From: a bacterium | Lineage (GTDB): Bacteria; Omnitrophota; Gorgyraeia; Duberdicusellales; 4484-171 | Direction: 5' to 3' | DNA length: 64,000 nucleotides | NCBI GenBank assembly: GCA_021796115.1 | Contig: JAJYOP010000005.1 | Span: 13,039 to 77,038 of the forward strand | Part shown: positions 1 through 64,000 of the stretch, piece by piece | How positions within the stretch are numbered: position 1 is the stretch's first letter | Layout: every line of letters starts with the position of its first letter | Made by a program: the position numbers and the translations under genes | Notes under the pieces: model-generated | Database searches by the model: none | Seen by the model: only the letters and a program-made list of their open reading frames with translations | Told to the model about the DNA's origin: nothing

Positions 1-2
1 CT

Positions 3-221
3 ATGGTCGGCACATTCTATCGTGCACCATCGCCTGGTGCAAAACCTTATGTTGAGGTGGGTGATACGATAAAATCAGGGGATGTGGTCTGCATTATCGA
101 AGCAATGAAGTTGATGAATGAAATAAAAGCAGAAATCGGCGGAAAAATATCTCAAGTATTGATTGAAAACGGACAGCCGGTTGAATTTGGGCAAACATTG
201 TTCGTTTTGGAGCCGGCATAA
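3..221 (+). CDS. accB: Biotin carboxyl carrier protein, C-terminal part (5' end lies outside the window)
   Basis: Biotinylation motif EAMKLMNEI in a biotinyl/lipoyl fold; directly upstream of accC. Confidence 0.85.
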
Positions 222-387
222 TATTGATGGAGAAATAACCAAGATACAAGAAACAATAACCAAACAATGAACAATAACCAAATCTCAATAACCAAACAAA
301 AAGTAAAATCACTGTTTGGTCATTGGATATTGGATATTGAAATTTGTTTGTATCTTGTTTCCTGGTTATTGGTTATTTAATAAGAAT
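222..387. repeat. Long imperfect intercistronic palindrome: a CCAA-rich arm (4 x AATAACCAA) followed by a TTGG-rich arm
   Basis: Left arm aataaccaa units at about 234, 255, 271 and 285. Right arm is tgtttggtcattggatattggatattgaaatttgtttgtatcttgtttcctggttattggttattt. It shares a tttggtcattggatatt core with 31940-32121. Confidence 0.6.
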
Positions 388-1740
388 ATGTTTTCGAAAA
401 TTCTAATTGCCAATCGCGGCGAAATAGCAATAAGAGTAATCCGCGCCTGTAAAGAATTAGGCATTAAGACGGTTGCGGTTTATTCCGAAGCCGATAAAAA
501 TTCTTTGCATCTTGAATTTGCCGATGAGGCTATTTGCATAGGCAAGGCCCAATCCTCAGAGAGCTATCTTAATATATCAAGCATCATCAGTGCTGCAGAA
601 ATCACTGATAGCGATGCAATTCATCCCGGTTACGGTTTCCTTGCGGAGAATCCATCCTTTGCCGAGGTATGCGAGTCCTGCGGCGTAAAATTTATCGGTC
701 CCTCTGCGGAAAATATCCGGCTCATGGGCGATAAGTTGCGCGCAAAAGAAACAATGCAAAAAGCTAATTTACCGCTTATCCCCGGGACTAAAGGCGCAAT
801 AAAATCAAAAGAAGATGCGCTTAATACAGCAAAAAAAATGGGTTATCCGGTTATTCTTAAAGCCAAAGCCGGTGGCGGTGGCAAGGGCATGCGCGTTTGC
901 CACAGTGATGTCCGTTTGGTTAGCGCACTTTTGACTGCCCAGTCAGAGGCAAAAGCCGCATTTGGCGATTCGGAAATATACATGGAAAAATTCATCGAGA
1001 ATCCGCGCCACATCGAAGTTCAGATTGCCGCTGATAACTATGGAAATGCAATTTATCTTGGGGAGAGAGATTGCAGCATCCAGCGCCGGCACCAAAAAAT
1101 TATCGAAGAAACTCCGTCTCCGGCGGTTGACCAACGTTTGCGAAAGAAACTTGGCGAACTCTGCATTAAAGGTATAAAGTCAATGAATTACCGCAGCGTC
1201 GGTACTATTGAATTTCTTCTCGATGAGAAAGGCAATTTTTATTTTATGGAGATGAATACAAGAATCCAGGTTGAACACCCCATAACCGAAGAAGTTACCG
1301 GTATAGATCTTGTAAAATTACAGATGCTCCTGGCCGCCGGAGAAAAATTAAAAATAAAACAGGATGAGGTCCAGGTTAGGGGCGCTGCCATGGAGTGCCG
1401 TATAAACGCAGAAGATCCCTCCAACAGGTTTATGCCCTGCCCCGGTAATATTGAATTTTGTTACATTCCCGGAGGAAAAGACGTAAGAATAGATACTCAT
1501 ATATACAGCGGCTACGCCATTCCGCCTTATTATGACTCACTTATTGCCAAAGCTATAACCAGAGGGGATAATCGTAAAGAAGTATTGAAAAAGATGGAAA
1601 GAGTCCTTGATGAATTCCTTGTGGAGCCTGTAAAAACAACTGCATCGTTTTGCAAAGAGGTAATTACCGACCCGGATTTTCAAAGGGGTAAGTACCATAC
1701 GGGATTTTTAGAAAAATTTATAGGCAAGGAGGAAGAGTGA
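388..1740 (+). CDS. accC: Biotin carboxylase subunit of acetyl-CoA carboxylase
   Basis: MFSKILIANRGEIAIR N-terminus, ATP-grasp motifs (GGGGKGMR, EMNTRIQVEHP). ATG at 388 is preferred over the track start at 316, which lies in the hairpin repeat. Confidence 0.95.
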   Translation: MFSKILIANRGEIAIRVIRACKELGIKTVAVYSEADKNSLHLEFADEAICIGKAQSSESYLNISSIISAAEITDSDAIHPGYGFLAENPSFAEVCESCGVKFIGPSAENIRLMGDKLRAKETMQKANLPLIPGTKGAIKSKEDALNTAKKMGYPVILKAKAGGGGKGMRVCHSDVRLVSALLTAQSEAKAAFGDSEIYMEKFIENPRHIEVQIAADNYGNAIYLGERDCSIQRRHQKIIEETPSPAVDQRLRKKLGELCIKGIKSMNYRSVGTIEFLLDEKGNFYFMEMNTRIQVEHPITEEVTGIDLVKLQMLLAAGEKLKIKQDEVQVRGAAMECRINAEDPSNRFMPCPGNIEFCYIPGGKDVRIDTHIYSGYAIPPYYDSLIAKAITRGDNRKEVLKKMERVLDEFLVEPVKTTASFCKEVITDPDFQRGKYHTGFLEKFIGKEEE

Positions 1741-2081
1741 GCAGAAATGTAAGCTCTGAATACGGCAAGATAAAGATACACCGGAGAGTGATAATCCAGG
1801 TAGCGGAAACAGCCGCCAGGCAAGTAAAAGGCGTTGAGGCTGTGGGGTGGGAATGCTACGGCTGGCTTGGCCCAATTTTGAAATTTTTTAACTGGGCAGG
1901 CACACGGGTTAAATTCGAAAATGAAATTAAAATAGTGCTTCCTGTGATAATTTTTTGGGAAGTAAACATCGTAGATGTTGCCTACGAAGTGCAGAAAAAA
2001 GTTATTACGCACATGCTTAATGGTCTGAATATCGATTCTGTAAGCGTAGATGTAAAAGTTAAAAAAGTAAAGAGGGGGTAG
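1737..2081 (+). CDS. Asp23/Gls24-family alkaline shock protein
   Basis: YGKIKIHRRVIIQVAETAARQVKGV resembles the Asp23-family N-terminus; GTGA overlap with the accC stop. Confidence 0.6.
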   Translation: MSRNVSSEYGKIKIHRRVIIQVAETAARQVKGVEAVGWECYGWLGPILKFFNWAGTRVKFENEIKIVLPVIIFWEVNIVDVAYEVQKKVITHMLNGLNIDSVSVDVKVKKVKRG

Positions 2082-2083
2082 AG

Positions 2084-2668
2084 ATGGCTTTTCTTACTAT
2101 AATTGCCTATGTGGCGGTTTCTTTCTTCGTCGGCTGCGTTTTTATAGGATTGTCTCTCGATTGGGTTGATATAAATTATGCGATAAGTTACTTTCAGCAT
2201 AAAATAATGTCGGTTTGGCCTTTACGTGCGGCATTTGGCCTTACCGGTTTATTGATTATTCTTTTATGCCTGCGCCATCTTTTTCGGACAATTTTCAGAA
2301 GAGAACGCTCCGTGGTTACAGAATCTTCGTATGGAAAGGTAAGCATTACTCTTTTTGCCATAGAAGATATGTTAAGGAATATGCTTGAGAGCGAAAGTGG
2401 CTTATCACATGTGCGCCCAAGAATCATTTGTAAAAAACACCGGATAGAGGTAATAATCAGAGGTAATTTAAACGCTGAAGCGAATTTGCCGGTTTTTACG
2501 AAAAATATTCAGGAGAAAACAAGGGAAAAACTTCAAAATCTTTTAGGCGAAGACAAAGAGATCAGGATAAAAATTGAAATACGAAAAATGGTTTTTAAAG
2601 GCAAGAAAAAGATAATCGAAAGCCCGGAAGAAGTTACGGAAGCGGAAATACCGTACAGATATTATTAA
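2084..2668 (+). CDS. Membrane protein, possible AmaP-like anchor for Asp23
   Basis: Two N-terminal TM helices, about 190 aa, immediately downstream of the Asp23-family gene. Confidence 0.4.
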   Translation: MAFLTIIAYVAVSFFVGCVFIGLSLDWVDINYAISYFQHKIMSVWPLRAAFGLTGLLIILLCLRHLFRTIFRRERSVVTESSYGKVSITLFAIEDMLRNMLESESGLSHVRPRIICKKHRIEVIIRGNLNAEANLPVFTKNIQEKTREKLQNLLGEDKEIRIKIEIRKMVFKGKKKIIESPEEVTEAEIPYRYY

Positions 2669-2770
2669 TCAAATGAAGCAGCAATTTTCAAGCCTAGACT
2701 GCCCGAAGAGCAGCCCAACAGGGCGTCCTGGTGGACAGGCATGGCGCAGAAAATTTGCGTAGCTGAATTT

Positions 2771-2879
2771 GACCCCCACACCAACTTTTGTTTTTATGTT
2801 GAATGTGGCTCATTGGATTGTTTCGCAAGCATATTTTTGTTAAAACAAAAACATTCTTTCAAAAGTTGGTGTGGGGGTT
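2771..2879. promoter_or_regulatory. Inverted repeat of 19 of 20 bp (gacccccacaccaacttttg / caaaagttggtgtgggggtt) upstream of pfk
   Basis: Arms at 2771-2790 and 2860-2879, 69 nt apart. An inner hairpin tttttgttaaaacaaaaa lies at about 2835-2852 and a second hairpin ataacttacgc..gcgtaagttat at about 2898-2937. Confidence 0.5.
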
Positions 2880-2960
2880 AATTCACAGACGCTTCGCTAT
2901 AACTTACGCTCGTTTTGGCAAACTCGCGTAAGTTATCTGTTCATTAAAGGAGGTTTCGCA

Positions 2961-3986
2961 ATGAAGTTAGGTGTTCTCACTGGAGGCGGGGATTGCCCTG
3001 GCCTAAATCCCGTAATACGCGCCGTAGTAAGATCAGCCATTAACGATGAAACGGAAGTGGTTGGCATAAAAAATGGCTGGAAGGGTTTACTTGAAAAAGA
3101 TTATATGCCACTTGATCTAAGATCAATTTCCGGCATTCTTCCTAAAGGCGGCACGATTCTTGGGACTTCCCGCACGAATCCTTATAAAAAAGAAAATGGC
3201 TTAGAAATCGTAAAGAAAAATTTCAAAGAATTAAAATTGAATGCCCTGGTTGCCATCGGCGGAGAAGATACTCTCGGTGTGGCAACTAAGCTTTTTAAAG
3301 ACGGCCTTTATACTGTCGGTGTGCCGAAAACCATAGATAATGATTTAGGCGCAACGGATTTTACTTTTGGTTTCGATACCGCGATCAATATTGTTATGGA
3401 ATGTATTGACCGGCTTCATACAACTGCAGAGTCGCACAATAGAATTATGGTTGTAGAAGTTATGGGCCGGCATGCCGGTTGGATTGCCGCCTACTCTGGT
3501 ATCGCCGGAGGAGCAGATTATATTCTTGTCCCGGAAATTCCGATTGATGTTGATGAACTATGCGATTCGATACAGAAGCGTCATAAACGAGGCAAAAATT
3601 TCAGCATCGTCGTTGTTTCGGAAGGAGCAGCTTTTAACGATGCTTCACTTTTTACTCAGGAACAAAAACTCGATGAGTTTGGCCATGTTCGCCTTGGCGG
3701 GATAGGGGATACCTTAGGTAAACTAATCGAAGAAAAAACCGGCTATGAAACAAGAGTTACGGTTTTAGGCCACATTCAAAGAGGCGGTTCGCCTACGGCA
3801 TTTGACAGGGTGCTGGCCACTCGTTTTGGCGTAAAAGCATACGAATTAGTGAAAAACAAGGAATTCGGTAAAATGGTAAGCTTAAAAGGAACCGAAATAG
3901 TGGCGGTTCCGCTTGAAGAAGCAACCAAAGCCCTCAAAACACTTGATTTACGGCTTTACGATCTAGCCAAGATATTTTTTGGATGA
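2961..3986 (+). CDS. pfkA: 6-phosphofructokinase, PfkA family (Asp/Lys signature suggests a PPi-dependent enzyme)
   Basis: MKLGVLTGGGDCPGLN, GGEDT, PKTIDNDL and MGRHAGW motifs. RBS aaaggagg precedes the ATG at 2961. Confidence 0.9.
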   Translation: MKLGVLTGGGDCPGLNPVIRAVVRSAINDETEVVGIKNGWKGLLEKDYMPLDLRSISGILPKGGTILGTSRTNPYKKENGLEIVKKNFKELKLNALVAIGGEDTLGVATKLFKDGLYTVGVPKTIDNDLGATDFTFGFDTAINIVMECIDRLHTTAESHNRIMVVEVMGRHAGWIAAYSGIAGGADYILVPEIPIDVDELCDSIQKRHKRGKNFSIVVVSEGAAFNDASLFTQEQKLDEFGHVRLGGIGDTLGKLIEEKTGYETRVTVLGHIQRGGSPTAFDRVLATRFGVKAYELVKNKEFGKMVSLKGTEIVAVPLEEATKALKTLDLRLYDLAKIFFG

Positions 3987-4558
3987 TGCGAATAGAGAAA
4001 ATTATTAAAGAATCGCTCGATAACCATCTTGAAGTGCTTGATTTTTTACAAGCGCATCAAGATTCGATAAAAGACATTGCCGCGCTTTTTATTTCTTCGC
4101 TGCGCAATTCAGGAAAAATCATATTCATGGGAAACGGCGGCAGCGCTTCGGATGCCAACCATCTGGCAGCCGAGCTTGTGGGAAGATTCAAAAAAAACAG
4201 AAAGCCTTTCGCTTCAATTTCACTTTCGAGCAATATTTCTCTTATTACGGCTATCGGCAATGATTTGGGTTTTGAAGAGATATTCAGCCGGCAGCTTGAG
4301 GCTTTAGCAAAACCCGAAGATGTAATTGTGGCGATTTCAACTTCCGGCGAGTCATTGAATGTAATAAACGCGGTTAAAAAAGCGAAAAATTTAGGGTTAA
4401 AAAGCGTAGGCTTTTTAGGAAGAGACGGAGGAAAACTTAAAAATATCGTAGATTTATCTTTAGTAATACCAACTAAGGATACGCCTCGCATTCAAGAGAT
4501 GCATATTTTGGTGGGGCATATAATCTGTGAGATTATCGAAGAAGAACTCCTGGCTTAG
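3983..4558 (+). CDS. gmhA: Phosphoheptose isomerase (SIS domain)
   Basis: GNGGSASDANHLAAELVGRF and STSGES motifs typical of GmhA. Confidence 0.85.
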   Translation: MMRIEKIIKESLDNHLEVLDFLQAHQDSIKDIAALFISSLRNSGKIIFMGNGGSASDANHLAAELVGRFKKNRKPFASISLSSNISLITAIGNDLGFEEIFSRQLEALAKPEDVIVAISTSGESLNVINAVKKAKNLGLKSVGFLGRDGGKLKNIVDLSLVIPTKDTPRIQEMHILVGHIICEIIEEELLA

Positions 4559-4594
4559 CCTTCGAATCCATATATTCACTTCAAAACAGCTCTA

Positions 4595-5053
4595 ATGATT
4601 AAAGTCAAGGCATTATTATCGCTAAAGAAAATAGTCGCAAACCTCAAAAAGAAAGGTAAACGCATTGCCTTTACCAACGGCTGTTTCGATATTATCCATC
4701 CTGGCCACATCAAAATATTAAAAGAAGCAAAATCGAAAGGCGATATCCTTGTGGTCGGGCTTAATTCGGATAGCTCAATAAAAAGAATAAAGGGTTTGAG
4801 CCGGCCGATAATGCCGGAGCAAGCGCGTATTGTTGTGCTTTCGGCTATAGAGTATGTAGATTTTGTGATTGTATTTGATGAAGATACTCCTTATGAACTC
4901 ATCAAAGCATTGAAGCCGGACATATTGATTAAAGGCGAAGATTGGCAAAAAAACAAAATAATCGGAAGGGAATTTGCCAAAAAAATATTTCGCATTAAAT
5001 TCTATACTGGTTATTCCACCACTTCGATTATCGAGAGAATGAAAAATGCATAA
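4595..5053 (+). CDS. rfaE2: D-glycero-beta-D-manno-heptose 1-phosphate adenylyltransferase (RfaE domain II type)
   Basis: Cytidylyltransferase motif FTNGCFDIIHPGHIKIL; about 150 aa; adjacent to gmhA. Confidence 0.8.
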   Translation: MIKVKALLSLKKIVANLKKKGKRIAFTNGCFDIIHPGHIKILKEAKSKGDILVVGLNSDSSIKRIKGLSRPIMPEQARIVVLSAIEYVDFVIVFDEDTPYELIKALKPDILIKGEDWQKNKIIGREFAKKIFRIKFYTGYSTTSIIERMKNA

Positions 5054-5459
5054 AAAACGTCTTTTAAGGGTTATTGATGCAAATTTCAACCGCCTCAAAG
5101 AAGCATTACGAGTAGTCGAAGATATTTTTAGATTTATTTACGAAGATAACGGTTTAAGAAAAAAAACTAGAAAGTTAAGACATGCTTTAGATGTCATAGC
5201 AGATGATGACAAGTTTAGTGAAGTTACACTTGAAAGAGATTCCGGAACTGATTTAGGAAGAAAAACCGATTTACTCGAATTAAATAGAAAAAACTTTTCC
5301 GATATACTTTTTATCAACTTACAAAGAGCAAAAGAATCATCCAGAGTACTTGAAGAGTTTTTTAAAATTAGTTTTCCTGCTAAAGTTTCAGTGTTGAAAA
5401 AGTTACGCTATGATATCTACGACTTAGAAAAAGAAGCTTATAAATATAAAAGGAAATGA
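5046..5459 (+). CDS. Stand-alone domain resembling the N-terminal extension of some ThiE proteins (ThiD2-like)
   Basis: RVIDANFNRLKEALRVVEDIFRF resembles the ThiE N-terminal-extension motif; abuts thiC. Confidence 0.4.
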   Translation: MHKKRLLRVIDANFNRLKEALRVVEDIFRFIYEDNGLRKKTRKLRHALDVIADDDKFSEVTLERDSGTDLGRKTDLLELNRKNFSDILFINLQRAKESSRVLEEFFKISFPAKVSVLKKLRYDIYDLEKEAYKYKRK

Positions 5460-6719
5460 ATGTTTAACCGTAATTTTTTGAAAAAAATTGCAAAAAAAGA
5501 AAATGTCGGTCTTGCCTTTCTGGAAAAGCAAATAAAAAATGGCCAGGCAGTTATTCCGCTAAACCGAAAAAGAAGGATTGATAATCCTCCTGTCATAGGA
5601 AAAGGTTTTAAAATCAAGGTCAATACCAATATCGGTACTTCTACGGAAAAAAATAAAATCAAGGAAGAACTGGAAAAGCTAAAAATTGCAGTTAATTGCG
5701 GTACGGATACGGTTATGGATTTAAGTACTGGAGGTAATTTACGCGCGATTCGAAAAGAGATAATCAAAAATTCCGAAATTCCTCTTGGCACTGTTCCGGT
5801 GTATGAAGCTGCGGAACTTGCTGAAAGCCGGGATAAAAACCTTGACAGGATGACCTTTAGTGATATTTGGGATGTATTAAAAGGCCAGGCTGAGGACGGA
5901 GTCGATTTTTTCACTATTCACGCCGGGATTCTTAATAATTTTACCAAAATTGTTAAAAAACAAAAGCGTATCGGCGGCGTAGTCAGCCGCGGCGGAGCAA
6001 TACTTACGCGTTGGATGTATGTAAACGGCCGCGAAAATCCTTTTTATGAAAATTTTGACAAAATACTTGATCTGGCAAAAGACTATAATATTACACTAAG
6101 CCTTGGCGACGGTATGCGGCCGGGCGCAATTTATGACTCGACAGACCAGCTGCAGATTTCCGAATTAATTGTCCTTGGCGAGCTTGTCAAGAAATGCCGT
6201 AAAAAAGGCGTGCAGGTAATGGTTGAAGGTCCGGGGCATATTCGTTTTGATGAAATTGCCTATAACATGGCCATAGAGAAAAAAATTTGTCACAATGCAC
6301 CATTTTATGTTTTAGGGCCACTGCCAACCGATATTGCTGCTGGCTATGACCATATTACCGGAGCTATCGGCGGCGCCTTGGCCGCATATTTTGGCGCGGA
6401 CTTTCTTTGTGTGGTAACTCCTGCCGAGCATCTACGGCATCCGTCAGTTAGTGATATCCAAGATGGCGTTATAGCTTCTAAAATTGCCGGGCATTGCGTA
6501 GATGTTTTGCGTTTTAAAGATGAATGGGAAAAAGATTACAAATTATCATATTACCGGGCTAAGAGAGATTGGAAAAAAGTTTTTCCGCTTACTCTTGATG
6601 AAGAAAAAGCAAGAAAATACCGTGAGAGCCTTAAAACTTCCTCAATGGACATGTGTGCCATGTGTGGAAAATTCTGTTCATTAAAAATATTGGAAAAATG
6701 TAAAATACTACACCGCTGA
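5460..6719 (+). CDS. thiC: Phosphomethylpyrimidine synthase
   Basis: Radical-SAM ThiC core (TIHAG, VEGPGH, DHITGAIGGA) and C-terminal CAMCGKFCSLK cluster motif. Confidence 0.95.
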   Translation: MFNRNFLKKIAKKENVGLAFLEKQIKNGQAVIPLNRKRRIDNPPVIGKGFKIKVNTNIGTSTEKNKIKEELEKLKIAVNCGTDTVMDLSTGGNLRAIRKEIIKNSEIPLGTVPVYEAAELAESRDKNLDRMTFSDIWDVLKGQAEDGVDFFTIHAGILNNFTKIVKKQKRIGGVVSRGGAILTRWMYVNGRENPFYENFDKILDLAKDYNITLSLGDGMRPGAIYDSTDQLQISELIVLGELVKKCRKKGVQVMVEGPGHIRFDEIAYNMAIEKKICHNAPFYVLGPLPTDIAAGYDHITGAIGGALAAYFGADFLCVVTPAEHLRHPSVSDIQDGVIASKIAGHCVDVLRFKDEWEKDYKLSYYRAKRDWKKVFPLTLDEEKARKYRESLKTSSMDMCAMCGKFCSLKILEKCKILHR

Positions 6720-6803
6720 AATGCAAAATCCCGCAAAGTCGCAAAAAAGTTTTTTGTGTTTTTGCGGAATTTTTCGGCTTTGTGGTGTAAAGATAATAAT
6801 TAC

Positions 6804-6875
6804 GCGGGATTAGCTCATCTGGTAGAGCGCCAGCTTCCCAAGCTGGAAAGACGGGTTCAAGTCCCGTATCCCGCT
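6804..6875 (+). tRNA. tRNA-Gly (anticodon CCC)
   Basis: Hand-folded cloverleaf: acceptor GCGGGAT/ATCCCGC, D arm GCTC..GAGC, anticodon stem CCAGC/GCTGG with loop TTCCCAA, T arm ACGGG-TTCAAGT-CCCGT. Confidence 0.9.
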
Positions 6876-6879
6876 TTTT

Positions 6880-6970
6880 GAAGTAGAGAGTAGAGAGAAT
6901 ATCAGTGTTATCGGAGCCAAGGTTTTTAAAAATTACTGGATTTATTTTTATCTCTCTACCCTCTACTTTC
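6880..6970. terminator. Long imperfect inverted repeat downstream of tRNA-Gly
   Basis: gaagtagagagtagagaga (6880-6898) against tctctctaccctctactttc (6951-6970). Confidence 0.4.
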
Positions 6971-7026
6971 TACTTAGTAAAATCTGTATTGAATTACTTA
7001 CGAATTTAAGGTATCATATATACCCT

Positions 7027-7548
7027 GTGGCTATGAAAGTAATATTGTTTTTATCCACAATTCTAATCTTTATTTCTTGCGCTCCAGCCACTGTGTCTAA
7101 CCAGCCGTGTGTCTACACCCCTCAAAGCCCGCATGTCAATTATTCAAGTTATGTCAGTATTCCCACCGGAAGTTTACATTTCATCTGGCCTATAAAAGGT
7201 GAAGTTGTTGATTCTTTTGGCGAGAACATAAATCATGTTTGCAACAAAGGGATAAATATACGGGTAAAAACCGGGGGAGCTGTTGTTGCTTCCGAATCAG
7301 GAAGGGTGATCTACGCCAATCGCATAAAAGGTTGGGGTAAAACATTAATACTGCAGCACTCCAATGATTTCTATAGTGTCTATGCTAATTTGGATGATAT
7401 TTTTGCTCAGGAAGGGTTTGTTATAAAGAAAGGCGAGACTATCGGTAGGGTAGCATCGTTGGGAAAAAAAGGCGAAACCATACTGCATTTTGAGATAAGA
7501 AAAAAATATTACGCCCAAAACCCGTTGTCGTATCTTAGATATAATTAA
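7027..7548 (+). CDS. M23-family peptidoglycan metalloendopeptidase, secreted or lipoprotein
   Basis: Signal peptide with a Cys (ISCAP). M23 core: WPIKGEVVDSFGE, GINI, GWGKTLILQH, LHFEIRK. An ATG at 7033 is also possible. Confidence 0.8.
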   Translation: MAMKVILFLSTILIFISCAPATVSNQPCVYTPQSPHVNYSSYVSIPTGSLHFIWPIKGEVVDSFGENINHVCNKGINIRVKTGGAVVASESGRVIYANRIKGWGKTLILQHSNDFYSVYANLDDIFAQEGFVIKKGETIGRVASLGKKGETILHFEIRKKYYAQNPLSYLRYN

Positions 7549-9140
7549 TGCAAGTTCAGGATTTTTGGAAAACAAAACTGAATATATTGGACAAAAGGCT
7601 TAACGCTTTTTCTCAAGGATACAGGCAAAACCTTGCCGTTCTGGGTGATGACAATGAAGAAATTTCTTATCTTTTCGATAATTATTTTAAATCAAATAAA
7701 CTTTCGGATATCATCCATATCCGCACTTCGGCAACGCATATCGACCGTAGAAGTTTTTTTAAATGCATAGTCTTCTCTATTTTGAGTGAATATCTAAAAA
7801 AAGAAGATACGCTGGATAACTTACTTATAGCTAACGAAAGTCTCCTGCCCCTTACCGTTGAATTTGCCAAAGACATATTAAAACGTACAAACGTGCCTTC
7901 CTTCCTCGATATTCTCGAGGCCATAAACAAATTTGTCAATGAGAGTTCGAGAAAATGTGTTTTTATCATTGAGAATTTCCTAAGCTTGCGAAGCATTTTC
8001 CCCAATTTCCATCAAGATTTCTCAAAATTCATTATTCTTCAAAACAACTGCATGCTTATTTTAGCGGATATTAACAGCCGGGATTGCGAAAAAACGCTTT
8101 ATTCTGATTTAAATTTCCTCTTCGGCAATTTCGAGAAAATCTGCATAGACGAAAATAATTTTTTAGATAGCTATATCTCTTTTAGCAATTCTTTTTCGGA
8201 TTCTCCGCGCTCTCCATTTATGATATCATTTTTTGCAAATATTCTTGGAGCAAATACAATTTATCACAATCTCATAAAGCTTGCGCTGTTAAAAAACATT
8301 TCTGCTGGCGACGAAGAAATCTCAATAATTAATACCCTGGAGGAGACTATTTATACGAAAGAAACCTATTTTTTTCAAAAATTTATCAAAAAAATAAATT
8401 CCATCGAAGATACTTTCCGTAATCCTTCTACGCTTATCAAGATATTGATATCAATAAGCGAAGGTTACATCAGAGAAGCGGAACTTGCTTCTTTACGCAT
8501 CTTTGACTCGAAAAGCCTGAAAACCAAGCTTCAGAAGCTTTGTGATTTAAATTATGTGGAAAACCTTGGCGATATATATAAAATCAAAGATCCGTTATTT
8601 TCTTTCTGGCTAGCACATGTTTTTAAATTACACTTTAGCGTGCCGGTTTTTGATACGGAAAGATGCCGCGTTTTGTTTCGAAAAAATGTTCAAGAAACTA
8701 TTTCGCTTTTTAAGGAAGATTTTTATAAAGAAAAGATTAAACGTGTCCTTGAACTTTTTGGTTCTTTTAAGAATGATGTTTTGTGGCTCGGGAAAGACAG
8801 ATATAAACTTCCCTTGATTGAAAAAAGCCGGCTGGTTTCTTATCCGCAAACGCGCACGCATTTTCTTATCGGGGAAGGAAAAGAGATAGTTTTCGTCGGC
8901 ATTAAAGAAGGCCGCGTAGATGATACCGATATGTTTGATTTTATGGAAAAAGGCGGCAGTATAAAAGGCAAAAATGTAAAAAAAATATTCATTTCGCTTG
9001 ATTTTTTTAGTTCCAGCGCAAAATTAATTGCAAAGAATAACAAATTCATCGCCTGGGACATTAATGAAGTGAACAATCTCTGCCGCGCATATAATAAATC
9101 CATTGTTTTATTAAACGAAACATCAGATAAGGCATTTTAA
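7548..9140 (+). CDS. Hypothetical 530-aa protein with distant ATPase_2 (Arch_ATPase)-like layout and degenerate Walker motifs
   Basis: LAVLGDDNEEISYLF sits where a P-loop is expected and CVFIIENF where Walker B is expected. TAATG coupling to the M23 gene. Confidence 0.35.
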   Translation: MQVQDFWKTKLNILDKRLNAFSQGYRQNLAVLGDDNEEISYLFDNYFKSNKLSDIIHIRTSATHIDRRSFFKCIVFSILSEYLKKEDTLDNLLIANESLLPLTVEFAKDILKRTNVPSFLDILEAINKFVNESSRKCVFIIENFLSLRSIFPNFHQDFSKFIILQNNCMLILADINSRDCEKTLYSDLNFLFGNFEKICIDENNFLDSYISFSNSFSDSPRSPFMISFFANILGANTIYHNLIKLALLKNISAGDEEISIINTLEETIYTKETYFFQKFIKKINSIEDTFRNPSTLIKILISISEGYIREAELASLRIFDSKSLKTKLQKLCDLNYVENLGDIYKIKDPLFSFWLAHVFKLHFSVPVFDTERCRVLFRKNVQETISLFKEDFYKEKIKRVLELFGSFKNDVLWLGKDRYKLPLIEKSRLVSYPQTRTHFLIGEGKEIVFVGIKEGRVDDTDMFDFMEKGGSIKGKNVKKIFISLDFFSSSAKLIAKNNKFIAWDINEVNNLCRAYNKSIVLLNETSDKAF

Positions 9141-9142
9141 CA

Positions 9143-9640
9143 ATGAGAATTTTGATTATCTCGGATACGCATATTCCGGCTGTCGCCAAGGAACTTCCGC
9201 CAATAATCAAAGAAGAAGCCTCGAAGAGCGACTGTTGTATTCATGCCGGCGATTTAATCGTTGCTTCGGTCTTGGACGATCTATCCCGTCTTACAGAAAC
9301 CTACGCGGTTTGCGGCAATATGGACAGCTTTGATTTAAAAAAAGATTTGCCGGAGAGAACTGTCATTGAACTGGAAGAAGTCAAAATAGGACTTATACAC
9401 GGCAGAGGCTCTCCCGCCACCCTTATGGATTACCTAAAGAAAGAATTCAAACAACAGACAAAAGAATTAAATATGATAATTTTTGGGCACACTCATTACC
9501 CTTTAGATAAAGAAATGGACGGTTTAATCTATTTTAACCCCGGTTCTCCCACCGATAAAATTTTTGCTCCATATCCTTCCTATGGCATTATTGAGATTGC
9601 TGGTAAAAATATCAAGAGGAGGATAGTTAAAATTGGATAA
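9143..9640 (+). CDS. YfcE/MJ0936-family metallophosphoesterase
   Basis: ISDTH, HAGD, GNMD and GHTH motifs; 165 aa. Confidence 0.8.
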   Translation: MRILIISDTHIPAVAKELPPIIKEEASKSDCCIHAGDLIVASVLDDLSRLTETYAVCGNMDSFDLKKDLPERTVIELEEVKIGLIHGRGSPATLMDYLKKEFKQQTKELNMIIFGHTHYPLDKEMDGLIYFNPGSPTDKIFAPYPSYGIIEIAGKNIKRRIVKIG

Positions 9641-10103
9641 ATTGTGGGCTCCCTGGAGAATCAAATACGTTTCCGGAATCAAAACGCGCGGCTGTATTTT
9701 TTGCAAAGCATTTAAGGGAAGAAACGATAAGAAAAATTTAATCATTTATCGTTCAAAGCATTCCTTTGCCATCTTGAACGCATTTCCTTATAATAATGGC
9801 CACGTTATGATTGTGTCAAACCGTCATGTGGCTTCGCTTGATAGGCTTACGGATATGGAAGTACTTGATATTAATAAGGCTATCGTGGTTATGGTAAAAA
9901 GATTGAAGAAAGCGCTCAATCCGGCAGGCTTTAATATGGGTATTAATTTAGGCAAGGTTTCCGGCGCAGGGATCGATAAACATCTGCATGTGCACCTTGT
10001 TCCGCGTTGGCTTGGCGATACGAATTTCATGCCGATTGTTTCAAATACCAAGATAATTTCTCAAAGCCTCGGGGAACTTTATAAAAAGATAACTAAAACA
10101 TGA
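9633..10103 (+). CDS. HIT-family nucleotide hydrolase/phosphorylase
   Basis: Histidine triad HLHVHLVPRW; N-terminal WAPWR motif. Confidence 0.85.
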   Translation: MDKLWAPWRIKYVSGIKTRGCIFCKAFKGRNDKKNLIIYRSKHSFAILNAFPYNNGHVMIVSNRHVASLDRLTDMEVLDINKAIVVMVKRLKKALNPAGFNMGINLGKVSGAGIDKHLHVHLVPRWLGDTNFMPIVSNTKIISQSLGELYKKITKT

Positions 10104-11308
10104 GCGTAACAGGAAGTATTAAAACAGAAAAAAACCTAGAAAGGCTTAGCCGGCAGGATATTGAGGCGTATGAAGAAAAATTTCTTTCGCCGCTGGCCAT
10201 GAAAGCAAGGTGCTCGCGCGGAAGGCGTTACGAGGAGAAAGAGCACTCTTACCGTTCGCTGTATCAGCGCGACAGAGATAGGATAGTGCACTCCGCAGCT
10301 TTTAGAAGGCTTGAATATAAAACGCAAGTTTTTATTTACCATGAAGGTGATTATTTTCGTACCCGCTTAACTCACACGCTTGAAGTTGCGCAAATTGCCC
10401 GCACCATAAGTAAAATTCTACGTCTTAATGAGGACCTTACTGAAGCAGTTGCGCTGGTGCATGATGTCGGCCATACCCCGTTTGGCCATGCAGTCGAAGC
10501 AGTGCTTGACGAATTCATGAAAGAGGAGGGAGGATTTAACCATAATGAGCACGGCCTCAGGGTCGTGGATATTCTTGAGGAGAAATACCCGGATTTTAAA
10601 GGTCTTAACCTTTCCTGGGAAACGCGTGAAGGGATAATCCGCCACAGCTTAAATACGGGCAAAGACTTTGCCGTGCGCTTCGCAGAATTCAATCAAGACA
10701 GGCAGCCTACCCTTGAGACGCAGGTTGTAGATGTCTCTGACGAAATTGCCTACGATAATCATGATATCGATGATGGTATAAAATCAGGGCTTATCGCTGA
10801 ATCGGATTTAAGAAAAAAATCAGCGCTCTGGAACATCACTCATAAACGGGTCAAAGCACAATATTCTAATTTGGAGGAAAAGCTTTTAGTCTATCTGATA
10901 ATACGCAACCTGATTAATTTGCAGGTTACAGATTTAATTGATACCACGCAAAAAAATGCAAAAAGATTAAAAATAAAAACTTATAAAGATGTAAAAAAAT
11001 GCGAGAAAAGAATCGTAGCCTTCAGTAACGAATTAGATGCGCTGCGCAAGGAAATGAGGCATTTTCTTTTTGATAACCTGTATTTTAATTGGCACGTTCT
11101 GCGTATGTCGGATAAAGCCAAAAGGTTTATCAGTTCGCTTTTCGGTATTTATCTTAATAACCCGCGGCTTCTTCCGCCGGAGTTTACAGCAGAATCAAAA
11201 AATATCCATGACATAAGACGAAAAATATGCGATTATATAGCAGGGATGACCGATAGGTATGCTCTTAATGAGCACAAAAAACTATTCGAACCATATGAAA
11301 AGGTATAA
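10100..11308 (+). CDS. dgt: Deoxyguanosinetriphosphate triphosphohydrolase-like HD protein
   Basis: YQRDRDRIVHSAAFRRLEYKTQVF, RLTHTLEV and HDVGHTPFGH motifs. Confidence 0.9.
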   Translation: MSVTGSIKTEKNLERLSRQDIEAYEEKFLSPLAMKARCSRGRRYEEKEHSYRSLYQRDRDRIVHSAAFRRLEYKTQVFIYHEGDYFRTRLTHTLEVAQIARTISKILRLNEDLTEAVALVHDVGHTPFGHAVEAVLDEFMKEEGGFNHNEHGLRVVDILEEKYPDFKGLNLSWETREGIIRHSLNTGKDFAVRFAEFNQDRQPTLETQVVDVSDEIAYDNHDIDDGIKSGLIAESDLRKKSALWNITHKRVKAQYSNLEEKLLVYLIIRNLINLQVTDLIDTTQKNAKRLKIKTYKDVKKCEKRIVAFSNELDALRKEMRHFLFDNLYFNWHVLRMSDKAKRFISSLFGIYLNNPRLLPPEFTAESKNIHDIRRKICDYIAGMTDRYALNEHKKLFEPYEKV

Positions 11309-12329
11309 AACAATATTCTCGACGTTTCATACGGTATACCGGTTGATTACTACAAGCGGCGACGTGAGGAATTTTGCAACTGGTATTTGCCGGCTTTACA
11401 AAAATGCTTTTGGAGCAGACAGCGTAACCATCGTGCTTAAAAACGTAAATAGCCATGGTTTTCTAAAAATGCGTCTCAAAGACAGGCGGCAATTCTTTAA
11501 AAAAGGAGGCATTTCGATATTAACACATGCGGAAAGGGAGATGCTGGACCATGAGAAAGAAGCTATCCTTGAGAATCGTTTAACTTACCCATTTATTTTT
11601 TCAGATACTCTTGGTGCGGTATGTGTCAGGCGTAGCTTGAACGATTTCGGTTTCAGCGAACTCGAAAAAAGATGGTTTTTATCGCTTTCAGAAGAAATAA
11701 GCGTGGCGCTTCGGATTTTTAACCTTTACCGGGAAGAAAAACGCCTGATGATCAATTACATAAAATCCTTGACAAAACTGCTTGATCAATACGTGCCAAC
11801 ATCATATTTACATACAAAGAGTATCTATAAATTAATTAAAGCAATCGGTAAAGAAATGAGCCTTTCTGAATCAGAGACAAAATCTCTGGAATATGCCTCA
11901 TTACTGCATGATGCCGGCAAGATTCAGCTTCCTTCAGGGATTTTAAGGAAACAAACGCCTCTTACGGATGAAGAATATAAGATGATAATGAAGCATCCGC
12001 GTAAAGGTGTTGAGATGATTAAGGATTTAGAAATTTTAAAGCCGGTTATACCCATTATCTTGCATCATCATGAACGCTATGACGGCAAAGGCTATCCTTC
12101 TAAGTTTAAAAAAGACCAGATACCGTTGGGCTCAAGAATATTGTCATTGCTTGATGCATTTGATGCCATGTATTTCGGCCGGCCTTACCGCAAAAGAATA
12201 CTTATGAACGATATCGAAAAAGAGTTGCGGTTGCAAATGGGCAAGCAATTCGACCCCCATATTGTTGAGATTTTCCTGAAAATATTAAAGCGTAAGAATA
12301 TCAGAAAATACTTGCGTTCTTTTTTATAA
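11295..12329 (+). CDS. HD-GYP domain c-di-GMP phosphodiesterase with an N-terminal sensory (GAF-like) region
   Basis: LLHDAGKI and HHHERYDGKGYP motifs. ATG at 11295 is preferred over the track start at 11259. Confidence 0.85.
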   Translation: MKRYKTIFSTFHTVYRLITTSGDVRNFATGICRLYKNAFGADSVTIVLKNVNSHGFLKMRLKDRRQFFKKGGISILTHAEREMLDHEKEAILENRLTYPFIFSDTLGAVCVRRSLNDFGFSELEKRWFLSLSEEISVALRIFNLYREEKRLMINYIKSLTKLLDQYVPTSYLHTKSIYKLIKAIGKEMSLSESETKSLEYASLLHDAGKIQLPSGILRKQTPLTDEEYKMIMKHPRKGVEMIKDLEILKPVIPIILHHHERYDGKGYPSKFKKDQIPLGSRILSLLDAFDAMYFGRPYRKRILMNDIEKELRLQMGKQFDPHIVEIFLKILKRKNIRKYLRSFL

Positions 12330-12441
12330 AACCTATAATAACACTTTACCCCGCCTTTGCATGAATAAGTCTATAAACGTTAATGAATGCTAAAACATGT
12401 TCGGCGGGATGTTACTGTATAGGCAAAACTTGAGGTGTTCC

Positions 12442-13050
12442 ATGCGCAACGAACAATTAAGGCTTTTTACCCCGGATGACGATTCTAATTTAAGGAACCG
12501 GCGGCGCCTGATAATCATACCACTTGATACTTTCATTTTATCTTCGGTAGTGATAATTCTTTTGTTTATTCTTGCCTTTTCTTTAGGGGTTGAGAGAGGA
12601 AGAAAAATTTATTATGCGAACTTAGAGAGTAAAGAAAATTTAGAAAAAGACATAGTGCCAGATGATGGACAACCGGCTAAAATTCAGACTAAAATGGAAA
12701 ATAAACTAGTTGCGGAAACAAAAAACGAGCCAGTTAGACCGATAGTTTCTATTAGCGTGCCGCGGCCAGCCCAGCCGCAAGTAAAACCGGATACTACGGC
12801 TAAGATTGAAACGCCCAAAGCCGGTATAAGCGGAAACTACAGCATACAGATAGCAACTTACAATAAAGAAAGCTATGCACAGATAGAAGCCAAGGTTTTG
12901 CAGGCGAAAGGATTCCCGGCATTCATCGCGAAAAAATCCAATTACGTTGTTCTTTACGTGGGGCCTTTTAAAACTAAACCGGAGGCAGATAAATATCTAT
13001 CAGTAATTAAAAAAACATATAAAGATTGTATCTTAAGGAGGTTGCAATGA
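12442..13050 (+). CDS. SPOR-domain membrane protein
   Basis: One TM helix, a proline-rich linker, and a C-terminal SPOR-like YSIQIATYNKESYAQ..GFPAFI..YVVLYVGPF. Confidence 0.75.
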   Translation: MRNEQLRLFTPDDDSNLRNRRRLIIIPLDTFILSSVVIILLFILAFSLGVERGRKIYYANLESKENLEKDIVPDDGQPAKIQTKMENKLVAETKNEPVRPIVSISVPRPAQPQVKPDTTAKIETPKAGISGNYSIQIATYNKESYAQIEAKVLQAKGFPAFIAKKSNYVVLYVGPFKTKPEADKYLSVIKKTYKDCILRRLQ

Positions 13051-13367
13051 GTTTACATTCATCGCTAAAAAGAGCAGAGAAGCTGGCTTCTGCACGCTCG
13101 GTAATGAAACGTACGGAAAGATTAAAATGGCTAAGAGAAAGAGGCACATGGAAAGAAGGCGGCCGTGTGTCCGGTCTTCCGAAGATAAAAGTAGTCAAAC
13201 TTAAGACGGTTAAGAAGGAAAAGAAAGAAGAGAAACCGGCAGAGGGTGCAGTTACTCCGGCTGCAGCTACAGCGCCTGAAAGCTCGCAAGTTGCGGCGAA
13301 ACCCGAAAAAGCACCGGTTGCTGCGAAAACTTTGGCCGCAAAACCTCAAGCCCAGCCTAAAAAATAA
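13047..13367 (+). CDS. Small basic protein (PVC-group type), Ala/Pro/Lys-rich tail
   Basis: MSLHSSLKRAEKLASARSVMKRTERLKWLRERGTW..GLPKIKV. RBS aaggagg precedes the ATG at 13047. Confidence 0.5.
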   Translation: MSLHSSLKRAEKLASARSVMKRTERLKWLRERGTWKEGGRVSGLPKIKVVKLKTVKKEKKEEKPAEGAVTPAAATAPESSQVAAKPEKAPVAAKTLAAKPQAQPKK

Positions 13368-13372
13368 GTACA

Positions 13373-14077
13373 ATGAATAGCAAGAAAGCCCCGTTAATAA
13401 GGTTTTGGCCGTGGCCAAACTCTGGATTAACGGCCATTTTTCTTTTATTTTTACTTTTCTCTTTTAAAGGGTATTGTGTGGAAAATGCTCAAGTCAAAAA
13501 GAAGAATATAAATGTCAGGGTAGACGCAACCGTTGCTTCACCTGTTTTAGGCACCCTTAACAAAGGTGAGATAGTAAGCGTCGTCGAAGAGAAATTTGAC
13601 TGGTCTAAAATTATACTTCCCAAAAGATTTTCTGCCTATGCCGCATCGCAATTTCTGAAAAAAATTGACGACAATAAAGTTGAAGTCATTGTTTCTGACT
13701 TAAATCTTCGAAATGCGCCATCGCTTTATTCATACACAATAGGAAAAGCAGACAAAGGGAATGTATTTTTTTATCGGAGTGAAGGCAATGGATGGTTTGA
13801 ATTAAGAGCTTACCCGTATATTTACGGATGGGTAAACAAGAATTTTTTGACTAAGGTTGAGAAGCCAGTCAGTGTGGAGGGAATAATTTCTCCTGCGCAG
13901 AATTATACTTGCGAAGCAAACTGCGTTCTAAAAACAAATGTCACAGAGTATCTGGTAAGCCTGCTTTATAAGGGCAAAACGAAATTCATGAATAAAAAAG
14001 TAAGAATCGAAGGCGTACAGGTAAAAGGGAGCGGATGCACTTATATCTATGTAGAGAAGCTGGTATTTGTAAAATGA
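13373..14077 (+). CDS. Secreted protein with two bacterial SH3-like domains
   Basis: Signal/TM segment. Two segments NVRVDATVASPVLGTLNKGE..W and LNLRNAPSLYSYTIGKADKG..W. Confidence 0.6.
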   Translation: MNSKKAPLIRFWPWPNSGLTAIFLLFLLFSFKGYCVENAQVKKKNINVRVDATVASPVLGTLNKGEIVSVVEEKFDWSKIILPKRFSAYAASQFLKKIDDNKVEVIVSDLNLRNAPSLYSYTIGKADKGNVFFYRSEGNGWFELRAYPYIYGWVNKNFLTKVEKPVSVEGIISPAQNYTCEANCVLKTNVTEYLVSLLYKGKTKFMNKKVRIEGVQVKGSGCTYIYVEKLVFVK

Positions 14078-14694
14078 GCGCCCTCCCGGTTATCTTGCTT
14101 TTATTCATTTTGTTTTTTTCGCTTACCCTGCATGAATATGCCCATGGATGGGTGGCGTATAAACTTGGCGACCCCACAGCTAAAGCGAGCGGGCGCCTCA
14201 CTCTGAACCCGCTTGCCCATATCGATCCCTTTGGAACCATCATTTTGCCCATTCTTCTTTTAATTATCAGTCATTGGAATTTTTCGTTTGGTTGGGCAAA
14301 ACCCGTGCCGATAAATCCTTATCAATTTAAAAATCCAAAAAAAGATATACTTTGGGTTGGTTTAGCCGGGCCTTTAGCAAATTTTTTCCTTGCAATTTTC
14401 TTTATTCTTATTTTAAAAGTTTTTAATTATTCTTTCCTGCCAGAAATACTTAAGGAAGCTATAGTCATTAATATAATATTCGTAGTATTTAATCTTGTGC
14501 CGATACCGCCACTTGACGGTTCCCGAATAGCTAGCGCGCTTTTACCGTTTAAATTGTCTCTTTTATACCGTAAAATAGAGCCGTTTGGAGTATTCATCGT
14601 TATGTTTTTAGTTATGATTGGTTTTTTTCGCTGGTTTATTTTGCCCATTGTAATATTTATTCTTTCTCTGTTAAAAATAAAAATTGTGATGTAA
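14074..14694 (+). CDS. Site-2 protease family (M50) zinc metalloprotease
   Basis: HEYAHGW zinc motif, RLTLNPLAHIDPFGT, multiple TM helices, NLVPIPPLDG. Confidence 0.8.
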   Translation: MSALPVILLLFILFFSLTLHEYAHGWVAYKLGDPTAKASGRLTLNPLAHIDPFGTIILPILLLIISHWNFSFGWAKPVPINPYQFKNPKKDILWVGLAGPLANFFLAIFFILILKVFNYSFLPEILKEAIVINIIFVVFNLVPIPPLDGSRIASALLPFKLSLLYRKIEPFGVFIVMFLVMIGFFRWFILPIVIFILSLLKIKIVM

Positions 14695-14705
14695 AATAAT
14701 AAAAC

Positions 14706-15794
14706 ATGAAAACTATAAAGATAAAACTTCCCGAAAGTTCTTACAATATTAATATCGGACCCAATTTATTCAGAAATATTTTGCCGAATATAAATCGACT
14801 AAAAATTGGTAATTTCGCAGTTATTGTCAGCTCAAAGGCCGTTTATTCTTATTATAAGGCGCAGATTGAAAAAAATTTTAAAGGGTTGCCTTGCAAAATT
14901 ATTGTGCTTCCCAATGGCGAAGGAGCAAAGACTAAAGAAAGCCTTTTTAAAATCATAGACGGCATAACAAATGTTGATAAGCTGGGCAGGAAAATATTTC
15001 TGGTGTGTCTTGGCGGCGGTACAATCGGTGATGTTGGGGCTTTTGCTGCATCAATTTATAAACGCGGCATAGCTTATGTGCAAATTCCTACCACTTTGCT
15101 TTCCCAGATTGACGCGGGTATCGGTGGAAAAACCGCTATCGATTTAAGGCAAGCGAAGAATATACTCGGCACCTTCTACCAGCCAAAAGCAGTTTTCATC
15201 GACCCCCTTTTTTTACGTACATTGTCAGAGAAAGAGCTTAAGGAGGGGCTTAGCGAGGCGGTTAAGTATGGTATTATTCGAGATAGCCGTTTTTTCTATT
15301 TTTTAAAAGAAAATTATCGAAATTTACTGTCTTTACGGCCATCCGCAATATTGCGCTTAATCCAGACTTGCGCTGCAATAAAAGCGAAAATTGTGGAAAA
15401 AGACGAAAAAGAAAAAAAAGGGATACGGACGGTGCTTAATTTTGGTCATACTCTCGCGCACGCCATAGAGGCTGTCTCAAAATATAAAAAGATTTCACAT
15501 GGCGCAGCAGTTTCTGTCGGCATGTTGTATGCCGCATATCTTTCGCATAGCCTTGGACTTTGTAGCCACGCCGAGATTAAAGAGATTAAAGATATATTGG
15601 CTAAACTAAAACTTCTGGTAAAAATTAACTTTGATTATGCCAAAATTTATAAAGCAATGAGCTACGATAAGAAGTTCATTCGTGGCAAGTTCCGCTTCGT
15701 AGCTTTACGGAAAATCGGGCAAGTTAAAGTTATCGAAAATATTCCTAACAATTTGATACGTAGTACGTTACAAAAACTTAACGCCTCGGTTTGA
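14706..15794 (+). CDS. aroB: 3-dehydroquinate synthase
   Basis: GGGTIGDVGAFAAS, IPTTLLSQIDAGIGGKT and NFGHTLAHAIE motifs. Confidence 0.9.
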   Translation: MKTIKIKLPESSYNINIGPNLFRNILPNINRLKIGNFAVIVSSKAVYSYYKAQIEKNFKGLPCKIIVLPNGEGAKTKESLFKIIDGITNVDKLGRKIFLVCLGGGTIGDVGAFAASIYKRGIAYVQIPTTLLSQIDAGIGGKTAIDLRQAKNILGTFYQPKAVFIDPLFLRTLSEKELKEGLSEAVKYGIIRDSRFFYFLKENYRNLLSLRPSAILRLIQTCAAIKAKIVEKDEKEKKGIRTVLNFGHTLAHAIEAVSKYKKISHGAAVSVGMLYAAYLSHSLGLCSHAEIKEIKDILAKLKLLVKINFDYAKIYKAMSYDKKFIRGKFRFVALRKIGQVKVIENIPNNLIRSTLQKLNASV

Positions 15795-15829
15795 CAAATG
15801 GGCAAAAATATGTTATATTAATTAAATTT

Positions 15830-16147
15830 ATGGCATACGAAAGAAGAAAAAACACACGCGCCTATGTTTCGTTTCCGCTGGAATGTAATGTCCTTCCTGG
15901 CAAGGGCTATTTCTATACCGTCAGTAAAGATTTAAGTGTTGGAGGAGCAAGGATACTCTGCAACGAATTCCTGGTAAAAGATAACCAACTTTTGCTTAAT
16001 ATAAATTTTATCGATAAAGTTATGGATATCAGGGCTAAGGTTGTTTGGTGCAACAAAGAGCGGACATCAGACAGGTATTATGCCGGAGTAGAATTCCTGG
16101 AATTGTCCGAAGATAGCAAAAAATATTTGAATTCAATAACAAGGTAA
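15830..16147 (+). CDS. PilZ-domain protein
   Basis: Both c-di-GMP-binding motifs present: RRKNTR (RxxxR) and DLSVGG (D/NxSxxG). Confidence 0.75.
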   Translation: MAYERRKNTRAYVSFPLECNVLPGKGYFYTVSKDLSVGGARILCNEFLVKDNQLLLNINFIDKVMDIRAKVVWCNKERTSDRYYAGVEFLELSEDSKKYLNSITR

Positions 16148-16151
16148 GATT

Positions 16152-16298
16152 ATGGCAAAAGCCGAAGAAAAAAGAAAAAATTGTCTTGCCTGCAATAAAT
16201 CATTGAAACGCATAAAATGGTACTACAGGAATAACGGCCATTTTTGCAATAAAAATTGTTTTAAGGAATTTCTTAAAAAACAAGCTGCAAAAACTTAA
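16152..16298 (+). CDS. 48-aa Cys4 zinc-ribbon (TRASH-like) protein, absent from the ORF track
   Basis: MAKAEEKRKNCLACNKSLKRIKWYYRNNGHFCNKNCFKEFLKKQAAKT, pattern CxxC-x17-CxxxC. Its TAATG overlaps the next PilZ gene. Confidence 0.4.
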   Translation: MAKAEEKRKNCLACNKSLKRIKWYYRNNGHFCNKNCFKEFLKKQAAKT

Positions 16299-16675
16299 TG
16301 GTTGAGAAGAGAAGTTACCCCCGCATTGAAGGTATATTGCCCCTTAAGCTTTCCGGTAGCGAATCCGATATCGTAACCGAGACAAAAAATATAAGCGCTA
16401 GCGGCGCATATTGTATTGTCTGCGAATCAGTTGAGCCCATGACAAAGCTTGATATGGTTTTGTTTATGCCTGCCACCAAAGGCAGTGTCAAGGCAGTTAA
16501 AAAAATATGCTGTAAGGGGGTTGTGATAAGAAGCGACCGCTTCGAAGATAACGGGAGAACATCTTATTGTCTCGGCATATATTTTAGTGAAATAAAAGAA
16601 AGCGACAGAAAAAGCATAATTACCTACGTTAATTCAGCCCTAAAAGAATCCGGCCATATTTCAAACGTCTTCTAA
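16298..16675 (+). CDS. PilZ-domain protein
   Basis: KRSYPR (RxxxR) and NISASG (NxSxxG) motifs. Confidence 0.75.
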   Translation: MVEKRSYPRIEGILPLKLSGSESDIVTETKNISASGAYCIVCESVEPMTKLDMVLFMPATKGSVKAVKKICCKGVVIRSDRFEDNGRTSYCLGIYFSEIKESDRKSIITYVNSALKESGHISNVF

Positions 16676-16686
16676 TAATCCTATAA

Positions 16687-17220
16687 ATGCTTTATAGGAA
16701 TTTTCCACTACCGGTCAAATTTATTTGTTCCCTGATATATCATAAGGAAGAGGTGTATCAGAAAACACGCGCCATACTTCAAAAAAAATTCGGCAAGATA
16801 GATTTTGAAACGAATTGCCTCAACTTTAATTTTACCCATTATTACGAAAAAGAAATGGGCGCACCGTTATCCAGGCGATTTATCTCTTTTGCGAAGCTGA
16901 AACGGCCCGATGATTTGGTTTCGGCAAAACTTTTTTGTATGAAAATCGAGAAAAAATTCGCCAAAGCCAATATGCGTTCGGTAAATATAGATCCCGGCTA
17001 TCTAAATGAAGCAAAGTTAGTGTTAACTACCACGAAAGATTATCATCACCGTATTTATGTCGGCCGCGGTATATTTGAAGAAGTTACTTTATATTATGCG
17101 AAGTCCGATTTCAGGAATTTTGACACAACATATCCTGACTACCGGACAGTGGAATATAAGAATTATTTCCGGACTATCAGGGGAAAATACCGGCAGGATA
17201 TAAAAAAGCATGAAAAATAA
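16687..17220 (+). CDS. Conserved hypothetical protein (possibly DUF4416)
   Basis: 177-aa soluble ORF that overlaps and is probably co-transcribed with the radical-SAM gene. The family call is from memory only. Confidence 0.35.
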   Translation: MLYRNFPLPVKFICSLIYHKEEVYQKTRAILQKKFGKIDFETNCLNFNFTHYYEKEMGAPLSRRFISFAKLKRPDDLVSAKLFCMKIEKKFAKANMRSVNIDPGYLNEAKLVLTTTKDYHHRIYVGRGIFEEVTLYYAKSDFRNFDTTYPDYRTVEYKNYFRTIRGKYRQDIKKHEK

Positions 17221-18148
17221 GGTAAAGTTAATCGGCAAGAAAATCAATGATTTAGAGAAGAATCTGGAGAATTGTTCTATTTGCCCGAGAAACTGCAGGG
17301 TTAACCGTGTTGCTGGCCAAATTGGCTATTGCGGAGCTGGCCTTAGGGCGGTTACCTATACTTCGTTTTTGCATAGGGGAGAGGAGCCGGCGATAAGTGG
17401 AAAGATGGGTAGCGGCACGATATTCTTTTCCGGTTGCAATCTAAGGTGCGTTTATTGCCAGAATCATAAGTTTTCACACTCCATTCAAGGTGAAGTTTTG
17501 ACCCGTCAAGCACTTTGCAGCCTTATGCTTAAATTGCAAAAAGAGGGAGCGCATAATCTAAATTTAGTCACCCCAGCGCATTTTATGCCGCAGATATTGA
17601 GAGCGCTTAGCATGGCCTTATCTAGAGGGCTAAATATCCCTATTGTCTATAACACTTCCAGCTACGAAAAAAAAGAAATTATCGAACTACTTTCCGGTAT
17701 TGTTGATATCTACCTGGCTGACCTACGTTATATCGATGGAGAGGTTGCTAGTTTGTATTCAAACGCCAAAGATTACCCCTTTTATGCAAAACAAAGTATC
17801 CTTGAGATGTATAAGCAACAGCCTGAGCCGGTATTTGATTCCGGACTATTAAAAGAAGCCCTGGTTATCAGACACCTGGTTCTTCCGGGATATATAGAGG
17901 AGTCGAAGAGGATTCTGGAGTGGATAAAGAAAAATACACCCAACGCTATCTTAAGCCTAATGTTCCAATACCAGCCGTATCATAAAGCCGGTAATTACCT
18001 TCCTATAAACCGGACAGTTTCAAGGGAAGAATATAATAAATTGATTGGATTTCTGAAGGGCCTTGACCTTAATGGTTGGGTTCAGGATTTAATTTCTGAA
18101 GAGAGCCTAGCGGGGGTGCATTTTAAGCCATCGGCCAAAAAAAGTTAA
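17210..18148 (+). CDS. Radical SAM protein, PflX-like (pyruvate formate-lyase activase homologue)
   Basis: CNLRCVYCQN radical-SAM cluster motif plus an N-terminal CSICPRNCRVNR..YCG auxiliary Cys motif. Confidence 0.8.
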   Translation: MKNKVKLIGKKINDLEKNLENCSICPRNCRVNRVAGQIGYCGAGLRAVTYTSFLHRGEEPAISGKMGSGTIFFSGCNLRCVYCQNHKFSHSIQGEVLTRQALCSLMLKLQKEGAHNLNLVTPAHFMPQILRALSMALSRGLNIPIVYNTSSYEKKEIIELLSGIVDIYLADLRYIDGEVASLYSNAKDYPFYAKQSILEMYKQQPEPVFDSGLLKEALVIRHLVLPGYIEESKRILEWIKKNTPNAILSLMFQYQPYHKAGNYLPINRTVSREEYNKLIGFLKGLDLNGWVQDLISEESLAGVHFKPSAKKS

Positions 18149-18170
18149 CTGGTTTATTTTATTCTACAAA

Positions 18171-18650
18171 ATGAACAAACTTAAGATATCCTTCCGCAAA
18201 TTTTTACGGTTTCTCTATGTCGAATTAGTAAAAATCAACGATACGCCCCAACGTGTGGCGCTTGGCCTTGGTATAGGGGTATTTTTTGGTATTATGCCCG
18301 CCATGGGACCTTTAGCGGCAGTATTTACGGCCTCAATATTTAAAGCTAACCGCGCAAGCGCTCTTATTGGAAGCCTGCTCACCAATACCTGGATTAGCTT
18401 TGTCACCTTTCTTGTGTCAATAAAACTAGGCTCTTTTATAATGGGTATTGACTGGCAAATTGTTAAAAATGAATGGTATTTACTTTTCAAAGATTTTCAC
18501 TTTAGCACATTGCTCAAAGCATCGCTCTTACAGACGATTTTACCGATTATGACAGGCTATCTGGTATTGGCAGTTTTTTTTGGTTTTTTATCCTATCTGG
18601 CAACTCTGCTATTTTTTAGTATTCGAAAAAGGCTATTTAGGCGCTCATAG
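18171..18650 (+). CDS. DUF2062-like membrane protein
   Basis: TPQRVALGLGIGVFFGIMP motif and 3-4 TM helices. Confidence 0.55.
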   Translation: MNKLKISFRKFLRFLYVELVKINDTPQRVALGLGIGVFFGIMPAMGPLAAVFTASIFKANRASALIGSLLTNTWISFVTFLVSIKLGSFIMGIDWQIVKNEWYLLFKDFHFSTLLKASLLQTILPIMTGYLVLAVFFGFLSYLATLLFFSIRKRLFRRS

Positions 18651-19071
18651 GCTAATCTAAAAGGCACTAAACGTCTGCTCTACAAGAGGCTAAAAACCCG
18701 CTTATAAGGATATCCATCCCAAAACTTAACCCTGCTTTTGGTACTTAAATTTAGGCCATTTCTGGCATTTTTTAGGGCATTCCTATCGATAATATATATA
18801 AAAATACTCCTAAATATACCAGCTAATCCGCAAGTAGGAGAACAATTGATAAAGTAAGAATATATGGATAGAGGTAAGAATGTTTTCGCCAATTCACAGG
18901 GTTTTCTTGAAACTCGTAAAAGCATTGATTTTATTAACTTAAGAAGCATTTTTGCCAATAATAAAAGTTAACATAAGATATATTATAGGAAGTTAGGTAT
19001 ACTCTCTGATTTTCCTGTGGGGTATATAAAATGTAATTTTTAAGGGGGCGAAAATAAAAAAATATTTGACG

Positions 19072-19278
19072 TTATTTCTGCGCTACTACCTGATCTTGAG
19101 GATTATAATGGATGTTTAAAAAATCCAAGACTATTTTCCGGATATATACCGAAGGTTCCAGGTGTGCCTTTTGCGCCCAGTTCAGGATTTCAACCCACTG
19201 CTCACGCGTAAGCCGGACATTTATAGTTTTAGTGTATTTTACCATCTTTTTTGGCCGTCCTCTTTTAGTATTAGGCAT
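19072..19278 (-). CDS. Small ribbon-helix-helix-like DNA-binding protein
   Basis: Basic N-terminus (KRGRPKK), then INVRLTREQWVEILNWAQ, consistent with an RHH strand-helix-helix. Confidence 0.4.
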   Translation of the reverse strand: MPNTKRGRPKKMVKYTKTINVRLTREQWVEILNWAQKAHLEPSVYIRKIVLDFLNIHYNPQDQVVAQK

Positions 19279-19418
19279 TTTTTATCTTCTTGGTTGCAGA
19301 AAGCAGATTGTGATTTTTGAGGCTACAGAAAAACACAAAAAACCACCAAAAAACACGTAAAAAGTATAGCATAAATATCTGGATTTGTAAACTATTTATC
19401 TAAGGCTATTTTTGGGTT

Positions 19419-20078
19419 TTATAGGGTTTCTTGGACCAGATTTATGGTGGTCATGGGGGTGTTTGGCGGGCCATCTACGCCATTGTACAGCACAAGAATG
19501 CCGTCGCTTTCCCTAAACCAATAAAAAGCATGCCAGAATATAGAACGAAAACCGGCGAGTACAACTTTTACCTTATAGGCACGAATTTCTTTGCAGTTTA
19601 CCTTAACGGTCTCAATACCGTAATTTAAGGCTTTTATCTTGTAGGGTGTTAAGTCAAGCGGATTTAATGTCCAAAATATGACAACTTTCTTCTTCTTAGC
19701 TTTTATAAATTTTGACAAAGAAAAAGACATCGGCTGATACCAGGGGTCAACGTCTATACCAATTTTTGTATTTAGGGGTTTGCCCTTAAAAGTACCATTA
19801 ATTTGTATGGAATTTTTATTACGTTTAGCCAGGATGTCGGTTTTTTCTACGCTATTCTTGTATTGCCACTCTAAAGCATTAAGGTTGAAGTCATTGGTTG
19901 TTATATAGCTTTCCTCTCCCCGTTTATACCCAAAAGTTACCCAATGTTTTTCATTCTTTATATCCCAGAATATTTCCCGGCACCGGGAACCTGTTGTTTC
20001 AATATATTTTAAAGTTTTAGCTTCAGCACAAAGGCTAATAGTAAAAAACAACAAAAGATATACAAACAAATACCGCAT
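19419..20078 (-). CDS. Secreted hypothetical protein
   Basis: N-terminal signal peptide MRYLFVYLLLFFTISLCAEA; no recognised motif. Confidence 0.5.
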   Translation of the reverse strand: MRYLFVYLLLFFTISLCAEAKTLKYIETTGSRCREIFWDIKNEKHWVTFGYKRGEESYITTNDFNLNALEWQYKNSVEKTDILAKRNKNSIQINGTFKGKPLNTKIGIDVDPWYQPMSFSLSKFIKAKKKKVVIFWTLNPLDLTPYKIKALNYGIETVKVNCKEIRAYKVKVVLAGFRSIFWHAFYWFRESDGILVLYNGVDGPPNTPMTTINLVQETL

Positions 20079-20079
20079 A

Positions 20080-20412
20080 CTATTTAGATTTTATTACCGC
20101 TATTTTTAAAGTAACATGCTCTTCGTCATTCCATGGCCAAAACATTGCGATTATCGTTCCGTTTTGAGAGTCTTTCTTAAAAAGTGCCTGATTGTCCCAT
20201 ATGCCGCCATAATTTCTTGTGAGTTCGGCCATCTTATTACTAGGCTTTTCACCAGGTTTTTTAACAGCCGGGCCAAAGATATCCGTTAACGTTTTTAATA
20301 AAGCAGGCGTATTTAGCAGGACTAATTCGTTATAATCATCCCGTATCGAGCGCCTTTCCTGAATGCCAAGTTCTTCTAATTGCGTAACAATTTTTGCTAT
20401 ATCCATTTGCAT
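20080..20412 (-). CDS. Hypothetical protein
   Basis: 110-aa ORF tightly packed with its neighbours; no recognised motif. Confidence 0.45.
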   Translation of the reverse strand: MQMDIAKIVTQLEELGIQERRSIRDDYNELVLLNTPALLKTLTDIFGPAVKKPGEKPSNKMAELTRNYGGIWDNQALFKKDSQNGTIIAMFWPWNDEEHVTLKIAVIKSK

Positions 20413-20414
20413 AG

Positions 20415-20612
20415 TTAAAGTGAGGTGACCAGCTTTTTAAGATTAGAAACGTCGCTTTTTAGCTCCATTCCATTTCTTTTCAGGGCTTTTTGCATGCGCT
20501 CATAAACCTGGAGTAAGGTCGTGCCTTCGGTCAGATAATTTACGCAAACAGCGGCATAACCACGGCGATTCTTTATTTTAAATATTTTAATTTTGCGCGC
20601 ATTGATTTTCAT
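20415..20612 (-). CDS. Hypothetical small protein (weak HicB/UPF0150-like pattern)
   Basis: GYAAVCVNYLTEGTTLLQVYERMQKAL loosely resembles the HicB-fold core. Confidence 0.3.
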   Translation of the reverse strand: MKINARKIKIFKIKNRRGYAAVCVNYLTEGTTLLQVYERMQKALKRNGMELKSDVSNLKKLVTSL

Positions 20613-20645
20613 ACCGCCTCCTTTTTATTCATAGATATAATTAAA

Positions 20646-21215
20646 TTAAGCGTCATGGTCTATATCATTAATTATATCGTTACCGCGGGTATTTTGCCCG
20701 ATATTCTTCGGCAAATCGCTCGCTTGGCTTTGCGATTGGGCGTTTGACTTTTTATCCGGCTGAATCTCCTTTTCAGCTAAGGCGGAATTTAATTTTACGG
20801 TAAGTTCTTTTACCTGGTCGGCTAACTTTTTATTTCCATTTTCTTTTTCTATAAGTTTTTCTTTTAAGCTTTCATTCTCAGCTCTTAAGAGGTCAATTCC
20901 AGACTTGTTATTGTCTTCGGCAAGGCGCATATTCTGCAAGTCTTCTCTCATTGCATTTTCATTAGCGTGAGCCTCTTCTAATTCTGCTTTTGCCGCTTCC
21001 AGGGCTTTTTTTATCTTTTCGGTCTCATCAGCTAAGCCCGTCCGTTCAAATTCTAGCTTTTGGAGTTTCACGTTCTGAGAGATTACTTGTTGTTTTAAAT
21101 CGTAGATAGTATTTTCTCTTTGGTGCTTATTTTTTACTTCGCCTGAACTTGAAAAAAAAGTATATAAGGCAAACCCAATACCAAGTGTGACAATAATTAT
21201 TAACACGAATTCCAT
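20646..21215 (-). CDS. Membrane-anchored coiled-coil protein
   Basis: N-terminal TM helix, a long heptad-like Glu/Lys/Leu-rich region, and a Ser/Gln-rich tail. Confidence 0.55.
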   Translation of the reverse strand: MEFVLIIIVTLGIGFALYTFFSSSGEVKNKHQRENTIYDLKQQVISQNVKLQKLEFERTGLADETEKIKKALEAAKAELEEAHANENAMREDLQNMRLAEDNNKSGIDLLRAENESLKEKLIEKENGNKKLADQVKELTVKLNSALAEKEIQPDKKSNAQSQSQASDLPKNIGQNTRGNDIINDIDHDA

Positions 21216-21219
21216 TTAA

Positions 21220-21939
21220 TTACTCCTGTTGGCTATGGCTTAAATTTCTTTCAACGAAATCGATTATTTGTTCCTGTGCCCGTTGGCTGATATCGTGAAA
21301 TTCTATGCCCATAGCCGGTGATTCAACGGGTTGTATTTCTTTATCGGCTTCCCATACCACTTTAGCATCGACTTCCAGGATACCCGGCACTGGTTCAAGA
21401 TGTAGGCGCGTGGTCAGCATTTCGCCGACAGAAAAGATCTTTTCGGCAATGATGAAGGCACCTATGGCGCTCAAATTTTCAATCTTTCCTTTAAGGTATG
21501 CCAGATTTGCAGCATATTTTTGTTTATATTCGATGGTACGCTGTAGCGGCACACGTTTGAAGCGCCGGCGCAAGCGTTGTTCCAGGATATGCGAGAACAA
21601 TTCTTCTTCTTTGAAACTTTTTATAGCGGTTTCTTCGTTTTCATAATAATCGAATACTTTATCTAATCCAACCACAGAAAATAATTTTTGTACGTGGCTT
21701 GGCACGTGAACCAGCTTCATTTTTCCTTTGTGGTTCAAGACGTTTTTGTATGCCACGGCTATCAAGGAAATGCCCACATAATCTATAAGGTTTATCCCTT
21801 CAAAATTACAGAGGATATTTTTGGATTTAGTGACCAGGGCCCAGCCGACAGTTTCGACAAAATCCGAGGCATTTATGTCGATGCTTCCTTCTATATCAAG
21901 AATGACGATATTTTCAACTTCGCGTATATTTATTTTCAT
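21220..21939 (-). CDS. STAS (anti-sigma-factor-antagonist-like) domain fused to a PilZ domain
   Basis: N-terminus IVILDIEGSIDINAS..INLIDYVGISLI..KLVHVPSHVQKLFSVVGLDKVF is STAS-like. C-terminus has RRRFKR (RxxxR) and NLSAIG (NxSxxG). Confidence 0.75.
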   Translation of the reverse strand: MKINIREVENIVILDIEGSIDINASDFVETVGWALVTKSKNILCNFEGINLIDYVGISLIAVAYKNVLNHKGKMKLVHVPSHVQKLFSVVGLDKVFDYYENEETAIKSFKEEELFSHILEQRLRRRFKRVPLQRTIEYKQKYAANLAYLKGKIENLSAIGAFIIAEKIFSVGEMLTTRLHLEPVPGILEVDAKVVWEADKEIQPVESPAMGIEFHDISQRAQEQIIDFVERNLSHSQQE

Positions 21940-21966
21940 ATATGGTTAAGAATAGATTCAGTCATA

Positions 21967-22242
21967 TTAATGCTTTAATAGCAAGAGAAGGAAAAATAAC
22001 AGTATGGCAAGTCCTGTTGCAATCATAATATATTCTAATAGATGGGAGTTTTTTGTTGCAGGGATTTCCGGGAGGGATTCTTCTTTTTTTTCGGTAATGC
22101 CTGGCCGGTCCATTGTTTGACCAAGGTACTCACGGCACTCGTTACACACACAGAGATGCTCTTCGACTTTCAGTATCTCGGCTTCTGTTGCCGTGTGTTT
22201 TATGTAGGCAGGAATTATGGTTTTGATTTCTTCGCAACTCAT
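21967..22242 (-). CDS. Putative zf-HC2 anti-sigma factor with a C-terminal TM helix
   Basis: MSCEEIKTIIPAYI..EEHLCVCNECREYL (H-x3-C-x2-C) plus a hydrophobic C-terminus. Confidence 0.6.
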   Translation of the reverse strand: MSCEEIKTIIPAYIKHTATEAEILKVEEHLCVCNECREYLGQTMDRPGITEKKEESLPEIPATKNSHLLEYIMIATGLAILLFFLLLLLKH

Positions 22243-22317
22243 ATAAAAAGGTAGAATTTTTGCCTGAACTACCGTAACACATTTATCCTATGAGCATAAA
22301 AATCGGAAGAGAAGGAA

Positions 22318-22479
22318 TTAGCGTTTCCCTTTTGCAGCTTTTCGTCTTTTTTGAGAAGGTTTTGTATAATATTGGCGCTCTTTAAAATTTTCAACAATGC
22401 CTTCTCTCTTGCACTGTATTTTAAACATGCGCAAAGCTTTTTCAAAATCTTCTCTCCTGTCTATTCTAACTTCAGCCAT
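22318..22479 (-). CDS. rpsU: 30S ribosomal protein S21 (53 aa, absent from the ORF track)
   Basis: Hand translation gives MAEVRIDRREDFEKALRMFKIQCKREGIVENFKERQYYTKPSQKRRKAAKGKR. AGGAGGT RBS upstream. Confidence 0.85.
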   Translation of the reverse strand: MAEVRIDRREDFEKALRMFKIQCKREGIVENFKERQYYTKPSQKRRKAAKGKR

Positions 22480-22742
22480 CTGCGTTAAACACCTCCTAAG
22501 TTACTAACCAACCCCACTCACTTCGCCTCAAGCTTTGCTTGGGGCAACTCGACTAACTCTTTTTGCTTTGCAAAAAGACAGTTTCATTGTTTGGGGATAA
22601 TTCGCACTTATCTTTTTTAGGAAAATCCTAAAAAAGATTGTGTCCTTATTATATCAAATAAATCTAATACCGCAAGCAAAATAAGCCAAAAAATACCCCC
22701 CTCCTCAACCGATTGATAAAAACTTTTAGAACTCGCAAATCA

Positions 22743-22815
22743 TGCCCCCACCCCGAGTCGAACGGGGATTTCAGCCTTAGGAGGGCCGCGCTCTGTCCGT
22801 TTGAGCTATAGGGGC
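22743..22815 (-). tRNA. tRNA-Arg (anticodon CCT)
   Basis: Hand-folded: acceptor GCCCCTA/TGGGGGC, D arm GCTC..GAGC, anticodon stem CGGCC/GGCTG with loop CTCCTAA, T arm CCCCG-TTCGACT-CGGGG. Confidence 0.85.
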
Positions 22816-22874
22816 AATTAAACAGATGATAGATAACACCTGCCTGCCGGCAGGGATGACAACAAGAAATAGGG

Positions 22875-23387
22875 TTAAAACTTTATTAATGAATAAACCG
22901 GATAATTTCTTAACTTATCTTTTCCATTCAAGCCGGTTAATTCAATAAGAAATGTTACGCCCACGATGTCAGCTTTTAGTTTTTTGGCAAGCGCAATAAG
23001 AGCGAGAGCTGTTCCGCCTGTAGCAAGAAGGTCGTCGAGTATCAGGACTTTTGAATTTTCAGGAAAGGCATCTTGATGGATTTCCAGGGAATCGCAGCCG
23101 TATTCAAGCGAATATGTGTGCTGGTATGTTTTATATGGGAGCTTCCCCGGTTTTCTTACCGGCACAAGTCCACATCCTAATTTATAGCATAAAGCTCCAG
23201 CAAACAAGAACCCGCGTGATTCCGCAGCAACAATGTAATCAATTTTTTTATTTTTTAAAAGTTTTGCCAAATTGTCAATGGCACTTTTAAATGCTTTTTT
23301 GTTATTCAAGAGAGTGGTTATATCTTTGAAAAGAATCCCTTTTTTAGGAAAGTCAGGTATGTTGCGGATATACTTTTTCAAATCCAT
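22875..23387 (-). CDS. apt: Adenine phosphoribosyltransferase
   Basis: PDFPKKGILFKDIT N-terminal motif and PRPP-binding VLILDDLLATGGTA. Confidence 0.9.
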   Translation of the reverse strand: MDLKKYIRNIPDFPKKGILFKDITTLLNNKKAFKSAIDNLAKLLKNKKIDYIVAAESRGFLFAGALCYKLGCGLVPVRKPGKLPYKTYQHTYSLEYGCDSLEIHQDAFPENSKVLILDDLLATGGTALALIALAKKLKADIVGVTFLIELTGLNGKDKLRNYPVYSLIKF

Positions 23388-23393
23388 ATTATG

Positions 23394-24215
23394 CTAGCTT
23401 TCTAAATCTTTTTTTTGCTCTTCTATTGCATATTTCTTCAATTTATCTAAGGCGTCTTTTTCTATCTGTCTTATGCGTTCACGCGAAACGTTCAAAGCTT
23501 TCGAAACGTCAGCCAGTGTATGCGATTTACCATTGATTATCCCAAAACGTAAATTCAATACTTGGCGTTCCCGTTCGTTAACGAAATCTAAAAAGTGGAT
23601 AACTCTTTCGTGGTTAAAAAATTTCTCAACCTCCTTATTGGTATCAGCGTATTCCTCGCTTTTAATAAAATCGCCAAGCTGTGATTCACCTTCTTCTCCA
23701 ACCGGCGCTTCAAGGGAGGCTTTTTTCTGCATCCACATCTCAATTTCCCCGACCTTTTCCGCCGGTAATTTCATTTTTGCGGCAATTTCGCTTCTTGCCG
23801 GCTCTCTTTTTAGGCTCTGGCGCAAATGTTCGTGAATTTTTTTGTATTTCGACATGAATTCGCTCATGTAAACCGGAATACGGATGGTTTTGCCCTGATC
23901 GATTAACGCCCGGGAAATCGCCTGGCGTATCCACCAGGCAGCGTAAGTTGAAAAGCGAAAACCTTTTTTGACATTGAATTTATCGATGGCCCGCATTAGA
24001 CCAATGTTACCTTCCGCTATTAAGTCCATGAGCGGCAGGTCAAAATGGCTGTAATGTTTTGCAATGTTTACAACAAGCTTGAGGTTTGCATTGATAATTT
24101 TGCGGCGCGCCTCACGGTTGCCTTTTTTTGCTTTACGTATCAACTGCTCCTCGTCTTTTTTTGAAAGAAGAGGTATGTTTTTAATCTTATCCAGATAGGC
24201 TTTGATTGCTTCCAT
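23394..24215 (-). CDS. Sigma-70 family RNA polymerase sigma factor (RpoD/RpoS-like, no region 1.1)
   Basis: Region 2 DLIAEGNIGLMRAIDKFNVKKGFRFSTYAAWWIRQAI and region 4 TLADVSKALNVSRERIRQIE. Confidence 0.9.
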   Translation of the reverse strand: MEAIKAYLDKIKNIPLLSKKDEEQLIRKAKKGNREARRKIINANLKLVVNIAKHYSHFDLPLMDLIAEGNIGLMRAIDKFNVKKGFRFSTYAAWWIRQAISRALIDQGKTIRIPVYMSEFMSKYKKIHEHLRQSLKREPARSEIAAKMKLPAEKVGEIEMWMQKKASLEAPVGEEGESQLGDFIKSEEYADTNKEVEKFFNHERVIHFLDFVNERERQVLNLRFGIINGKSHTLADVSKALNVSRERIRQIEKDALDKLKKYAIEEQKKDLES

Positions 24216-24217
24216 GG

Positions 24218-26974
24218 TTATTTTTTCTTTTTGCTTTTTGCGCTCGGTTTATTATTTAAAACCGCCTGTGCTGCGGAAAGCCTGGCTATAGGCACTCTGA
24301 AAGGCGAGCAGGATACGTAATCCATGCCTACTCTATGGCAAAAATCAATCGATCTGGGCTCTCCTCCGTGTTCTCCACAAATCCCAACTTTTAATTCTTT
24401 ACGGGTTGTTCTTCCTCTTTCGATGCCGATTTTAATAAGCTGGCCAATGCCTTCCTGGTCAATGGTCTGGAAGGGATCGTCGGATAATACCCCTTTCTTA
24501 AGGTAGTCCGGAAGAAATCCGCCGATATCATCACGTGAGAATCCAAAGCCCATTTGCGTCAGGTCGTTGGTTCCGAAGGAGAAAAATTCCGCAAGCTTTG
24601 CGATTTCGTCAGCAGTTAAAGCCGCGCGCGGAATTTCAATCATGGTTCCGAACATTGACGGCATGTTTTTTAACGAATATTTCTTCATAACCTCATTCTT
24701 AATGCGTTGTACGATAGCCAGCTGGTCGCTTAATTCTTTTACTGTGCAGACGACAGGAATCATAATTTCCGGCTCAATTTTTTTCCCAACCTTGATTAAT
24801 TCCGCAGATGCTTCAAGTATTGCCCTTACCTGCATTTCGGTAATTTCAGGATAGGTAATACCGAGCCGGACTCCGCGATGGCCCATCATTGGATTACTTT
24901 CATGCAGGGCTTCGGCGCGTTTTTCAAACTCTTCAATAGAAATTCCCAAGCTTTGGGCTAATTCTTTACGTTGCGCTTCTTCTCTTGGCACAAACTCATG
25001 TAAAGGCGGATCAAGCAAACGGATAGTTACAGGATAGCCATCCATGGCCTCAAGGGTTTTTTTGATATCATCTTTGGCATACGGGAAAAGTTCGGCTAAT
25101 GCCTTGCGCCTTTCTTCCTCGGTTTTTGAAGCGATCATTTTACGAAGAAGAAATAGCGGCTGTTCCGAACCTTTTCCGTAGAACATGTGTTCGGTTCTGA
25201 ATAGGCCAATTCCTTCCGCACCGAATGAGCGGGCTTTTCTTGCATCTTCTGGAGTGTCGGCATTAGCGCGAATTTTAAGCCGGCGCACGCCATCGCACAT
25301 TTTTAAAAAATCTGCAAGCACTTTATTTTCTTCAGAGGCATCCACCATTTTTAGTTTTCCAAAATAAACATTTCCTTTCGTGCCATTTAAGGTCAGCCAC
25401 TCGCCTTCTTTAACGGTTTTGTCGCCGATCTTTACGGTTTTTGTATCATAATCTACATGCAAGGCGCCGCAACCGACGATGCAGCATTTTCCCCAACCCC
25501 TTGCAACGAGTGCAGCATGTGAAGTCATGCCGCCTCTTGCCGTAAGTATGCACTGGGCAGCCCTCATACCTTCAACGTCTTCAGGATTTGTTTCTTCTCT
25601 TAGAAGAAGAACTTGCTTGCCTTCTTTTGACCATTTAACTGCGTCATTTGCGCTAAAAACAATCATTCCAGCTGCACCACCCGGACCGGCAGGAAGGCCT
25701 TTGGCAATGGGTTTATTTGCCGCCTCTTCTCTGGGGTCAATTATCGGATGAAGCAATTCATCCAACTGCGCAGGGGTGACCCTCGATACTGCGGTTTCTT
25801 TACTGATGCGTTTTTCCCTGACCATATCAACAGCCATTTTTACTGCAGCAGGGCCATTGCGCTTTCCAACGCGGCATTGAAGCATGAAGAGTTTACTTTT
25901 TTCAATCGTAAATTCGATATCAAGCATGTCGTGATAGTGTTTTTCCAGGCGGTTTCTTATATCAACAAGTTCTTTGTAAATCTTAGGCGATGATTCTTCT
26001 AAACTGATCAATCCTTTGTTATGTTCGCTTTTTGAGTATTTATTAAGCGGCGCTGGCGTGCGGATTCCGGCAACCACGTCTTCGCCTTGTGCGTTTACGA
26101 GATACTCACCGTAAAATGCGTTTTCTCCGCTACCCGGATTTCTGGTAAAAGCAACGCCGGTTGCGCTATCGTCGCCCATATTTCCGAAAACCATGGTTTG
26201 GACAGTTACCGCTGTTCCCCATTCATTAGGAATATTTTCGATGCGCCGATACGCAATTGCTCTTTTTCCGTTCCAGGAAAGAAATACTGCAGAAATTCCT
26301 CCCCATAATTGTTCCATTGGGTCATCGGGAAATTCTTTCTTCAGTACTTCTTTTATTTTTGTTTTAAACAAGGAGCAAAGAGTTTTTAAGTCACTCGCGC
26401 TAAGTTCGGTATCGCTCTTTGCGCCTTTTTTGCTCTTCATTTCCGTCATGATTTTTTCAAGCTGTTTGCGGATGCCCATTTCATCATTTTCCGGTTCAAT
26501 GCCGGCAGCCTTTTCCATGACGACATCGGAATACATCATAATCAAGCGCCGGTAAGCATCATATACAAACCGTTCATTCTTGGTTTGCTTGGTTAATCCA
26601 GGTATGGTTTTTTCGGTAAGGCCCACGTTTAAAACTGTTTCCATCATTCCCGGCATTGACTTTCTTGCGCCGGAACGCACGGAAACAAGAAGCGGATTGT
26701 TAACATCGCCAAATTTTTTGCCCATTAAGGTTTCTACTTTTTTTAACGCTTTCACTACGTCTTCCTTCAGAATTTTAGGATAAGTACGTTTGTTAGCGTA
26801 ATAATAAGTACAAACTTCGGTTGTGATTGTGAATCCCGGGGGAACCGGTAGACATAAATCTTTATGGCCGGCCATTTCAGCAAGGTTGGCGCCTTTTCCG
26901 CCAAGAAGATTCTTCATGCTTTCATTGCCGTCGGCTTTTCCTCCACCAAACGAATACACATACTTTTTCGCCAT
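24218..26974 (-). CDS. ppdK: Pyruvate, phosphate dikinase
   Basis: 918 aa. Phosphohistidine motif GGMTSHAALVARGWG and C-terminal PEP-utilising TIM barrel (FSFGTNDLTQ, CGEHGG). Confidence 0.95.
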   Translation of the reverse strand: MAKKYVYSFGGGKADGNESMKNLLGGKGANLAEMAGHKDLCLPVPPGFTITTEVCTYYYANKRTYPKILKEDVVKALKKVETLMGKKFGDVNNPLLVSVRSGARKSMPGMMETVLNVGLTEKTIPGLTKQTKNERFVYDAYRRLIMMYSDVVMEKAAGIEPENDEMGIRKQLEKIMTEMKSKKGAKSDTELSASDLKTLCSLFKTKIKEVLKKEFPDDPMEQLWGGISAVFLSWNGKRAIAYRRIENIPNEWGTAVTVQTMVFGNMGDDSATGVAFTRNPGSGENAFYGEYLVNAQGEDVVAGIRTPAPLNKYSKSEHNKGLISLEESSPKIYKELVDIRNRLEKHYHDMLDIEFTIEKSKLFMLQCRVGKRNGPAAVKMAVDMVREKRISKETAVSRVTPAQLDELLHPIIDPREEAANKPIAKGLPAGPGGAAGMIVFSANDAVKWSKEGKQVLLLREETNPEDVEGMRAAQCILTARGGMTSHAALVARGWGKCCIVGCGALHVDYDTKTVKIGDKTVKEGEWLTLNGTKGNVYFGKLKMVDASEENKVLADFLKMCDGVRRLKIRANADTPEDARKARSFGAEGIGLFRTEHMFYGKGSEQPLFLLRKMIASKTEEERRKALAELFPYAKDDIKKTLEAMDGYPVTIRLLDPPLHEFVPREEAQRKELAQSLGISIEEFEKRAEALHESNPMMGHRGVRLGITYPEITEMQVRAILEASAELIKVGKKIEPEIMIPVVCTVKELSDQLAIVQRIKNEVMKKYSLKNMPSMFGTMIEIPRAALTADEIAKLAEFFSFGTNDLTQMGFGFSRDDIGGFLPDYLKKGVLSDDPFQTIDQEGIGQLIKIGIERGRTTRKELKVGICGEHGGEPRSIDFCHRVGMDYVSCSPFRVPIARLSAAQAVLNNKPSAKSKKKK

Positions 26975-27047
26975 GATGCCATTCCTCCTTGCTTATTTTA
27001 GTCCACACCCCGTAGACCATAAGTCACAGTTCTAGATCTGTGGGTCA

Positions 27048-28406
27048 TCAACTGTCGACTGTGGACTGTTTCTTGTTGCGTTCTTTTATGTAATCAAAAA
27101 CGTTATCTACTGTCACTCTTTCCTGTTTCATGGTATCCCTATCCCTTATCGTAACTTTTTTATCATTTATGCTTTCGACGTCGACGGTTATGCATAACGG
27201 TGTGCCGATTTCGTCTTGACGGCGATACAGTTTTCCGATGGCGCCTGTATCGTCATATAAAGCAGGCAATTTCTCTTTTATATCACAAAAAATCTTTTTT
27301 GCAAGTTCAATCAATTCCGGCCGATTTTTTAAGAGCGGGAATATCGCTGCCTGATACGGGGCAAGCGCACTATTTAATTTTAAGACGACGCGAATTTTGC
27401 CATTTACCTCTTCTTCCTGGTAGGCATCGCAAATTACGGCAAAGAATGTCCGGTCAACACCGGCTGAAGGTTCAATAACAAAGGGTACTACTTTTTCCTT
27501 GGTTTGTTCGTCAAAAAAGGAAAGGTCTTTTTTGCTGACTCTGCCATGTTCGGTTAAGTCAAAATTTCCGCGGTTGGCAATGCCTTCCAGTTCGCTGAAA
27601 CCAAACGGGAAATTGTATTCGATATCAGTGCAGGATTTTGCATAATGAGCAAGTTCGTCTTTCGTATGTTCACGCAACCGTATATTTTCTTTTCGCAATC
27701 CGATTCTTGAAGTATAAAAATTATAGCGTTCGTTGACCCAGTATTTATAGTATTTGTCGGCTTCTTCAGGCTTTACGAAATATTCGATTTCCATCTGCTC
27801 GAATTCTTTCATGCGGAAAATAAAACTTCCGGTAGTTACTTCATTCCGGAATGCTTTTCCGATTTGCGCGATACCCACAGGCAGTTTTCGATGACAGGAA
27901 TTTAAGACGTTTATAAAGTTTACAAAGATACCTTGTGCGGTTTCCGGCCGCAAATAGCCGTAATACGGCTCATCTTCTGTGGCGCTGACATTAGTTTTAA
28001 GCATCAAATTAAATTTACGTGCTTTGCTTTTTTGTGTATCAATATCAGTGCCGCATTCCGCGCATTTATATAAATTCTCGCTTTTCTTTTCAAGCTTATC
28101 GATACGGAAACGTTTCTTGCATTTAGGGCAGTCGACCAACAGGTCAGTAAAACCTTCGAGGTGGCCGGAAGCCTTGAAGACATCCTCGTGCATAATTATA
28201 CTGCTATCAAGGCCAAGAATATCTTCCCGTTTCTCAACGTAAGTATCCCACCAGATATCTTTTATGCGTTTTTTAAGTTTAGCGCCAAGGGGCCCGTAAT
28301 CCCAGATGCTGGACAGGCCACCGTATATTTCGGAGCCGCCAAACACAAATCCGCGCCTTTTACATAAAGATACTATCCTTGCCAGCTTATCTTCCGCCAT
28401 ATGCAT
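27048..28406 (-). CDS. glyQS: Glycine--tRNA ligase (dimeric class II type)
   Basis: RRGFVFGGSEIYGG, YLRPETAQG, a zinc-ribbon-like insert, and an anticodon-binding C-terminus. Confidence 0.95.
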   Translation of the reverse strand: MHMAEDKLARIVSLCKRRGFVFGGSEIYGGLSSIWDYGPLGAKLKKRIKDIWWDTYVEKREDILGLDSSIIMHEDVFKASGHLEGFTDLLVDCPKCKKRFRIDKLEKKSENLYKCAECGTDIDTQKSKARKFNLMLKTNVSATEDEPYYGYLRPETAQGIFVNFINVLNSCHRKLPVGIAQIGKAFRNEVTTGSFIFRMKEFEQMEIEYFVKPEEADKYYKYWVNERYNFYTSRIGLRKENIRLREHTKDELAHYAKSCTDIEYNFPFGFSELEGIANRGNFDLTEHGRVSKKDLSFFDEQTKEKVVPFVIEPSAGVDRTFFAVICDAYQEEEVNGKIRVVLKLNSALAPYQAAIFPLLKNRPELIELAKKIFCDIKEKLPALYDDTGAIGKLYRRQDEIGTPLCITVDVESINDKKVTIRDRDTMKQERVTVDNVFDYIKERNKKQSTVDS

Positions 28407-28543
28407 TATAATTATTAATTATTATCAATTTGCTGAAAATGACTAACAAGACATATATTATACATTAAAATAATATTTTTTAAAGCACTAATCTGAATTT
28501 CTGACTTTTAAATTGCAGGGATTTTTGAGGGCAATTAACCCGG

Positions 28544-29394
28544 CTAATAAACTAGGGTTAATTCAAATTTCTTTGTTTTTTGTGCCAGATCCTTGGGAAA
28601 CGGCGGAAACGGTACTGCCTGTTTTAGGGCTTCTAGGGCATAAGGGTCGAGCTTGAAATTAGTGCTTTTTGTTACGGAAGGATTCTCTAACAACGTGCCG
28701 TCATCTGAAAGGGTGAACGCGATTTTGACTTCGCCCCTCTCCTTGTCAGGTTTATGGGCCCGGCTTATTTCTCGTATGCGATTTACAAGCAGGCTGTAAT
28801 AACTTTCCGGAGGTATATCGCCCGAAAGATTTGTCTTTGGATTGACGATTCGTTCTTTGACGAGTTTCCCACCGACCATGCTGATAACAGCACCGTCCTG
28901 TGGTTTTATTTCCGCAAAATCCGTATATGCTGCTTCTCCAGAAACAATATGGGGCGTTAGAAGTATTATTAAATCGTTTTTATCAACTTCATCGGAGGTG
29001 CTGCTGAAAAGGTAACGTAATCCCGGTAAATCACCAAGAATAGGTATCTTTTTTACGGTTTTCTTATGCTGGTCCTGCCGGAGGCCGCCGATGATTATGG
29101 TTATGCCGTCTTTTACCATAACGGTTGTCTCTGTTTCCGATGAGGTTACGATTGGCACGTCAGTTTTTTTATCCTGAGAAATTATTGTTTTTGTTTCGGC
29201 AGAGCTTATTTCTGGTTTTATTTTCATAGTTACAAAACCCTTGGTGTTGATAGTCGGCGTTACAAAAAGCTTGATTCCGGTTTCGACAAAATTAACTGAG
29301 TCGGCAGTAACGGCATTTCCCTCGGTTTGGGTTACGGTTGATGTTATGTAGGCATCCTTGTAATTGGCGTAATCTAATTTTTTCCTGACTTTTC
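28544..29394 (-). pseudogene. N-terminally truncated secretin (GspD/PilQ C-domain) fused to a TonB_C-like domain
   Basis: Secretin core FVETGIKLFVTPTINTKGFVTMKIKPEISS..IPILGDLPGLRYLF..LLTPHIV. The open frame starts right after a TGA at about 29395, and the first ATG is at 29227. The tail KIAFTLSDDGTL..LDPYALEALKQAVPFPPFP is TonB_C-like. Confidence 0.55.
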
Positions 29395-29428
29395 TCGGTC
29401 AAAATAGCATCGGGTGCAGACTAGATTC

Positions 29429-29457
29429 TCTATATCACTAATTTGATGATTTGTCAA
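29429..29457 (-). promoter_or_regulatory. Sigma70-type promoter facing the truncated secretin gene
   Basis: On the minus strand, TTGACA (29457-29452), a 17-nt spacer, then TATAGA (29434-29429). Confidence 0.4.
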
Positions 29458-29550
29458 ATAATTTTTACTTTTTCGCAAACAAAAGATTATATCTTTTTAA
29501 GGTAAGAACGAATGCCGCTGGTTTTGCTGAATCGGACGTTAATCCATTTT

Positions 29551-29660
29551 GCCGGAATTCCGCGAGCTTGGCCCGTGGGTTGGTGGCGGAAAGGGGCGTC
29601 GCCCGCTTTAAGCGGGCAAGGTAAAAAGGACCCGCGGGCCTTGCCCGTGCGGGCTCCAGT
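29551..29660. other. GC-rich structured island (75 of 110 nt are G+C by hand count) of unknown function
   Basis: ggcccgtgggt (29570-29580) pairs with acccgcgggcc (29630-29640). Local hairpin gcccgc-tttaa-gcgggc. Competing helix gcgggcaagg / ccttgcccg. Confidence 0.4.
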
Positions 29661-30418
29661 CAGGGAAGGGTTATTTCGTCAGGTGAGCTTGCAATTATTT
29701 CGGTGTATTTATTGTATTGCCGAATCCTTGCACTTACTTCAACGGTCTTTCCAATATAGAATTTAAGGGGGTCTATCCCCTTTTTATAAAAATCCCCAGA
29801 TGAATTATTGAATATGATTATCCTAACAATTCCTTTTCCCTGTGTGGCGAAGCTAAGAGCAATGAATTTCTTTGTCTGACGGGAATTGTTAATTTTCCCC
29901 CTGACTGTCCGTATTTGATTTACATATTGAGGGGCTTCTTCGGCACTCACGGTTTCGTAAACACCCCACATTCCTTTTTTGTCTTTCCGTGCAGCACGCT
30001 GCAGGGCGACGAATGTGTCGACATATTTGACATTAGGGGGGATTGTATAAGTTACGGCAAAGCCCTCTTCTATTAGTTTTGCGTTTACGAAAGTGTTTCC
30101 AAGAAAACAGTAGCCAAGCAGTCTTCCGTATATGTCCTTTTTCTCGACATCAAATTCTATGCGCACATATTTATTCTCTACTAATTTTTGATTTAATCTT
30201 TTTGCATCGATGGCAAATGGTTGAGGGTTATAGATAAAGCGTCCACCTTTCTTTATCCGCACTTCCGGTGTGTCAAGGCCGATGTAACGCAGGTTTTTTC
30301 CATTTTCAAGTTTTACAGTATCTCCATCGATTACTTTTATTACCTTTATGCGTGAGTAATCGCAGGTTTGATTGCAGGCACAAAGAAAGATTAAAAAAGG
30401 TAAAAGTTTTTTTATCAC
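29660..30418 (-). CDS. Thermonuclease (SNase-like) lipoprotein with a C-terminal OB-like extension
   Basis: Lipobox-like LIFLCAC. SNase motifs VIDGDTVKL..RYIGLDTPE, YGRLLGY, LIEEGFA. Confidence 0.75.
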   Translation of the reverse strand: MIKKLLPFLIFLCACNQTCDYSRIKVIKVIDGDTVKLENGKNLRYIGLDTPEVRIKKGGRFIYNPQPFAIDAKRLNQKLVENKYVRIEFDVEKKDIYGRLLGYCFLGNTFVNAKLIEEGFAVTYTIPPNVKYVDTFVALQRAARKDKKGMWGVYETVSAEEAPQYVNQIRTVRGKINNSRQTKKFIALSFATQGKGIVRIIIFNNSSGDFYKKGIDPLKFYIGKTVEVSARIRQYNKYTEIIASSPDEITLP

Positions 30419-30837
30419 CGTAAGTCTTCCGCAATTTTCACGAATATTTTTTGGGCAAATTGAGGCTTTGGCATGAGGTGTCTACGCGCGGAAATTTTTA
30501 ATTTCTGCATTTTCGGACTCATTTCATCTATTTTGACCGTAACGTCATGGCCAGATATTTTTGCTTTAATGAAGCCTTTTGATTCATTGGAAACAGATAT
30601 ATCTGCCTGCATGCTTTGCAGCTTATCGACAGTAATATCCCAAAGAGTGCGGTAATCACATTTTATATCTCCGATAGCGGAATCAGTGCTTAGTGAATAT
30701 CCTATTATAGCGCCGGTACCGGCAATGATGACAGGAACACACGCGATTAAAGTATTTAAAAATAAAGCAAAAGCAATAAAATAGGTAATTTCTTTTAAGG
30801 AAAATTTTTTAATCGGTGATATTTTTTGAAAATTCAT
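30415..30837 (-). CDS. Small membrane or lipoprotein, hypothetical (DUF3568-like)
   Basis: Hydrophobic N-terminus ending in a Cys; about 100-aa soluble domain. The family call is from memory only. Confidence 0.4.
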   Translation of the reverse strand: MNFQKISPIKKFSLKEITYFIAFALFLNTLIACVPVIIAGTGAIIGYSLSTDSAIGDIKCDYRTLWDITVDKLQSMQADISVSNESKGFIKAKISGHDVTVKIDEMSPKMQKLKISARRHLMPKPQFAQKIFVKIAEDLR

Positions 30838-30850
30838 TTTTTTATCAATT

Positions 30851-31939
30851 TTATGCGGGAAAGTTTTTAATAAAAAAGCTGCTGATTATTTCCTCGACCC
30901 GCCCGACCTCTTCGCTTGCCGTCCCGCCGAAAGAAAAATTATGGGCGCCGATAGCAAGGATAAGTATATCAAACCGGGATTCGCTTTGCAAGTATTGCGT
31001 TGCCAGTTTAAGCGATACATCGTGGGTAAAATACAAAGAAATTTCCTGTGCTTGCGTACTTTCGTAACATCCGAAGGCTATCTCCACTCCCAATGCTGCC
31101 GCATCAATGAAAATTACAAGATCGCTTCCGGAATTAGATATTTTACTTAAATAACTTTCTAAAGCTGTACCCGCCTCAATGACAGTTAAGCTGACACGGC
31201 CTTTTACTTTCTGTGCTATCGTTACACCAGCCCTGTCATCGGACTTCAACGAATTTCCAATTCCTACCAGAAGAGTTTTTTTGTGGCTTTTAATCTTTTC
31301 TCTAATCCCTCTTAATATTTCTTTCTCTTTTTCTTCAGGTATGAGTACGGAAATCATCTTAAGCTCTGATATTAGATTTTCAAAACTGGTAAAATGTATG
31401 GCCGATAATTTAAATTGTTTTGCTTGATGGATTAAGTCGTGGCGATCGTCAATGTAAATTATGTCTTCATATTTACAGCCACTAACCTTTTTTAATTCTT
31501 CATATATAGCTTTTTCTGGTTTTAGCGCCTTTACCTTAAATGAAAGCACTAGGTGGTCAAAAAAAGCAAAAACTTGCGGATATTTTTTCTGAAGATATTC
31601 GTAATGTAGCTCATTGATGTTTGAAATAAGGCAGGTGGGATACAAAAGGCTGATTTTTTCGACAAGTTTTATCATTTCCGTATTTGGAGAAAAAATTTCC
31701 GTCCAAACCGTAGAAAATTCTTCATACGTAACTGACGCCTTGAACCGGATTTTAAACTTATTATAAAAATCAAGGCCTGAAATAGTACCTTTCTCAAAAT
31801 CGTCGGCAAAATTATTTACGAAAAGCTCATTTATAATTTCGTCAGGCGGGACTAAAATCTTGTCTTTTATTTTATCCAGAGCAATCTCGTAATCAAAATC
31901 AAAAAGAACCCTGCCTAAGTCAAAGGCAAAACATTTCAT
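30851..31939 (-). CDS. Fusion of a HAD-superfamily hydrolase and a hydrogenase maturation endopeptidase (HycI/HyaD family)
   Basis: N-terminus FAFDLGRVLFDFD (HAD motif I) and IYIDDRHDL. C-terminus LLVGIGNSLKSDDRAGV, VIFIDAA, FTHDVSL are protease motifs. Confidence 0.7.
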   Translation of the reverse strand: MKCFAFDLGRVLFDFDYEIALDKIKDKILVPPDEIINELFVNNFADDFEKGTISGLDFYNKFKIRFKASVTYEEFSTVWTEIFSPNTEMIKLVEKISLLYPTCLISNINELHYEYLQKKYPQVFAFFDHLVLSFKVKALKPEKAIYEELKKVSGCKYEDIIYIDDRHDLIHQAKQFKLSAIHFTSFENLISELKMISVLIPEEKEKEILRGIREKIKSHKKTLLVGIGNSLKSDDRAGVTIAQKVKGRVSLTVIEAGTALESYLSKISNSGSDLVIFIDAAALGVEIAFGCYESTQAQEISLYFTHDVSLKLATQYLQSESRFDILILAIGAHNFSFGGTASEEVGRVEEIISSFFIKNFPA

Positions 31940-32121
31940 GAATTTATCCTGCTATAAAGTTCCAAATCCCGATTTCCAATGACCAAACAAATTCTAATAT
32001 CCAATGACCAAATTCTCAAGCCTAAAATTTTGGACATCGGAACGCGAAAATTAAATTTGTCTGGAATTTGTCCTTGGAGGTCGAATGGGTTTGAGCTTGG
32101 TGCTTGGAATTTTCTCATGCG
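31940..32121. repeat. Second copy-class of the CCAA/TTGG intercistronic palindrome
   Basis: ttccaatgaccaaacaaattctaatatccaatgaccaaa on +. Its reverse complement carries tttggtcattggatatt, as at 314-330. Confidence 0.6.
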
Positions 32122-32721
32122 CTAGGAACTAAACACTGTTTCTCGGCGGCAATCAGGGCACAGGATACTGAACCTTGAAGCGCGTTTAAGCAGCTTATCT
32201 GCGGCATAGCATTTTTTGCCGAAAAGCATACTTTGAGCAAAGGTAAGTAGTGTTGTATTTGGCGGATATAAGGCCCCGAGTTTTTTAATTGTCCAATCCA
32301 GGTGGTCTTTGCAGGCAAAAGCTCTATTGCAGCATTCGCAGAAAATCATCTCTTTCTCTATTGTCTGGATAAGACTTTTTCTGTTTTCTGTTGTTGCAAT
32401 GTCGAATTCGTTGGAGAGCATTATTCCTTCAACACTTACGCAGTTTAATTGGCATTGCCCACAGGCAATGCATACATCCCAATTAACCGTGAACACTCTT
32501 TTTGCGCGGCCATTCTCCGCCACGTCCTTAAAGTTTAAAGCTTTTGTCGGGCAAACATTAACACAAGCGGTGCAGCCGATACACTTATCTTCATAATAAT
32601 AAGGCCGGCCGCGGAACGCGCGAAAAGGAATGCAAGGCTTTTTAGGAAACTTTGTTGTATAAGCCTTTGAAAATAAAGAAGTTATGGCGCCTTTTATTTC
32701 GCGTAATTTTGGATATTTCAT
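32122..32721 (-). CDS. NuoI/MbhN-like 2x[4Fe-4S] subunit with a Cys-rich C-terminal extension
   Basis: CIGCTACVNVCP and CIACGQCQLNC motifs. Extra CECCNRAFAC..CPDC motifs. Confidence 0.75.
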   Translation of the reverse strand: MKYPKLREIKGAITSLFSKAYTTKFPKKPCIPFRAFRGRPYYYEDKCIGCTACVNVCPTKALNFKDVAENGRAKRVFTVNWDVCIACGQCQLNCVSVEGIMLSNEFDIATTENRKSLIQTIEKEMIFCECCNRAFACKDHLDWTIKKLGALYPPNTTLLTFAQSMLFGKKCYAADKLLKRASRFSILCPDCRRETVFSS

Positions 32722-32744
32722 TTTATTACCCGGTTAAATCATTA

Positions 32745-33059
32745 TTACTTATATTCGTTGCCGACACTCCCTTCGCACAACTTCTCTCCTGATTTATGCG
32801 CTGCGCGCGCCAAGGCGTGAGAAGAAGTCGGCGAACTAAATAGCAAAAATATGAGTGCAAGTAAACATTTTATTCCCGCAGCATTAAAACCTAAAACTAA
32901 AAATGTGCCAAATAAAATATTACAAGTGCCAAAAGTAACGCATTTTGTCGAAGCCTGTAATCGATTATACACATCAGGGAATCTGAAAAGGCCGAGGCAC
33001 CCAATCAAGTCAAATGCAAGGCCTAGAGTAATAAAAATTACCCCGATTATATTATTCAT
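32745..33059 (-). CDS. Mrp/Mnh antiporter subunit G-like (MbhC-like)
   Basis: GLFRFPDVYNRLQASTK motif; three TM helices. Confidence 0.75.
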   Translation of the reverse strand: MNNIIGVIFITLGLAFDLIGCLGLFRFPDVYNRLQASTKCVTFGTCNILFGTFLVLGFNAAGIKCLLALIFLLFSSPTSSHALARAAHKSGEKLCEGSVGNEYK

Positions 33060-33420
33060 CGAAATCCTTTCCTTCTAAAAACTTTGCAAAGGCAAGAGTT
33101 GAGATAAAACTTTGTAATGCCCAGGCAATGCCTATATCCATATACCAACTCCTTTTTGTGCTTATGCTTAACAGCGCACATATGCCCACAATTAAAATTC
33201 CAAGCATATCCATACCGACAATTCTGTCGGCAGCATTCGGTCCGCGTAGTACACGAAAGAGACAAAAAAATGCACTTAAAAGAATTATACTCATTCCCCT
33301 TTTTAGGATATTTAAAAACGGCAGATCAGGATACATTAAAATATTAAGTGGGTGGAACAATAGCGCAGAAAGAATTACTGCCAGCAATAAAGCACTGATA
33401 AAATAACGCACTGTTTTCAC
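33052..33420 (-). CDS. Mrp/Mnh subunit F-like (MbhB-like)
   Basis: FRVLRGPNAADRIVGMD motif. GTG at 33420, coupled to the upstream sORF stop, is preferred over the ATG at 33444 that lies inside the repeat. Confidence 0.65.
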   Translation of the reverse strand: MKTVRYFISALLLAVILSALLFHPLNILMYPDLPFLNILKRGMSIILLSAFFCLFRVLRGPNAADRIVGMDMLGILIVGICALLSISTKRSWYMDIGIAWALQSFISTLAFAKFLEGKDFDE

Positions 33421-33527
33421 CAAGCCCTTCCTTTTTTTAAACATTTTCCGAGTGCATCTTTGTTTTGTTCCAACCTTTCCATATCTTTATAGATAAACAT
33501 CGTTTGTTTTGGAAGGGCTGGGTTCAT
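33417..33527 (-). repeat. Intercistronic cassette copy 1: 36-codon sORF plus SD-sequestering helices
   Basis: The ATG lies 1 nt after the mrpE-like stop, and its TGA overlaps the GTG of the next gene. Peptide MNPALPKQTMFIYKDMERLEQNKDALGKCLKKGRAW. 95 of 111 nt are identical to 35506-35616. Confidence 0.6.
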
Positions 33528-33528
33528 C

Positions 33529-34017
33529 TTATTCAAATATTTTCTTTATAAGATTCTCAAATTTATTGACCGCGGCCGTTATGATTTCTTTTTTATCGCC
33601 AACTTCAATGCAATGGAGATATAGACAACTCTCTTCTTTATCTAAATCAACGGTTATGGCGCCCCGAGTTAAGGTAATTATATTTGCAAGATAAGTCAAG
33701 CCTATATCTGTTTTTAGCGAGGTTTTTACCTTAATAATTCCTGGTTTGAGGGAAAGATTGGGGCTGATAATATAGCGCGCGATATCCAGGTTTGCTTTAA
33801 AGCATTCCCAGATAAAGACGGGCATAAGGTATAAAAACCATAAATAGCGCTGCACTTTGAAAAATTGGGCCGGACGATTGGTAAAAAGGTCGCCCAAGAG
33901 TAACGTCACGAAAGCGGCAACGATAATTCCGATGAATATATGTTGTGCGTCTACTGGAAAGCGCAACAAACACCAAATAATAAAGCCAACGATAAATAAT
34001 ATTAACTTACTTCTCAT
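33529..34017 (-). CDS. Mrp/Mnh subunit E-like (MbhA-like)
   Basis: 162 aa, N-terminal TM helices, position within the Mrp gene order. Confidence 0.65.
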   Translation of the reverse strand: MRSKLILFIVGFIIWCLLRFPVDAQHIFIGIIVAAFVTLLLGDLFTNRPAQFFKVQRYLWFLYLMPVFIWECFKANLDIARYIISPNLSLKPGIIKVKTSLKTDIGLTYLANIITLTRGAITVDLDKEESCLYLHCIEVGDKKEIITAAVNKFENLIKKIFE

Positions 34018-35509
34018 TTGTCACCTTTAAAATCATATCTTTATAATCTTTTCCCTGCGCTAATACGTTTTTGGCCGGTTCGGTAAAATAATTGCCGAAT
34101 TTCGGTAAAATAATTACACCGCTAAAGATGCAAACGATTGATAAAATTACCATTGAGGTTTGCATTAGGAAGGGGACTTCCCGCGTACTTTCCAATTCTT
34201 TAGGTGCCGGGCCAAAAAATGCGGATTTTTGGAATTTCATAAAATAGGAAATAGTTAAAACACTACCTATAATTGCCCAGATGCCATAGCCGATGTAACC
34301 GCTTTTTATGCAAGCAAAAATAATCAGCAATTTGCTGAAAAAACCATTAAACGGCGGTATTCCAGAGATACCCATAGAAGCGATTAAAGATGTATTCGCG
34401 GTTATCGGCATTTTTTCGCGTAGCCCTCCAAGCTTTTCTAAATCCCGCGTGCCGGTGGCATATTCCACTGCTCCGGAGTTTAAGAAAAGCAGAGATTTGA
34501 ATATGGAGTGATTAAATAAATGAAACAGCGCTCCAAGTATAGCCATAGGAGTACCGATACCTAAGCCTAAAATTATATAACCAACCTGGCTTATGGATGA
34601 ATAAGCCAGCATTCGTTTTAAATCTGACTGACCGAGGGCGAGTAAGCCGCCTACAATTATTGAAACTGCGCCTAAAAACATTAATAAGCTTAAAAAAGAC
34701 GTAGTGACGCCTAAAACGTTATAAAAAATCCGGCAGAGGCTGTATATTCCCAGGGATTTAATCAGAATTCCGGAAAGCATGGCCGAAATCGGTGCCGGTG
34801 CTGCCGGATGAGCATCGGCAAGCCAGGCATGAAACGGAACAATTGCTGATTTTATGCCAAAGCCCAAGATGAATAAAATACTTGAGAAAATAACTGTCTT
34901 GTTGATTCCTTGGTTTGAAATAACCTCTGAAAGATGAGCCATATTTAGCGTAGAGGCGTTTGAATAAAGAAAAACAATTCCCAGAAGAATAAAAAGAGAA
35001 CCCATTGCGCTCATGGCCATATATTTGAAAGACGCTTCCATCTCTTCCGCTCTGCTTCCGAAGGCAACAAGTGCGTAACTTGCGATTGAAGCAAGCTCAA
35101 AAAAGACAAAAAGGTTAAAAATGTCTCCGCTGATAACTACGCCGTTCATTCCGCCAACCATAAGGAGAAACAAAGTGTAAAACTTACTTTTTGCCGTAAA
35201 TTTTTCCATGTAGTTTACCGAGTATAAGTTAATCATAAAAGAGATAAAATTTACGATTAAAAGCATAAAAGCCGTTAAGCTGTCGACAACCAGAGGTATG
35301 CCAATAGGCGGAGCCCATCCTCCAACTTTATAAATAAGAGGAAGTATTTGTGTATTGGTATTGTAGAGCGTAATCAGAGAAATAATAAAAAGAAGCAAAG
35401 TTATTGCGTTAGAAAAAATATCGCAAAAAGCCCCTTTTCTCTTTCCGGAAAGCGAAAGCAAAAAAGCAGCTCCAAGCGGTAAGATTATGAATAAAGGAAT
35501 TAATTTCAC
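34007..35509 (-). CDS. MrpD/NuoM/NuoN-like antiporter subunit (second antiporter-like subunit)
   Basis: 500 aa, about 14 TM helices, proton-conducting-transporter motifs (WLADAHPAAPAPISAMLSG, MLAYSSISQVGYI). Confidence 0.85.
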   Translation of the reverse strand: MKLIPLFIILPLGAAFLLSLSGKRKGAFCDIFSNAITLLLFIISLITLYNTNTQILPLIYKVGGWAPPIGIPLVVDSLTAFMLLIVNFISFMINLYSVNYMEKFTAKSKFYTLFLLMVGGMNGVVISGDIFNLFVFFELASIASYALVAFGSRAEEMEASFKYMAMSAMGSLFILLGIVFLYSNASTLNMAHLSEVISNQGINKTVIFSSILFILGFGIKSAIVPFHAWLADAHPAAPAPISAMLSGILIKSLGIYSLCRIFYNVLGVTTSFLSLLMFLGAVSIIVGGLLALGQSDLKRMLAYSSISQVGYIILGLGIGTPMAILGALFHLFNHSIFKSLLFLNSGAVEYATGTRDLEKLGGLREKMPITANTSLIASMGISGIPPFNGFFSKLLIIFACIKSGYIGYGIWAIIGSVLTISYFMKFQKSAFFGPAPKELESTREVPFLMQTSMVILSIVCIFSGVIILPKFGNYFTEPAKNVLAQGKDYKDMILKVTNEK

Positions 35510-35616
35510 CCAGCCCTTCCTTTTCTAAAACATTTTTTTAGTAAATCTTTATCTTGTCCCAACCTTCCCATATCTTTATCGGTAAACATAGTTTGTTTTG
35601 GAAGGGATGGGTTCAT
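35506..35616 (-). repeat. Intercistronic cassette copy 2: 36-codon sORF plus SD-sequestering helices
   Basis: The ATG lies 1 nt after the mrpC-like stop, and its TGA overlaps the GTG of mrpD. Peptide MNPSLPKQTMFTDKDMGRLGQDKDLLKKCFRKGRAG. Confidence 0.6.
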
Positions 35617-35617
35617 A

Positions 35618-35995
35618 TCAGCCTTTTAACCTATTTATTTTTGTTATATCGAATGTGCCGTATTTTTCATAAATTCTTATGGCGATTCCGACAAGCAACG
35701 CCGTAGTAGCCAAGCCGATTACTATAGAAGTTAATGCCAAGGCCTGCGGCAGCGGGTCAACCATGTTTACTATTTCCTGCCTAGGAGAGTATATCGGGGA
35801 ACGGCCGTTCATTTTGTATGCAAAGAGTGCAAGAAATAGATTGACCGCATATTCGCAGATGATAATACCGATAATTATTTTTATGATATTTCGTTTTCGA
35901 ACAATTGCGTAAAGCCCTACGCAAAATAATATCAAGCAGAGAAAATAAGTAAGCATTTTATTCCTCGTCTTTTTCCAAATCTTTTTTCGGAGCAA
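35618..35995 (-). CDS. MrpC/NuoK-like subunit (MbhG-like)
   Basis: 125 aa, three TM helices, PLPQALALT motif. Confidence 0.8.
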   Translation of the reverse strand: MLRKKIWKKTRNKMLTYFLCLILFCVGLYAIVRKRNIIKIIIGIIICEYAVNLFLALFAYKMNGRSPIYSPRQEIVNMVDPLPQALALTSIVIGLATTALLVGIAIRIYEKYGTFDITKINRLKG

Positions 35996-36437
35996 ATTTC
36001 AATAAGACCAGCACCAGAAATATTCCAAATAAACCAAGCGATACCTCCAAGAGCGCAAGCGCGACATTTGAAATTGGTATGGTTCCGGCAGAGAGAAGTT
36101 TAAACGGCATTCCTTTGGGAAGCCAATTGTAAAAGAAATATCCGCCGCTAAAACCTAAAAGTGCAATAACTAAAAACATAATTACGCCTAAACTTTCAAG
36201 GATGGAAATCATTCTTTCAGGGATTCTTTTTAATATTTCTTCTTTTCCGAAAGCAAGCATGAAAAGAATGTAAGAAAGCGCAATAATAAATCCGCCGGCA
36301 AATCCTCCGCCCGGAGAAACATGCCCATGCAGGACAATATAGATTCCATAGAGAAGTATTAAACCCACAAAAATACGGGTAACAGTCTTAACGATAAGGC
36401 TCATTCCTTTATTATCTGAATTGTTCTTAGCCTTCAT
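35958..36437 (-). CDS. MrpB/MnhB-domain subunit (MbhF-like)
   Basis: HVSPGGGFAGG motif typical of the MnhB domain. Confidence 0.7.
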   Translation of the reverse strand: MKAKNNSDNKGMSLIVKTVTRIFVGLILLYGIYIVLHGHVSPGGGFAGGFIIALSYILFMLAFGKEEILKRIPERMISILESLGVIMFLVIALLGFSGGYFFYNWLPKGMPFKLLSAGTIPISNVALALLEVSLGLFGIFLVLVLLKFAPKKDLEKDEE

Positions 36438-36966
36438 CTTTTTCCCCTAATTTTTTACGTGCTTTTTTGCGCATTACACTCATTACGCCTATGGCGGCAG
36501 CAAATAAGACAGTAGCTTCACCTAGGGTGTCATAGGCACGGAAATTCAGGTTTATCGCCGAGACCAGGTTGGTCGCATGAGTTTTTTGGCTCGCTTCGTT
36601 AAGAAAGAATTCAGAAACCCGCATCACAGGGCTACCGAAAACCGGCAGATTTTTTAAAGCCTGATAGCCCGCATAGAGAAAAACAGCTAAAAATAGGCAA
36701 GTTGCCACAGTATTGAAAAGCCAGCGCCCCGAAGTTGAAAAAGGCAAATCGTCTCTCGCGGTCGCCCTGATTAAAATAGCTAAACACAGGATTTCAACGA
36801 CCAATTGGGTAATTGCTAAATCAGGCGCTTTTAGCATTAAAAAAGTTATGCAAAGCCCAAGGCCGCTTGCGCCAACCGCAACAACCGCCGAAAGCAAATC
36901 TTTTACATTAATGGCAACGAGCGCACCAAGGATAATGAAGATTAATAGAAAATTTATTTCAAGCAT
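36427..36966 (-). CDS. MbhD/MbhE-like fusion (MrpA C-terminal-like plus MnhB N-terminal-like)
   Basis: APDLAITQLVVE motif, then NFRAYDTLGEATVLF. Confidence 0.6.
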   Translation of the reverse strand: MLEINFLLIFIILGALVAINVKDLLSAVVAVGASGLGLCITFLMLKAPDLAITQLVVEILCLAILIRATARDDLPFSTSGRWLFNTVATCLFLAVFLYAGYQALKNLPVFGSPVMRVSEFFLNEASQKTHATNLVSAINLNFRAYDTLGEATVLFAAAIGVMSVMRKKARKKLGEKDEG

Positions 36967-37061
36967 TTTAAGTTTTCACACCGTAAAGCCACTAATACCG
37001 AAAAAGCGCAAAAGATTTTTTTGCGACTTTATGCCTTCTTTACAATTGGACGGTATTAATT

Positions 37062-38693
37062 TCATTTAAAAAGATAAAAAAATAATCCGATTGCTCCAAT
37101 CAGACACCAGACTAGATAAGTAGACAATATCCCATTGTGCAAATAACGCAAAAATCTAATGATAATGAACGCAAATTTTTTAAGTAGTTCATAAATATCA
37201 AATATTTTTTCTTCTGCGAATTTATAAATATTCTTTAAAAGTGGCATCTCTTTGATGGCATTATAAAAATCCCCTATTTTTACCTCTTCTGTCGGTAACA
37301 ACTCTTCTCCTCCGATAAAAGAAGCGCTTGTGCGAACTTTTTTCTTCATTATCGAAAAAATGATTAATCCTAACACTAACCCCGCGATTATCAGGTATGT
37401 GGCAAGTTGCGGTTGCCATAGGCCGATTTCGACAAAACTCCCTGCGCTTTTTTGTATGAATTTTAAAATGGTAGAATAAGCGAAAATACCGAAAATTAAA
37501 CAAAGCAAAGAAAGAATAACCGGTGTAAATAGAAGTAATTTTCCGGCTTCTTTAACCTCCTTTTCGGGATTACCTAAAAATATTCCCGCATTCAGCTTTA
37601 AGAATGAGGCAAGCGTAAGCCCGGAGCCAATAAGCGCAAAAACCAGCGATAAAGCGATGGTGAATTTTAAAGTGAGAGAACCGGCGGAATTCATAAAATC
37701 AATTAAACCCTGGTAGACCATCCATTTGGAGATGAATCCATTTAGCGGCGGGATGCCGGAAATTGATAAAGACGCAATTAGCGTTGTAAGAAATGTTATC
37801 GGCATAAATTTGCCTAATCCGCCCAGCTTTTCGAGCTCAACCGTGCCGGAGCTTTTTTCTACATTACCGATGTTCAAAAACAGGCAGGATTTGTATATTG
37901 CATTGTTAACCATATGGAATAACCCAGCCGCAAGCCCAAGCGGTGAACCACAGCTAATGCCAAGTACCATATAGCCAACCTGGGAAACCGCATGATAACC
38001 TAAAAGCTTTTTAGCATTATGCTGGATGAGCGCCATCATTACCGCACAAATGACCGTAAGACCGCCAGCAACAAGCAGGATAATTTTTGCAATATCGTTA
38101 AGGACAAAAAAATCTTTAACGATTCTGGCCAAAAGGTAAATTCCTAAGAGTTTGTCTAAAGATGCCGGCAAGTAGGCAACCACCGGAATACTTGCTTTTT
38201 CCGCTACTTCCGGAACCCAGATATGAAACGGCATACATCCGGCTTTAGCAAAACAGCCGATAGCAATAAAAATAAAGGAAAGTAAAGAAAGAGGCGTGTT
38301 GATAAGTATAATATTTCCGGCTACAAGGGTACTTGCGGTTATGTAACTATAAATCAGAAATCCAAATAAAAGAAAGCCATCGCTCCCGCCGACAATAATG
38401 AAACTTTTTTTTGCGGCTCTGGCGATATCCTTATCAGTATAGGAGTAAAGATTGACTAACTTAAAAAGCGACATCCCGAGAAAGCCCCAGAAAATAACGA
38501 TATAGATTAAGTTAGCACTAAAAACTACCCCCAAAGAGACAATTGATGTCAGGAAAAACCAAAAGTAATACTCCAGCTTTTTGCTCTTTATAAAACCTAA
38601 AGAGTAAATGAAAATTACGGCAGTAAAGAAAATAATAAACGTGCCGACCAATTTCGAAAGCGAATCAAAAAGTAAAATATTTTTAAAGTCCAT
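37062..38693 (-). CDS. MbhH/NuoL/MrpA-like antiporter subunit
   Basis: 543 aa polytopic protein with HIWVPEVAEKASIPVVAYL and LLGYHAVSQVGYM motifs. Confidence 0.8.
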   Translation of the reverse strand: MDFKNILLFDSLSKLVGTFIIFFTAVIFIYSLGFIKSKKLEYYFWFFLTSIVSLGVVFSANLIYIVIFWGFLGMSLFKLVNLYSYTDKDIARAAKKSFIIVGGSDGFLLFGFLIYSYITASTLVAGNIILINTPLSLLSFIFIAIGCFAKAGCMPFHIWVPEVAEKASIPVVAYLPASLDKLLGIYLLARIVKDFFVLNDIAKIILLVAGGLTVICAVMMALIQHNAKKLLGYHAVSQVGYMVLGISCGSPLGLAAGLFHMVNNAIYKSCLFLNIGNVEKSSGTVELEKLGGLGKFMPITFLTTLIASLSISGIPPLNGFISKWMVYQGLIDFMNSAGSLTLKFTIALSLVFALIGSGLTLASFLKLNAGIFLGNPEKEVKEAGKLLLFTPVILSLLCLIFGIFAYSTILKFIQKSAGSFVEIGLWQPQLATYLIIAGLVLGLIIFSIMKKKVRTSASFIGGEELLPTEEVKIGDFYNAIKEMPLLKNIYKFAEEKIFDIYELLKKFAFIIIRFLRYLHNGILSTYLVWCLIGAIGLFFYLFK

Positions 38694-38739
38694 TTAACCT
38701 CGTTTTGCCGGTAGAGTACAGATAACAGAAATAAAAAAA

Positions 38740-39933
38740 TTATTTTTTATCATTGCCGTAAATTTTTTTTATTTTTTCCGTTTTTTCGATAGATAATCTA
38801 ATAAGATCCTCGCCTTTTAAGATTTTTTCTCCGGTTAGAGTGAATGCCGCGCTTCTTTCTGTGCAGCAATAACAAGGATCAACCGCGGCAAGAGTCAGCG
38901 CAGCATCTGATATTGTATAACCCGGAACAGTTACGAGATTTGTTGCAACATTTACGAATGAAGGCGCTCTGATTTTGTGGCGTACCGGCCGGTTTGTGCC
39001 ATCGCTTCGGATATAATGAAAGCACTCGCCTCTTGGTGCCTCTACCCGCCCTATGCCTTCACCTTGAGGGATATCGCGCACTTCGGTTTCAATTTCGCCT
39101 TTTGGGATTCTGTCCAAACACTGTTCAATTATCGAGCAGGATTCAATCATTTCCAGAACTCTTACTAGTAGCTTTGCGTGGATATCGCCTTCGTTTCGGG
39201 TTATGACTGACCAGCTTAGTGTATCATAGCGCGCGTATCGGTCATCTCTGCGCACGTCAATATCTATTCCGCTTGCTCTTGCCGTAGGGCCCACTGCGCC
39301 AAAGGATATACCGTCTTCTTTTTTTAATATCCCCACACCTCTGGTTCTTGTTTGAATAACCGGGTCATCCTGTATGGCTTTCTGGAACATTTTTAAAGTC
39401 GGATATAAATTCTTTATGGTTTTTCGAATTACAGGGTAAGCCTCTTCCTTAATATCACGCCTTACCCCGCCAATTTTTAGCATCGCGTAGTTTTGCCTAT
39501 TTCCGGAAATTAGTTCGAATAAATCCAAGACAGGTTCTCTGGCTTTCCAGGCCCACATCCAAATTGTGTTGTAACCGATAAAGTGTCCGGCTAAACCAAG
39601 CCATAAAAGATGCGAATGCAGCCTCTGTAATTCATCGATAATCATCCTAATGTAATTGGCTCTTTCCGGAACCTCTATCCCCAATAAATCTTCTCCGGCC
39701 AGGCAATAGGCAAAAGGATGAGAATTTGAGCATATGCCGCAGATTCTTTCAACGAGGAACGTTATCTGGTCCCAGTGCTTTTCTTCAGCGAGCTTTTCTA
39801 TCCCCCGGTGGTTATAACCAATATCAATTTCAAGCTCAACAACGTGTTCGCCTTCGACGATGAGTTTGAAAAATTCAGGTTCTTCCTGAAGCGGATGATA
39901 AGGGCCAATTGGTACGATTTTTCTTTCAGCCAT
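38740..39933 (-). CDS. Group 4 [NiFe]-hydrogenase large subunit (NuoD/MbhL-like)
   Basis: N-terminal RICGICSNSH and C-terminal DPCYCCTER Ni-Fe ligand motifs are both intact. A tail of about 37 aa follows the C-terminal motif. Confidence 0.9.
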   Translation of the reverse strand: MAERKIVPIGPYHPLQEEPEFFKLIVEGEHVVELEIDIGYNHRGIEKLAEEKHWDQITFLVERICGICSNSHPFAYCLAGEDLLGIEVPERANYIRMIIDELQRLHSHLLWLGLAGHFIGYNTIWMWAWKAREPVLDLFELISGNRQNYAMLKIGGVRRDIKEEAYPVIRKTIKNLYPTLKMFQKAIQDDPVIQTRTRGVGILKKEDGISFGAVGPTARASGIDIDVRRDDRYARYDTLSWSVITRNEGDIHAKLLVRVLEMIESCSIIEQCLDRIPKGEIETEVRDIPQGEGIGRVEAPRGECFHYIRSDGTNRPVRHKIRAPSFVNVATNLVTVPGYTISDAALTLAAVDPCYCCTERSAAFTLTGEKILKGEDLIRLSIEKTEKIKKIYGNDKK

Positions 39934-40357
39934 TTTTTCTGCTCTTCCTTAATGGAAAATCATCTTTCGGCCAATCGTCGTCAAGGAGCAAATGCTTTAA
40001 CTGGTGATGGCCAACAAAATTTATTCCCAACATTTCATGTATTTCACGTTCGACCCAGTCACTGGCTCTAAAAATTTCTACCAGCGAATCAATTTCTGGC
40101 TTATCTTTTTCCAGGAATACACGCACGCTAAAGATTTCTCCGGTTGCATCAAGCCCGAAATGGTACAGGAGCTCGAAATTAATTTCGTTATCAGCGCCGG
40201 TTATGGTCGATAAACGCATCTTTTTATCCCGGTGGAGAAATTTCGCTACAGTTTTTATATCTTTTTTGTCAATGGTAAAATAAATTCTTTTAGGATTTTT
40301 AACTATCCAGTCTCTGATTTGGTTTTCTAAATTATTTTTTATCTCGTCTTTTATCAT
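39926..40357 (-). CDS. NuoC/MbhK-like subunit
   Basis: 30-kDa-subunit-like core (ASDWVEREIHEMLGINFVGH). Confidence 0.8.
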   Translation of the reverse strand: MIKDEIKNNLENQIRDWIVKNPKRIYFTIDKKDIKTVAKFLHRDKKMRLSTITGADNEINFELLYHFGLDATGEIFSVRVFLEKDKPEIDSLVEIFRASDWVEREIHEMLGINFVGHHQLKHLLLDDDWPKDDFPLRKSRKNG

Positions 40358-40365
40358 TTTAGTAA

Positions 40366-40785
40366 TTATTTATTTACCTTATTTATAAGTTTAGCCAGCC
40401 CTGCGATAATTGCTTCCGGTCGCGGTGGGCATCCTGGAATATATAAATCTACAGGCATGATTTCATCTAATGGCGACTGCATGGAATAACTCCCCTTAAA
40501 CATGTGCATTGAGCATGGGCATATCCCCACCGCAACAATGAAGCACGGTTTTGGCGCCTGCCCGCAAACTTTCTTAAAGCGTTTGAGGGCTTTTTTGTTC
40601 ATTGCGCCGGTAACTAAAATTACATCCGCATGCCTGATACTTCCAACAAGCTGGATTCCCAATCTTTCAACGTCGAATCTTGGGGTAAGGCAATCAAGGA
40701 TTTCGATATCGCAGTTGTTGCAGGAGCCAACACTGGCATGAAACACCCATAATGATTTAGTTAAAATTTTTTCTTTTATACCCAT
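40366..40785 (-). CDS. NuoB/MbhJ-like hydrogenase small subunit
   Basis: GSCNNCDIE, GICPCS and PGCPPRPEAI cluster-N2-type motifs. Confidence 0.85.
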   Translation of the reverse strand: MGIKEKILTKSLWVFHASVGSCNNCDIEILDCLTPRFDVERLGIQLVGSIRHADVILVTGAMNKKALKRFKKVCGQAPKPCFIVAVGICPCSMHMFKGSYSMQSPLDEIMPVDLYIPGCPPRPEAIIAGLAKLINKVNK

Positions 40786-41711
40786 TATAAACCTTTTATG
40801 GCTAAAATTATACCTAATATTCCCAGCGGAAAAAGGAAAAACCAGAAAAATCCCAGAATTTCTTTTATACGCAGGCGCGGATTTATGTTTTTAATTACCG
40901 AAATTAATAAAAGAATTAGCACATATTCGATAACGAATGCCGAATATTTATGCAACGGATTATTTATTGCGATTTGCCCGAACAACGCGATTACGAATAA
41001 GGGTAGCGAAAAATAAAGCAAAGTTTTTGCGATGCGGTAAAACCCGAGAAGCGGGCCGGAATATTCAATGGCTGTTCCAGACATTATTTCTTGTTCGGCT
41101 TCTGCAGCATCAAATGGCACTATGCCGAGTTTAGCCTGGATATAGAAAAGAGCCAGGATAAAACCAATTGTGCCGGAAGCGCTTTTAAGATACATTCCGC
41201 GGTTTATCTGGTTATTTAGGATATCAGCAAGCATCAAATTACCGTTGGATTTGATTATGATAATTACCAGGCTGATTATAAATATAAATTCATAAGAAAG
41301 CATGAGCTTTGTTTCCCGTGAAGCGCCAACTAAAGCCAGCGGGTTGCGGGAACTCGATGCACCAAGAATTATGAAAAGCGAAGGGATAATTAAAAGATAA
41401 AGCATAACCAGGATATCGCCAACAAAACTTTTATCTAAAAAGTAATTTTCTGTCAACATAAGATTAAACATAAGCACCGCAGAAAATGTCAGCAGCGGCG
41501 AAAGAATAAATAAAATCTTCGATGCTCCACCAGGGATAATCGTTTCTTTCAGAAATAGCTTCAGGATATCAAGAAAAGTTTGATACCACGGCGGGCCAAC
41601 TCGGTATTGAAAGCGGGCGGTAAATTTGCGCTCCAGCCACCAGCCCATACCGCCTATAACCAGCGAAAAAATAAACCCCGGGAAAATTAAATAATTGAAC
41701 AATGCTTTCAT
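40785..41711 (-). CDS. NuoH/MbhM-like membrane subunit
   Basis: 308 aa polytopic protein with RFQYRVGPP, PFDAAEAEQE and EYSG motifs. Confidence 0.8.
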   Translation of the reverse strand: MKALFNYLIFPGFIFSLVIGGMGWWLERKFTARFQYRVGPPWYQTFLDILKLFLKETIIPGGASKILFILSPLLTFSAVLMFNLMLTENYFLDKSFVGDILVMLYLLIIPSLFIILGASSSRNPLALVGASRETKLMLSYEFIFIISLVIIIIKSNGNLMLADILNNQINRGMYLKSASGTIGFILALFYIQAKLGIVPFDAAEAEQEIMSGTAIEYSGPLLGFYRIAKTLLYFSLPLFVIALFGQIAINNPLHKYSAFVIEYVLILLLISVIKNINPRLRIKEILGFFWFFLFPLGILGIILAIKGL

Positions 41712-42202
41712 CTTTTTTTATATAAGACCCTATCGTCTAAAAACCATTTTTTCGGATGTTTTACGGCAAGGGAATCGGATACAATATAAATATTTTGTAC
41801 AATATCATCCGCAGCTATGTCTCTGATTTCGATTACATTATGCGGACAAGTTTCCATGCATAGCTTTTTATCTCTCCCGATACAGAAATCGCATTTCGAA
41901 TCAAGGAAGTCAAGGAAGTCATCAAATATAACGCCGAATGGGCAGGCAATAGCGCAGGTTTTACATGAAGTGCATAAAAATTTTGCCCGCTTGATGATTT
42001 TATTCTCATCTTTTGCCAGTGCGTTATGATAACAGGAATTTATGCAAGGCGCCTCTTCGCATCTGTGGCAAACAACTGCGAACGTTGCTAATTCCCTAAG
42101 CGAAGTTATGCCTTTGTTTTGCGGATGGTAAATGTAACCGCACTTAACTACGCACTCCAGGCATTTATCGCACTTTTCCAGGTCTAACAATAGTCTTTTC
42201 AT
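41708..42202 (-). CDS. HycB/HydN-like multi-[4Fe-4S] ferredoxin
   Basis: CDKCLECVVKC, CHRCEEAPC, CTSCKTCAIACP and CDFC..C..CP motifs. Confidence 0.75.
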   Translation of the reverse strand: MKRLLLDLEKCDKCLECVVKCGYIYHPQNKGITSLRELATFAVVCHRCEEAPCINSCYHNALAKDENKIIKRAKFLCTSCKTCAIACPFGVIFDDFLDFLDSKCDFCIGRDKKLCMETCPHNVIEIRDIAADDIVQNIYIVSDSLAVKHPKKWFLDDRVLYKKR

Positions 42203-42270
42203 GTTTATCTAATCACGAATGATTATTCCGTCCTTCATCCTTCGTTATCTCTGTTCATCTGCACTGCATA

Positions 42271-43083
42271 TCAATCCCAAATATCCCACATATCCTTAAT
42301 ATCCTGCAATTTAAAAACCGGACCGTCTTTGCAGATATAATATTTACCCAGCCGGCAATGTCCGCATTTTCCCAGGCCGCAGCTCATATTTTTTTCCATG
42401 GAAAGATAAACTTTATCTGGGGCAAAGCCTAATTCAAGTAATTTCAGGCTGACAAATTTCATCATAATCGGCGGGCCGCAGACGATACCGGTAGCGGATT
42501 TTGTATCGATAGGTAATTTATCCAGCGTCGTAGTAACTATGCCGACATTTCCTTTCCAGGTTGGCTCTGCCCTGTCAACCGTTAAACGGAACTCCACCTT
42601 CGTTTGGTCCTTAAATTCATCAAGTTGATACTTATAAATAATATCCTGCGGGCTTCTTGCGCCATAGCAGATAACTATTTTTTTAAAATCATTTATACGG
42701 GCGTAAAGCGCGTAAATTAAAGAGCGTAAAGGCGCAAGCCCGACGCCACCGCCAACAATGAGCAGCTCCTTGCCTTTAAAATCATCAAGCGGATAACCGT
42801 TTCCGTATGGACCGCGTACCCCAAGGACTTCCCCTTCTTTGGCATTGTGGAATAATTCCGTAACTCTTCCGACACGCATAATCGTTACTTCGAATTCGTC
42901 TTTTTTGTTTGGGCTGGAAGAAGGTGTAAAAGGAGCTTCGCCTGCTCCCGGATAGGTCAATTCTACGAATTGGCCGGTCTTAAACGAGAAAGATACATGG
43001 GGTTTAAAAACAAATGTCTTAATCGTGGGCGTTTCTTCGATTATTTTTATTAGGGTGACTTTATTGGGCAAATACAGGCTCAT
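42271..43083 (-). CDS. FAD/NAD(P)-binding oxidoreductase with a C-terminal [2Fe-2S] (sulfhydrogenase gamma / AsrB / PyrK-like)
   Basis: FNR-like fold (GQFVEL, LLIVGGGVGLAPL) and CGLGKCGHCRLG motif. Confidence 0.8.
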   Translation of the reverse strand: MSLYLPNKVTLIKIIEETPTIKTFVFKPHVSFSFKTGQFVELTYPGAGEAPFTPSSSPNKKDEFEVTIMRVGRVTELFHNAKEGEVLGVRGPYGNGYPLDDFKGKELLIVGGGVGLAPLRSLIYALYARINDFKKIVICYGARSPQDIIYKYQLDEFKDQTKVEFRLTVDRAEPTWKGNVGIVTTTLDKLPIDTKSATGIVCGPPIMMKFVSLKLLELGFAPDKVYLSMEKNMSCGLGKCGHCRLGKYYICKDGPVFKLQDIKDMWDIWD

Positions 43084-43086
43084 GTT

Positions 43087-44115
43087 TTAGTGTTTCTGGT
43101 TTTTGTCAAGTGTTGCAAATATTTTTCTTAAGTCAATCTTTGCCGGGCAATCTTCGACACAGCGGCCGCATCCGGTGCAGGCGTAAGTGTTTATCCGGCT
43201 AGGAAAAAACTCGAATTTTTTTATATATCTATTTCGCAGTCTATATTCGCGAAACCGTAAGGCACTCGCTCCGCCTGCCACACGGGTAAAATTCTTATAT
43301 TGGCAGCCATCCCAAATTCTGCCTTTAAAATAACCATTTTCATCTTTTGTATCGAAGAGAAGAAAACAATGACAAGTCGGGCAATTCATGATGCAAGCTC
43401 CGCATTCTACACAGCGCAACGCTTCACTCGGCCACACCCCATCACCGTACCCATTTTTCATTAAGTCATAGAGTAATTCTTTTTGAGGAAAATTTAACTG
43501 GCTTACCTGAAGGGTTAATTTTTTTACAATGTCACTTCTTTTTCTCTCATGTTCTTCGCGCATTTGCCAGGTAATATCTTTGAAAAGATCTTTATTTTCC
43601 GCTACGATTTTTTCTCCCCTATCCGAACCAATTCTTACGGCATAACCATTTTCAGCTGGTGAGATATTTAAATCAAAAAGTTCTTCCGGGTAAGGCTTGA
43701 TTCCGAATGCCAGACAGAAACATGTTTCTTTAATGGCTGTGCAGTCAGATGAGATAATGAGGTTTTGCTGTCTCATTTTTTTATAATTTTCATCAACATC
43801 TCCTTCAAGGAATACGTAATCCTGGACTTTTAAGGCATTGCTCAAATCGCACGCTTTTGCACCTACGATGCAAAACGGCTTAGAATTTTCAGTTTTTGTT
43901 TTAAAATAGTCGCCTATAGGCTCAACAGCCGAAGTCAAAAATTGACGAATGGAAGTAACAGCGCGGTAATTATTAAATGCAAAATTCCCTGTATAACTTT
44001 GCCAGAAATAATTTTTTTTCGTTTCAGCAGGAAAGAATACCTGGTAAGCTTTCGTGAGGTTATTAAGCAATTTAAGAAAATTATTGCTCTCTATAAAATC
44101 AAGGGTGTGGTTCAT
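43087..44115 (-). CDS. Fe-S subunit resembling sulfhydrogenase beta / AsrA
   Basis: CVECGACIMNCPTCHCF and CTGCGRCVEDCP motifs; 342 aa; directly precedes the AsrB-like gene. Confidence 0.75.
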   Translation of the reverse strand: MNHTLDFIESNNFLKLLNNLTKAYQVFFPAETKKNYFWQSYTGNFAFNNYRAVTSIRQFLTSAVEPIGDYFKTKTENSKPFCIVGAKACDLSNALKVQDYVFLEGDVDENYKKMRQQNLIISSDCTAIKETCFCLAFGIKPYPEELFDLNISPAENGYAVRIGSDRGEKIVAENKDLFKDITWQMREEHERKRSDIVKKLTLQVSQLNFPQKELLYDLMKNGYGDGVWPSEALRCVECGACIMNCPTCHCFLLFDTKDENGYFKGRIWDGCQYKNFTRVAGGASALRFREYRLRNRYIKKFEFFPSRINTYACTGCGRCVEDCPAKIDLRKIFATLDKNQKH

Positions 44116-44122
44116 GTTTATA

Positions 44123-44138
44123 TGTGAATTTTTTCACA
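44123..44138. promoter_or_regulatory. Perfect TGTGA-N6-TCACA palindrome (CRP/FNR-family half-sites) 8 nt upstream of the first hydrogenase-operon ATG
   Basis: + strand reads tgtga-attttt-tcaca at 44123-44138. Confidence 0.4.
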
Positions 44139-44168
44139 ATTAAAGTTAAAATAAAAATAAACTTTTAC

Positions 44169-44196
44169 AGTATAACAGTGAATGGCTTTTTGTCAA
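44169..44196 (-). promoter_or_regulatory. Sigma70-type promoter of the hydrogenase operon
   Basis: On the minus strand, TTGACA (44196-44191), a 16-nt spacer, then TATACT (44174-44169). Confidence 0.45.
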
Positions 44197-44205
44197 GACT
44201 AGCGC

Positions 44206-45399
44206 TTATTGGACCGGAGTTTTTTCAAGGACATCTCTCTGAAGCTTCAGAGCATTTTCGATATCTTCGGGCGTGACATAGCCTAAGTCTTTAAGGATTT
44301 CGCCAAGAATGACCCCTCTCTTCCAGTGCGTCGTTAATGCGTTGTCAAGCTGCTCATCTGATATTTTTTTGTGTTCAAGCAAGATTTGGCCAAGCGGCCG
44401 ATAGTAATTTATGAACAAATTTTCTTTTTTGTATACCTGCAAATCCGAAGTGTCGCCCGAGGTTGTTCTTCTGTCAGCCATGAATTTGCTTCCCGGAACA
44501 CTTTTTAAATAGCGTTTTATTTCCGCAATACGCTCGTTTATTTCAACGGTATTTTTAAACTCATGGGGCTTGTTTTTGTTAACAAGAGCAACGGTTACGC
44601 TCATTAAAGGCATTCTTTGTATTTGTTTTAACCGGTTACGGGCAATGACAAAATTCTGCTCACGGTCTTTTTTTGTATAATGAAATGGAATCAGATTGTC
44701 GAATAAAAAAATAAAATGCCGGCAAATTTCCTTGTATTTTTCCGGTGTTGTTATAAATACGAAATCATCCCCTCCAATATGACCGATAAAGTCATCATTA
44801 CTGCTGAATTTTTTAATTACAGTATAAAGAATATAAGCGGTCTGCATGAGAACCCTATCCCCTTTTATATAACCATACACATCATTAAAGTATTTAAAAT
44901 TATCGATATCAATATGCGCAAAGGCAAAACAAGAATCCTTCTCGATTTTTTCCTTGAGAATATCTTCAATAAGGCGACCGCCCGGCAATCCGGTAAGCGG
45001 GCTTGAGTAGAAACTATATTGTGAGCGCTTTATGGCAATTTCTATGCGTGTTCTTAAATCAAGAGGATCCGGAGGCTTTATAAGATAATCGTCTACGCCT
45101 TGTTTTAAAGTAAGAAGCTGCTCGCGCAGATGACCTTTATCGATGAGGGTGATAATCGGGATAAGAGCGGTAATAAAATCTTCTTTCAGCTTCCGGCATA
45201 TCTCAAGATGAGGTTTCGTTGCGGAATGAACATCGATAATTATGGCATCAGGAGAAATTTTTTTAATTACCACGATATCATCTATACGTGGTTCGTGTAT
45301 GAAGACTTCATAGCCCCATCCGTCAAAACAAAAATGTAAAATGTCACGCAGGTGCTTATCGGTGGTTATTATCAGGAGGCGCCTTACTCGCTTTTGCAT
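44206..45399 (-). CDS. Response-regulator receiver + degenerate GGDEF (GGDDF) + C-terminal MshEN/GspE_N-like domain
   Basis: REC N-terminus (LLIITTD..DAIIIDV). GGDEF fold with HIGGDDFVFI. C-terminus PLGQILLEHKKISDEQLDNALTTH and ILGEILKDLGYVTPEDIENALKLQ. Confidence 0.75.
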   Translation of the reverse strand: MQKRVRRLLIITTDKHLRDILHFCFDGWGYEVFIHEPRIDDIVVIKKISPDAIIIDVHSATKPHLEICRKLKEDFITALIPIITLIDKGHLREQLLTLKQGVDDYLIKPPDPLDLRTRIEIAIKRSQYSFYSSPLTGLPGGRLIEDILKEKIEKDSCFAFAHIDIDNFKYFNDVYGYIKGDRVLMQTAYILYTVIKKFSSNDDFIGHIGGDDFVFITTPEKYKEICRHFIFLFDNLIPFHYTKKDREQNFVIARNRLKQIQRMPLMSVTVALVNKNKPHEFKNTVEINERIAEIKRYLKSVPGSKFMADRRTTSGDTSDLQVYKKENLFINYYRPLGQILLEHKKISDEQLDNALTTHWKRGVILGEILKDLGYVTPEDIENALKLQRDVLEKTPVQ

Positions 45400-45435
45400 A
45401 AAAATATTATATCACTTCTTTTTGAAAAGTTGCAT

Positions 45436-46476
45436 TTACTTTTCAAAAGGTGCTTTAAGAATTGATAAAGCAATTTCTAAAACTTCCTGGGGAGTTATGT
45501 TTTTCAGGCAAACAAAATTTTTCTTACAATTATGCGCAAGACATTTTACTTCTTCGCAGCCTTTATGGAGATAAAATGATTTTCTTCCAAGCGGCATCCA
45601 GCGTTTCGGAGATAGCCCCGGATCGTTTCTCCCAAAGATAGAAATAACCGGTATATCCAGGCTGGCCGCAATATGCACCGGTCCGGAATCGTTAGATATG
45701 AATAATTTTGCCTGTTTAAGAAGGGATGCCGTATCCGATAAGCTTAGAGTTTCGCTTAAATCGATAATCTCATTTTCCCGGCGCAAATTTTCCAGGAAGT
45801 CGCGTTTTTGTTCGTCAATTATTATAATTTTTAGGCTGGTTTTTTGTTTTAATAATCCGATAAGTTCTACGAAGTATTCCTTGGGCCAGCGTTTCGAAAT
45901 GCAGGATGCCCATGGATGCATGACAAGGAACCCCCTATTTTCGATGCCGGCATTTTTGAGAAGCGCTTCAATTTTTTGTTCCGAAGATTTTTTTAAGGGG
46001 AAATATGTCTGTCTATCCGTAGCGCTGATTCCTGTTGCGCGCAAGATATCAAGAGTATATTCAAGTTCGTGTTTCTTGCCTTCGTGCTTTGTGTCTTCAA
46101 TTTTATGGCTCAAAAATCTACCCATTTTTCTATTTAAACCTACTCTTGTTGGAATACCGGCGAAAAATGTAATCAAATTGGCGCGGCTCGAAGGATTTAA
46201 AATAAATGCGATGTCAAATTTCTTTTTGCGCAGGAAAAAACAAAAGTTAATTGAAGAAAAAATACTTTTATGTTTGTTATTTTTATCGTAAACGATAATT
46301 TCGTTTAAATAGGGATTGCTTTCTACGATCTCTTTAGTATATGGGCGCAACATAAACGCTATGTGTGCGTCAGGATATGCAAGGCGTAAGTTCTTAATTA
46401 CCGGAGTAGATAGAATTACATCACCAATCCTGTCCGTCCGTACTATAAGTATCTTTTTAATTTCTTTTTTTAGCAT
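45436..46476 (-). CDS. Glycosyltransferase family 9 (LPS heptosyltransferase-like)
   Basis: ILIVRTDRIGDVILSTPVI N-terminus and SNDSGPVHIAA motif. Confidence 0.8.
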   Translation of the reverse strand: MLKKEIKKILIVRTDRIGDVILSTPVIKNLRLAYPDAHIAFMLRPYTKEIVESNPYLNEIIVYDKNNKHKSIFSSINFCFFLRKKKFDIAFILNPSSRANLITFFAGIPTRVGLNRKMGRFLSHKIEDTKHEGKKHELEYTLDILRATGISATDRQTYFPLKKSSEQKIEALLKNAGIENRGFLVMHPWASCISKRWPKEYFVELIGLLKQKTSLKIIIIDEQKRDFLENLRRENEIIDLSETLSLSDTASLLKQAKLFISNDSGPVHIAASLDIPVISIFGRNDPGLSPKRWMPLGRKSFYLHKGCEEVKCLAHNCKKNFVCLKNITPQEVLEIALSILKAPFEK

Positions 46477-47396
46477 AATATTTTAGATAAACGACTGACC
46501 GCATCAACAATTTCATCCGGCCCTATATCCATGCATTCATGATTATAGCGGCAGCAAGGCATCTGGCATGGTACGCAGGGCAAGTCGTTTCTCCCTAGCA
46601 GGATGAATTTTTTTGACCATGGCCCGTATTTTTGAGTGCTGGTTGGCCCAAACAATCCTATTATGGGGGTATCAACGTAACTTGCGATATGAAGTATGCT
46701 TGAATCTACGCATATTGCCATAGAAGCATAATTTTTCAGAAGGTAAAAAATTTCATGAATTTTGGTTTCTCCAGTCAAATCAATGACGTTTTCCATAGAA
46801 CCGATATCGCCATAAAACCTTTTATCCGATTCCTGCCCGATTATGACTATTTTTTCCCCGGTTTTTAATTTTTGGATCGCTTCCTTCAAACATTTATACG
46901 GGTAGCGTTTAGGATCTGAATTAGAAGCGCAGGCGATAAATATTGAACGAGAAAAATTATAGGCATTCCATTTCCCCCTTTCTTCTTCGGTCAGTAAAAA
47001 ATCCCCTGCCTTATCGGTTTCCTTGGGAGCAAATTTTTTTATCAGCGAAAGATATATATCTTTTGAATGCTTATTATCTGTAAAATTTCTGAAAAACGAG
47101 GTATGCCGGCAACCCGCGAAAAATGGCAGCATCGAATTTTTTAAATCAACCATAAGGTCATATTTTCCCCGAAGTGATAGCGAGAATTGTATTTTGTTCC
47201 GGATTTTTGCGTATTTATCGTAAAGAAGCGTATTGTTGATAAAACTGTGCCGGCTTATGAATTCTATTATGCGGTTTGAGCAGATTGCGGAAATGTTTGC
47301 GTCAGGATAATTTGCGTGCAGTTTGTCTATTACCGGAAGAGCTATCACGCTATCGCCGATATTTGTAGGCAGATTTACCAGGATATTTTTATACAT
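46470..47396 (-). CDS. Glycosyltransferase family 9
   Basis: ILVNLPTNIGDSVIALPVI and VDSSILHIAS motifs. ATG at 47396 is preferred over the track start at 47435. Confidence 0.75.
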   Translation of the reverse strand: MYKNILVNLPTNIGDSVIALPVIDKLHANYPDANISAICSNRIIEFISRHSFINNTLLYDKYAKIRNKIQFSLSLRGKYDLMVDLKNSMLPFFAGCRHTSFFRNFTDNKHSKDIYLSLIKKFAPKETDKAGDFLLTEEERGKWNAYNFSRSIFIACASNSDPKRYPYKCLKEAIQKLKTGEKIVIIGQESDKRFYGDIGSMENVIDLTGETKIHEIFYLLKNYASMAICVDSSILHIASYVDTPIIGLFGPTSTQKYGPWSKKFILLGRNDLPCVPCQMPCCRYNHECMDIGPDEIVDAVSRLSKILC

Positions 47397-48402
47397 TTTC
47401 CAAAAGTAATTTTGCTTCAACAAACGCGTCATCAACGCTTATATTTTTCATGCAAACATTGTCAACGCAATCAAGTTTATAGCAAGGCACCTGGCATCCA
47501 TGAGGTTTTTCTAGTATTTTAACATTTCTTCCTCGAGGCGATGTCATTTTAGGTGACGTAGGGCCGAAGAAAACAAGCGTTGGAACGCCTAATGATGCCG
47601 CAAGGTGGGCAGGCCCTGAGTCATTGGATATAAAAAGATCCATATGTTCGATAAGATGCGCCAACTCTTTTACATCAGTTTTGCCACAGAGATTAAAATA
47701 TTCATTCTCCATCATTTGAGTTACGGCGCTAACGGTCCCGGAGTCGCTTTTTGCGCCAATAAAAAATATACCGCAGTTTAATTCCTTTATCAATTTATCG
47801 CATAGTAAGGCAAACATTTTCTGTGGCCAGCGTTTAAGCAGCCAATTTGCCGAAGGATTTATCCCCGCGAGGTATTTGTATTTATTGTGCGCCGCACTTA
47901 TTAAATCTTCGTGCCTTTGAGTTTTGTCTTCGGATGTGTATATTTTAGGAAGCCGGTCTTTTATCGTTATCCCCGACTGCTCAAATAATGAAAGATAATA
48001 ATCCTGGCGATGGATATCGTTGCAAACCGGCGGTTGGACCGATTTATTTATAACGAAAATATTTTTTGGGCGCAAATATCCGATTCTTTCCGGAATCCCG
48101 GCCAAAAAACACACAAGAGCTTTGGTGAATGATCGGTGGATTAGAAATACTGTTTCGAATCGCCTTTTTCGTAATTTACCAACGAATTTAATTTTTTTAA
48201 AAATACTTTTATGATTCTTTTTTTCATCGAAAATAATTATTTCATCAATGTAGGGATTATTTTCAAATACTTCTTCAACTCTTTCAATGCAGAGTACGCC
48301 AACATACGAATCAGGAAATTTTTCCTTTATGGCTTTAAATACCGGCGTGGTAAGTATCGCATCGCCTAGCCAATTAACATTGACGACAAGTATGCGTTTC
48401 AT
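47389..48402 (-). CDS. Glycosyltransferase family 9 (heptosyltransferase II-like)
   Basis: ILVVNVNWLGDAILTTPVF and SNDSGPAHLAA motifs. Confidence 0.8.
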   Translation of the reverse strand: MKRILVVNVNWLGDAILTTPVFKAIKEKFPDSYVGVLCIERVEEVFENNPYIDEIIIFDEKKNHKSIFKKIKFVGKLRKRRFETVFLIHRSFTKALVCFLAGIPERIGYLRPKNIFVINKSVQPPVCNDIHRQDYYLSLFEQSGITIKDRLPKIYTSEDKTQRHEDLISAAHNKYKYLAGINPSANWLLKRWPQKMFALLCDKLIKELNCGIFFIGAKSDSGTVSAVTQMMENEYFNLCGKTDVKELAHLIEHMDLFISNDSGPAHLAASLGVPTLVFFGPTSPKMTSPRGRNVKILEKPHGCQVPCYKLDCVDNVCMKNISVDDAFVEAKLLLENV

Positions 48403-48503
48403 GTGATTTTAGTAGTTTGTGATTTACAGTTAGCATGCAGTCGAATTGGAATCCCGAAATTTTTGTTTAAGCAAACTGCCAGCTGCAAACTGCTAACTAC
48501 ATT

Positions 48504-49271
48504 TTAATATGGTTTTTTTATTTTTTTAAAGATATTGTAATATCCGCTTAATTTTGCCCAGAGAGTAAAATCGTTGTCATTATCCGTCACTTTTATCCGG
48601 CGTAGCGCAAAGCGATTAAGGCTGCGGCTGAATCCTCTATTTGTTGCGCAGGCGCAAAGATAGCCGGAATCATCAGCATCTTTTAGCACTTTTTCGTTAA
48701 AAGCACCGCCAGGATAGGCAAGGGTTTCTATATTCTGGTTGAACATTTTTCCAAGTGCGCTTTTTGAACCTGTAAGCTCCTCTTTTAATTCTTTATCGGA
48801 AAGCTTTGATAGATCAGGATGTGTATTTGTATGCGAACCTATACCTATTTCATCATTTTTTAATGATGAAATTATTTCTTCTTTGGATAAGAACCCGGGG
48901 TTTCCTATCTCGTTTGTTATCAGAAAAACTGTTGCAGGGAAATTAAATTGTTTTAATATTTTAAAGGCCGGTAAATTATCTTTATATCCGTCGTCAATAG
49001 TTATTACAATAAGATTTCTGGGTATCGGTTTTTTATCTTTTAATAATTTACAATAATAAGAGAGACTAGCCACATTATATTTACTTTTCTTGATGAATTC
49101 CATTTGGCGGTAAAATTTTTCAAGCGACACCGCGGCATAATCTTCAACTCTTTTTTTGTCAAAAGAATGATACATCAAAATTGGCGTTGCATGGTGCAGG
49201 TAAAGATACAGGTAAAAAGCTAAAAAAAACAGAACAAGAAAAGAAAAAGTCAGCTTTAATAATTTTTTCAT
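48504..49271 (-). CDS. Polysaccharide deacetylase (NodB / CE4)
   Basis: ITIDDGYKD, GSHTNTHPDL and LAYPGG motifs; N-terminal TM helix. Confidence 0.8.
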   Translation of the reverse strand: MKKLLKLTFSFLVLFFLAFYLYLYLHHATPILMYHSFDKKRVEDYAAVSLEKFYRQMEFIKKSKYNVASLSYYCKLLKDKKPIPRNLIVITIDDGYKDNLPAFKILKQFNFPATVFLITNEIGNPGFLSKEEIISSLKNDEIGIGSHTNTHPDLSKLSDKELKEELTGSKSALGKMFNQNIETLAYPGGAFNEKVLKDADDSGYLCACATNRGFSRSLNRFALRRIKVTDNDNDFTLWAKLSGYYNIFKKIKKPY

Positions 49272-50344
49272 GAGAAAGCTTGTTTATAAACCGCCTCGGT
49301 ATTATGTGCCATTTCTTCCATGGTAAATTTCGCAATACAGGCGCGGGCATTTTCTATTATACGGCAACGGAGCGCATTATCGGTCATAATTTCTTCTATC
49401 GCATTTTTCAGGTAAAGCTCGTCGTATTTATAAAAAAGTAGGCCGTTTTCTCTGTCTTTTATTATTTCGGCGATTCCTCCGGTGGCAAATCCGACAACCG
49501 GTATCTGTTTTATAAACGCTTCCACTATTGCGTACCCAAAACCTTCGTGTTTGGATGGCACGACAAGAATATCCGGTATGTCGAGAAAATATTTTGCTTC
49601 TATATCGAAGAATTTTACTTTTTTCTCCATCTCCGCAACCTTTATAAATGTTTTGAGCTCTTCCTCAAGTTTTCCTCTTCCAGAAATTGCCAGATAGACA
49701 TTATCATATTTATAAGAAAGCAATTTTATGGCGCTTGCGGCAAGGAAATGCCCTTTTTCTTCCGATATTCTCCCAAGTATTCCTACCACAAAATCCGTAT
49801 CCTTAAAATCGTAATCATTTTTGGAAAACTTATGCGGTTTAAATTCTTCGACATTTACACCGTTATAGACAACGCTTATTTTTTCACTTTTTATATCAAA
49901 ATCATTAACAAGATGTTCCTTTACCGCTTCGCTTACTGCGATTGTTTTTATGCCTTCGAATTTCATTAATCTGCGTTCAAGGCTTTTACGGTGGAAGCCA
50001 TGGAATGCGCTTATATAAGGTATCCCCAGGCTTTTATAAACTAGGAAGCTTAGAAATTGCGTTACGCGGGTATTAGCATGCAAGATTTCAATCTTTTCTT
50101 TGCGCAAAAATGAAAAAAGTGCAAATAATGAAAAAAATATTTTATGGCTGCAGATGGATTTCGTATCGATGGGGATGATTTTGCAAGGTATATTTTCTTT
50201 CGCTAAAACGTCCAGCCACTGGCTATTTTTAGCACAGCCAACCCACACTGAATGGTTTTGTCTTTTTAGTTCATGCGCTAAAGTTAATACGTAGCGCGAT
50301 ACCCCACCGGGATTTAAATGGGTAGTTAAAAGCAATATTCGCAT
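49268..50344 (-). CDS. Glycosyltransferase family 4
   Basis: GGVSRYV N-terminus and EGFGYAIVEAF..PVVGFATGG motif. Confidence 0.85.
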   Translation of the reverse strand: MRILLLTTHLNPGGVSRYVLTLAHELKRQNHSVWVGCAKNSQWLDVLAKENIPCKIIPIDTKSICSHKIFFSLFALFSFLRKEKIEILHANTRVTQFLSFLVYKSLGIPYISAFHGFHRKSLERRLMKFEGIKTIAVSEAVKEHLVNDFDIKSEKISVVYNGVNVEEFKPHKFSKNDYDFKDTDFVVGILGRISEEKGHFLAASAIKLLSYKYDNVYLAISGRGKLEEELKTFIKVAEMEKKVKFFDIEAKYFLDIPDILVVPSKHEGFGYAIVEAFIKQIPVVGFATGGIAEIIKDRENGLLFYKYDELYLKNAIEEIMTDNALRCRIIENARACIAKFTMEEMAHNTEAVYKQAFS

Positions 50345-50450
50345 ATATCTTTAAAAGTTTAGGATTAATCCTTCGCAGAAATCCTTGGATTTAAAACTGA
50401 GAGGCGAATGCTTTCCTTGAGATTTCTGCTTAAGAAGGGAGCTGCAGACT

Positions 50451-52556
50451 TTAGTCCGTCGGGCTCCACTCGGTTTTTGAGATAATTTCGTTTATTTTTA
50501 AAAAAATTTCCTGTGGCGTTATTTTTTCCATGCAAGGTATGTTTTTACCGAGTTTACATTTAGGTTTATAGCAAAAAGAACACAATAAGTCCTTACAGAA
50601 AACATAAAGGTTATCGCCTTTTACCGTATGGCGCCGTGGGTCAGTCGGGCCAAAGAGCGCAATAGTTGGAACATTTAGAGCTTCGGCAAGATGAAGAGTC
50701 GCGGTATCCGGGGTAACGAAAGCTTTCAATTTTTTTATTATTGCCGGTAAATCTTGCAAAGAGGTTTTACCGCAAAGATTATATGGTTTTGGTGTAATAT
50801 AAGATTCTATTTTGTCTGCAATCTCCTTTGCTGCCGCATCGCCAACTAAAACTACCCTATAGGAGGATAAATTTTTATTAATCAATTCAATGAAAGTTAA
50901 AATATTATTTAATGGCCAATTTTTAGTCTGCCACTTATTTGATGCTGATATATTTATGCCGATTAGTTTTCTTTCGGTAGGAAGTATTTTATTTTCCTGT
51001 ATATCTGTTTTTATTTCCCAAAATGCAAGTTTTTTTTCTTTTATTCTCAGCCCAAGTAACTCCAATATCTTTTCTTGCGAAGAAAGCGGGTCAAGGTCCC
51101 GGTCTAATTTCAGTTTCTTGGTTAAAAGAAAACCCAGGCGCAAAGAATAGCCAAAAGAATACCGCGGGAAACTCAAAAAAGAAATAAGATGCGACACACG
51201 GTTGTTTTGAAAATCAATTATATAGTCAAATGCTTTCATTCGTAATTTTTTAGCTAAGGCAAAAACGTTCTTTAATTTTTTATAGTCATCTTCGAGGGTA
51301 ATGATTTCATCAACATATGGACAACCGTAAAGTATGGGAGCGTACTTTTTTAGTGTTAGCACGCTTAGTGTTCCGTATGGAAAATTTTCTTTTAATGTTT
51401 TTAAGGAAGGTATTGCCAGTATAATATCTCCAAGCGAGGATATTTTTATCGCCAAAATTCGAGTAAAATCAGCCGCTTTTTTGTAAATTTCTTTTGTTTC
51501 GACAAGAGACTTTTCCATTGAATATAATTTCTCGACTTTTTCTCTGGCATTTTTTGCCATGTTTTCGCAAAGGCTCGGCTCGTTAAGGAGCCGGATCATT
51601 GCCTGAGCGATTTGGTCGCTATTCTTTGGCTCAATAAGAATGCCGCTTATATTATTTTCTATGATTTCTGATACCCCCCCGACTGCTGTAGCGATTACCG
51701 GGGTACCGGAGGCACAGGCTTCAAGAACGGCTCGCGGGAAAGCTTCGTCTATCACCGAGGGGATGATTGTCATTCTTGCTTCGGCAAGTACATTTTCTAC
51801 ATCGGAGCGAAAGCCGGTAAATTGTACATTGTGATTTAATGAAAACCGGTTTACCAGGGTTCGTAAATGATCAAAGTAATCCATCTTGGTCGGCTCAGGC
51901 GCGCCGACTATTTTTAATTTTAAATAAGGATTCTGCCTTACGATTTTTTTGAAACCTTCGATTAAATACTCATATCCTTTTGAGGGAGTAATTCTTCCGG
52001 CGCTGACTATAACATTACTGTCTTTACGCGCCTCTAGCCCGCAAAACCTGAATTTTTCAAGATTTACCCAACGATTTATGATAATTATTTTTTCTTCAGG
52101 CACCAGGAAGTTTTCCTTCATATGCCTGGCAACTGCTCGCGATGGACAGATAACGAATTTACCCCAGCCCATCACCTGGCTCGATTTGGGACTTTTATAA
52201 ATACCGTGAATTGTGGTTATGTAGTGTGTTTTAGTACCGCGTGTGGCAAAAAAACTTATCCATCCGGGAACACGTGAACGAGCATGGACTATGTTTATAT
52301 TTTCGTTTTTAAGGATTTTTTTTAATTTAGGAATAACAAGAATTGAAAATAATGATTTTTTGTGGACAGGAAGCTCGTAATGTTTTATTTCTTCCTTGTC
52401 GAGTTCTTTAAGCAAGCGTCCGCCGGAAGAGATAATTATATTTTCTATAACGTCGGAATTATCTGTGCGATATTTTTTAAAGAAGGTAGATAAATCAAGA
52501 ACACCGCGCTCAACTCCTCCTACTTCCATTTTTGGCAAAATCTGAATAATGCGCAT
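50451..52556 (-). CDS. Bifunctional GT4-GT9 glycosyltransferase fusion
   Basis: Residues 1 to about 370 are GT4 (EAFPRAVLEACASGTPVIATAVGG). Residues about 375-701 are GT9 (ILAIKISSLGDIILAIPSL, PDTATLHLAEA). Confidence 0.8.
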   Translation of the reverse strand: MRIIQILPKMEVGGVERGVLDLSTFFKKYRTDNSDVIENIIISSGGRLLKELDKEEIKHYELPVHKKSLFSILVIPKLKKILKNENINIVHARSRVPGWISFFATRGTKTHYITTIHGIYKSPKSSQVMGWGKFVICPSRAVARHMKENFLVPEEKIIIINRWVNLEKFRFCGLEARKDSNVIVSAGRITPSKGYEYLIEGFKKIVRQNPYLKLKIVGAPEPTKMDYFDHLRTLVNRFSLNHNVQFTGFRSDVENVLAEARMTIIPSVIDEAFPRAVLEACASGTPVIATAVGGVSEIIENNISGILIEPKNSDQIAQAMIRLLNEPSLCENMAKNAREKVEKLYSMEKSLVETKEIYKKAADFTRILAIKISSLGDIILAIPSLKTLKENFPYGTLSVLTLKKYAPILYGCPYVDEIITLEDDYKKLKNVFALAKKLRMKAFDYIIDFQNNRVSHLISFLSFPRYSFGYSLRLGFLLTKKLKLDRDLDPLSSQEKILELLGLRIKEKKLAFWEIKTDIQENKILPTERKLIGINISASNKWQTKNWPLNNILTFIELINKNLSSYRVVLVGDAAAKEIADKIESYITPKPYNLCGKTSLQDLPAIIKKLKAFVTPDTATLHLAEALNVPTIALFGPTDPRRHTVKGDNLYVFCKDLLCSFCYKPKCKLGKNIPCMEKITPQEIFLKINEIISKTEWSPTD

Positions 52557-52563
52557 TTTTTAT

Positions 52564-54366
52564 TTATAGTAATTTCCGGATAGCTTCCCGTACAATTTTC
52601 CGATTTTCTTCAAAAACCGGTGCGATAACCGGCTTGATTTCAGATATATTATACGGATTCTCCAGAAAATTTACATCTTTTTCTATTGAGGCGAGAAACA
52701 CCTTGTGTTTGTCGAAATAATTTTCGAGTAAAACGCAAATGCAGGGTTTCTTCAGCGCTACCGTTTCGGAAATCATGGAAATGCTTTCCCCGCTCGTGAA
52801 GACAATCTCCGAAAGTTCAACAAACCCCTCAAAAACAAAATCATAATTGTTCTGGCTTGGAATTACGATTGCCTCGGTGTCAGCAAAGGTTTTTAACTCT
52901 TTATCAATCAATTCCTCGACATTTTTTTGCGTTCTTCGGGAGGTGCTTATGAGTATTTTGTAGTGTTTTTCTGTTACGAAGGCTTTTAGTTTTTCCAAAA
53001 ATAGTTTTAAATTATTGAGATAAATCTTTTCGCTGGAAAGATATCCACCGACAAAAAGAGAAATCTTTTTATTATTATCGAGCTTAAATAAATTCCTGCA
53101 TTCATTTGCCTTTTCTTTTGGATTCAGGGGGTAGGAAAGAGCGCCTTTTATAGTTATGGTATTTTTTGCTTCAATGCGATCATGCGCAGGAATGATACAT
53201 AAATCGAATTTTCTAAGAGGCGTGTTTGGCCGTAAAATTACAATTGATTTAGCTCCAACCGTAAAAGCGGCTATGCGATTTATTGGCGCAGGGATACTGC
53301 CGGTGCTTACAACCATGTCGGCATAGGTTTCGTCAATTTTTTTACAGGTATCTTTATCTAAAAAAATCCATAGCGGTGAATGCCCCAGAAAATACTTTCC
53401 GGAAAAAAAGGCGATAACTTCCGATATAAAACGTTGGAATCCATTAATTGCTTTCAACTCGATAGTCTGGCTTCGGATTTGAAAATCTTCTTCCTTAAAA
53501 AATGAAAGGAATGCCTCGGATTGCTTCAGGTGGCCAATCTTGCCATCGCTTAATATGAGGACATCCATATCCCGTTTTCTTTTAAAGCGTTTATAAAACC
53601 AAAGGTATTCGCGCGGGTATTTTGTTAGATATTTTTCATATATGCGGTTTAGTTCATTTAAGAGTTCTAAATCTGTTTTTGTGCCTGGCTCGATTGGCTT
53701 TCCGATTTCGATAGTATGTGAAAACCCTGATTTTCGATAACCAAAGCAAGGATAGATTTTTTTATTTAGTTTTCTTGCTAAATAAACTGCGCCTTTGGGA
53801 GTTGGAACTAAATGCGAAAAGAAATTAACCAAAAGAGCATTATCTTCCGCTCCATGGTCAACCACCAGGCCGATTAAATAATTATTTCTAATACTTTGTA
53901 TAGCATCTTTTAACGAAAAACAAAGCTCCAATGAATATTTTTTTCTCAGCTCCGTTAAAAACAAAGCGAATTTTTTTTCTCTCTGTTCTTTGGCAAACAT
54001 TTTATATTTTAAATCTTTGGCAATGAAAAAATTATAAAGTTCCCAGCTGCCCTCATGTATTGCGACAAGTATCCCTCCGTCTTGGGCTATGTCTTTTGCA
54101 CCTTTTAATTCCACATAAGGAAAAATTCTATCAGCAATAAGGCTTTCCAGTACCCCCAACCCTAAATTTACAAACGAATTTTTAACGATACGATTTATTT
54201 CGCGGTTACTTTTGGCAGGAAAAACAGATTTTACATTTTTATAGGCAACCTCTCTTTTTTTTCTATCGAGATAAAGGATGTTACCGATTAGTTTACCCAG
54301 AAGAAAAACTAAAAATAACGGTAATTTTGCTAAAATTTTCTGCACTATCATTGCGGCTTTATGCAT
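52564..54366 (-). CDS. Fusion of a LpxL/HtrB-type lipid A acyltransferase and an ELM1/DUF1022-like domain
   Basis: N-terminus has the HEGSWE (HxxxxE) acyltransferase motif. From about residue 275, VLILSDGKIGHLKQSEAF is ELM1-like. Confidence 0.65.
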   Translation of the reverse strand: MHKAAMIVQKILAKLPLFLVFLLGKLIGNILYLDRKKREVAYKNVKSVFPAKSNREINRIVKNSFVNLGLGVLESLIADRIFPYVELKGAKDIAQDGGILVAIHEGSWELYNFFIAKDLKYKMFAKEQREKKFALFLTELRKKYSLELCFSLKDAIQSIRNNYLIGLVVDHGAEDNALLVNFFSHLVPTPKGAVYLARKLNKKIYPCFGYRKSGFSHTIEIGKPIEPGTKTDLELLNELNRIYEKYLTKYPREYLWFYKRFKRKRDMDVLILSDGKIGHLKQSEAFLSFFKEEDFQIRSQTIELKAINGFQRFISEVIAFFSGKYFLGHSPLWIFLDKDTCKKIDETYADMVVSTGSIPAPINRIAAFTVGAKSIVILRPNTPLRKFDLCIIPAHDRIEAKNTITIKGALSYPLNPKEKANECRNLFKLDNNKKISLFVGGYLSSEKIYLNNLKLFLEKLKAFVTEKHYKILISTSRRTQKNVEELIDKELKTFADTEAIVIPSQNNYDFVFEGFVELSEIVFTSGESISMISETVALKKPCICVLLENYFDKHKVFLASIEKDVNFLENPYNISEIKPVIAPVFEENRKIVREAIRKLL

Positions 54367-54368
54367 AA

Positions 54369-55376
54369 TTAGTTGATTTTTTGTTTAATTTCTTCGAGAA
54401 ACCGGGATTCCTCGTCGATTTTTATTTCTATCTCGAATATATAGAAATTTATTTTATGATTCATCTCGGGCAAATGATATTTATCCTTATATGTTATCAG
54501 GCAATTTCTTATGCCATTATTTTCAAGCCCTTCTTCGACAATACCGAATTCATTTTTTGTAAATTCATAATGATCGGGATAGGCTATCGTTTTTATAACT
54601 CTAATTCCGGATTTTTGTATTTGGTTGAAAAACCCTTGCGGGTAGCCGATTGCTGCCAATGCCGCTATTTTTTGATTCTGTAAAGCCGAAATGGGGATTT
54701 CTTTTCCATTCAAATCAAAAATGCGTTTGAGCTTATAATATGCACCAAAAACTTTCAGATGACTGTATTTGGTTTGTATTTTAGACTTAATTTCCGAAAA
54801 ATTCACCATATCATCCGAATAATTGATTATAAGTATGTTTGCGCGTTTTAAAGCAGACAATGGTTCCCTGAAAATTCCCGCCGGTAACAGGCGGATTTTT
54901 CTCTCAAATTCCCTTGCGCCCATAACCACGATATTTAAATTGCGGTATAACTTGCGGTATTGGAAGCCGTCATCAAGCAGAAAAAGATCAAAATTTTCCG
55001 ATAATTTTTTCACCAAGTTCACTCTATTTACGGAAGAGAACACTTCAGCCTTCTTTTCTCCGAATAGTTTCTCTTCATCATCACCGTAACCTCTGCGTAG
55101 AACACATAACTTATATTGGCTTGATAGTTTTTCGTATAAATAAAGCGCCAAAGTGGTTTTGCCGGTGCCCGACCAGGAAAGATTTCCGATGCTGATTATT
55201 TTTTTATCACACCTGTATATAGGCAATATTTTCAGGCCATAAAGGAAATCTCTAATGCTTATGATTGCAGCATGAAGTAACGATAATAGCCATAACAAAA
55301 ACAGCAGGATTGTTTGCCGGACATTTAGTTTGTTTTTTTCTAGAAAATTTATATACCAAATTTTTATTTTATGCAT
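54369..55376 (-). CDS. lpxK: Tetraacyldisaccharide 4'-kinase
   Basis: P-loop GNLSWSGTGKT; RGYG; LLDDGFQ. Confidence 0.85.
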   Translation of the reverse strand: MHKIKIWYINFLEKNKLNVRQTILLFLLWLLSLLHAAIISIRDFLYGLKILPIYRCDKKIISIGNLSWSGTGKTTLALYLYEKLSSQYKLCVLRRGYGDDEEKLFGEKKAEVFSSVNRVNLVKKLSENFDLFLLDDGFQYRKLYRNLNIVVMGAREFERKIRLLPAGIFREPLSALKRANILIINYSDDMVNFSEIKSKIQTKYSHLKVFGAYYKLKRIFDLNGKEIPISALQNQKIAALAAIGYPQGFFNQIQKSGIRVIKTIAYPDHYEFTKNEFGIVEEGLENNGIRNCLITYKDKYHLPEMNHKINFYIFEIEIKIDEESRFLEEIKQKIN

Positions 55377-56644
55377 TTTAAAATTAATTTTAAATTTTCC
55401 TCAAGAATCTTTTTTTCTCCGGCGAAAACGTCAAGGCAATTTAAGCGCAGCTCCTCTCTTTTATTTTTATCGGTTATAAGCGAAAACATAACTTCTTCAA
55501 AGGCTTTTTCATCCATAATTTTTATTCCAGACTTTTTTGAAAGGATGATTTCTTCAATATCTTTGAAATTTTCCATATGTGGGCCGAAAACGGTTGGTTT
55601 TGAAAAGAAAATCGGCTCAAGTATGTTATGCCCGCCGTAATCCGCAAGACTTCCGCCTACGAAACAGATATCGGCAAAGCTATAAAAATAAAGAAGGTCG
55701 CCTATTGTATTCAGAATGAAAACATTTTCCTTTTCTGGATCATATCCGGATACGTTGCTTAGTTTGACAGGATTAAGCCCTGCAGTGATAATAATTTTTT
55801 CTATAGCGGGAACACGTTCTATGTGTCGAGGCGCAATAAGCAAGGTTAAATCTTTGGTTTTTTCTTTTATTTTGTTATAGAGACTCAAAATAACGGTTTC
55901 TTCAGGCGGGTGAGTGCTGCCAGCTATAAATAATAAAGAATTATTTTGTTTGAAAAAATGCAAATATTTTTTTCGCAAGATTTCAAGCCGCACCTCATCA
56001 ATGTGAATGCCACCAAACTTCATATTTCCGGTAACGGCGATTTTATTTTTATCCGCGCCCAGATAGATAAATTTTTCTTCATGACTGGAATTCTGCGCCC
56101 CGATATGATCGCATTTTTTCAAAATATTACCTATAATCGGACGCAGCATTTTATAACGCTTGAAAGCTTTTTCAGAAATTCGAGCATTTATGATCACTAT
56201 CGGTATATTCTGTTTTTTAAGGCAATGAAATAAGTTCGGCCATATTTCTGTCTCAATGGCAATAAAAATCTTTGGTTGAATGAAACGAATCAACCGGTTT
56301 AGGGCAAATGAGATATCAAACGGAAAATATAATATCTTAGCGAACGCACCATATTTTTTTTGAGCAAGTTTGTTGCCGGAAAGGGTGGTTGTGGTGATTA
56401 TGATGTTGCAATCGAGAAGTTCATGCAATCTTTCAACCAAATTTTCGATCAGATTAACTTCGCCGACACTTACTACCTGTATCCAAACGGAAGATTTAGC
56501 GGCTAAATTTAATTTTCCAAATATTCCGAATTTTTCCTTGAAAGCGGAAAAAGTTATTTTTTTACGGCCAGCATAAAACGGCAGATAAATAACCAGTCCT
56601 ATAGTAAAGATTAAATCGTAGATGAAAAACATTATCTTTGACAT
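55364..56644 (-). CDS. waaA: 3-deoxy-D-manno-octulosonic acid transferase
   Basis: WIQVVSVGE, IITTTTLSG and GGSL..GGHNILEP motifs. The start is taken at 56644 or 56632 because the track start at 56686 lies in a hairpin cluster. Confidence 0.85.
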   Translation of the reverse strand: MSKIMFFIYDLIFTIGLVIYLPFYAGRKKITFSAFKEKFGIFGKLNLAAKSSVWIQVVSVGEVNLIENLVERLHELLDCNIIITTTTLSGNKLAQKKYGAFAKILYFPFDISFALNRLIRFIQPKIFIAIETEIWPNLFHCLKKQNIPIVIINARISEKAFKRYKMLRPIIGNILKKCDHIGAQNSSHEEKFIYLGADKNKIAVTGNMKFGGIHIDEVRLEILRKKYLHFFKQNNSLLFIAGSTHPPEETVILSLYNKIKEKTKDLTLLIAPRHIERVPAIEKIIITAGLNPVKLSNVSGYDPEKENVFILNTIGDLLYFYSFADICFVGGSLADYGGHNILEPIFFSKPTVFGPHMENFKDIEEIILSKKSGIKIMDEKAFEEVMFSLITDKNKREELRLNCLDVFAGEKKILEENLKLILKCIK

Positions 56645-56655
56645 ATCTTTGTATG

Positions 56656-56750
56656 TTCGTCTATCGGTTGCGGTTGCGCTGCCCATATCGGTTACGTTTT
56701 ACGTCATACGCAGGACGATAGACGAATCGAGTTACGTAACCGCAACCGAA
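56656..56750. promoter_or_regulatory. Cluster of three interleaved perfect inverted repeats between xerC and waaA
   Basis: ttcgtctatcg/cgatagacgaa (56656-66 / 56716-26), tcggttgcggtt/aaccgcaaccga (56664-75 / 56739-50), cggttacgt/acgtaaccg (56689-97 / 56735-43). Confidence 0.45.
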
Positions 56751-56761
56751 TAGTTCAACCA

Positions 56762-57640
56762 TCATGCCCGGGGATGTGCTTTCGCGTAAACTTTCTTAAG
56801 CCCATCTATAGTAAGATGTGTATACACTTGAGTTGTTGATATACTTGAATGCCCCAGTAATTCCTGTACGCTTCTTAAATCCGCGCCTCTATTCAAAAGG
56901 TGAGTAGCAAACGAATGCCGGAATGTGTGTGGCGATACTTTCAGTGATATTGCCGCCTGTTTTATGTATTTTTCAATAATAACCCGAACGCCCCTGTCTG
57001 TTAATCCTTTGTTCTGCTTGTTTATGAATAGCGATTGGCACTTATCGTTACGCGTATCCAGGTATTTTTTTAAAGCCAATATCGCCGGTTCGCCCAAAGG
57101 AAGAAGCCGTTCTTTCCTGCCCTTACCCATAACCTTTGCTATCCCGCTTATCAAATCAACATCATTTATTTTAAGTGAGACTAATTCGGATACTCGCGCG
57201 CCGGTTGAATATAAGACTTCCAATATTGCTTTATCGCGTAAAGCGAGCAAGCTTTCGGGTTTAGGAAGGCTGATAATATTCAAAACTTCGCTTTCGGTTA
57301 GAAAATTGGGAAGATTTTTTTCAAGGCGCGGATAGATTAATGAAACTGCCGGGTTATTTTTGATCTCCCCCTCCTTTATCATAAATTTAAAAAAGCTTTT
57401 TAAGGTGGAAATCTTGCGCGAAATGCTGCGTTTATTTAGATTTTTCTCAGAAAGCGTTGCTAAAAATTTACGTAATACAAAATAATCTATTTCTTTTATG
57501 TCAATTTGGCCGGCCCGATTGAGGAATGTTTCGAATTCTTTAAGATCAATCTCATAATTAATGCCGGTATACTGCGAGTAGTTTTTTTCAATATTAAGGT
57601 AATTTAGGAATTTTTCTATGTAATACGAAAAAGGAACCAT
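56762..57640 (-). CDS. xerC: Tyrosine recombinase XerC/XerD
   Basis: SAM-like N-domain; catalytic ARVSE, HTFRHSFATHLL, LLGHSSISTTQVYTH. Confidence 0.85.
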   Translation of the reverse strand: MVPFSYYIEKFLNYLNIEKNYSQYTGINYEIDLKEFETFLNRAGQIDIKEIDYFVLRKFLATLSEKNLNKRSISRKISTLKSFFKFMIKEGEIKNNPAVSLIYPRLEKNLPNFLTESEVLNIISLPKPESLLALRDKAILEVLYSTGARVSELVSLKINDVDLISGIAKVMGKGRKERLLPLGEPAILALKKYLDTRNDKCQSLFINKQNKGLTDRGVRVIIEKYIKQAAISLKVSPHTFRHSFATHLLNRGADLRSVQELLGHSSISTTQVYTHLTIDGLKKVYAKAHPRA

Positions 57641-57654
57641 ATCTTGGTTTAATT

Positions 57655-59673
57655 TTAACTATCAGTTTGACTTGGTTGTTGCTCATTATCGATTTCCGGC
57701 CCGTTATTAACATTATTATTTGTATTATTTTGTTCTCCGCCTTCCGGTAAATTTCGGCTTGTGTAACGGCATTCCGGAAATTTTGAACAACCATAAAAAT
57801 GTTGGCCCCGTTTATTACGGCGCTCGATTAATTTTCCAACCTTGCATTGCGGGCAAGTTACCTCGGTGGTAATACTTTCGGCGTAACGGCATTGGGGGAA
57901 TTTCGAACAACTCAAGAAACGTCCTTTTCTCGACCATTTAACAACCAGCGGGCTTTGGCATTGCGGGCAATTTCTTCCGGAAAACTCAACTTCTTTTGTG
58001 ATTAGACTGGTAGCATTGTCGATTTTTTCTTTAAAAGAAGGGAAAAAACCGGAAAGGACACTGTGCCATTCCATTTTTCCTTCCTCGACCTCATCGAGCT
58101 TCTCTTCCATTGAAGCGGTAAAATCTTCATTTATAATTTCGTTGAAATATTTATCCAGAAGGTCGCTTACCTTTATGCCTAAGGCGGTAGGTACGAAATA
58201 TCCTCGCTCCCGGCGCATGTAATTTCTTTTAACCAGCGTATATATAATTGGCGCGTATGTTGATGGCCGGCCGATGCCTTTTTCTTCAAGGATTTTTACC
58301 AAAGACGCATCGTTAAAGCGTGCTGGTGGTTTTGTGGTATGCTCAACCACTTCGCAATCAATAAAGGCAAGTTCCTGGTTTAACGCCAATGGCGGAAGTT
58401 TTATATCTTCATCGTCTCGGCCATAAACTCTAAGGTAACCGTCAAAGACCATACGTTTGGCTTCGGCAATAAATTCCGCAGAGACAGAAGCGATTACTGC
58501 TTTTGTATTTTCGAAAATTGCGGCACGCATACGGGATGCGGTAAATCGTTTCCATACCAGCTCATATAAACGTGCTTCATCTTCGGATAGAAACATGATG
58601 ATTGTTCCTGGTTCACGGATAACACTACTCGGGCGTATCGCTTCATGGGCCAATTGCGCCATCTTTTTTGCTTTATGTTTGTGTTCTTTTTCGGGGATAT
58701 AATTTTCTCCGAAGTTTTTTATGATGAATTCATTAGCTTCTTCCTTTGCGCGGTTACTTATGGCAAAGGAATCGGTACGCATGTAAGTGATAAGGCCGAC
58801 CATAGTTTCGTTAATTTGAATACCTTCATAAAGTTTTTGCGCTATCATCATCGTCCGCTGCGAAGAGAAATGCAGTTTATTAAATGCATCCTGTTGAAGC
58901 AGGGATGTGATAAATGGTGATGGCGGGTTGCGTTTTGATTCTTTTTTTATGATTTCTTTGACCAGAAAAGCCTGTTTTTTGATTTCTTCTTTTATCCGGT
59001 CTGCTTCTTCCCGAGTTTCGAAAATTGCCTTTTTACCGTGATATTTTTCAAGTTTTGCGTTAAAAACTGCATCATTAGCGCGAAATTTTGCTTCGATGGT
59101 ATATGTTTTTTTTGAAATAAAGCTGTTTATTTCTTTCTCGCGGTCAACAATAAATTTTAGCGCTATGGATTGCACCCTTCCCGCCGAAAGGCCGCGCACG
59201 ATTTTTTTCCAAAGAAGCGGTGAAAGGTAATAACCAACAATCCTATCCAATACTCTGCGGGCGGTTTGGGAGTTTATTTTATTGATATCGAATTCTTCAG
59301 GCTTAGCAAAAGCATCTTTCAGCGCTTCTTCGGTTATTTCGTGGAAAATAACGCGTTTAAAAGTATCTGCATCTTCGGCGAGTTTTTCTTTAATGTTCCA
59401 GCCTATCGCTTCTCCTTCCCTGTCAGGGTCGGTTGCGATAAAGACTACTTCTTTTTTCTTTGCGCTTTTTTTGAGTTGTTTTATTATTTTTTCTTTGCCG
59501 GGGATTACTCTGTAATTAGGCTGGAAGTTATTTTCTATGTCTACAGACAGGCGACTCGACGGCAAATCTATTACATGCCCCATCGAAGATGTTACTTCGT
59601 AATCTTTCCCTAAAATGGCATGGATTGTTTTTGCTTTCGTCGGAGATTCGACTATCACAAGATATTTACTCAT
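57655..59673 (-). CDS. topA: DNA topoisomerase I
   Basis: MSKYLVIVESPTKAKTI Toprim N-terminus, Tyr-domain motifs, C-terminal CPxC zinc ribbons. ATG at 59673 is preferred over the TTG at 59688. Confidence 0.95.
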   Translation of the reverse strand: MSKYLVIVESPTKAKTIHAILGKDYEVTSSMGHVIDLPSSRLSVDIENNFQPNYRVIPGKEKIIKQLKKSAKKKEVVFIATDPDREGEAIGWNIKEKLAEDADTFKRVIFHEITEEALKDAFAKPEEFDINKINSQTARRVLDRIVGYYLSPLLWKKIVRGLSAGRVQSIALKFIVDREKEINSFISKKTYTIEAKFRANDAVFNAKLEKYHGKKAIFETREEADRIKEEIKKQAFLVKEIIKKESKRNPPSPFITSLLQQDAFNKLHFSSQRTMMIAQKLYEGIQINETMVGLITYMRTDSFAISNRAKEEANEFIIKNFGENYIPEKEHKHKAKKMAQLAHEAIRPSSVIREPGTIIMFLSEDEARLYELVWKRFTASRMRAAIFENTKAVIASVSAEFIAEAKRMVFDGYLRVYGRDDEDIKLPPLALNQELAFIDCEVVEHTTKPPARFNDASLVKILEEKGIGRPSTYAPIIYTLVKRNYMRRERGYFVPTALGIKVSDLLDKYFNEIINEDFTASMEEKLDEVEEGKMEWHSVLSGFFPSFKEKIDNATSLITKEVEFSGRNCPQCQSPLVVKWSRKGRFLSCSKFPQCRYAESITTEVTCPQCKVGKLIERRNKRGQHFYGCSKFPECRYTSRNLPEGGEQNNTNNNVNNGPEIDNEQQPSQTDS

Positions 59674-59674
59674 C

Positions 59675-60030
59675 TTAACACTTGGCAAAACATGAAGGGG
59701 TGATCTCCCGGATTAACCCATTCAATTGAAGGTTGAGTATTATTTTATTTATAACCGGCTGTGCAAAATTGCTTTTTAGAATTATTTCTTCAAGATGTGT
59801 TCCATCGCTTTCGATCATTTCGAAAACGACCCTTTCCTCACCCTTTAACGTTATTGGGCTCTCTTTTTCGTTGGTTGCTTCAAATTTTATATTTAACTCG
59901 TCTAATATATCGGTAATCGAATCGACTAATTTCGCCCCTTCTTTAATCAAGATGTGCGTACCTTTACTTAACGGCGAATTGACTTTACCGGGGAGCGCAA
60001 ATACTTCCCGGTTCTGACTCACTGCAAATG
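59675..60030 (-). pseudogene. dprA: 3' fragment of dprA (end of the Rossmann domain plus C-terminal winged helix), separated from its 5' part
   Basis: AVSQNREVFALPGKVNSPLSKGTHILIKEGAKLV matches the DprA 'REVFAVPG..G.N.LI..GA' region. Similarity stops at about 60030. Conserved dprA-topA synteny. Confidence 0.7.
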
Positions 60031-61640
60031 AATTCATACGGTTTATCCTGCTCGCCTGCCGGAGAATCAAGAATGGTTATTATATCAACATCACCATTCT
60101 TGTAAACAATTACCTTGTCTAAAGCATCTCTAAGTAATTGCTGTTTCTCTTTTTGGCTAAAATTATCTATATTACCCTTAATGGTCGAAAGGTTGGCTAA
60201 CTTCTGTTCTTTTATGTTACTACCTGCTATCTGTAGTCTTAAACTGTTTATTTCCCCTTGAATACGGGATTTCCTAAACTTTATCTTAGGCATCTGCTTT
60301 TTAAGGTCTTCTTGTGTTAAGTCTCCCATAGAAAAAGCATCCAATAGCCTATCCTCTGCCTTAATTAAACCATCAAGCTGTTTATCTAACTCCTTAAGTC
60401 TATCCGGAATAATCTCTTTCGCTTTGCTTAACTCCTTCTGTTTTATGCGTATAGTCTCATCTAAGGCTTTTTGGGGTTGCTTAACCAAATATTCTATGGC
60501 TTTCCAGACCTTGCTGTCTATCTCTTGCGTTTTTAGATAAGGCAAGGCGCAGTCTTTCTTGACTCTACCATAGCATTTATAATAGCTGGCTGTCTTCCAC
60601 CGTTTAATCAAATAACCCCTCTTGTCCCTTATAAGATTGCCATCCTTATCTTTTTTTTCATAGGCCTTGAAGGTCGCTCCCTGTAACTTGCTTTCGCACT
60701 CCGCACAATACAATAAACCGGATAAAAGATATTCGTTCTTAGTATTCCTATCAGCCCATTTCGCCCTGTTCTTTATGTTATCCTGAGCCGTCTTGAACTC
60801 TTCATATGATATAATCGGCTCCACTGTTTGCTTAATCCATTCGCTTTCCGGTCTTCTGCCTATGGTCTTGCCATTTTTGTGTTCTACCTTGTTATAATTG
60901 TAAACTCCGTAGTATATAGGATTAGTGAGTAATCTCCAAACAACCCCACCTGTCCAAGAGCCTATCTTAAAACCCTTGCCTTTATATGAACCTTTCTTCT
61001 CCGCAAACTCTAAAGGTGTTGGTATTTTATTTCGATTAAGGTATTCTGCAATTGCAACTGTGCCTAAGTTCTGCGCATTGCAAAGTTCAAAGATTTTCTT
61101 TATAACCTCAGCCTCTTCCTGCACAATGCAAAGTTTCTTCGTAGTCTTATCGTATTTGTAGCCAAGCCTAAAATGGTTACCAATATAAACCCCCCTGGTA
61201 ACCGCCTCAAGAGAACCTCGTTTCATACGCTTAAGTAATTTTTTCTTCTCTCTCTTCGCCAAAGCACCAAATAAGTCTGAAAGAAAATCATCCTCATCAT
61301 CACTTAAATCATAGGTCTGATTAGGAGTAGCTATCTTAATCTTATTATCCCTAAAGGTCTTCTTTATGGTAAGCCAATCAAATAAATCCTCATCTCTTGA
61401 AAGACGCTCAAGCTCTATAACAAGACAAACGTCAAACTTCTTTGCCTTTGCGTCCCCTAAAAGCCTCATTATCTGAGGCCGGTTCTCTAAGGTTTCCCCT
61501 GAGCCTGCACCCTCGTTATAAAAAATATAATCCCACTCTTTAGTCTTAGCATACTCAACAAGAATTTTTTCTTGAGCTGGAAGACTAAACTTCTCTCTTT
61601 GTCTCTCTGTAGAAACTCTTATATAGATTGCGCAGGTCAT
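59985..61640 (-). CDS. Large serine recombinase (resolvase catalytic domain, recombinase domain, zinc ribbon, coiled coil)
   Basis: CAIYIRVSTERQ catalytic Ser motif, LERLSRD, CAECESKL..YYKC zinc ribbon, long coiled coil. The 3' end runs across the junction into dprA sequence. Confidence 0.9.
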   Translation of the reverse strand: MTCAIYIRVSTERQREKFSLPAQEKILVEYAKTKEWDYIFYNEGAGSGETLENRPQIMRLLGDAKAKKFDVCLVIELERLSRDEDLFDWLTIKKTFRDNKIKIATPNQTYDLSDDEDDFLSDLFGALAKREKKKLLKRMKRGSLEAVTRGVYIGNHFRLGYKYDKTTKKLCIVQEEAEVIKKIFELCNAQNLGTVAIAEYLNRNKIPTPLEFAEKKGSYKGKGFKIGSWTGGVVWRLLTNPIYYGVYNYNKVEHKNGKTIGRRPESEWIKQTVEPIISYEEFKTAQDNIKNRAKWADRNTKNEYLLSGLLYCAECESKLQGATFKAYEKKDKDGNLIRDKRGYLIKRWKTASYYKCYGRVKKDCALPYLKTQEIDSKVWKAIEYLVKQPQKALDETIRIKQKELSKAKEIIPDRLKELDKQLDGLIKAEDRLLDAFSMGDLTQEDLKKQMPKIKFRKSRIQGEINSLRLQIAGSNIKEQKLANLSTIKGNIDNFSQKEKQQLLRDALDKVIVYKNGDVDIITILDSPAGEQDKPYEFICSESEPGSICAPR

Positions 61641-61647
61641 TTCTTTT

Positions 61648-62517
61648 TTAAGATATTCGCCCATTAAAGAATTTTTCACTCAATTTATTTAAAATATTAT
61701 CTGTTTTTTCTTTCCCGCCACAAAAAGTAGGCTCTCTCGCTATTGTTATGAATGGTGCTCTCTGAATCAACTTATTTAAGAATTTCTTACCAGACCATCC
61801 AGCTGTAGTATGATAATTACTAATTACATCAAATTCATCATGATAAAAACGCTCATCCCAAATATAATGACCTCTCGAACAGTAAAAAGTAAAATAGTCT
61901 AAATCGAAGTCAAGCAAAATAGGCTCTTTATTCATAGTAGCAGTTCTTCCTTTAGAACCTAAATACCAACCTATAATATCTCGAGTCGGTTTAAATAATT
62001 CTTCATGATAGTTATTACCAAGTATTTTTTTAGAATCGAAAACACCCTTTAACATTCCTATATTCTTAAATTGATGCGTCTTCTCATCTACATCCACATA
62101 ACCTTCTTCAATATACTTTTTAAAATCACTATTTGCATTTCCTCCAATCAAAACTGCATCCTTGACAATCGCCAAATCCATCAACACCTTAAGCCAAGTA
62201 TCGTTTGATTTTCTTATCCCGCCATTTTGAGTAATTTCAAAAGCTTCTTCAAAGCTTTTTGTTTTTTTAAGAATTTTGATTGCTGCTTTAAACTTCTCGT
62301 CCCTATCTTCTTTTTGGTCATTTGCATCATGATGCTGGTCAAAATAGACCATATTAAGCGGACACTTTATCATACCAATTGATTTAGCCAGCCATAAAAT
62401 AGGCACAATAAACCTATGGTCATCATAAACAATTACAGATTTGCCATTAAAATCATAATGGCTATAATAATCGCTATTTTTAATGACTGTTAAAAACATA
62501 TCTATTGGTTGACTCAT
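61648..62517 (-). CDS. UPF0489-like protein (arginase/deacetylase-fold family), function unknown
   Basis: VIVYDDHRFIVPILW..MVYFDQHHDAN and ILLDFDLDYFTF resemble UPF0489 signature blocks. ATGA overlap with the upstream HTH gene. Confidence 0.5.
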   Translation of the reverse strand: MSQPIDMFLTVIKNSDYYSHYDFNGKSVIVYDDHRFIVPILWLAKSIGMIKCPLNMVYFDQHHDANDQKEDRDEKFKAAIKILKKTKSFEEAFEITQNGGIRKSNDTWLKVLMDLAIVKDAVLIGGNANSDFKKYIEEGYVDVDEKTHQFKNIGMLKGVFDSKKILGNNYHEELFKPTRDIIGWYLGSKGRTATMNKEPILLDFDLDYFTFYCSRGHYIWDERFYHDEFDVISNYHTTAGWSGKKFLNKLIQRAPFITIAREPTFCGGKEKTDNILNKLSEKFFNGRIS

Positions 62518-62690
62518 CTTCCCGTTATCCTCTTCAACTTCTTTAAATCTTCTTCTGTCCAATATCTATATCCGGACATAGGGTCTCTTTTGGCCTTTGG
62601 GATTTTCTTAGCCTCTTCCCAGAGATATAAGGTTTTTCTGGATATATCTAAGATTTTAATTACTTCGGAAATACGATAGCGTTTTTGCAT
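62514..62690 (-). CDS. MerR/excisionase-type HTH protein (58 aa, absent from the ORF track)
   Basis: Hand translation gives MQKRYRISEVIKILDISRKTLYLWEEAKKIPKAKRDPMSGYRYWTEEDLKKLKRITGR. Confidence 0.6.
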   Translation of the reverse strand: MQKRYRISEVIKILDISRKTLYLWEEAKKIPKAKRDPMSGYRYWTEEDLKKLKRITGR

Positions 62691-62692
62691 AT

Positions 62693-63922
62693 TTATTTTT
62701 CTCTCCCAGAAGCTTTTTTAAGTTTTTCAATAAATTCAGAGTCAACCTTATACCCTAAGCTCTCAGCTTTATGCATATCATCCCAAGATTTATTGTAGTC
62801 TTTATTATAGAAATATGCGGCCCCTCTGTTATAGTAAACGCCGCCATTGTTAGGATTAAGCTCTATTGCCTTATCGCACTCGATAATAGCCTGGTCGTAT
62901 CTACCTGTATTAAGATAAGCATAACTTAACCCAGCATAAGCATCTGTATATTTAGGATTTATTTCAATGGCTTTGATAAAATCAGAAATAGCTTGGTCAT
63001 AGTTGTTCTTATCATTATAAGCGTTTCCTCTGCTATAGTAAGCAACACCATTGTTAGGATTAATTTCTATTGCCTTGTTGTAATCTAAAATGGCTTGGTA
63101 GTCGTTGCCTTTACGCTTATAAGTAAATCCTCGGAGCAAGTAAGCGGCGTCGTTATTAGTATTAATTTCTATCGCCTGGTTGTAATATATGATAGCTAAA
63201 TCATAGTATCCTTTGGCAGAAGAATCGTAGCCTTTTTGCAATAGGTCTTTATAGTGGTCTACATTTGAGAAGTTATTTTGCTGCTCGTTAGCTATGCCAT
63301 TATGTTGAACCTCTATTGATTTAGAATAATAAGCAGAATGAAAAACAAGCCAAACTAACCATGCGATAAAAATAAAACCAAGAACTAAACGCATAGAACC
63401 TAAAATCTTTTGTTTATTTTCTATTCCTTTCTCTAAAACTTTATTTAACAGATAAATGGCGGCAAGAACGAAAGCTATCCCGCGCAAGGCTGGGAATACC
63501 ATTATTCCTATAATGCCTAAAGTCCACCATAAAGCAGTATTATTTTTCTTCTCTTGAGTTGTAGACGTTGAGCTCTTTCGCTGTGAATCACTTTGTTTAT
63601 ACTTATTATTATTTTCAGAACTATAACTTTCTTGATGAGCTTTGCTTTCGTTTTGAGAATAATCATATTTTTGATAAGTATTGTAAGTATTAGAATATCC
63701 TTGGGAATAATCATACTGTCTTCTTTTATAAGGGTCGCTTAACACCTCATAAGCTTCGGAAATCTCCTTAAACTTTTCCTCTGCCAAATCAGATAAAGGA
63801 TTATTGGGATGTTTGTCTGGATGGTATTTCAAGGCTAATTTTCGGTAAACTCTCTTTATTTCTTCTTCTGTAGCTGTCTTAGAAACACCTAAAATTTTAT
63901 AGTAATCTTTTTTTATAGCCAT
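62693..63922 (-). CDS. J-domain protein with two TM helices and C-terminal TPR repeats
   Basis: [20 protein letters not shown] (HPD motif). A low-complexity linker and hydrophobic segments. At least four AIEINPNN-type TPR repeats. Confidence 0.8.
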
Positions 63923-64000
63923 ACTTGATTCCCGCCAAGATGATGAAACTAGTCATTTTTCTTTGTAAAAGTTATCATAACACAATCTTTTCCATTTATT

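Follow-up and report, generated by a model that had tools for sequence, protein, structure and literature searches.

Sequence comparisons indicate that two adjacent genes of a Candidatus Omnitrophota MAG, encoding a tail-anchored zf-HC2 protein and a STAS–PilZ fusion, belong to a real, phylum-wide and uncharacterised Omnitrophota module built around a predicted c-di-GMP effector. In the reading that we consider best, with a probability of roughly 0.4, c-di-GMP controls phosphorylation-independent switching of the STAS domain onto the zf-HC2 protein. Few signalling devices are as widespread in bacteria as STAS partner switching and c-di-GMP sensing by PilZ domains. To our knowledge, they have been studied almost wholly in cultivated models, and never as one polypeptide. 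No description of a STAS–PilZ fusion was found in the literature searched on PilZ with STAS or anti-sigma-factor antagonist. The family can be regarded as a natural experiment, in which a STAS domain has lost its phosphorylation site and gained a fused second-messenger receptor instead.

The genes and domains discussed below lie within a 64-kb stretch of DNA (the window). They are listed in the direction of transcription:

23394–24215, minus strand: RpoD/RpoS-like sigma factor, 273 aa (regions 1.2, 2, 3 and 4 by domain matches)
22318–22479, minus strand: rpsU, ribosomal protein S21 (Pfam and TIGR00030), 75 nt upstream of the zf-HC2 gene
21967–22242, minus strand: zf-HC2 protein, 91 aa (Pfam zf-HC2)
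22108–22242, minus strand: zinc-finger head, residues 1–45 (three helices, invariant columns)
22051–22107, minus strand: disordered linker, residues 46–64 (pLDDT below 50 at residues 51–63)
21973–22050, minus strand: C-terminal transmembrane (TM) tail anchor, residues 65–90 (predicted helix, pLDDT 93–95)
21220–21939, minus strand: STAS–PilZ fusion protein, 239 aa (Pfam STAS and PilZ, TIGR00377)
21625–21939, minus strand: STAS (SpoIIAA-like) domain, residues 1–105 (SpoIIAA profile match and Foldseek)
21778–21780, minus strand: codon of Tyr54, which aligns with the phosphorylatable Ser of SpoIIAA/RsbV
21250–21570, minus strand: PilZ domain, residues 124–230 (Pfam PilZ and Foldseek)
21553–21570, minus strand: RRRFKR, the RxxxR c-di-GMP switch motif, residues 124–129 (from the sequence)
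21460–21477, minus strand: NLSAIG, the (D/N)xSxxG c-di-GMP motif, residues 155–160 (from the sequence)
20646–21215, minus strand: TM and coiled-coil protein, 189 aa, starting 4 nt downstream of the STAS–PilZ gene
20415–20612, minus strand: 65-aa ORF (no Pfam or NCBIfam family), recurring in 16 loci
20080–20412, minus strand: 110-aa ORF (no Pfam or NCBIfam family)
19419–20078, minus strand: 219-aa ORF with a signal-peptide-like N-terminus (no Pfam or NCBIfam family)

The original prediction gave the coordinates, the shared strand (here the minus strand) and the gene order correctly in every detail, including the 27-nt gap between the zf-HC2 and STAS–PilZ ORFs (21940–21966). The protein that it described as a membrane zf-HC2 protein has both the Pfam match and a C-terminal hydrophobic helix, and the proposed division of the second protein into a STAS half and a PilZ half is supported by profile searches and fold matches, with both c-di-GMP motifs intact. 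The next ORF does encode, as claimed, a TM segment followed by a coiled coil. It had also been noted that no ECF sigma gene adjoins the zf-HC2 gene and that its upstream neighbour is rpsU; this holds, and tRNA-Arg, apt and the gene of the 273-aa sigma factor follow further upstream.

The N-terminal half of the fusion protein matches the Pfam STAS family (PF01740) over residues 3–105 (E 5.9e-14, 52.2 bits, cutoff 22.6). The whole protein scores just above the cutoff of the anti-sigma-factor antagonist family TIGR00377 (54.6 versus 53.45 bits), and a profile search matched the STAS domain to SpoIIAA (E 4.5e-14). The AlphaFold model of the 239-aa protein has a pLDDT of 85.8, and its N-terminal half was matched by Foldseek to SpoIIAA (1th8_B) with a TM score of 0.86 and an rmsd of 1.6 Å. 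The domain has the STAS fold and a sequence score above the family threshold for anti-sigma-factor antagonists, and its best matches by sequence and by fold are antagonists of GHKL anti-sigma kinases.

In the HMM alignment to SpoIIAA, the residues D53-Y54-V55-G56 (DYVG; DYxG in the family) coincide with the DSSG phosphorylation site at the N-terminus of helix α2. All of the 33 homologues and 67 locus-encoded proteins compared have this tyrosine, and none has a phosphorylatable Ser/Thr at the DSSG position. Since more distant STAS–PilZ proteins retain D/S-S-x-G, the loss of the phospho-serine is specific to this STAS–PilZ family. Searches with phmmer, using SpoIIAB and RsbW as queries, revealed no RsbW/SpoIIAB-like kinase in the window or in the neighbourhoods of 73 species (approximately 0.9 Mb), and no PP2C phosphatase of the RsbU/SpoIIE type was present in the Pfam tables of four neighbourhoods. 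The invariant tyrosine and the lack of such a kinase in the sampled DNA strengthen the earlier suggestion that this STAS domain is driven by something other than phosphorylation. The partner-binding region near the start of helix α2 is the most conserved part of the domain, and its most conserved surface comprises D53, Y54, G56, S58, Y64, K65, N66, N69, H70 and G72.

The C-terminal half matches Pfam PilZ (PF07238) over residues 124–230 (E 2.2e-14, 54.1 bits) and is modelled as six strands with a C-terminal helix. Foldseek matched it to the PilZ structures of YcgR (5y6g), Alg44 (4rt0), MotI (5vx6) and MapZ (5xly), all of which are c-di-GMP-bound. The RRRFKR motif is placed directly after an interdomain helix (residues 102–122), and the pLDDT dips at residues 110–130. 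R124, R125, F127 and R129, as well as S157 and G160 of the second motif, are invariant in the 33 homologues and the locus-encoded proteins, and N155 is at least 90% conserved. With its canonical PilZ motifs invariant, the 239-aa protein is a predicted c-di-GMP receptor. The window also encodes two PilZ-only proteins and an HD-GYP protein (11259–12329) whose HD and GYP motifs are both intact. Its sole GGDEF-domain protein is a REC-GGDDF protein with a degenerate site, and no bona fide diguanylate cyclase was seen within the 64 kb.

Homologues of the fusion form 154 STAS–PilZ clusters, and all clusters with an organism name come from Omnitrophota. The same is true of the named clusters among the distant STAS–PilZ proteins. 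One distant gene that keeps the canonical serine is monocistronic and lies among unrelated genes, while the contigs carrying another are too short for its gene context to be judged.

The 91-aa protein has a significant match to Pfam zf-HC2 (PF13490; E 1.4e-7, 31.9 bits, cutoff 22.2). Its zinc-site pattern, C3...H29-x3-C33-x2-C36, corresponds to HxxxCxxC with an upstream Cys, and the 26-residue spacing from Cys to His is as in RsrA. All four ligands are invariant in 26–31 orthologues; the full set of invariant head columns is C3, Y13, H16, E27, H29, L30, C31, C33, C36 and R37, so that H16 and C31 are two further invariant residues besides the ligands. The AlphaFold model of the head has helices at residues 3–14, 20–32 and 34–45. 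Its 12 best Foldseek matches in the PDB are cytoplasmic domains of ECF anti-sigma factors (MucA, RslA, RsiW; E 0.5–2.6), and every match of the head to solved anti-sigma factors, by sequence or structure, is individually non-significant (E 0.26–2.6). In its zinc ligands and its modelled three-helix shape, the protein thus resembles a ZAS anti-sigma factor. Helix IV of ZAS anti-sigma domains clamps sigma region 2. This helix of the class I anti-sigma domain is absent from the model of the 91-aa protein, in which residues 46–64 are disordered.

Orthologues of the zf-HC2 protein were found in 47 related loci, and a search for the family returned 31 proteins from Omnitrophota only. They range from 87 to 455 aa and have a low-complexity, acidic, Pro-rich linker of 25–400 aa; head and tail are nonetheless conserved. 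The TM helix is placed at the extreme C-terminus in all 47 orthologues, and in nearly all of them the hydrophobic run ends 1–3 residues before the stop codon. The zf-HC2 partners are therefore tail-anchored and have no extracytoplasmic domain, which rules out the usual trigger by site-1 proteolysis and calls for a cytoplasmic input.

Gene order was compared in a sample of 73 species; 69 species-level loci extended far enough upstream to be counted. The zf-HC2 gene stands immediately upstream of the STAS–PilZ gene, directly or across bacA, in 45 of the 69, and the adjacency is not due to chance. It spans at least three clades and persists down to approximately 46–50% STAS–PilZ identity. In 35 of the 45 loci, bacA/uppP, encoding undecaprenyl-diphosphatase, is inserted between the two genes. 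The gaps measure −4 to +13 nt between zf-HC2 and bacA, and mostly −4 to +44 nt between bacA and the STAS–PilZ gene; such overlaps of start and stop codons, or spacers only a few nucleotides long, imply translational coupling of all three. In the clade of the window (10 loci), zf-HC2 adjoins STAS–PilZ with no bacA in the operon, and bacA was found nowhere in the 64-kb window. The pair is kept in this clade without bacA, so BacA is dispensable for it. The close packing of the operon and its conservation in about 45 species thus support functional coupling of zf-HC2 and STAS–PilZ. A chance juxtaposition of functionally unrelated genes, or of mis-annotated small ORFs, is highly improbable and was rejected, as both ORFs have significant family matches, the 154 STAS–PilZ clusters and 31 zf-HC2 proteins are strongly conserved, and the gene order is kept in 45 species-level genomes.

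Mean pairwise distances are 0.45 for the zf head, 0.39 for STAS, 0.49 for PilZ and 0.54 for BacA; the head is about as conserved as STAS–PilZ and more so than BacA. Mirror-tree correlations were 0.62 for zf–STAS (partial correlation 0.31 after controlling for BacA), 0.29 for zf–PilZ, 0.66 for zf–BacA and 0.68 for STAS–BacA. This signal is weak and reflects mostly shared phylogeny.

The neighbourhoods were also screened for sigma genes. With default filters, the queries RpoE (E. coli) and SigW (B. subtilis) gave no match; with the filters off (phmmer --max), a search of low sensitivity, no ECF sigma was detected within 8 kb on either side in the 73 species, and the sole, weak match was the 273-aa RpoD-like sigma factor. 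The Pfam tables of four neighbourhoods likewise contain no other sigma factor. Of 26 loci with zf, 7 have the gene of the 273-aa protein no more than 6 kb upstream, as against none of 13 loci lacking zf, which makes this RpoD/RpoS-like factor a loosely linked candidate target.

An ECF-type promoter motif was found upstream of the operon in none of the 47 zf loci. Two thirds of the loci in which rpsU is not directly upstream have a housekeeping-type extended −10 promoter. The rpsU gene lies upstream in 20–22 loci and directly precedes the operon in 13 of the 47 zf loci; it is the probable source of transcription for the operon in the clade of the window. The rpsU–zf spacer of the window has no significant RNA structure (z 0.81), and in some related loci clear terminators (hairpin plus T-tract) immediately precede the zf start. 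Transcription from a housekeeping promoter or by read-through from rpsU fits a post-translational switch.

These results divide the original prediction of second-messenger control of a sigma/anti-sigma module. The domains, their motifs and the coupling of the two genes speak for it, but the link to a sigma factor did not emerge, with no ECF sigma within 8 kb on either side. The 273-aa sigma factor that it named as one to test fares poorly, given its presence within 6 kb in just 7 of the 26 suitable loci. Gene context lends no support to control of a sigma factor, plausible as such control is; that a sigma factor is the final output of the module seems to us doubtful.

We propose that the module is Omnitrophota-specific and constitutively expressed, and that it would act at the inner membrane through phosphorylation-independent switching between protein partners. 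c-di-GMP would bind the RxxxR hinge just after the helix connecting STAS and PilZ and, by analogy with YcgR, MotI and PP4397, may re-orient the STAS domain relative to the PilZ barrel. This movement would expose or hide the α2/α3 face of the STAS domain (DYxGIS...YKNxxNHxG). SpoIIAA grips its partner with the corresponding α2/α3 face. The STAS domain could then bind or release the zinc-finger head at the membrane, in competition with the cargo of the head. Going by the precedent of RslA, this cargo would most likely be region 4 of a sigma-70-family factor whose gene lies elsewhere. In such a scheme c-di-GMP would take over the role that a kinase and a phosphatase play in classical partner switching.

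The complete chain, in which c-di-GMP would cause the non-phosphorylatable STAS domain to capture the three-helix anti-sigma head and a sigma-70-family factor (possibly the 273-aa sigma) would leave the membrane, is put forward tentatively and is in our estimate unlikely. The STAS antagonists known to us bind GHKL-type and not ZAS-type anti-sigma factors, and a sigma output leaves the position of bacA unexplained. If the switching proposed here holds, STAS switches could be driven directly by a nucleotide messenger, STAS antagonism would extend to zinc-finger anti-sigma factors, and there would be a first handle on how c-di-GMP is read by Omnitrophota, which carry many PilZ proteins. The complete chain would add the first case of a STAS protein antagonising a ZAS-type anti-sigma factor and the first PilZ-driven sigma switch, and it may integrate the thiol/zinc redox state as well. 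All the parts are small soluble domains, so in vitro binding tests would be straightforward despite the uncultivable organisms.

The position of bacA suggests a role in the cell envelope no less than one in transcription. The serious rival to switching onto an anti-sigma factor, if in itself rather unlikely, is a membrane complex of the zf protein, BacA/UppP and STAS–PilZ, in which c-di-GMP would tune the recycling or channelling of undecaprenyl phosphate. The zf head would serve to dock the STAS domain, and the output would be synthesis of peptidoglycan, LPS or exopolysaccharide, with no sigma factor involved. This agrees with the translationally coupled bacA of most loci, with the lack of a nearby sigma gene and with the housekeeping promoter of the operon. 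Divergent clades lacking zf-HC2 also have an envelope enzyme (M23 peptidase or Kdo transferase) as upstream neighbour. The PilZ domains of BcsA and Alg44 classically link c-di-GMP to polysaccharide synthesis, and both are among the fold matches. A precedent for STAS control of polysaccharide may be the STAS protein SypA of Vibrio fischeri, which reportedly controls Syp polysaccharide production. Against such a complex stand the 10 loci of the clade of the window, where the pair is adjacent without bacA. The active site of UppP, moreover, faces the periplasm, and little of the E. coli protein is exposed to the cytoplasm. Apart from these enzymes, the divergent clades have housekeeping genes as neighbours (def, panD, cspA, yqeY), so the envelope flavour there may be coincidence. 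Were undecaprenyl-phosphate recycling the output, it would represent a new c-di-GMP target in envelope biogenesis.

Alternatively, the target of the conserved STAS face might be the product of an unlinked gene (for example a transporter, an RsbW-like anti-sigma kinase, a diguanylate cyclase or some other hub protein), with zf-HC2 being a mere operon neighbour, e.g. an RsrA-like thiol/zinc redox sensor. The α2 face is equally invariant in 21 species without an adjacent zf-HC2 gene, which implies that the universal STAS partner may be something else; the only positions that separate zf-linked from zf-unlinked clades are C44, N50, P80, H82, G91 and some in PilZ. The solitary position of the distant STAS–PilZ gene and the similarity of the STAS domain to antagonists of GHKL kinases point the same way, and the extra invariant H16 and C31 of the zf head could serve redox chemistry. 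We nevertheless judge an unlinked target unlikely: the translationally coupled zf-HC2 neighbour recurs across clades and at low STAS–PilZ identity, no RsbW-like protein was present in the sampled Omnitrophota DNA, and a partner of the RsbW kinase type would normally retain the serine that is lost here.

The proposed phosphorylation-independent switching onto the zf-HC2 protein has partial parallels in several known systems. The SpoIIAA–SpoIIAB–σF and RsbV–RsbW–σB systems of Bacillus use the same SpoIIAA-type STAS fold. They differ in that their phospho-serine is replaced here by the invariant tyrosine and a PilZ domain is fused on; no GHKL kinase or σB/σF-type sigma lies nearby, and the neighbour is ZAS-like rather than a kinase. 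In Streptomyces, c-di-GMP reportedly decides directly, through RsiG and σWhiG, whether an anti-sigma factor holds its sigma. RsiG itself binds c-di-GMP by coiled-coil motifs, which glues it onto σWhiG, and it has no STAS domain, PilZ domain, zinc finger or membrane anchor. Neither protein of the pair has an RsiG-like match in Pfam or NCBIfam, and the likeness is functional only.

HsbA, a STAS antagonist of Pseudomonas aeruginosa, is said to bind FlgM, a non-kinase anti-sigma factor. The HsbR–HsbA–FlgM/HsbD network likewise wires a STAS antagonist to c-di-GMP signalling (PMC6482189). HsbA is, however, phospho-regulated and acts upstream of c-di-GMP via the cyclase HsbD, whereas the Omnitrophota STAS domain, in which phosphorylation seems impossible, would act downstream via its fused receptor.

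YcgR, MotI/DgrA and PP4397/FlgZ, which are fold matches, share the PilZ barrel with RxxxR on the linker to an N-terminal domain, and c-di-GMP at this junction re-orients the two domains, making a partner-binding surface. In place of STAS they carry an N-terminal PilZN/YcgR-N barrel, and they target flagellar motor proteins. The ZAS proteins RsrA, RslA, RsiW and ChrR share with the zf-HC2 head the HxxxCxxC motif, a Cys upstream of it and an N-terminal bundle of three helices, and the best sequence and fold matches of the head, weak as they are, fall among them. In structure 3hug, RslA holds sigma region 4. Compared with these proteins, the zf-HC2 protein is without helix IV and without a co-transcribed ECF sigma; it is tail-anchored, has no extracytoplasmic domain and carries a variable, disordered acidic linker. 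A PrsW–PilZ fusion of Leptospira interrogans has been predicted in silico to couple c-di-GMP to an RsiW-like ZAS anti-sigma factor (PMC12943098). That proposal, in silico as is ours, invokes proteolysis by a membrane protease and not STAS binding.

The genes downstream of the pair are less widely conserved. In Pfam and NCBIfam scans, the 189-aa protein has a hydrophobic N-terminal segment followed by coiled-coil-only matches, and it is found directly downstream only in the clade of the window and in three further loci (L012, L028 and L042). The three ORFs at 19419–20612 are co-oriented and tightly packed (gaps of 33, 2 and 1 nt), and those of 110 and 219 aa recur in 6–9 loci.

Annotation of the window placed the STAS-PilZ gene within a run of genes on the minus strand, listed here in the 5′ to 3′ direction.

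Genes upstream and downstream of the STAS-PilZ gene
24218-26974, minus: pyruvate-phosphate dikinase, the most upstream gene of the set
23394-24215, minus: sigma-70-family protein, 273 aa, with regions 1.2, 2, 3 and 4
22875-23387, minus: apt
22742-22816, minus: tRNA-Arg(CCU)
22318-22479, minus: rpsU
21967-22242, minus: zf-HC2 protein (Pfam), 91 aa
21220-21939, minus: STAS-PilZ protein, 239 aa, 27 nt after zf-HC2
20646-21215, minus: transmembrane (TM) and coiled-coil protein, 189 aa, 4 nt after STAS-PilZ
Downstream of the TM coiled-coil gene, minus: three closely spaced ORFs (65, 110 and 219 aa) without a family match

Pfam scores exceeded the cutoffs for zf-HC2 (31.9 versus 22.2 bits), STAS (52.2 versus 22.6) and PilZ (54.1 versus 22.5), and the STAS-PilZ protein also matched the NCBIfam anti-sigma-factor antagonist family TIGR00377 (54.6 bits, cutoff 53.45). 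Both PilZ motifs are intact (RRRFKR, residues 124-129; NLSAIG, residues 155-160). ORF annotation and an ECF search revealed no ECF sigma gene adjacent to zf-HC2, whose upstream neighbour is rpsU. Because gene layout, family scores and motif positions agree, the original prediction of an orphan zf-HC2 gene followed, after a short gap on the same strand, by a STAS-PilZ fusion was confirmed in every detail as an observation.

A homologue search with the STAS-PilZ protein returned 154 clusters, all of ~239 aa and all containing both domains; those with a named organism all derive from Candidatus Omnitrophota MAGs (identity 100% to ~50%). When 1.84 billion representatives were searched with a profile, 30 clusters scored E < 1e-30, followed by a tail of remoter full-length STAS-PilZ proteins (230-245 aa), of which the named ones are again from Omnitrophota and the others from metagenome contigs. 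Within the literature library searched, no paper on this fusion turned up. The AlphaFold model (pLDDT 85.8, pTM 0.51) comprises STAS (1-100), a single long connecting helix (102-122), RRRFKR on a low-confidence hinge, and a six-stranded PilZ barrel with a C-terminal helix. In Foldseek searches the N-terminal half matched SpoIIAA, RsbV, TM1442 and RsfB (TM up to 0.86), the C-terminal half matched c-di-GMP-bound PilZ domains of YcgR, Alg44, MapZ, MotI and BcsA, and no PDB chain spanning both halves was found. These results show that the fusion is real and that each half has a canonical fold.

Across 33 aligned homologues, G18, S25, E29, G32, N45, D53, Y54, G56, S58, K65, N66, N69, F87, V90, G91 and E102 of STAS were invariant, as were R124, R125, F127, R129, G151, S157, G160, W196, G211 and F214 of PilZ. 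The family profile matched solved SpoIIAA structures (E 4.5e-14) with 'vDYvGis' over the SpoIIAA motif 'mDSSGlg', which places Tyr54 at the site of the serine phosphorylated by SpoIIAB; Tyr54 is invariant in 67/67 locus-encoded family members examined. Judged by alignment, the PilZ half retains all residues predicted to bind c-di-GMP, and the STAS half lacks the phospho-site. The remoter proteins retain D/S-S-x-G; this family of Omnitrophota has therefore lost the phospho-site secondarily, and the fusion also occurs outside this family, possibly under phospho-regulation. The homologues keeping this motif (P0157, P0162, P0177, P0180, P0209, P0220 and P0225) are from metagenome contigs; the locus L081:6001-6720 likewise belongs to the remoter STAS-PilZ set. 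Another remoter homologue, P0194, has SNVSSTA at the phospho-site position and is monocistronic, with unrelated genes around it.

With each GTDB species represented by a single genome, the scan recovered 73 loci. Their ORFs were labelled by iterated HMMs, for which the window's proteins and BacA served as seeds, and gene orders were counted where ≥1.3 kb of upstream sequence was available. The order zf-HC2 – bacA – STAS-PilZ was found in 35 loci, where bacA (uppP; PF02673) encodes undecaprenyl-diphosphatase. Direct zf-HC2 – STAS-PilZ adjacency occurs in 10 loci, which form the window's clade, and bacA is absent from the entire 64-kb window. Both genes are missing before STAS-PilZ in 24 loci, mostly of ≤48% identity, where the neighbours are yqeY, M23 peptidase, Kdo transferase and other housekeeping genes. 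The intergenic distances are so short (zf-bacA, -4 to +13 nt; bacA-STAS-PilZ, mostly -4 to +44 nt) that the three genes form a translationally coupled operon. The STAS-PilZ gene is thus shown to be held in one operon with the gene for a ZAS-like protein that is tail-anchored, and usually also with uppP. Genes downstream of STAS-PilZ vary by clade: the TM coiled-coil gene, predicted to come next, does so in the window's clade but elsewhere in just three other loci, and the 65-aa ORF recurs in 16. The yqeY gene lies near STAS-PilZ in 29 loci (e.g. neighbourhoods L005, L034 and L061-L075) and rpsU upstream of the module in 20-22. In Bacillus, rpsU and yqeY are adjacent, so an ancestral rpsU-yqeY region may have been the insertion site of the module.

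Orthologues of the zf-HC2 protein were found in 47 related loci and, by family search, in Omnitrophota only. They share an M-x-C start, invariant Y13, H16, E27, H29, L30, C31, C33, C36 and R37, and a sole hydrophobic helix at the extreme C-terminus. The head-tail linker is ~25 aa in short forms (87-120 aa) and up to ~400 aa, acidic, proline-rich and of low complexity, in long forms (up to 455 aa). The AlphaFold model of the window's protein has helices at 3-14, 20-32 and 34-45, then a disordered stretch (46-64) and a TM helix (65-90), with neither a fourth helix nor an extracytoplasmic domain. Each of its best 12 Foldseek matches was the cytoplasmic domain of an ECF anti-sigma factor in complex with sigma (MucA-AlgU, RslA-SigL region 4 and RsiW-SigW) (E 0.5-2.6, individually non-significant), and sequence profiles matched ChrR, RsiW and RslA (E 0.26-0.68). 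The three-helix head is therefore ZAS-like, though a minimal form of that domain. Long forms of 186-455 aa (L005, L019, L021, L023, L027, L031, L034, L035, L038, L039, L041 and L076) have partly repetitive linkers with a conserved (D/E)(M/I/L)EY(F/V)PG motif and a juxtamembrane Y(S/P)LDxxPL motif; both may be docking motifs for partners.

No ECF-size sigma was detected in the window or any neighbourhood (~0.9 Mb in total), and RpoE and SigW queries run with HMMER filters off matched only the 273-aa RpoD-like sigma. This protein (23394-24215), a candidate target, lies ≤6 kb upstream in 7/26 zf-containing loci with enough sequence, versus 0/13 zf-less loci, a weak association that could reflect inherited synteny. 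Nor was a SpoIIAB/RsbW-like protein found in the window or neighbourhoods. Among loci without rpsU directly upstream, 23/34 have an extended -10 (TGnTAnAAT) at a distance of 16-68 nt from the zf-HC2 start (background rate, 2.7% per 110 nt scanned), and an ECF-like AAC-N16-17-CGT motif was found upstream of zf-HC2 in 0/47. In rpsU-preceded loci, including the window, the module genes appear to be co-transcribed from rpsU; no significant RNA structure was found in the window's 75-nt rpsU-zf spacer. With an extended -10 or an rpsU transcript and no ECF motif, the module looks constitutive rather than auto-regulated by an ECF sigma. In related loci such as L034, L035, L039, L026 and L010 the extended -10 (TTTGATATAAT or similar) is often just 16-19 nt before the zf-HC2 ATG, implying leaderless or near-leaderless mRNAs. 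In L003, L007, L018, L029, L033, L032 and L043, which have rpsU or a gene for an RRM protein ahead of zf-HC2, a hairpin and T-tract terminator lies directly before the zf-HC2 start codon.

Structures of the two-domain PilZ receptors YcgR, MotI and PP4397 are established, and these receptors were among the Foldseek matches. By analogy, c-di-GMP would bind the hinge and re-orient STAS relative to the PilZ barrel, changing how accessible the SpoIIAA-like partner face is. Genetic linkage points to the zinc-finger head as the partner of this face, and the head may hold a sigma domain, as suggested by the RslA-sigma region 4 precedent (3hug). Lacking an outside domain, the zf-HC2 protein cannot respond to the proteolytic trigger that is usual for membrane anti-sigma factors, which makes a cytoplasmic antagonist attractive. 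We tentatively assign a probability of about 40% to a STAS switch that c-di-GMP controls and that acts on the zf-HC2 protein; a sigma-factor output of such a switch is doubtful. Against both stand the missing linked sigma and the truncated anti-sigma domain, and ZAS proteins are not known as partners of STAS antagonists.

The conspicuous presence of uppP also speaks against them and suggests an envelope output, through undecaprenyl phosphate; that output is itself rather unlikely. An unlinked STAS target is improbable. In weak tests of co-evolution across 34 loci, pairwise distances of BacA correlated equally well with those of zf (0.66) and STAS (0.68); the zf head correlated with STAS at 0.62 and with PilZ at 0.29. 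The STAS α2 face is equally invariant in 21 species without adjacent zf-HC2, and positions specific to the zf-linked clades are limited to C44, N50, P80, H82, G91 and a few PilZ sites. The correlations and this pattern are compatible with a direct zf-STAS contact but do not prove one. Chance juxtaposition of genes so conserved in order is scarcely credible.

The module shares the STAS fold with SpoIIAA/RsbV but lacks their defining phospho-serine and, in the neighbourhoods searched, their kinase partner. It resembles HsbA-FlgM, reportedly a STAS protein paired with a non-kinase anti-sigma, and RsiG-sigmaWhiG, in which c-di-GMP is said to act at the anti-sigma, but shares homology with neither system. 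A parallel idea is the PrsW-PilZ fusion of Leptospira, a prediction only (PMC12943098). The module is an uncharacterised domain fusion and operon, not a categorically new one; its architecture and conservation are solid, its mechanism is hypothetical, and the STAS-PilZ/zf-HC2 architecture is easily testable in vitro.

Other genes related to c-di-GMP signalling were distinguished in the window.

Further genes related to c-di-GMP
11259-12329, plus: HD-GYP-type protein, 356 aa (Pfam HD_5, E 9e-39), HD and GYP motifs intact
15791-16147 and 16298-16675, plus: tandem PilZ-only proteins, 118 and 125 aa (Pfam PilZ, E 6.9e-17 and 4.7e-8)
44206-45399, minus: REC and GGDEF-like protein, 397 aa, with a degenerate GGDDF site

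The HD-GYP protein, whose N-terminal half is uncharacterised, is by its motifs a likely c-di-GMP phosphodiesterase. PilZ-only paralogues are so numerous in related Omnitrophota loci, often in tandem, that c-di-GMP receptors seem to abound in the phylum. The GGDDF motif is present in all 10 orthologues of the REC protein (e.g. L021:7230-8423 and L039:13650-14843; nine at 55-58% identity to the window's protein, one at 33%), and a conserved tandem motif at their C-terminus, PLGQILLxxxxISxEQLxxAL...LGExLKxLGF, is similar to the c-di-GMP-binding motif of MshEN, which Pfam did not report here. In the clade with long zf-HC2 linkers, the distance from STAS-PilZ downstream to this gene is ~5 kb.

An M50-family (site-2-protease type) peptidase of 219 aa (14035-14694, plus), encoded ~7 kb away from the module and on the other strand, is conceivable as an intramembrane protease for the tail-anchored anti-sigma-like protein; it is unlinked in other loci. 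A large serine recombinase (Resolvase, Recombinase and Zn ribbon; 59985-61679, minus), in a region (60000-64000) where GC content drops to 0.33-0.37 and GC skew reaches -0.15 to -0.25, and a 68-aa NikA-like mobilisation protein just past the operon 3′ end (19072-19278, minus) may mark mobile-element remnants or boundaries. A 227-aa ORF (28544-29227, minus) joins a secretin C-terminal half (profile 75-168 of 169) to a TonB C-terminal domain, possibly as the result of gene truncation or fusion. Sampled ORFs of 32000-43000 (minus) include a 49-kDa/NiFe-hydrogenase-type large subunit and a Proton_antipo_M subunit, a pattern that may indicate an Mrp-type membrane-bound hydrogenase cluster. The sampled region 45400-56700 (minus) contains an LPS-core-like cluster with a Kdo transferase (55364-56686) and unusual fusions of lipid-A acyltransferase with an ELM1-like domain (52564-54366) and of GT4 with GT9 heptosyltransferase (50451-52556).

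Follow-up and report, generated by a model that had tools for sequence, protein, structure and literature searches.

A 16-subunit supercomplex of a hydrogenase and a Na+/H+ antiporter, named 'Hun', was described by Glass et al. (2021) in Atribacteria, Firmicutes, Omnitrophica and Kosmotoga, with ferredoxin proposed as the donor to HunABC (bioRxiv 10.1101/536078). For a related arrangement in Atribacteria, Bird et al. (2019) suggested 'ferredoxin or NADH' as the donor, and co-transcription with the adjacent oxidoreductase was reported (PMC6469976). A Saganbacteria variant (2019), which contains asrA, asrB and cooF as well as a molybdopterin protein, has its nearest relatives in Omnitrophica (PMC6349859). 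The Omnitrophota of Ace Lake carry a single hydrogenase per MAG, of group 3b, 3d, A3 or 4g; ferredoxin was assumed to be the donor of the group 4g enzymes, and Rnf was reported in these organisms for ferredoxin:NAD+ exchange (PMC8542988).

The locus studied here, part of a 64-kb window (the whole stretch of DNA that was analysed), is the hun operon and encodes the Hun [NiFe]-hydrogenase-Mrp antiporter supercomplex, which it matches in its 16 genes in the published order, its AsrAB-like HunAB and its CGIC/CYCC ligand motifs. In one relative (L073), the large subunit is 66% identical and the upstream genes are the same; the isolate name of this relative agrees with the bins from Hydrate Ridge site 1244 in the paper that described Hun. 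The HydDB class of Hun is group 4g, yet it forms a separate CGIC/CYCC clade, and its architecture is common in Omnitrophota. The initial annotation had regarded such an NAD(P)H-linked arrangement as unusual, but the architecture had been published as 'Hun' with Omnitrophica explicitly included (bioRxiv 10.1101/536078) and NADH had already been named as a possible donor (PMC6469976). Hun comes close to a characterised subgroup of the same composition, in that it has a description from genomes and a name, short of biochemical characterisation.

Gene content of the hun operon

The 16 co-directional ORFs found on the minus strand from 44115 to 32122 constitute one operon, as had been annotated, and all the subunits were accounted for by Pfam and NCBIfam models (Table 1), in agreement with the earlier inventory, including the antiporter-like subunits of 543 and 500 aa. 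The gene at 36427-36966, previously left unnamed, is an MbhD+MbhE fusion. The functional unit is slightly longer than the ORFs themselves, extending over 44123-44196 upstream and 30851-31939 downstream. In 19 related loci the HAD-HycI gene likewise follows the hunP-like gene directly. In the present locus it may have its own promoter, a promoter-like site being located ahead of it at 32019-31991.

Table 1. Position of the genes, motifs and regulatory sites of the hun locus.
Feature	Position	Strand	Evidence
Sigma-70-like promoter, TTGACA, 16 nt, TG-n-TATACT	44169..44196	-	11/12 positions, extended -10 TG; consensus match alone
Candidate Rex operator (ROP)	44123..44138	.	0 mismatches to TGTGAAnnnnTTCACA; 8 nt upstream of hunA ATG
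hunA, AsrA / sulfhydrogenase-β-like iron-sulfur protein, 342 aa	43087..44115	-	Pfam Fer4_22 1.4e-25
hunB, AsrB / sulfhydrogenase-γ-like flavoprotein, FAD + NAD(P) + [2Fe-2S] sites, 270 aa	42271..43083	-	Pfam FAD_binding_6, NAD_binding_1, DHODB_Fe-S_bind
hunC, HycB/HydN/CooF-like ferredoxin, four Cys motifs, 164 aa	41708..42202	-	Pfam Fer4_11; NCBIfam HydN 1.2e-12
hunD, NuoH/MbhM-like membrane subunit	40785..41711	-	Pfam NADHdh 3.4e-57
hunE, NuoB/MbhJ-like small subunit	40366..40785	-	Pfam Oxidored_q6 2.5e-25; NCBIfam NuoB subfamily 124.9 bits (cut-off 116)
hunF, NuoC/MbhK-like subunit	39926..40357	-	Pfam Complex1_30kDa 2.3e-28
hunG, [NiFe] large subunit, 397 aa	38740..39933	-	Pfam Complex1_49kDa 6.5e-70, NiFeSe_Hases 3.1e-16
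L1 motif RICGICSNSH in HunG	39718-39747	-	Ni-Fe ligand pair
L2 motif DPCYCCTER in HunG	38854-38880	-	Ni-Fe ligand pair
hunH, MrpA/NuoL-like antiporter-like subunit, 543 aa	37062..38693	-	Pfam Proton_antipo_M 1.1e-50; NCBIfam MrpA-type models ~1e-60
hunI, MbhD + MbhE fusion = C-terminal part of MrpA	36427..36966	-	Pfam MbhD 1.7e-15, MbhE 2.2e-11
hunJ, MnhB/MrpB-like subunit	35958..36437	-	Pfam MnhB 2.8e-25
hunK, MnhC/NuoK-like subunit	35618..35995	-	Pfam Oxidored_q2 7.5e-27
hunL, MrpD/NuoM/N-like antiporter-like subunit, 500 aa	34007..35509	-	Pfam Proton_antipo_M 8.8e-70, Proton_antipo_N; NCBIfam MrpD-type 2.4e-117
hunM, MnhE/MrpE-like subunit	33529..34017	-	Pfam MNHE 1.5e-38
hunN, MrpF-like subunit	33052..33444	-	Pfam MrpF_PhaF 2.3e-18
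hunO, MrpG-like subunit	32745..33059	-	Pfam PhaG_MnhG_YufB 7.8e-25
hunP, NuoI/HycF-like 2x[4Fe-4S] subunit	32122..32721	-	NCBIfam formate hydrogenlyase Fe-S subunit 1.9e-25
HAD-phosphatase fused to HycI-type hydrogenase maturation endopeptidase	30851..31939	-	NCBIfam TIGR00072 54.1 bits (cut-off 47.45), residues 223-347; HAD part 3.8e-24

The proposal of a genuine [NiFe] hydrogenase, as opposed to an Mbx/Mbs-type enzyme, was borne out by both Cys pairs of HunG, by a 37-residue C-terminal extension after L2 and by the HycI-type protease gene downstream. The DPCYCCTER motif was present in 79/80 related loci, and the closest PDB match of HunG was MbhL of MBH (6cfw_L, 2.2e-91), with HycE of FHL also matched (7z0s_E, 7e-76). 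The proximal [4Fe-4S] cluster should reside in HunE.

Profile searches confirmed that the first three ORFs are AsrA/ShyB/HydB-like, AsrB/HydG-like and HycB/HydN/CooF-like, the first two being homologues of the sulfhydrogenase βγ/AsrAB pair. HunA matched the NCBIfam models ShyB (2.1e-45), HydB (5e-38) and AsrA (2.9e-30), all below their equivalog cut-offs, whereas HunB matched AsrB (5.5e-69) and HydG (1.1e-57); the best solved matches were the β (PDB 9nez_B, 1.3e-33) and γ (9nez_C, 1.6e-57) subunits of P. furiosus sulfhydrogenase I, respectively. In HunB, the motifs for FAD, NAD(P) and [2Fe-2S] (GEAPFTPSSSP, GGGVGLAPLRS, CGPPxMMKF and CGLGKCGHC..C) showed at least 95% conservation in 63 homologues, although these share just 53-82% overall identity. 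The PDB matches of HunC included HycB3/B4 of HDCR and HycB of FHL, and its Cys motifs were conserved among 72 homologues. HunP, which has a C-terminal CxxC...CxxC extension conserved among homologues, matched HycF of FHL (7z0s_F, 2.3e-18) better than MbhN (3.9e-11).

These homologies, to sulfhydrogenase subunits with reported sulfur-reductase activity and to AsrAB, could also indicate that HunA reduces polysulfide or another sulfur compound, coupled to the oxidation of H2 or ferredoxin. The physiological role of sulfhydrogenase I itself is, however, H2/NADPH exchange and not sulfur reduction, no AsrC or other siroheme subunit was found in the operon or its flanks, and HunG retains all the Ni-Fe ligands, unlike MBS. 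We consider a sulfur-linked enzyme highly improbable, even though Bird et al. had suggested that the Atribacteria complex could 'and/or reduce sulfur compounds' (PMC6469976).

Conservation of the gene order

A survey of the related genomes with sufficient upstream DNA (n=58, large-subunit identity 63-90%) found the asrA/asrB-like genes immediately ahead of the hycB-like gene in 57 of them. These genes were kept even in relatives with a different membrane arm; one relative (L004) had the core genes without hunAB and a run of N at that junction. The gaps in the hunA-hunB-hunC region of the related loci were mostly -4, -29 or +3 nt, with stop and start codons often overlapping, and those between asrB and hycB were often of 1-10 nt or overlapping. 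The present DNA has a 68-nt gap between asrB and hycB and a weak promoter-like match within asrB, as might be expected if the asrAB-like genes were a separate unit lying beside the hydrogenase operon by chance. This reading is close to refuted by the synteny across the 57/58 loci, by the short or overlapping gaps and by the co-transcription reported in Atribacteria (PMC6469976), and a search of the 68-nt gap revealed no terminator-like site. HunAB are thus predicted to be integral subunits of the complex, as the annotation had implied.

The annotated lack of FDH and CODH genes also held: none was found among the ORFs of at least 250 aa examined in the window outside the operon (ten through Pfam, the remainder judged by translation), nor, in 55 loci, among the gene families conserved within the ~5 kb preceding hunA.

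Putative promoter and Rex operator

The sigma-70-like sequence upstream of hunA was the best promoter-like match within 30500-45600. Between it and the hunA start codon we found a candidate operator for Rex, a sensor of NADH/NAD+; its coding-strand sequence, flanks included, is TTGTGAAAAAATTCACAT. The motif TGTGAAnnnnTTCACA had this single match in the 64-kb window, where 0.16 would be expected at up to 1 mismatch, and the published Rex consensus is TTGTGAAW4TTCACAA / TTGTGAANNNNTTCACAA (PMC2883068; PMC6391272). The same site was located ahead of hunA in 23/57 related loci, while in the other 34 no Rex box with up to 2 mismatches was near hunA. A rex gene, identified as such at 3e-60, adjoined hunA in 10 loci, so that 28/57 relatives had one or both of these features. 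Across the related loci (1.26 Mb), all of the exact (11/11) and one-mismatch (13/13) Rex boxes were at hunA or rex-hunA promoters.

This putative operator before hunA is a new point beyond the published descriptions of Hun. Transcription of the operon is apparently driven by a sigma-70-type promoter under the control of Rex, and it should then be derepressed as NADH/NAD+ rises. Nevertheless, ferredoxin-dependent membrane [NiFe] hydrogenases and PFOR are likewise repressed by Rex (PMC6391272), so Rex control does not point to the direct donor.

Electron donor and energetics

Judging from the conserved sites of HunB, it is plausible that HunB and HunA form an NAD(P)H input module; the sequence does not discriminate between NADH and NADPH. 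We lean towards Hun being a reversible, ion-coupled NAD(P)H:H+ oxidoreductase that would vent reductant as H2. Electrons from NAD(P)H would enter FAD and the [2Fe-2S] cluster of HunB and pass through the [4Fe-4S] clusters of HunA, four clusters in HunC, two in HunP and the proximal cluster of the NuoB-like subunit to the Ni-Fe site, where 2H+ would be reduced to H2; the docking of HunA on HunC and of HunC on HunP is proposed by analogy with FHL. Since the formation of H2 from NAD(P)H is either endergonic or close to equilibrium, the Mrp arm would harvest no energy from it and would instead couple it reversibly to the ion gradient. Ion influx through this arm would help to drive H2 formation during reductant disposal, and at high H2 its oxidation could export ions. 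On thermodynamic grounds, NAD(P)H is unlikely to drive forward ion pumping in the manner of complex I, as the formation of H2 from it costs ~+18 kJ/mol under standard conditions (value quoted in PMC7064455). The hydrogenases that take the place of 4g in the Ace Lake MAGs are all NAD(P)-linked types, which is circumstantial for an NAD(P)H donor (PMC8542988).

It is difficult to see why a reaction so close to equilibrium should need an elaborate Mrp arm for energy conservation, except with an additional input from ferredoxin or with the arm running backwards. From established thermodynamics, a full Mrp arm makes energetic sense solely with a low-potential donor, as would be the case in a ferredoxin-dependent, ion-pumping, H2-evolving hydrogenase in which HunC, HunA or HunP is the docking site for ferredoxin reduced by PFOR, HunABC serve only as a longer Fe-S antenna and NAD(P)H is no substrate. 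The exergonic transfer from reduced ferredoxin to H2 would then power Na+/H+ export, as in P. furiosus MBH, whose MbhL is the closest match of HunG. However, MBH accepts ferredoxin without extra subunits, the retention of HunAB in 57/58 loci and of the FAD and NAD(P) motifs of HunB would be unexpected for a plain Fe-S spacer, and to our knowledge all the characterised members of the AsrB/HydG/PyrK/NfnA family use NAD(P)(H). We therefore regard ferredoxin as sole donor as rather unlikely, even though the published readings of Hun and of the Omnitrophota group 4g enzymes assume it (bioRxiv 10.1101/536078; PMC8542988) and Rex control is compatible with it (PMC6391272).

The cytoplasmic wire, with about nine clusters, has two possible entries (HunB and the HunC/HunP surface), and ferredoxin could be the main donor to an Fe-S chain with two outlets, the Ni-Fe site, where protons would be reduced to H2, and HunB, where NAD(P)+ would be the acceptor. 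Hun would then combine the activity of an MBH-like hydrogenase with that of an ion-translocating ferredoxin:NAD(P)+ oxidoreductase, or ferredoxin and NAD(P)H would jointly yield H2, in a membrane analogue of the confurcating hydrogenases. Such branching would reconcile the conserved NAD(P) site with the exergonic partial reaction implied by the Mrp arm, and 'ferredoxin or NADH' (PMC6469976) would suit it. It seems unlikely, less probable than ferredoxin alone, given that a second flavin or known bifurcating cofactor is absent, that the FAD of HunB would be the counterpart of the non-bifurcating FAD in NfnA/PyrK-type proteins, and that the Rnf reported in these organisms (PMC8542988) would make a ferredoxin:NAD+ function redundant.

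Comparison with known systems

The favoured NAD(P)H-linked Hun complex would combine parts of several known systems. Its proton-reducing catalytic core, with NuoB/C/D/H-like subunits, resembles that of MBH, and its complete Mrp-type membrane arm, with two antiporter-like subunits, resembles Mrp antiporters. The style of the electron wire, with a HycB-like HunC and a HycF-like HunP, is shared with FHL; however, the outer end of the wire is formate dehydrogenase in FHL, whereas in Hun it would be HunA and HunB, which are homologous to the NADPH-oxidising β and γ subunits of the soluble sulfhydrogenase I from P. furiosus.

Gene content and boundaries of the operon

Sixteen ORFs running in the same direction, with short or overlapping intergenic gaps (ORF map), were found at 32122-44115 on the minus strand; they are called here hunA to hunP, in order. 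Pfam and NCBIfam scans agreed with all the subunit assignments of the initial annotation and revealed an MbhD+MbhE fusion (hunI) that its list had lacked. Ten of the products were membrane subunits according to Pfam. Since a response-regulator/GGDEF gene and LPS genes lie 5' of the operon, the asrA-like gene (hunA) was taken as its start. The GGDEF neighbour was also present in two close relatives (L003 and L005; 77-79% identity). A terminator-like hairpin was seen between the mrpA-like and mbhDE-like genes, which are 95 nt apart; terminator-like sites overall were as frequent as expected from shuffled sequence, so this hairpin may mean nothing.

Outside the operon, no FDH or CODH gene was found among the examined ORFs of at least 250 aa (ten by Pfam, the others from their translations), and for these ORFs of the window the earlier statement that such genes are missing holds. 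A large serine recombinase was encoded near the end of the window, in a stretch with GC content as low as 33% and GC skew as low as -0.25, and this region may mark the border of an integrated mobile element. A 530-aa ORF elsewhere in the window matched no Pfam family at a threshold as loose as E = 0.05.

Features of the hun operon and its surroundings
Feature	Position	Strand	Basis or remark
Response-regulator receiver + GGDEF protein	44206-45399	-	immediately upstream of the hun promoter
Sigma-70-like promoter: TTGACA, 16 nt, TGtTATACT	44196-44169	-	best of the region, in the 90 nt upstream of hunA
Predicted Rex operator, coding strand TTGTGAAAAAATTCACAT	44123-44138		consensus match; 8 nt before the hunA ATG, downstream of the promoter
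AsrA/sulfhydrogenase-β-like Fe-S protein (hunA)	43087-44115	-	Pfam/NCBIfam
AsrB/sulfhydrogenase-γ-like protein (hunB); FAD_binding_6, NAD_binding_1, [2Fe-2S] domain	42271-43083	-	Pfam/NCBIfam
HycB/HydN-like ferredoxin, four Cys motifs (hunC)	41708-42202	-	Pfam/NCBIfam
NuoH-, NuoB-, NuoC-, NuoD-like subunits	after the HycB/HydN-like gene	-	Pfam/NCBIfam
Two antiporter-like subunits, 543 and 500 aa	in operon	-	Pfam/NCBIfam
MnhB, MnhC, MnhE, MrpF, MrpG homologues	in operon	-	Pfam/NCBIfam
Terminator-like hairpin + T-rich tail	37007-37025	-	mrpA-like/mbhDE-like gap
MbhD+MbhE fusion	36427-36966	-	Pfam
NuoI/HycF-like protein (hunP)	32122-32721	-	Pfam/NCBIfam
HAD-family phosphatase fused to HycI-type maturation endopeptidase	30851-31939	-	downstream of the operon
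Large serine recombinase (Resolvase + Recombinase + Zn_ribbon_recom)	59985-61679	-
Region of altered GC skew and GC content	60001-64000		around the serine recombinase
530-aa ORF	7548-9140	+

Large subunit and maturation

The large subunit (HunG) was NuoD/MbhL-like; its best solved match was MbhL of the Pyrococcus furiosus membrane-bound hydrogenase (MBH; 6cfw_L, 2.2e-91), then HycE of E. coli formate hydrogenlyase (FHL; 7e-76), and its ShyA score was only 4e-14. Its translation carries both Ni-Fe cysteine pairs, RICGICSNSH and DPCYCCTER; the latter was found in 79 of 80 related loci and is followed by a C-terminal extension of 37 residues here and of 31-48 in the relatives. The protein encoded downstream of the operon has its phosphatase domain at residues 4-185 and its endopeptidase domain at residues 223-347, and in 19 related loci the fusion gene was the direct 3' neighbour of the NuoI-like gene. 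Within the 64 kb no Hyp maturation gene was noticed. The cysteine pairs, the C-terminal extension and the HycI-domain protein all support the earlier view that this is a true hydrogenase.

Identity with the Hun operon

Glass et al. 2021 (bioRxiv 10.1101/536078 / Environ Microbiol) gave a genomic description of a 16-subunit Ni-Fe hydrogenase-Na+/H+ antiporter supercomplex, named Hun, with AsrAB-like HunAB, a ferredoxin-like HunC and Mrp-like HunH-O. Its HunG, which bears CGIC-CYCC motifs, was placed by HydDB in group 4g yet was distant from other 4g enzymes, and the carriers named were Atribacteria, Firmicutes, Omnitrophica, Elusimicrobia and Bacteroidetes MAGs as well as cultured Kosmotoga. 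The operon of the window has the same number of genes in the same order, with AsrAB-like HunAB, a Mrp-like Na-module, and CGIC (L1) and CYCC (L2); compared with the published description, no structural difference was seen. Some of the published operons have a molybdopterin protein between hunB and hunC, which the window locus lacks. One of the related loci, L073, comes from a Clostridia MAG (1244-F3-H4-B3) of Hydrate Ridge site 1244; its large subunit is 66% identical and its genes follow the same asrA-asrB-hycB-nuoHBCD order. The name of this MAG suggests that it is a bin of the Glass et al. study, Hydrate Ridge being the site of the Hun paper.

Related reports were also found. Bird et al. 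(PMC6469976) described a hydrogenase co-transcribed with an adjacent oxidoreductase in Atribacteria, and Williams et al. (PMC8542988) listed Mrp-linked group 4g hydrogenases in Omnitrophota, with ferredoxin assumed as the donor. For Hun, Kosmotoga or group 4g enzymes, the literature search for biochemical work gave genomic descriptions only. The initial annotation had presented the arrangement as unusual; this claim fails, because the operon is the known Hun operon and had already been reported in Omnitrophica. The locus is thus a good and typical representative of a system that had been named before, and not a new architecture; its remaining interest lies in the putative donor and ion coupling and in the predicted Rex control documented here.

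Conservation of the operon among relatives

The large subunit had thousands of database relatives, the top 120 of which (67-100% identical) were inspected; all those with a source organism name were Omnitrophota/Omnitrophica. Species-representative genomes held at least 585 relatives, and the best 80 of these (63-90% identity) were kept; all 80 were of the Hun type, mostly from Omnitrophota. The window proteins were mapped onto the loci of these relatives by tblastn and the ORFs were recovered. The gene-order survey, a check proposed in the initial annotation, showed asrA and asrB directly before the hycB-like gene in 57 of the 58 loci with at least 2.2 kb of upstream sequence. The alternative that the asrAB-like genes are a separate, neighbouring unit unrelated to the hydrogenase, also raised there as a case that would tell against its reading, is contradicted by this synteny and seems to us scarcely credible. 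The gaps between asrA, asrB and hycB in the relatives were mostly -4, -29 or +3 nt, values that point to translational coupling. As the asrB-hycB gap was at most 241 nt, none of the surveyed loci has a molybdopterin insert, and no FDH, CODH or molybdopterin protein was conserved upstream of hunA (55 loci) or between hunB and hunC (58 loci); nor was a redox enzyme of any other kind conserved upstream of hunA.

The exception among the 58 loci, and the sole relative having the hycB-like and core genes without hunAB, was L004 (CP070807.1, an Omnitrophota 'chromosome', 1-8300), with the housekeeping genes thrC, argS and recJ upstream. Since a run of N falls exactly at the junction (about 7330-7460), it was not taken as a natural counter-example; hunAB may have been lost genuinely or be missing through an assembly artefact.

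The membrane arm was more variable. Nine loci (L023, L025, L030, L033, L037, L041, L048, L059 and L063) had an additional, third antiporter-like gene immediately 3' of the large-subunit gene, and four (L052, L056, L058 and L062) had one antiporter-like gene and no MrpB/C/D/E/F/G-type genes, the core being retained. The hunABC genes were kept in all 13 of these loci, indicating that HunABC goes together with the catalytic core. Additional asrA/asrB-like genes, less closely related (27-39% identity), were present a few kb upstream of hunA in L032 (668-2400), L070 (about 2099) and L073 (about 2657), and nuoD/nuoB-like genes took their place in L056 (3-1200); these genes hint at another hydrogenase near hun, or at more Fe-S flavoproteins of the NAD(P)-linked kind.

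Electron donor

The only strong solved match of HunB and of HunA was P. furiosus sulfhydrogenase I (SHI; 9NEZ), with its γ (1.6e-57) and β (1.3e-33) subunits, respectively, and these matches confirmed the AsrAB-like identity first given to the module. A sulfur-reducing role, which the resemblance to AsrAB might bring to mind, is very unlikely, given that no AsrC siroheme subunit was found in the operon or its flanks; the AsrA and AsrB NCBIfam scores were below the equivalog cut-offs.

Four HunB motifs, the FAD motif GEAPFTPSSSP, the NAD(P) motif GGGVGLAPLRS, CGPPxMMKF and the [2Fe-2S] cysteines, were at least 95% conserved in 63 homologues that were 53-82% identical overall. To our knowledge, all characterised members of the AsrB, HydG/ShyC, PyrK and NfnA family exchange hydride with NAD(P)(H). 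Given this family behaviour and the conserved motifs, NAD(P)H is plausibly a more parsimonious partner of HunB than ferredoxin, as the initial annotation had it. The stretch that follows β-strand 2 of the NAD-binding domain (GARSPQD in HunB, TARYGKD in SHI γ, GARTKD in NfnA) was tried as a guide to NADH or NADPH and dropped as uninformative; sequence cannot separate the two.

Glass et al. 2021 gave ferredoxin as the donor to HunABC, against which NAD(P)H is held more likely here. Ferredoxin as the sole donor, the reading of that paper, is in our judgement improbable beside the conserved NAD(P) motif of HunB. A branched arrangement, with ferredoxin also feeding the wire and Hun acting as a valve or combiner, appears somewhat less probable still.

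Predicted Rex control

The published Rex consensus is TTGTGAAW4TTCACAA or TTGTGAANNNNTTCACAA (PMC2883068; PMC6391272). A search with the pattern TTGTGAAnnnnTTCACAA (4-nt spacer, 12 core positions) gave a single match in the 64 kb, the predicted operator before hunA, which agrees with the pattern at every core position. The related loci (1.26 Mb) contained 11 exact boxes and 13 with one mismatch; 10 of the former and all of the latter were located no more than 70 nt upstream of hunA (L002, L003, L005, L008, L009, L029, L065, L073, L076, L078 and others), and the remaining exact box was upstream of a rex gene directly preceding hunA. A rex gene, confirmed by NCBIfam at 3e-60, adjoined hunA in 10 related loci; none was found in the window. 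Altogether, a link to Rex (operator or rex gene) was present in 28 of 57 loci.

Because Rex boxes and rex genes recur at hunA, hun expression would be tied to the NADH/NAD+ ratio, and the predicted link favours a reductant-venting, H2-evolving role for Hun. As Rex is also a repressor of PFOR and of ferredoxin-dependent membrane hydrogenases (PMC6391272), it does not identify the direct donor. The predicted Rex control of hun, which is absent from the consulted part of the published Hun description, is new here and provides a small handle for experiments.

Energetics, proposed mechanism and significance

The initial annotation had suggested an ion-translocating NAD(P)H-linked hydrogenase of complex-I-like arrangement, a wording that implies forward pumping by NAD(P)H. 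In the standard state, H2 formation from NAD(P)H has a cost of about +18 kJ/mol, and at the H2 levels of sediments it is close to equilibrium; ion export therefore cannot be driven by it, and complex-I-like forward pumping is unlikely. Of the three readings compatible with the anatomy (the two with ferredoxin, above, and the following), the one that we rank first, and consider slightly better than an even bet, is that ion influx through the Mrp arm would drive H2 formation from NAD(P)H, ions being exported when H2 is oxidised at high partial pressure. The wider proposal, in which Hun works reversibly as an ion-translocating NAD(P)H:H+ oxidoreductase and is a proton-reducing counterpart of complex I, we hold to be evenly balanced between right and wrong. 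Its flavoprotein module would be of the FNR/PyrK type, not NuoEFG, independently recruited to the MBH/Mrp scaffold. With Hun under the control of Rex, fermenters (among them Omnitrophota, Atribacteria and Kosmotoga) would dispose of NADH as H2 at the expense of ion-motive force or, alternatively, might gain ion-motive force from H2.

Atribacteria dominate subseafloor sediments. Enzymes of the Hun type occur among the at least 585 large-subunit relatives, the best 80 of which were examined, and, according to the literature, in Atribacteria. If NAD(P)H is the partner, NADH reoxidation to H2 in these fermenters would be explained without an electron-confurcating [FeFe] hydrogenase, and a pyridine-nucleotide module would have been attached a second time, independently, to the ancestor of complex I. 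NAD(P)H would then join ferredoxin, formate and CO as the fourth class of electron donor to group 4 hydrogenases.

Comparison with known systems

HunC matched HycB-type polyferredoxins among PDB sequences, and the best solved match of HunP was HycF of FHL (2.3e-18), with a weaker one to MbhN (3.9e-11). The solved-structure matches together indicate that Hun is a hybrid: its core is MBH-like, its Mrp arm is complete, its wire resembles that of FHL and its diaphorase that of SHI.

Hun shares with MBH (group 4d; 6CFW), the closest solved relative of its large subunit, the NuoB/C/D/H/I-like and Mrp-derived subunits and proton reduction. MBH, however, has 14 subunits with a single antiporter-like subunit, receives ferredoxin directly at MbhN and has no HycB-like or flavoprotein subunits, whereas Hun has two antiporter-like and three extra cytoplasmic subunits, and its NuoI-like protein is closer to HycF. 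The wire of a HycB-like polyferredoxin and a HycF-like subunit leading to the hydrogenase core is shared with E. coli FHL-1 (group 4a; 7Z0S), and the combination of a HycB/HycF-type wire with an Mrp module with the Mrp-linked formate and CO enzymes of Thermococcus (group 4b). While HycB/CooF-type and HycF-type subunits are present in Hun, the linked FDH or CODH subunit of groups 4a, 4b and 4c was found neither among the examined ORFs of the window nor among the gene families conserved upstream of hunA in 55 loci; the HunAB flavoprotein/Fe-S pair takes the place of the donor enzyme of FHL-1 and group 4b (FdhF, FDH or CODH), so that the predicted SHI-like diaphorase stands where FHL carries FdhF.

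The βγ pair of SHI (group 3b; 9NEZ/9NF0) is homologous to HunA/HunB, with the same FAD, [2Fe-2S] and [4Fe-4S] cysteine patterns and NAD(P) motif; the literature search gave no paper on the 9NEZ structure. In SHI this diaphorase sits on a cytoplasmic group 3 αδ hydrogenase without a membrane arm or ion coupling, whereas Hun has the βγ-type diaphorase and neither the αδ hydrogenase nor the cytoplasmic character of group 3b.

An 'enigmatic' Mrp-Mbh-type group 4 hydrogenase was described in Saganbacteria RX5A by Matheus Carnevali et al. 2019 (PMC6349859), who stated its nearest relatives as Omnitrophica and Zixibacteria. As in Hun, asrA-, asrB- and cooF-like genes lie beside the group 4 hydrogenase and Mrp-like genes, but the FdhH/NapA-like molybdopterin oxidoreductase gene of that cluster was found neither in the window nor in the gene families conserved upstream in the surveyed relatives.

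With complex I, finally, Hun shares a pyridine-nucleotide-type flavoprotein module, an Fe-S chain, and NuoB/C/D/H/I-like and antiporter-like subunits. No NuoE, NuoF or NuoG homologue was found in the operon by Pfam or NCBIfam; the flavoprotein of Hun is of the FNR/PyrK type with FAD, in contrast to NuoEFG with FMN, its acceptor is a Ni-Fe centre for protons instead of a quinone pocket, and its driving force would be near zero or reversed.

Follow-up and report, generated by a model that had tools for sequence, protein, structure and literature searches.

The group-4 NiFe-hydrogenase/Mrp operon in the analyzed window, by which we mean the whole stretch of 64,000 nucleotides, carries two short and nearly identical segments between its genes, which raises the question of what they are. 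The first-pass annotation regarded them either as a translational-coupling or riboregulatory module of this operon or as a pair of micro-subunits of the encoded complex. Realignment supports its view that the two cassettes, here termed copies A and B, are the same element: 95 of 111 nucleotides are identical, with 16 mismatches and zero gaps, and both copies are located on the minus strand (33417-33527 and 35506-35616). The pair is the longest direct repeat found in the window by a repeat search (spacing 2089). The 17-mer CCCAGCCCTTCCAAAAC, with up to three mismatches allowed, occurs at only two places in the window, both of them in the cassettes (shuffle expectation 0.19). The neighboring genes belong to the Pfam families Oxidored_q2 (MrpC-like), Proton_antipo_M (MrpD), MNHE, MrpF_PhaF, and PhaG_MnhG. 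The junction layout described earlier was recovered on both sides: an ATG follows the upstream stop codon after 1 nt and opens a short ORF (sORF) of 36 codons, the TGA of which overlaps the GTG of the downstream gene. The previously quoted peptides are the exact translations of the two sORFs. A consensus scan for promoters and terminators gave zero sites inside either window copy. The features of the two junctions are the following.

35618..35995, minus strand: upstream mrpC-like gene (Oxidored_q2); its stop codon TGA (35618-35620) ends 1 nt before the ATG of sORF B
35505..35616, minus strand: copy B, full unit ATGAA...GTGAA at the mrpC/mrpD junction; the 36-codon sORF occupies 35506-35616
35614..35616, minus strand: captured host start codon, the former mrpD ATG, now opening sORF B (compare the empty site in L046 and L050)
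35600..35612, minus strand: 5′ inverted-repeat arm of copy B, ACCCATCCCTTCC, anti-SD-like, equal to sORF codons 2-6
35558..35569, minus strand: central box of copy B, GGGAAGGTTGGG, a degenerate third copy of the arm motif
35508..35520, minus strand: 3′ inverted-repeat arm of copy B, GGAAGGGCTGGGT, carrying an SD-like GGAAGG (35515-35520) and reaching two bases into the mrpD GTG
35505..35508, minus strand: 3′ TGAA of copy B, which repeats the TGAA at 35612-35615 in direct orientation as a putative target-site duplication
34007..35509, minus strand: host gene mrpD (500 aa, Proton_antipo_M), starting at the element-derived GTG
33529..34017, minus strand: upstream gene mrpE (MNHE); its stop codon TAA (33529-33531) ends 1 nt before the ATG of sORF A
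33416..33527, minus strand: copy A, full unit ATGAA...GTGAA at the mrpE/mrpF junction; the 36-codon sORF occupies 33417-33527
33525..33527, minus strand: captured host start codon, the former mrpF ATG, now opening sORF A (compare the empty site in L051)
33511..33523, minus strand: 5′ inverted-repeat arm of copy A, ACCCAGCCCTTCC
33469..33480, minus strand: central box of copy A, GGAAAGGTTGGA
33419..33431, minus strand: 3′ inverted-repeat arm of copy A, GGAAGGGCTTGGT, carrying an SD-like GGAAGG (33426-33431) and reaching two bases into the mrpF GTG
33416..33419, minus strand: 3′ TGAA of copy A, which repeats the TGAA at 33523-33526 in direct orientation
33052..33420, minus strand: host gene mrpF (122 aa, MrpF_PhaF), starting at the element-derived GTG

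In copy B, the 3′ TGAA and the last base of the arm form the new GTG (35507-35509), which overlaps the sORF stop TGA (35506-35508). The 3′ TGAA of copy A forms the new GTG (33418-33420) in the same manner, overlapping the stop TGA at 33417-33419. The public gene calls of mrpD and mrpF begin at these two element-derived GTG codons.

The origin of this arrangement is evident from related operons, in which the same junctions are found both with and without the element. The mrpC/mrpD site is filled in the window and in L005 and is empty in L046 and L050. L046/L047 and L050, with MnhE proteins 74-78% identical, carry the element at mrpE/mrpF, but read GGCTAATATGAAACTAATTCC at mrpC/mrpD. The empty mrpC/mrpD site of L046 and L050, TAATATGAAACTAATTCC, translates as MKLIPLF and is what the window site becomes when the element and one TGAA are taken out. 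The mrpE/mrpF site is filled in L005, L030, L046, and L050 and is empty in L048, L051, and L052. In L051 this junction reads TAAATGAAAATA, and its empty site TGAATAAATGAAAATATTGCGTTATTTT, which translates as MKILRYF, is likewise the filled site with the element and a single TGAA removed. The more distant relatives L048 and L052 have no element at either Mrp junction. Since the empty sites equal the filled ones minus the element and a TGAA, the cassettes are best explained as MITE-like insertions at an ATGAA start codon: the compared sites show the element integrated at the ATGAA of a gene start, with TGAA left on both sides. Two features had escaped the first-pass annotation. Its two boxes are the terminal inverted repeats of the element, flanked by a duplicated TGAA, which is the signature of a MITE-like insertion, and the ATG of the sORF is the original start codon of the host gene. 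TGAA is present on both sides in 26 of 27 copies of the family described below; L007 has TGAT at the 5′ side. The duplicated TGAA is regarded as a putative target-site duplication, and the same pattern would arise if an element ending in TGAA inserts 3′ of a TGAA. Copies at different loci are at most 88% identical, which gives no sign of recent transposition.

The element is not confined to the Mrp operon. Scanning with element-internal patterns, which do not require the flanks, gave seven loci in four Omnitrophota MAGs of the genome collection and 16 further family loci in metagenomes. About 22 of the 38 metagenome pattern matches fall outside the family; 14 of these represent an unrelated GC-rich hairpin and the remainder chance matches. 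An nhmmer search over the collected loci and over contigs reached via MnhE homologs raised the number of distinct copies to 27, located at 19 genes, and all named carrier genomes are Candidatus Omnitrophota MAGs. Viral contigs scanned for the element gave no match. All copies share the layout ATGAA-[13-nt inverted-repeat arm ... arm]-TGAA, the front being ATGA(A/T) and the end RTGAA in 27 of 27 copies. The ends of the element are CCNGCCCTTCC ... GGAAGGGCNGG; the 13-nt terminal inverted repeats, AYCCNGCCCTTCC ... GGAAGGGCNGGRT, are 97.6% complementary over 26 copies. The units are 97-121 nt long, their sole ORF has 12-39 codons, and no transposase gene is encoded inside. The interior shows subfamily differences and many indels. 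Units are single, with one composite case (L013). The copy number per genome looks modest, as judged from the contigs and loci recovered: at least four copies are on three contigs of MAG SO_2017_LW3_58, at least two are in chromosome CP070837.1, and two are in the window.

All copies (27/27 copies, 19/19 loci) lie on gene starts or operon junctions and have the same orientation, that of the host gene. The host genes include those for L4, Rrf2, NikR, XerD, PurN, MazG, LptF/G, Rnf, an FNR-like reductase, and the Mrp-hydrogenase subunits. The view that the element is a dedicated module of the Mrp-hydrogenase operon had to be abandoned, as the same element precedes at least 17 other unrelated genes, and Mrp operons missing one or both copies exist. 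Random scatter as a generic MITE does not describe the distribution either, every copy being on a gene start; the window contains 236 ATGAA sites, of which at most 21 are candidate gene starts. An ORF begins exactly at the final RTG in 27 of 27 copies. This downstream ORF is complete, with 122-500 aa, in 23 of them; it is cut by the contig end in L003, L024, and L041 and has only 41 aa in L007. A Pfam scan of ten representative downstream genes placed the domain starts at residues 1-26. In the window and the collected loci, neither a transposase or autonomous partner sharing these ends nor any longer element bounded by them was detected. The ends (CC..., with a duplication of 4-5 bp) may resemble those of the IS1380 family, to which no assignment is claimed. 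The literature was searched for MITEs described in Omnitrophota, and nothing relevant was found.

The two arms form a conserved helix in the predicted RNA. Of the 13 positions in the 5′ box ACCCAKCCCTTCC, 12 are complementary to the 3′ box GGAAGGGCTKGGT in copy A and likewise in copy B, and the minimum-free-energy folds of both contain this pairing. This substantiates the earlier proposal that the 5′ box pairs with the 3′ box, in a helix that covers the SD-like box together with positions 1 and 2 of the start codon that follows. RNAalifold on the family returned the terminal 13-bp helix alone (-24.6 kcal/mol), so that the arms are, in this model, the sole conserved helix of the family. In the helix columns 97.6% of the cells are paired, and two pairs covary (C-G/U-A in five copies and A-U/C-G in six); the observed covariation score was reached by 0 of 500 shuffles. 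The helix is also part of the minimum-free-energy fold in six of six copies tested, with z-scores of -2.2 to -5.1. Compensatory double changes separate the orthologous copies at rrf2 (L027 vs L032), rplD (L029 vs L002), and mrpF (L030 vs L050), whose 240-nt flanks are 77-85% identical. The mrpF pair has three differences in total, two of them at paired positions; its element is 97% identical compared with 82% for the flanks. Between the window and L005, the arms diverge by 0-6%, the interior by 31-35%, and 4-fold degenerate sites by 51-69%. In the window copies the 5′ box could alternatively pair with the central box, but family support is lacking (65% of the cells paired, no two-sided changes), and the central helix was dropped as a family feature. 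Switching of the 5′ box between the central and the 3′ box is thus not supported by covariation. The Rfam scan of positions 33000-36000 gave two chance-level matches (E 0.46 and 0.94); both score far under the gathering thresholds and lie outside the element.

The sORF peptide starts with MNPALPK, and the conserved ends are MNPALPK and KGRAG. A Nei-Gojobori count gives 13 nonsynonymous and 3 synonymous substitutions between the window copies, instead of the 14 of 16 nonsynonymous changes reported before. The conclusion drawn at that time, that the peptide is not under protein-level constraint, nevertheless stands: pN/pS is 0.6-1.1, and the sORF is truncated or frameshifted in 13 of 27 copies, in which it ends 15-73 nt upstream of the host start. 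Variation over the codon positions (19/23/31) is weakly periodic, and as tests of a coding constraint this measure and pN/pS both come out close to neutral. Stops summed over all copies number 18 in frame 1 and 71 and 68 in the other two frames. The sORF is fully open, with its stop overlapping the host start, in 14 of 27 copies, including both window copies; the eight Mrp-junction copies are all open despite indels of 3, 9, and 15 nt. Both window peptides are basic rather than hydrophobic, and neither occurs as an exact sequence in the protein collection. The best reading of these data is that translating the sORF probably matters and that the peptide itself is functionless.

We propose, with a probability of about 0.75, that the cassettes are small non-autonomous MITE-like elements, dispersed in Candidatus Omnitrophota, that act as a MIRU-like translational relay. 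As the sequences show, after insertion the ribosome-binding site (RBS) and ATG of the host open the element-encoded short ORF (MNPALPK...). The host coding sequence stays intact and is preceded by a new GTG or ATG, rebuilt from the last base of the 3′ arm and the duplicated TGAA; 5 nt upstream of this new start, the 3′ arm supplies a GGAAGG SD-like box. In the mRNA the arms are expected to pair and to hide the new SD and start. A ribosome coming from the upstream gene or from the captured ATG would then traverse the 5′ arm (codons 2-6) and melt the helix. Where the sORF is open to RTGA, the ribosome would terminate atop the host start and could reinitiate; the translational-coupling layout noted in the first-pass annotation is retained in this scheme. 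Because ribosome transit would open the helix or deliver reinitiation, translation of the host gene would stay tied to its original signals. Such an insertion would be nearly harmless, which would explain why copies are seen at start codons only. Termination-reinitiation cannot be the general mechanism, since 13 of 27 sORFs stop 15-73 nt early. Further observations count against the relay. The orientation is single, though a reversed element would also have an open sORF in about half of the copies, and in some cases, such as L030/L050, the element exceeds its coding flanks in conservation. The compensatory upkeep of the helix hints at a positive role beyond the relay, as pure occlusion of the RBS predicts that loss of pairing is neutral or beneficial.

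These last points bear on the possibility that the element is a domesticated cis-regulatory RNA, transposed and then kept as a translational switch with the helix masking the RBS, which overlaps with the relay. The switch could respond to temperature, to a trans factor, or to stalling on the MNPALPK leader and could coordinate the carrier genes. Besides the compensatory changes at orthologous loci, it would account for arms far more conserved than synonymous sites, for the copy pair that exceeds its coding flanks in conservation, for a strict orientation that the sORF logic does not demand, and for several metal or redox hosts (NikR, Rrf2, Rnf, the FNR-like reductase, and the Mrp-hydrogenase subunits). 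However, a conserved internal structure or a core resembling a ligand pocket is lacking, with RNAalifold giving the terminal helix alone; the interior varies by subfamily with many indels; and the central-box helix does not covary. The hosts are heterogeneous (L4, PurN, XerD, MazG, LptF/G), the element is missing from the corresponding junction in close relatives, and Rfam has no match. We therefore consider this reading unlikely, with the element being, on the best reading, neither a micro-subunit nor a dedicated riboswitch. Somewhat less probable still is an orientation-specific mobile start-codon cassette, which would either home to starts by a targeting mode undescribed for bacterial transposons or be a co-opted portable RBS-masking switch. 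It is suggested by the compensated anti-SD/SD helix, the invariant orientation, and the copies better conserved than their flanks. If true, the RBS-masking switch would put about 20 unrelated genes per lineage under common translational control.

The remaining two explanations concern the operon itself and are highly improbable. That the sORFs encode additional small subunits of the Mrp-hydrogenase complex, or factors for its assembly, might be deduced from the frame 1 kept in eight of eight Mrp-junction copies despite indels and from the conserved peptide ends; these ends, however, are the inverted-repeat arms read as codons. The absence of constraint on the peptide, the broken sORFs in 13 of 27 copies, the occurrence of the same sORF before unrelated genes (L4, PurN, XerD), orthologous operons without one or both sORFs, and basic, non-hydrophobic peptides absent as exact sequences from the protein collection effectively refute this proposal. 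Local duplication or gene conversion within the operon, without mobility, is refuted as the origin of the family: it accounts neither for the clean empty sites nor for the other 17 loci, which are spread over several genomes and share the arms and the ATGAA/TGAA flanks. The two window copies differ at 14 of 78 interior sites, compared with 20 of 63 and 28 of 78 to their L005 orthologs, and from these counts a degree of gene conversion or local copying between the two is plausible.

In the preferred reading, that of an inserted element with a translational relay, a selfish element has colonized a very compact genome (the window is about 93% coding) by landing at the one position of a gene where the start codon, the Shine-Dalgarno box, and the upstream coupling can all be rebuilt. 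The finding also has consequences for annotation. Gene callers set the MrpD and MrpF starts on element-derived GTG codons and leave the sORFs unannotated. In comparisons of Omnitrophota operons the repeat should be masked; otherwise it will be mistaken for a conserved small gene or a riboswitch.

Several known systems share parts of this architecture. Classical MITEs such as Correia/NEMIS, ERIC, RUP, and Nezha (PMC10969869, PMC3184786) are likewise small, with terminal inverted repeats and a short direct repeat; they have no transposase gene, occur in several copies per genome, are co-transcribed, and fold into long hairpins. However, they are located in intergenic regions or UTRs in either orientation, whereas the Omnitrophota family is found only at start codons in one orientation and captures the host ATG as the start of the element ORF. 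The Rickettsia palindromic elements (RPE; Ogata et al. 2000, as summarized in PMC10969869) are also described as selfish palindromes that survive in compact genomes because they are translated and do not disrupt; according to that summary they lie in frame inside the host protein, while here a separate sORF is translated and the host protein is unchanged. The Neisseria REP2 and Borrelia upstream repeats (PMC3184786) lie directly upstream of genes and supply a ribosome-binding site and start codon. Unlike the Omnitrophota element, they include a promoter, and it is their own ATG that is fused to the gene; they are described there without a relay sORF, SD/anti-SD-pairing terminal repeats, or evidence of start-codon target duplication. 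In leader-ORF coupling and in the synthetic “bicistronic design” (PMC12548453), a short upstream ORF containing the SD has its stop atop the start (RTGA), and ribosome transit clears inhibitory structure and delivers ribosomes. Those leaders are fixed single-gene leaders or engineered parts, whereas the Omnitrophota leader is a portable repeated cassette and can be viewed as a natural counterpart of the bicistronic design leader.

The closest parallel is provided by the mycobacterial MIRUs, dispersed repeats of 40-100 bp (Supply et al. 1997, as summarized in PMC12548453 and PMC3184786). MIRUs insert at start codons, and their internal ORF is coupled to the host gene at -4 spacing (PMC12548453); tetranucleotide direct repeats and empty and filled sites are reported (PMC3184786). 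As far as these sources describe them, both families consist of short repeats that occupy start codons or operon junctions in the orientation of the genes beside them, with tetranucleotide direct repeats and with empty and filled sites. The -4 overlap of ORF stop and host start described for MIRUs is seen in 14 of 27 Omnitrophota copies, the sORF of the other 13 ending 15-73 nt upstream of the host start, and in both cases translational coupling is proposed to lower the cost of insertion. MIRUs belong to Actinomycetota and the present element to Omnitrophota, and their base composition likely differs. MIRUs are described as often forming tandem arrays with imperfect terminal repeats, while the Omnitrophota units are single apart from the composite one, and their conserved 13-bp helix doubles as an anti-SD/SD pair with compensatory evolution. 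The element appears to work like a MIRU and is not claimed to be one, homology being unlikely given the phylum and the composition. It would thus represent a second, independent case of the strategy proposed for the mycobacterial MIRUs, in an uncultured phylum and with a cleaner architecture, which suggests that this strategy is general.

Alignment and coordinates bore out the description in the first-pass annotation of two paralogous 111-nt cassettes, each with an ATG 1 nt past the upstream stop codon and a terminal TGA that overlaps the downstream GTG. The features are as follows.

33417-33527, minus strand: copy A, mrpE/mrpF junction
33529-33531, minus strand: mrpE stop codon TAA; the ATG of short ORF (sORF) A follows one base later
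35506-35616, minus strand: copy B, mrpC/mrpD junction
35618-35620, minus strand: mrpC-like stop codon TGA; the ATG of sORF B follows one base later

A gap-free alignment of the two copies shows 16 mismatches over 111 positions. Each sORF comprises 36 codons, its translation agrees with the peptide quoted previously, and its TGA overlaps the GTG of mrpF (A) or mrpD (B). In the public gene calls MrpF and MrpD start at these element-derived GTGs, whereas neither sORF is annotated. Within copy A, an in-frame ATG at 33442-33444 precedes the mrpF GTG by eight codons (region 33421-33444) and yields a 130-aa MrpF in a mechanical ORF list; the equivalent ATG of copy B is followed by a stop codon. Gene calls for the mrpF orthologues of contigs L046, L047 and L050 begin at the GTG and give 122 aa, the length also read from the same GTG in L005 and L030. 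A repeat search of the window returned the cassette pair (spacing 2089 nt) as the longest direct repeat. Further two-copy direct repeats lie at 62796-62909/63000-63113 (114 nt, 72% identity, 204 nt apart) and 46244-46334/48185-48275 (91 nt, 71% identity, 1941 nt apart). The operon encodes a group-4 NiFe hydrogenase (NuoD-, NuoC-, NuoB- and NuoH-like) fused to Mrp antiporter modules, names confirmed by Pfam, as well as to a ferredoxin and a HycI-like protease (Pfam). The gene after the ferredoxin (30851-31939, 362 aa) shows weak HAD-hydrolase matches in its N-terminal half and weak HycI matches in its C-terminal half; in the more distant operons L048 and L052, HycI is instead encoded as a separate protein of 160-171 aa.

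The 5′ box ACCCAGCCCTTCC and the 3′ box GGAAGGGCTKGGT of the cassette are mutual reverse complements and thus constitute terminal inverted repeats (arms), with TGAA directly outside both. Orthologous operons were found through MnhE homologues.

Occupancy of the two junctions in orthologous Mrp operons (MnhE identity to the window in brackets)
Window: mrpE/mrpF filled; mrpC/mrpD filled
L005: mrpE/mrpF filled; mrpC/mrpD filled
L046/L047 (74%): mrpE/mrpF filled; mrpC/mrpD empty
L050 (78%): mrpE/mrpF filled; mrpC/mrpD empty
L048 (52%): mrpE/mrpF empty; mrpC/mrpD empty
L051 (56%): mrpE/mrpF empty; contig without mrpC/mrpD coverage
L052 (49%): mrpE/mrpF empty; mrpC/mrpD empty

The empty mrpC/mrpD junction of L046/L047 and L050 reads ...AAAAGGCTAATATGAAACTAATTCC... 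(GGT replaces GGC in L050), opens with MKLIPLF and equals the window sequence minus the element and one TGAA. The empty mrpE/mrpF site of L051 is TAAATGAAAATATTGCGTTATTTT, opening with MKILRYF. Since the empty sites correspond to filled sites less the element and one TGAA, the insertion took place at an ATGAA start codon. The sORF opens with the original ATG of the host gene, whose present GTG is formed by the last base of the 3′ arm and the repeated TGAA. [quoted passage not shown]

The element proved not to be a module peculiar to the Mrp-hydrogenase operon, as it stands before 19 mutually unrelated host genes. Search patterns were placed within the element, with the flanks excluded. The pattern scan gave seven loci in the species-representative genome collection, all from Candidatus Omnitrophota MAGs, and 38 in the metagenome collection, 16 of them clearly belonging to the element family. 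An nhmmer profile run over the recovered loci and the contigs reached through MnhE homologues resulted in a total of 27 distinct copies. All 27 show the layout ATGA(A/T) - arm - interior - arm - (G/A)TGAA, and in each an ORF begins exactly at the final RTG. This ORF is complete in 23 copies (122-500 aa), is cut by the contig end in three (L003, L024, L041) and measures only 41 aa in L007. The host genes encode, among others, MrpD, MrpF, ribosomal protein L4, an Rrf2 regulator, a NikR-like regulator, XerD, PurN, an Rnf/Nqr subunit, MazG, ExbD, an LptF/G-like permease, a YmdB-like protein, RodZ and an FNR-like reductase. Pfam domains begin at residues 1-26 in the ten representative downstream genes scanned, which places the RTG at or near the true N-terminus. 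Operon-internal copies have the upstream stop codon 1-2 nt before the ATG; other copies lie behind a long non-coding leader. All 19 loci stand at gene starts in sense orientation; as at most 21 of the 236 ATGAA sites in the window are candidate gene starts, this is not due to chance.

Several loci deserve separate mention. The copy before the NikR-like gene (L013:5313-5472) is composite: a mini-version of 51 nt that carries both arms (ATGAATCCAGCCATTCCTTCC...TTGGAAGGGCTGGGT) lies 9 nt ahead of a full copy minus its first 10 nt, which suggests that insertions were nested or in tandem, or that derivatives arose by internal deletion. The copy before the FNR-like gene (L021:1213-1330) has acquired a local inverted repeat, seen as an opposite-strand self-match in nhmmer, in which GTTTTGGAAGGG adjoins the 5′ arm and so offers it a nearby alternative partner. 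The short ORF downstream of the L007 copy (region L007:4058-4296), whose product has a basic tail and a single predicted hydrophobic helix, is followed by convergent genes, and the 5′ flank of this copy is ATGAT and not ATGAA; either the ORF encodes a real small membrane protein, or this copy alone does not sit on a true gene start. A GC-rich element of marine (TARA) and other metagenomes (L008:687-769, shared core CCCTTCCAAAAC...GTTTTGGAAGGG; similar loci L011, L012, L014, L016, L019, L020, L025, L026, L028, L031, L033, L037 and L043) is unrelated. Its stem of about 26 bp is perfect (MFE -89.9 kcal/mol, z -6.9), and the outer part of this stem varies in sequence among loci with complementarity kept. 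The GC-rich element had no Rfam match at gathering score and could be an undescribed structured RNA or a palindromic repeat.

RNAalifold returned a single consensus structure for the 26-copy alignment, a 13-bp arm-arm helix (-24.6 kcal/mol) with 97.6% of its cells paired. Two pairs covary (C-G/U-A in five copies, A-U/C-G in six); the covariation score was reached by no shuffle, and slid registers drop to 39-59% pairing. The helix lies within the minimum-free-energy fold of all six copies folded (z-scores -2.2 to -5.1), and is predicted to cover two bases at the beginning of the host start codon together with the GGAAGG box that lies 5 nt before it. Between the window and L005, divergence amounts to 0-6% in the arms, 31-35% plus indels in the interior and 51-69% at 4-fold degenerate sites of mrpD/E/F. 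Compensatory arm changes occur in orthologous pairs whose 240-nt flanks are 77-85% identical: AAC...GTG versus AAT...ATG before rrf2, and CCCAGCCC/GGGCTGGG versus CCCCGCCC/GGGCGGGG before rplD. The mrpF copies L030:1023-1131 and L050:4491-4599 are 106/109 identical, and a compensatory arm pair accounts for two of their three mismatches. These changes suggest that pairing has been under selection since the insertion, most simply at the RNA level; a possible alternative is that the arms were corrected as DNA, one templating the other.

The sORF is no ordinary protein-coding gene, and the suggestion of a micro-subunit was wrong. Peptide conservation is limited to arm-encoded residues, pN/pS is 0.6-1.1, variation is weakly higher at third codon positions, and an early stop or frameshift in 13 of 27 copies ends the sORF 15-73 nt before the host start. 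The frame is nevertheless not neutral: frame 1 holds 18 stops in total versus 71 and 68 in the other two, the sORF is open to the overlapping RTGA in 14 of 27 copies, and the Mrp-junction copies are open in 8 of 8 cases despite indels of 3, 9 and 15 nt. The ATG and at least 12 codons are kept in every copy, so that a ribosome would always traverse the 5′ arm.

Translation from the upstream cistron, or from a captured ribosome-binding site and ATG, would run through the 5′ arm and open the helix, freeing the SD supplied by the element together with the rebuilt start. In copies whose sORF extends to RTGA, direct coupling by termination-reinitiation may come on top. At the window junctions, a two-step relay through the 36-codon spacer ORF would take the place of the ancestral stop-1 nt-ATG arrangement that coupled mrpC with mrpD and mrpE with mrpF. 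Of the RNA or coupling interpretation favored previously, the coupling layout, the arm helix and the unconstrained peptide stand; its Mrp-specific scope does not, nor does the pairing of the central box with the 5′ box (65% of cells in the correct register, zero compensatory changes).

A minority reading, for which the following points leave room, regards the cassette as a co-opted regulatory device. All copies have the same orientation although the arms are symmetric and the reversed element would often be translatable, as it would also begin with MNPALP and is open to GRAG-stop and RTGA in about half of the copies. Copies A and B (window:33416-33527, window:35505-35616) differ from each other at 14 of 78 interior positions, and from their L005 orthologues (L005:859-970, L005:2948-3044) at 20 of 63 and, for copy B, 28 of 78. 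That paralogues are closer than orthologues indicates either concerted evolution or, in two lineages, independent insertions at one site. Identity between the L030 and L050 copies is 97%, with 240-nt coding flanks only 81-83% identical on each side. Each of three processes could contribute to these anomalies: gene conversion, repeated insertion at one ATGAA, and constraint on the interior. The upkeep of a helix that masks the ribosome-binding site also suggests that it is of some use, for instance in tying expression to the original signals, in stabilizing the transcript or in regulation.

A literature search found no description of the element in Omnitrophota. The same relay logic has been proposed for mycobacterial interspersed repetitive units (MIRUs), (Supply et al. 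1997, as summarised in PMC12548453), which have tetranucleotide direct repeats, imperfect terminal repeats and empty and filled sites (PMC3184786), and it is common to engineered bicistronic leaders and the Omnitrophota element. By analogy, we propose that the element works like a MIRU, to which sequence homology is unlikely. It represents a strategy that is known but rare, the start-codon-inserting repeat with a relay ORF, and is a new and structurally distinct case of it.
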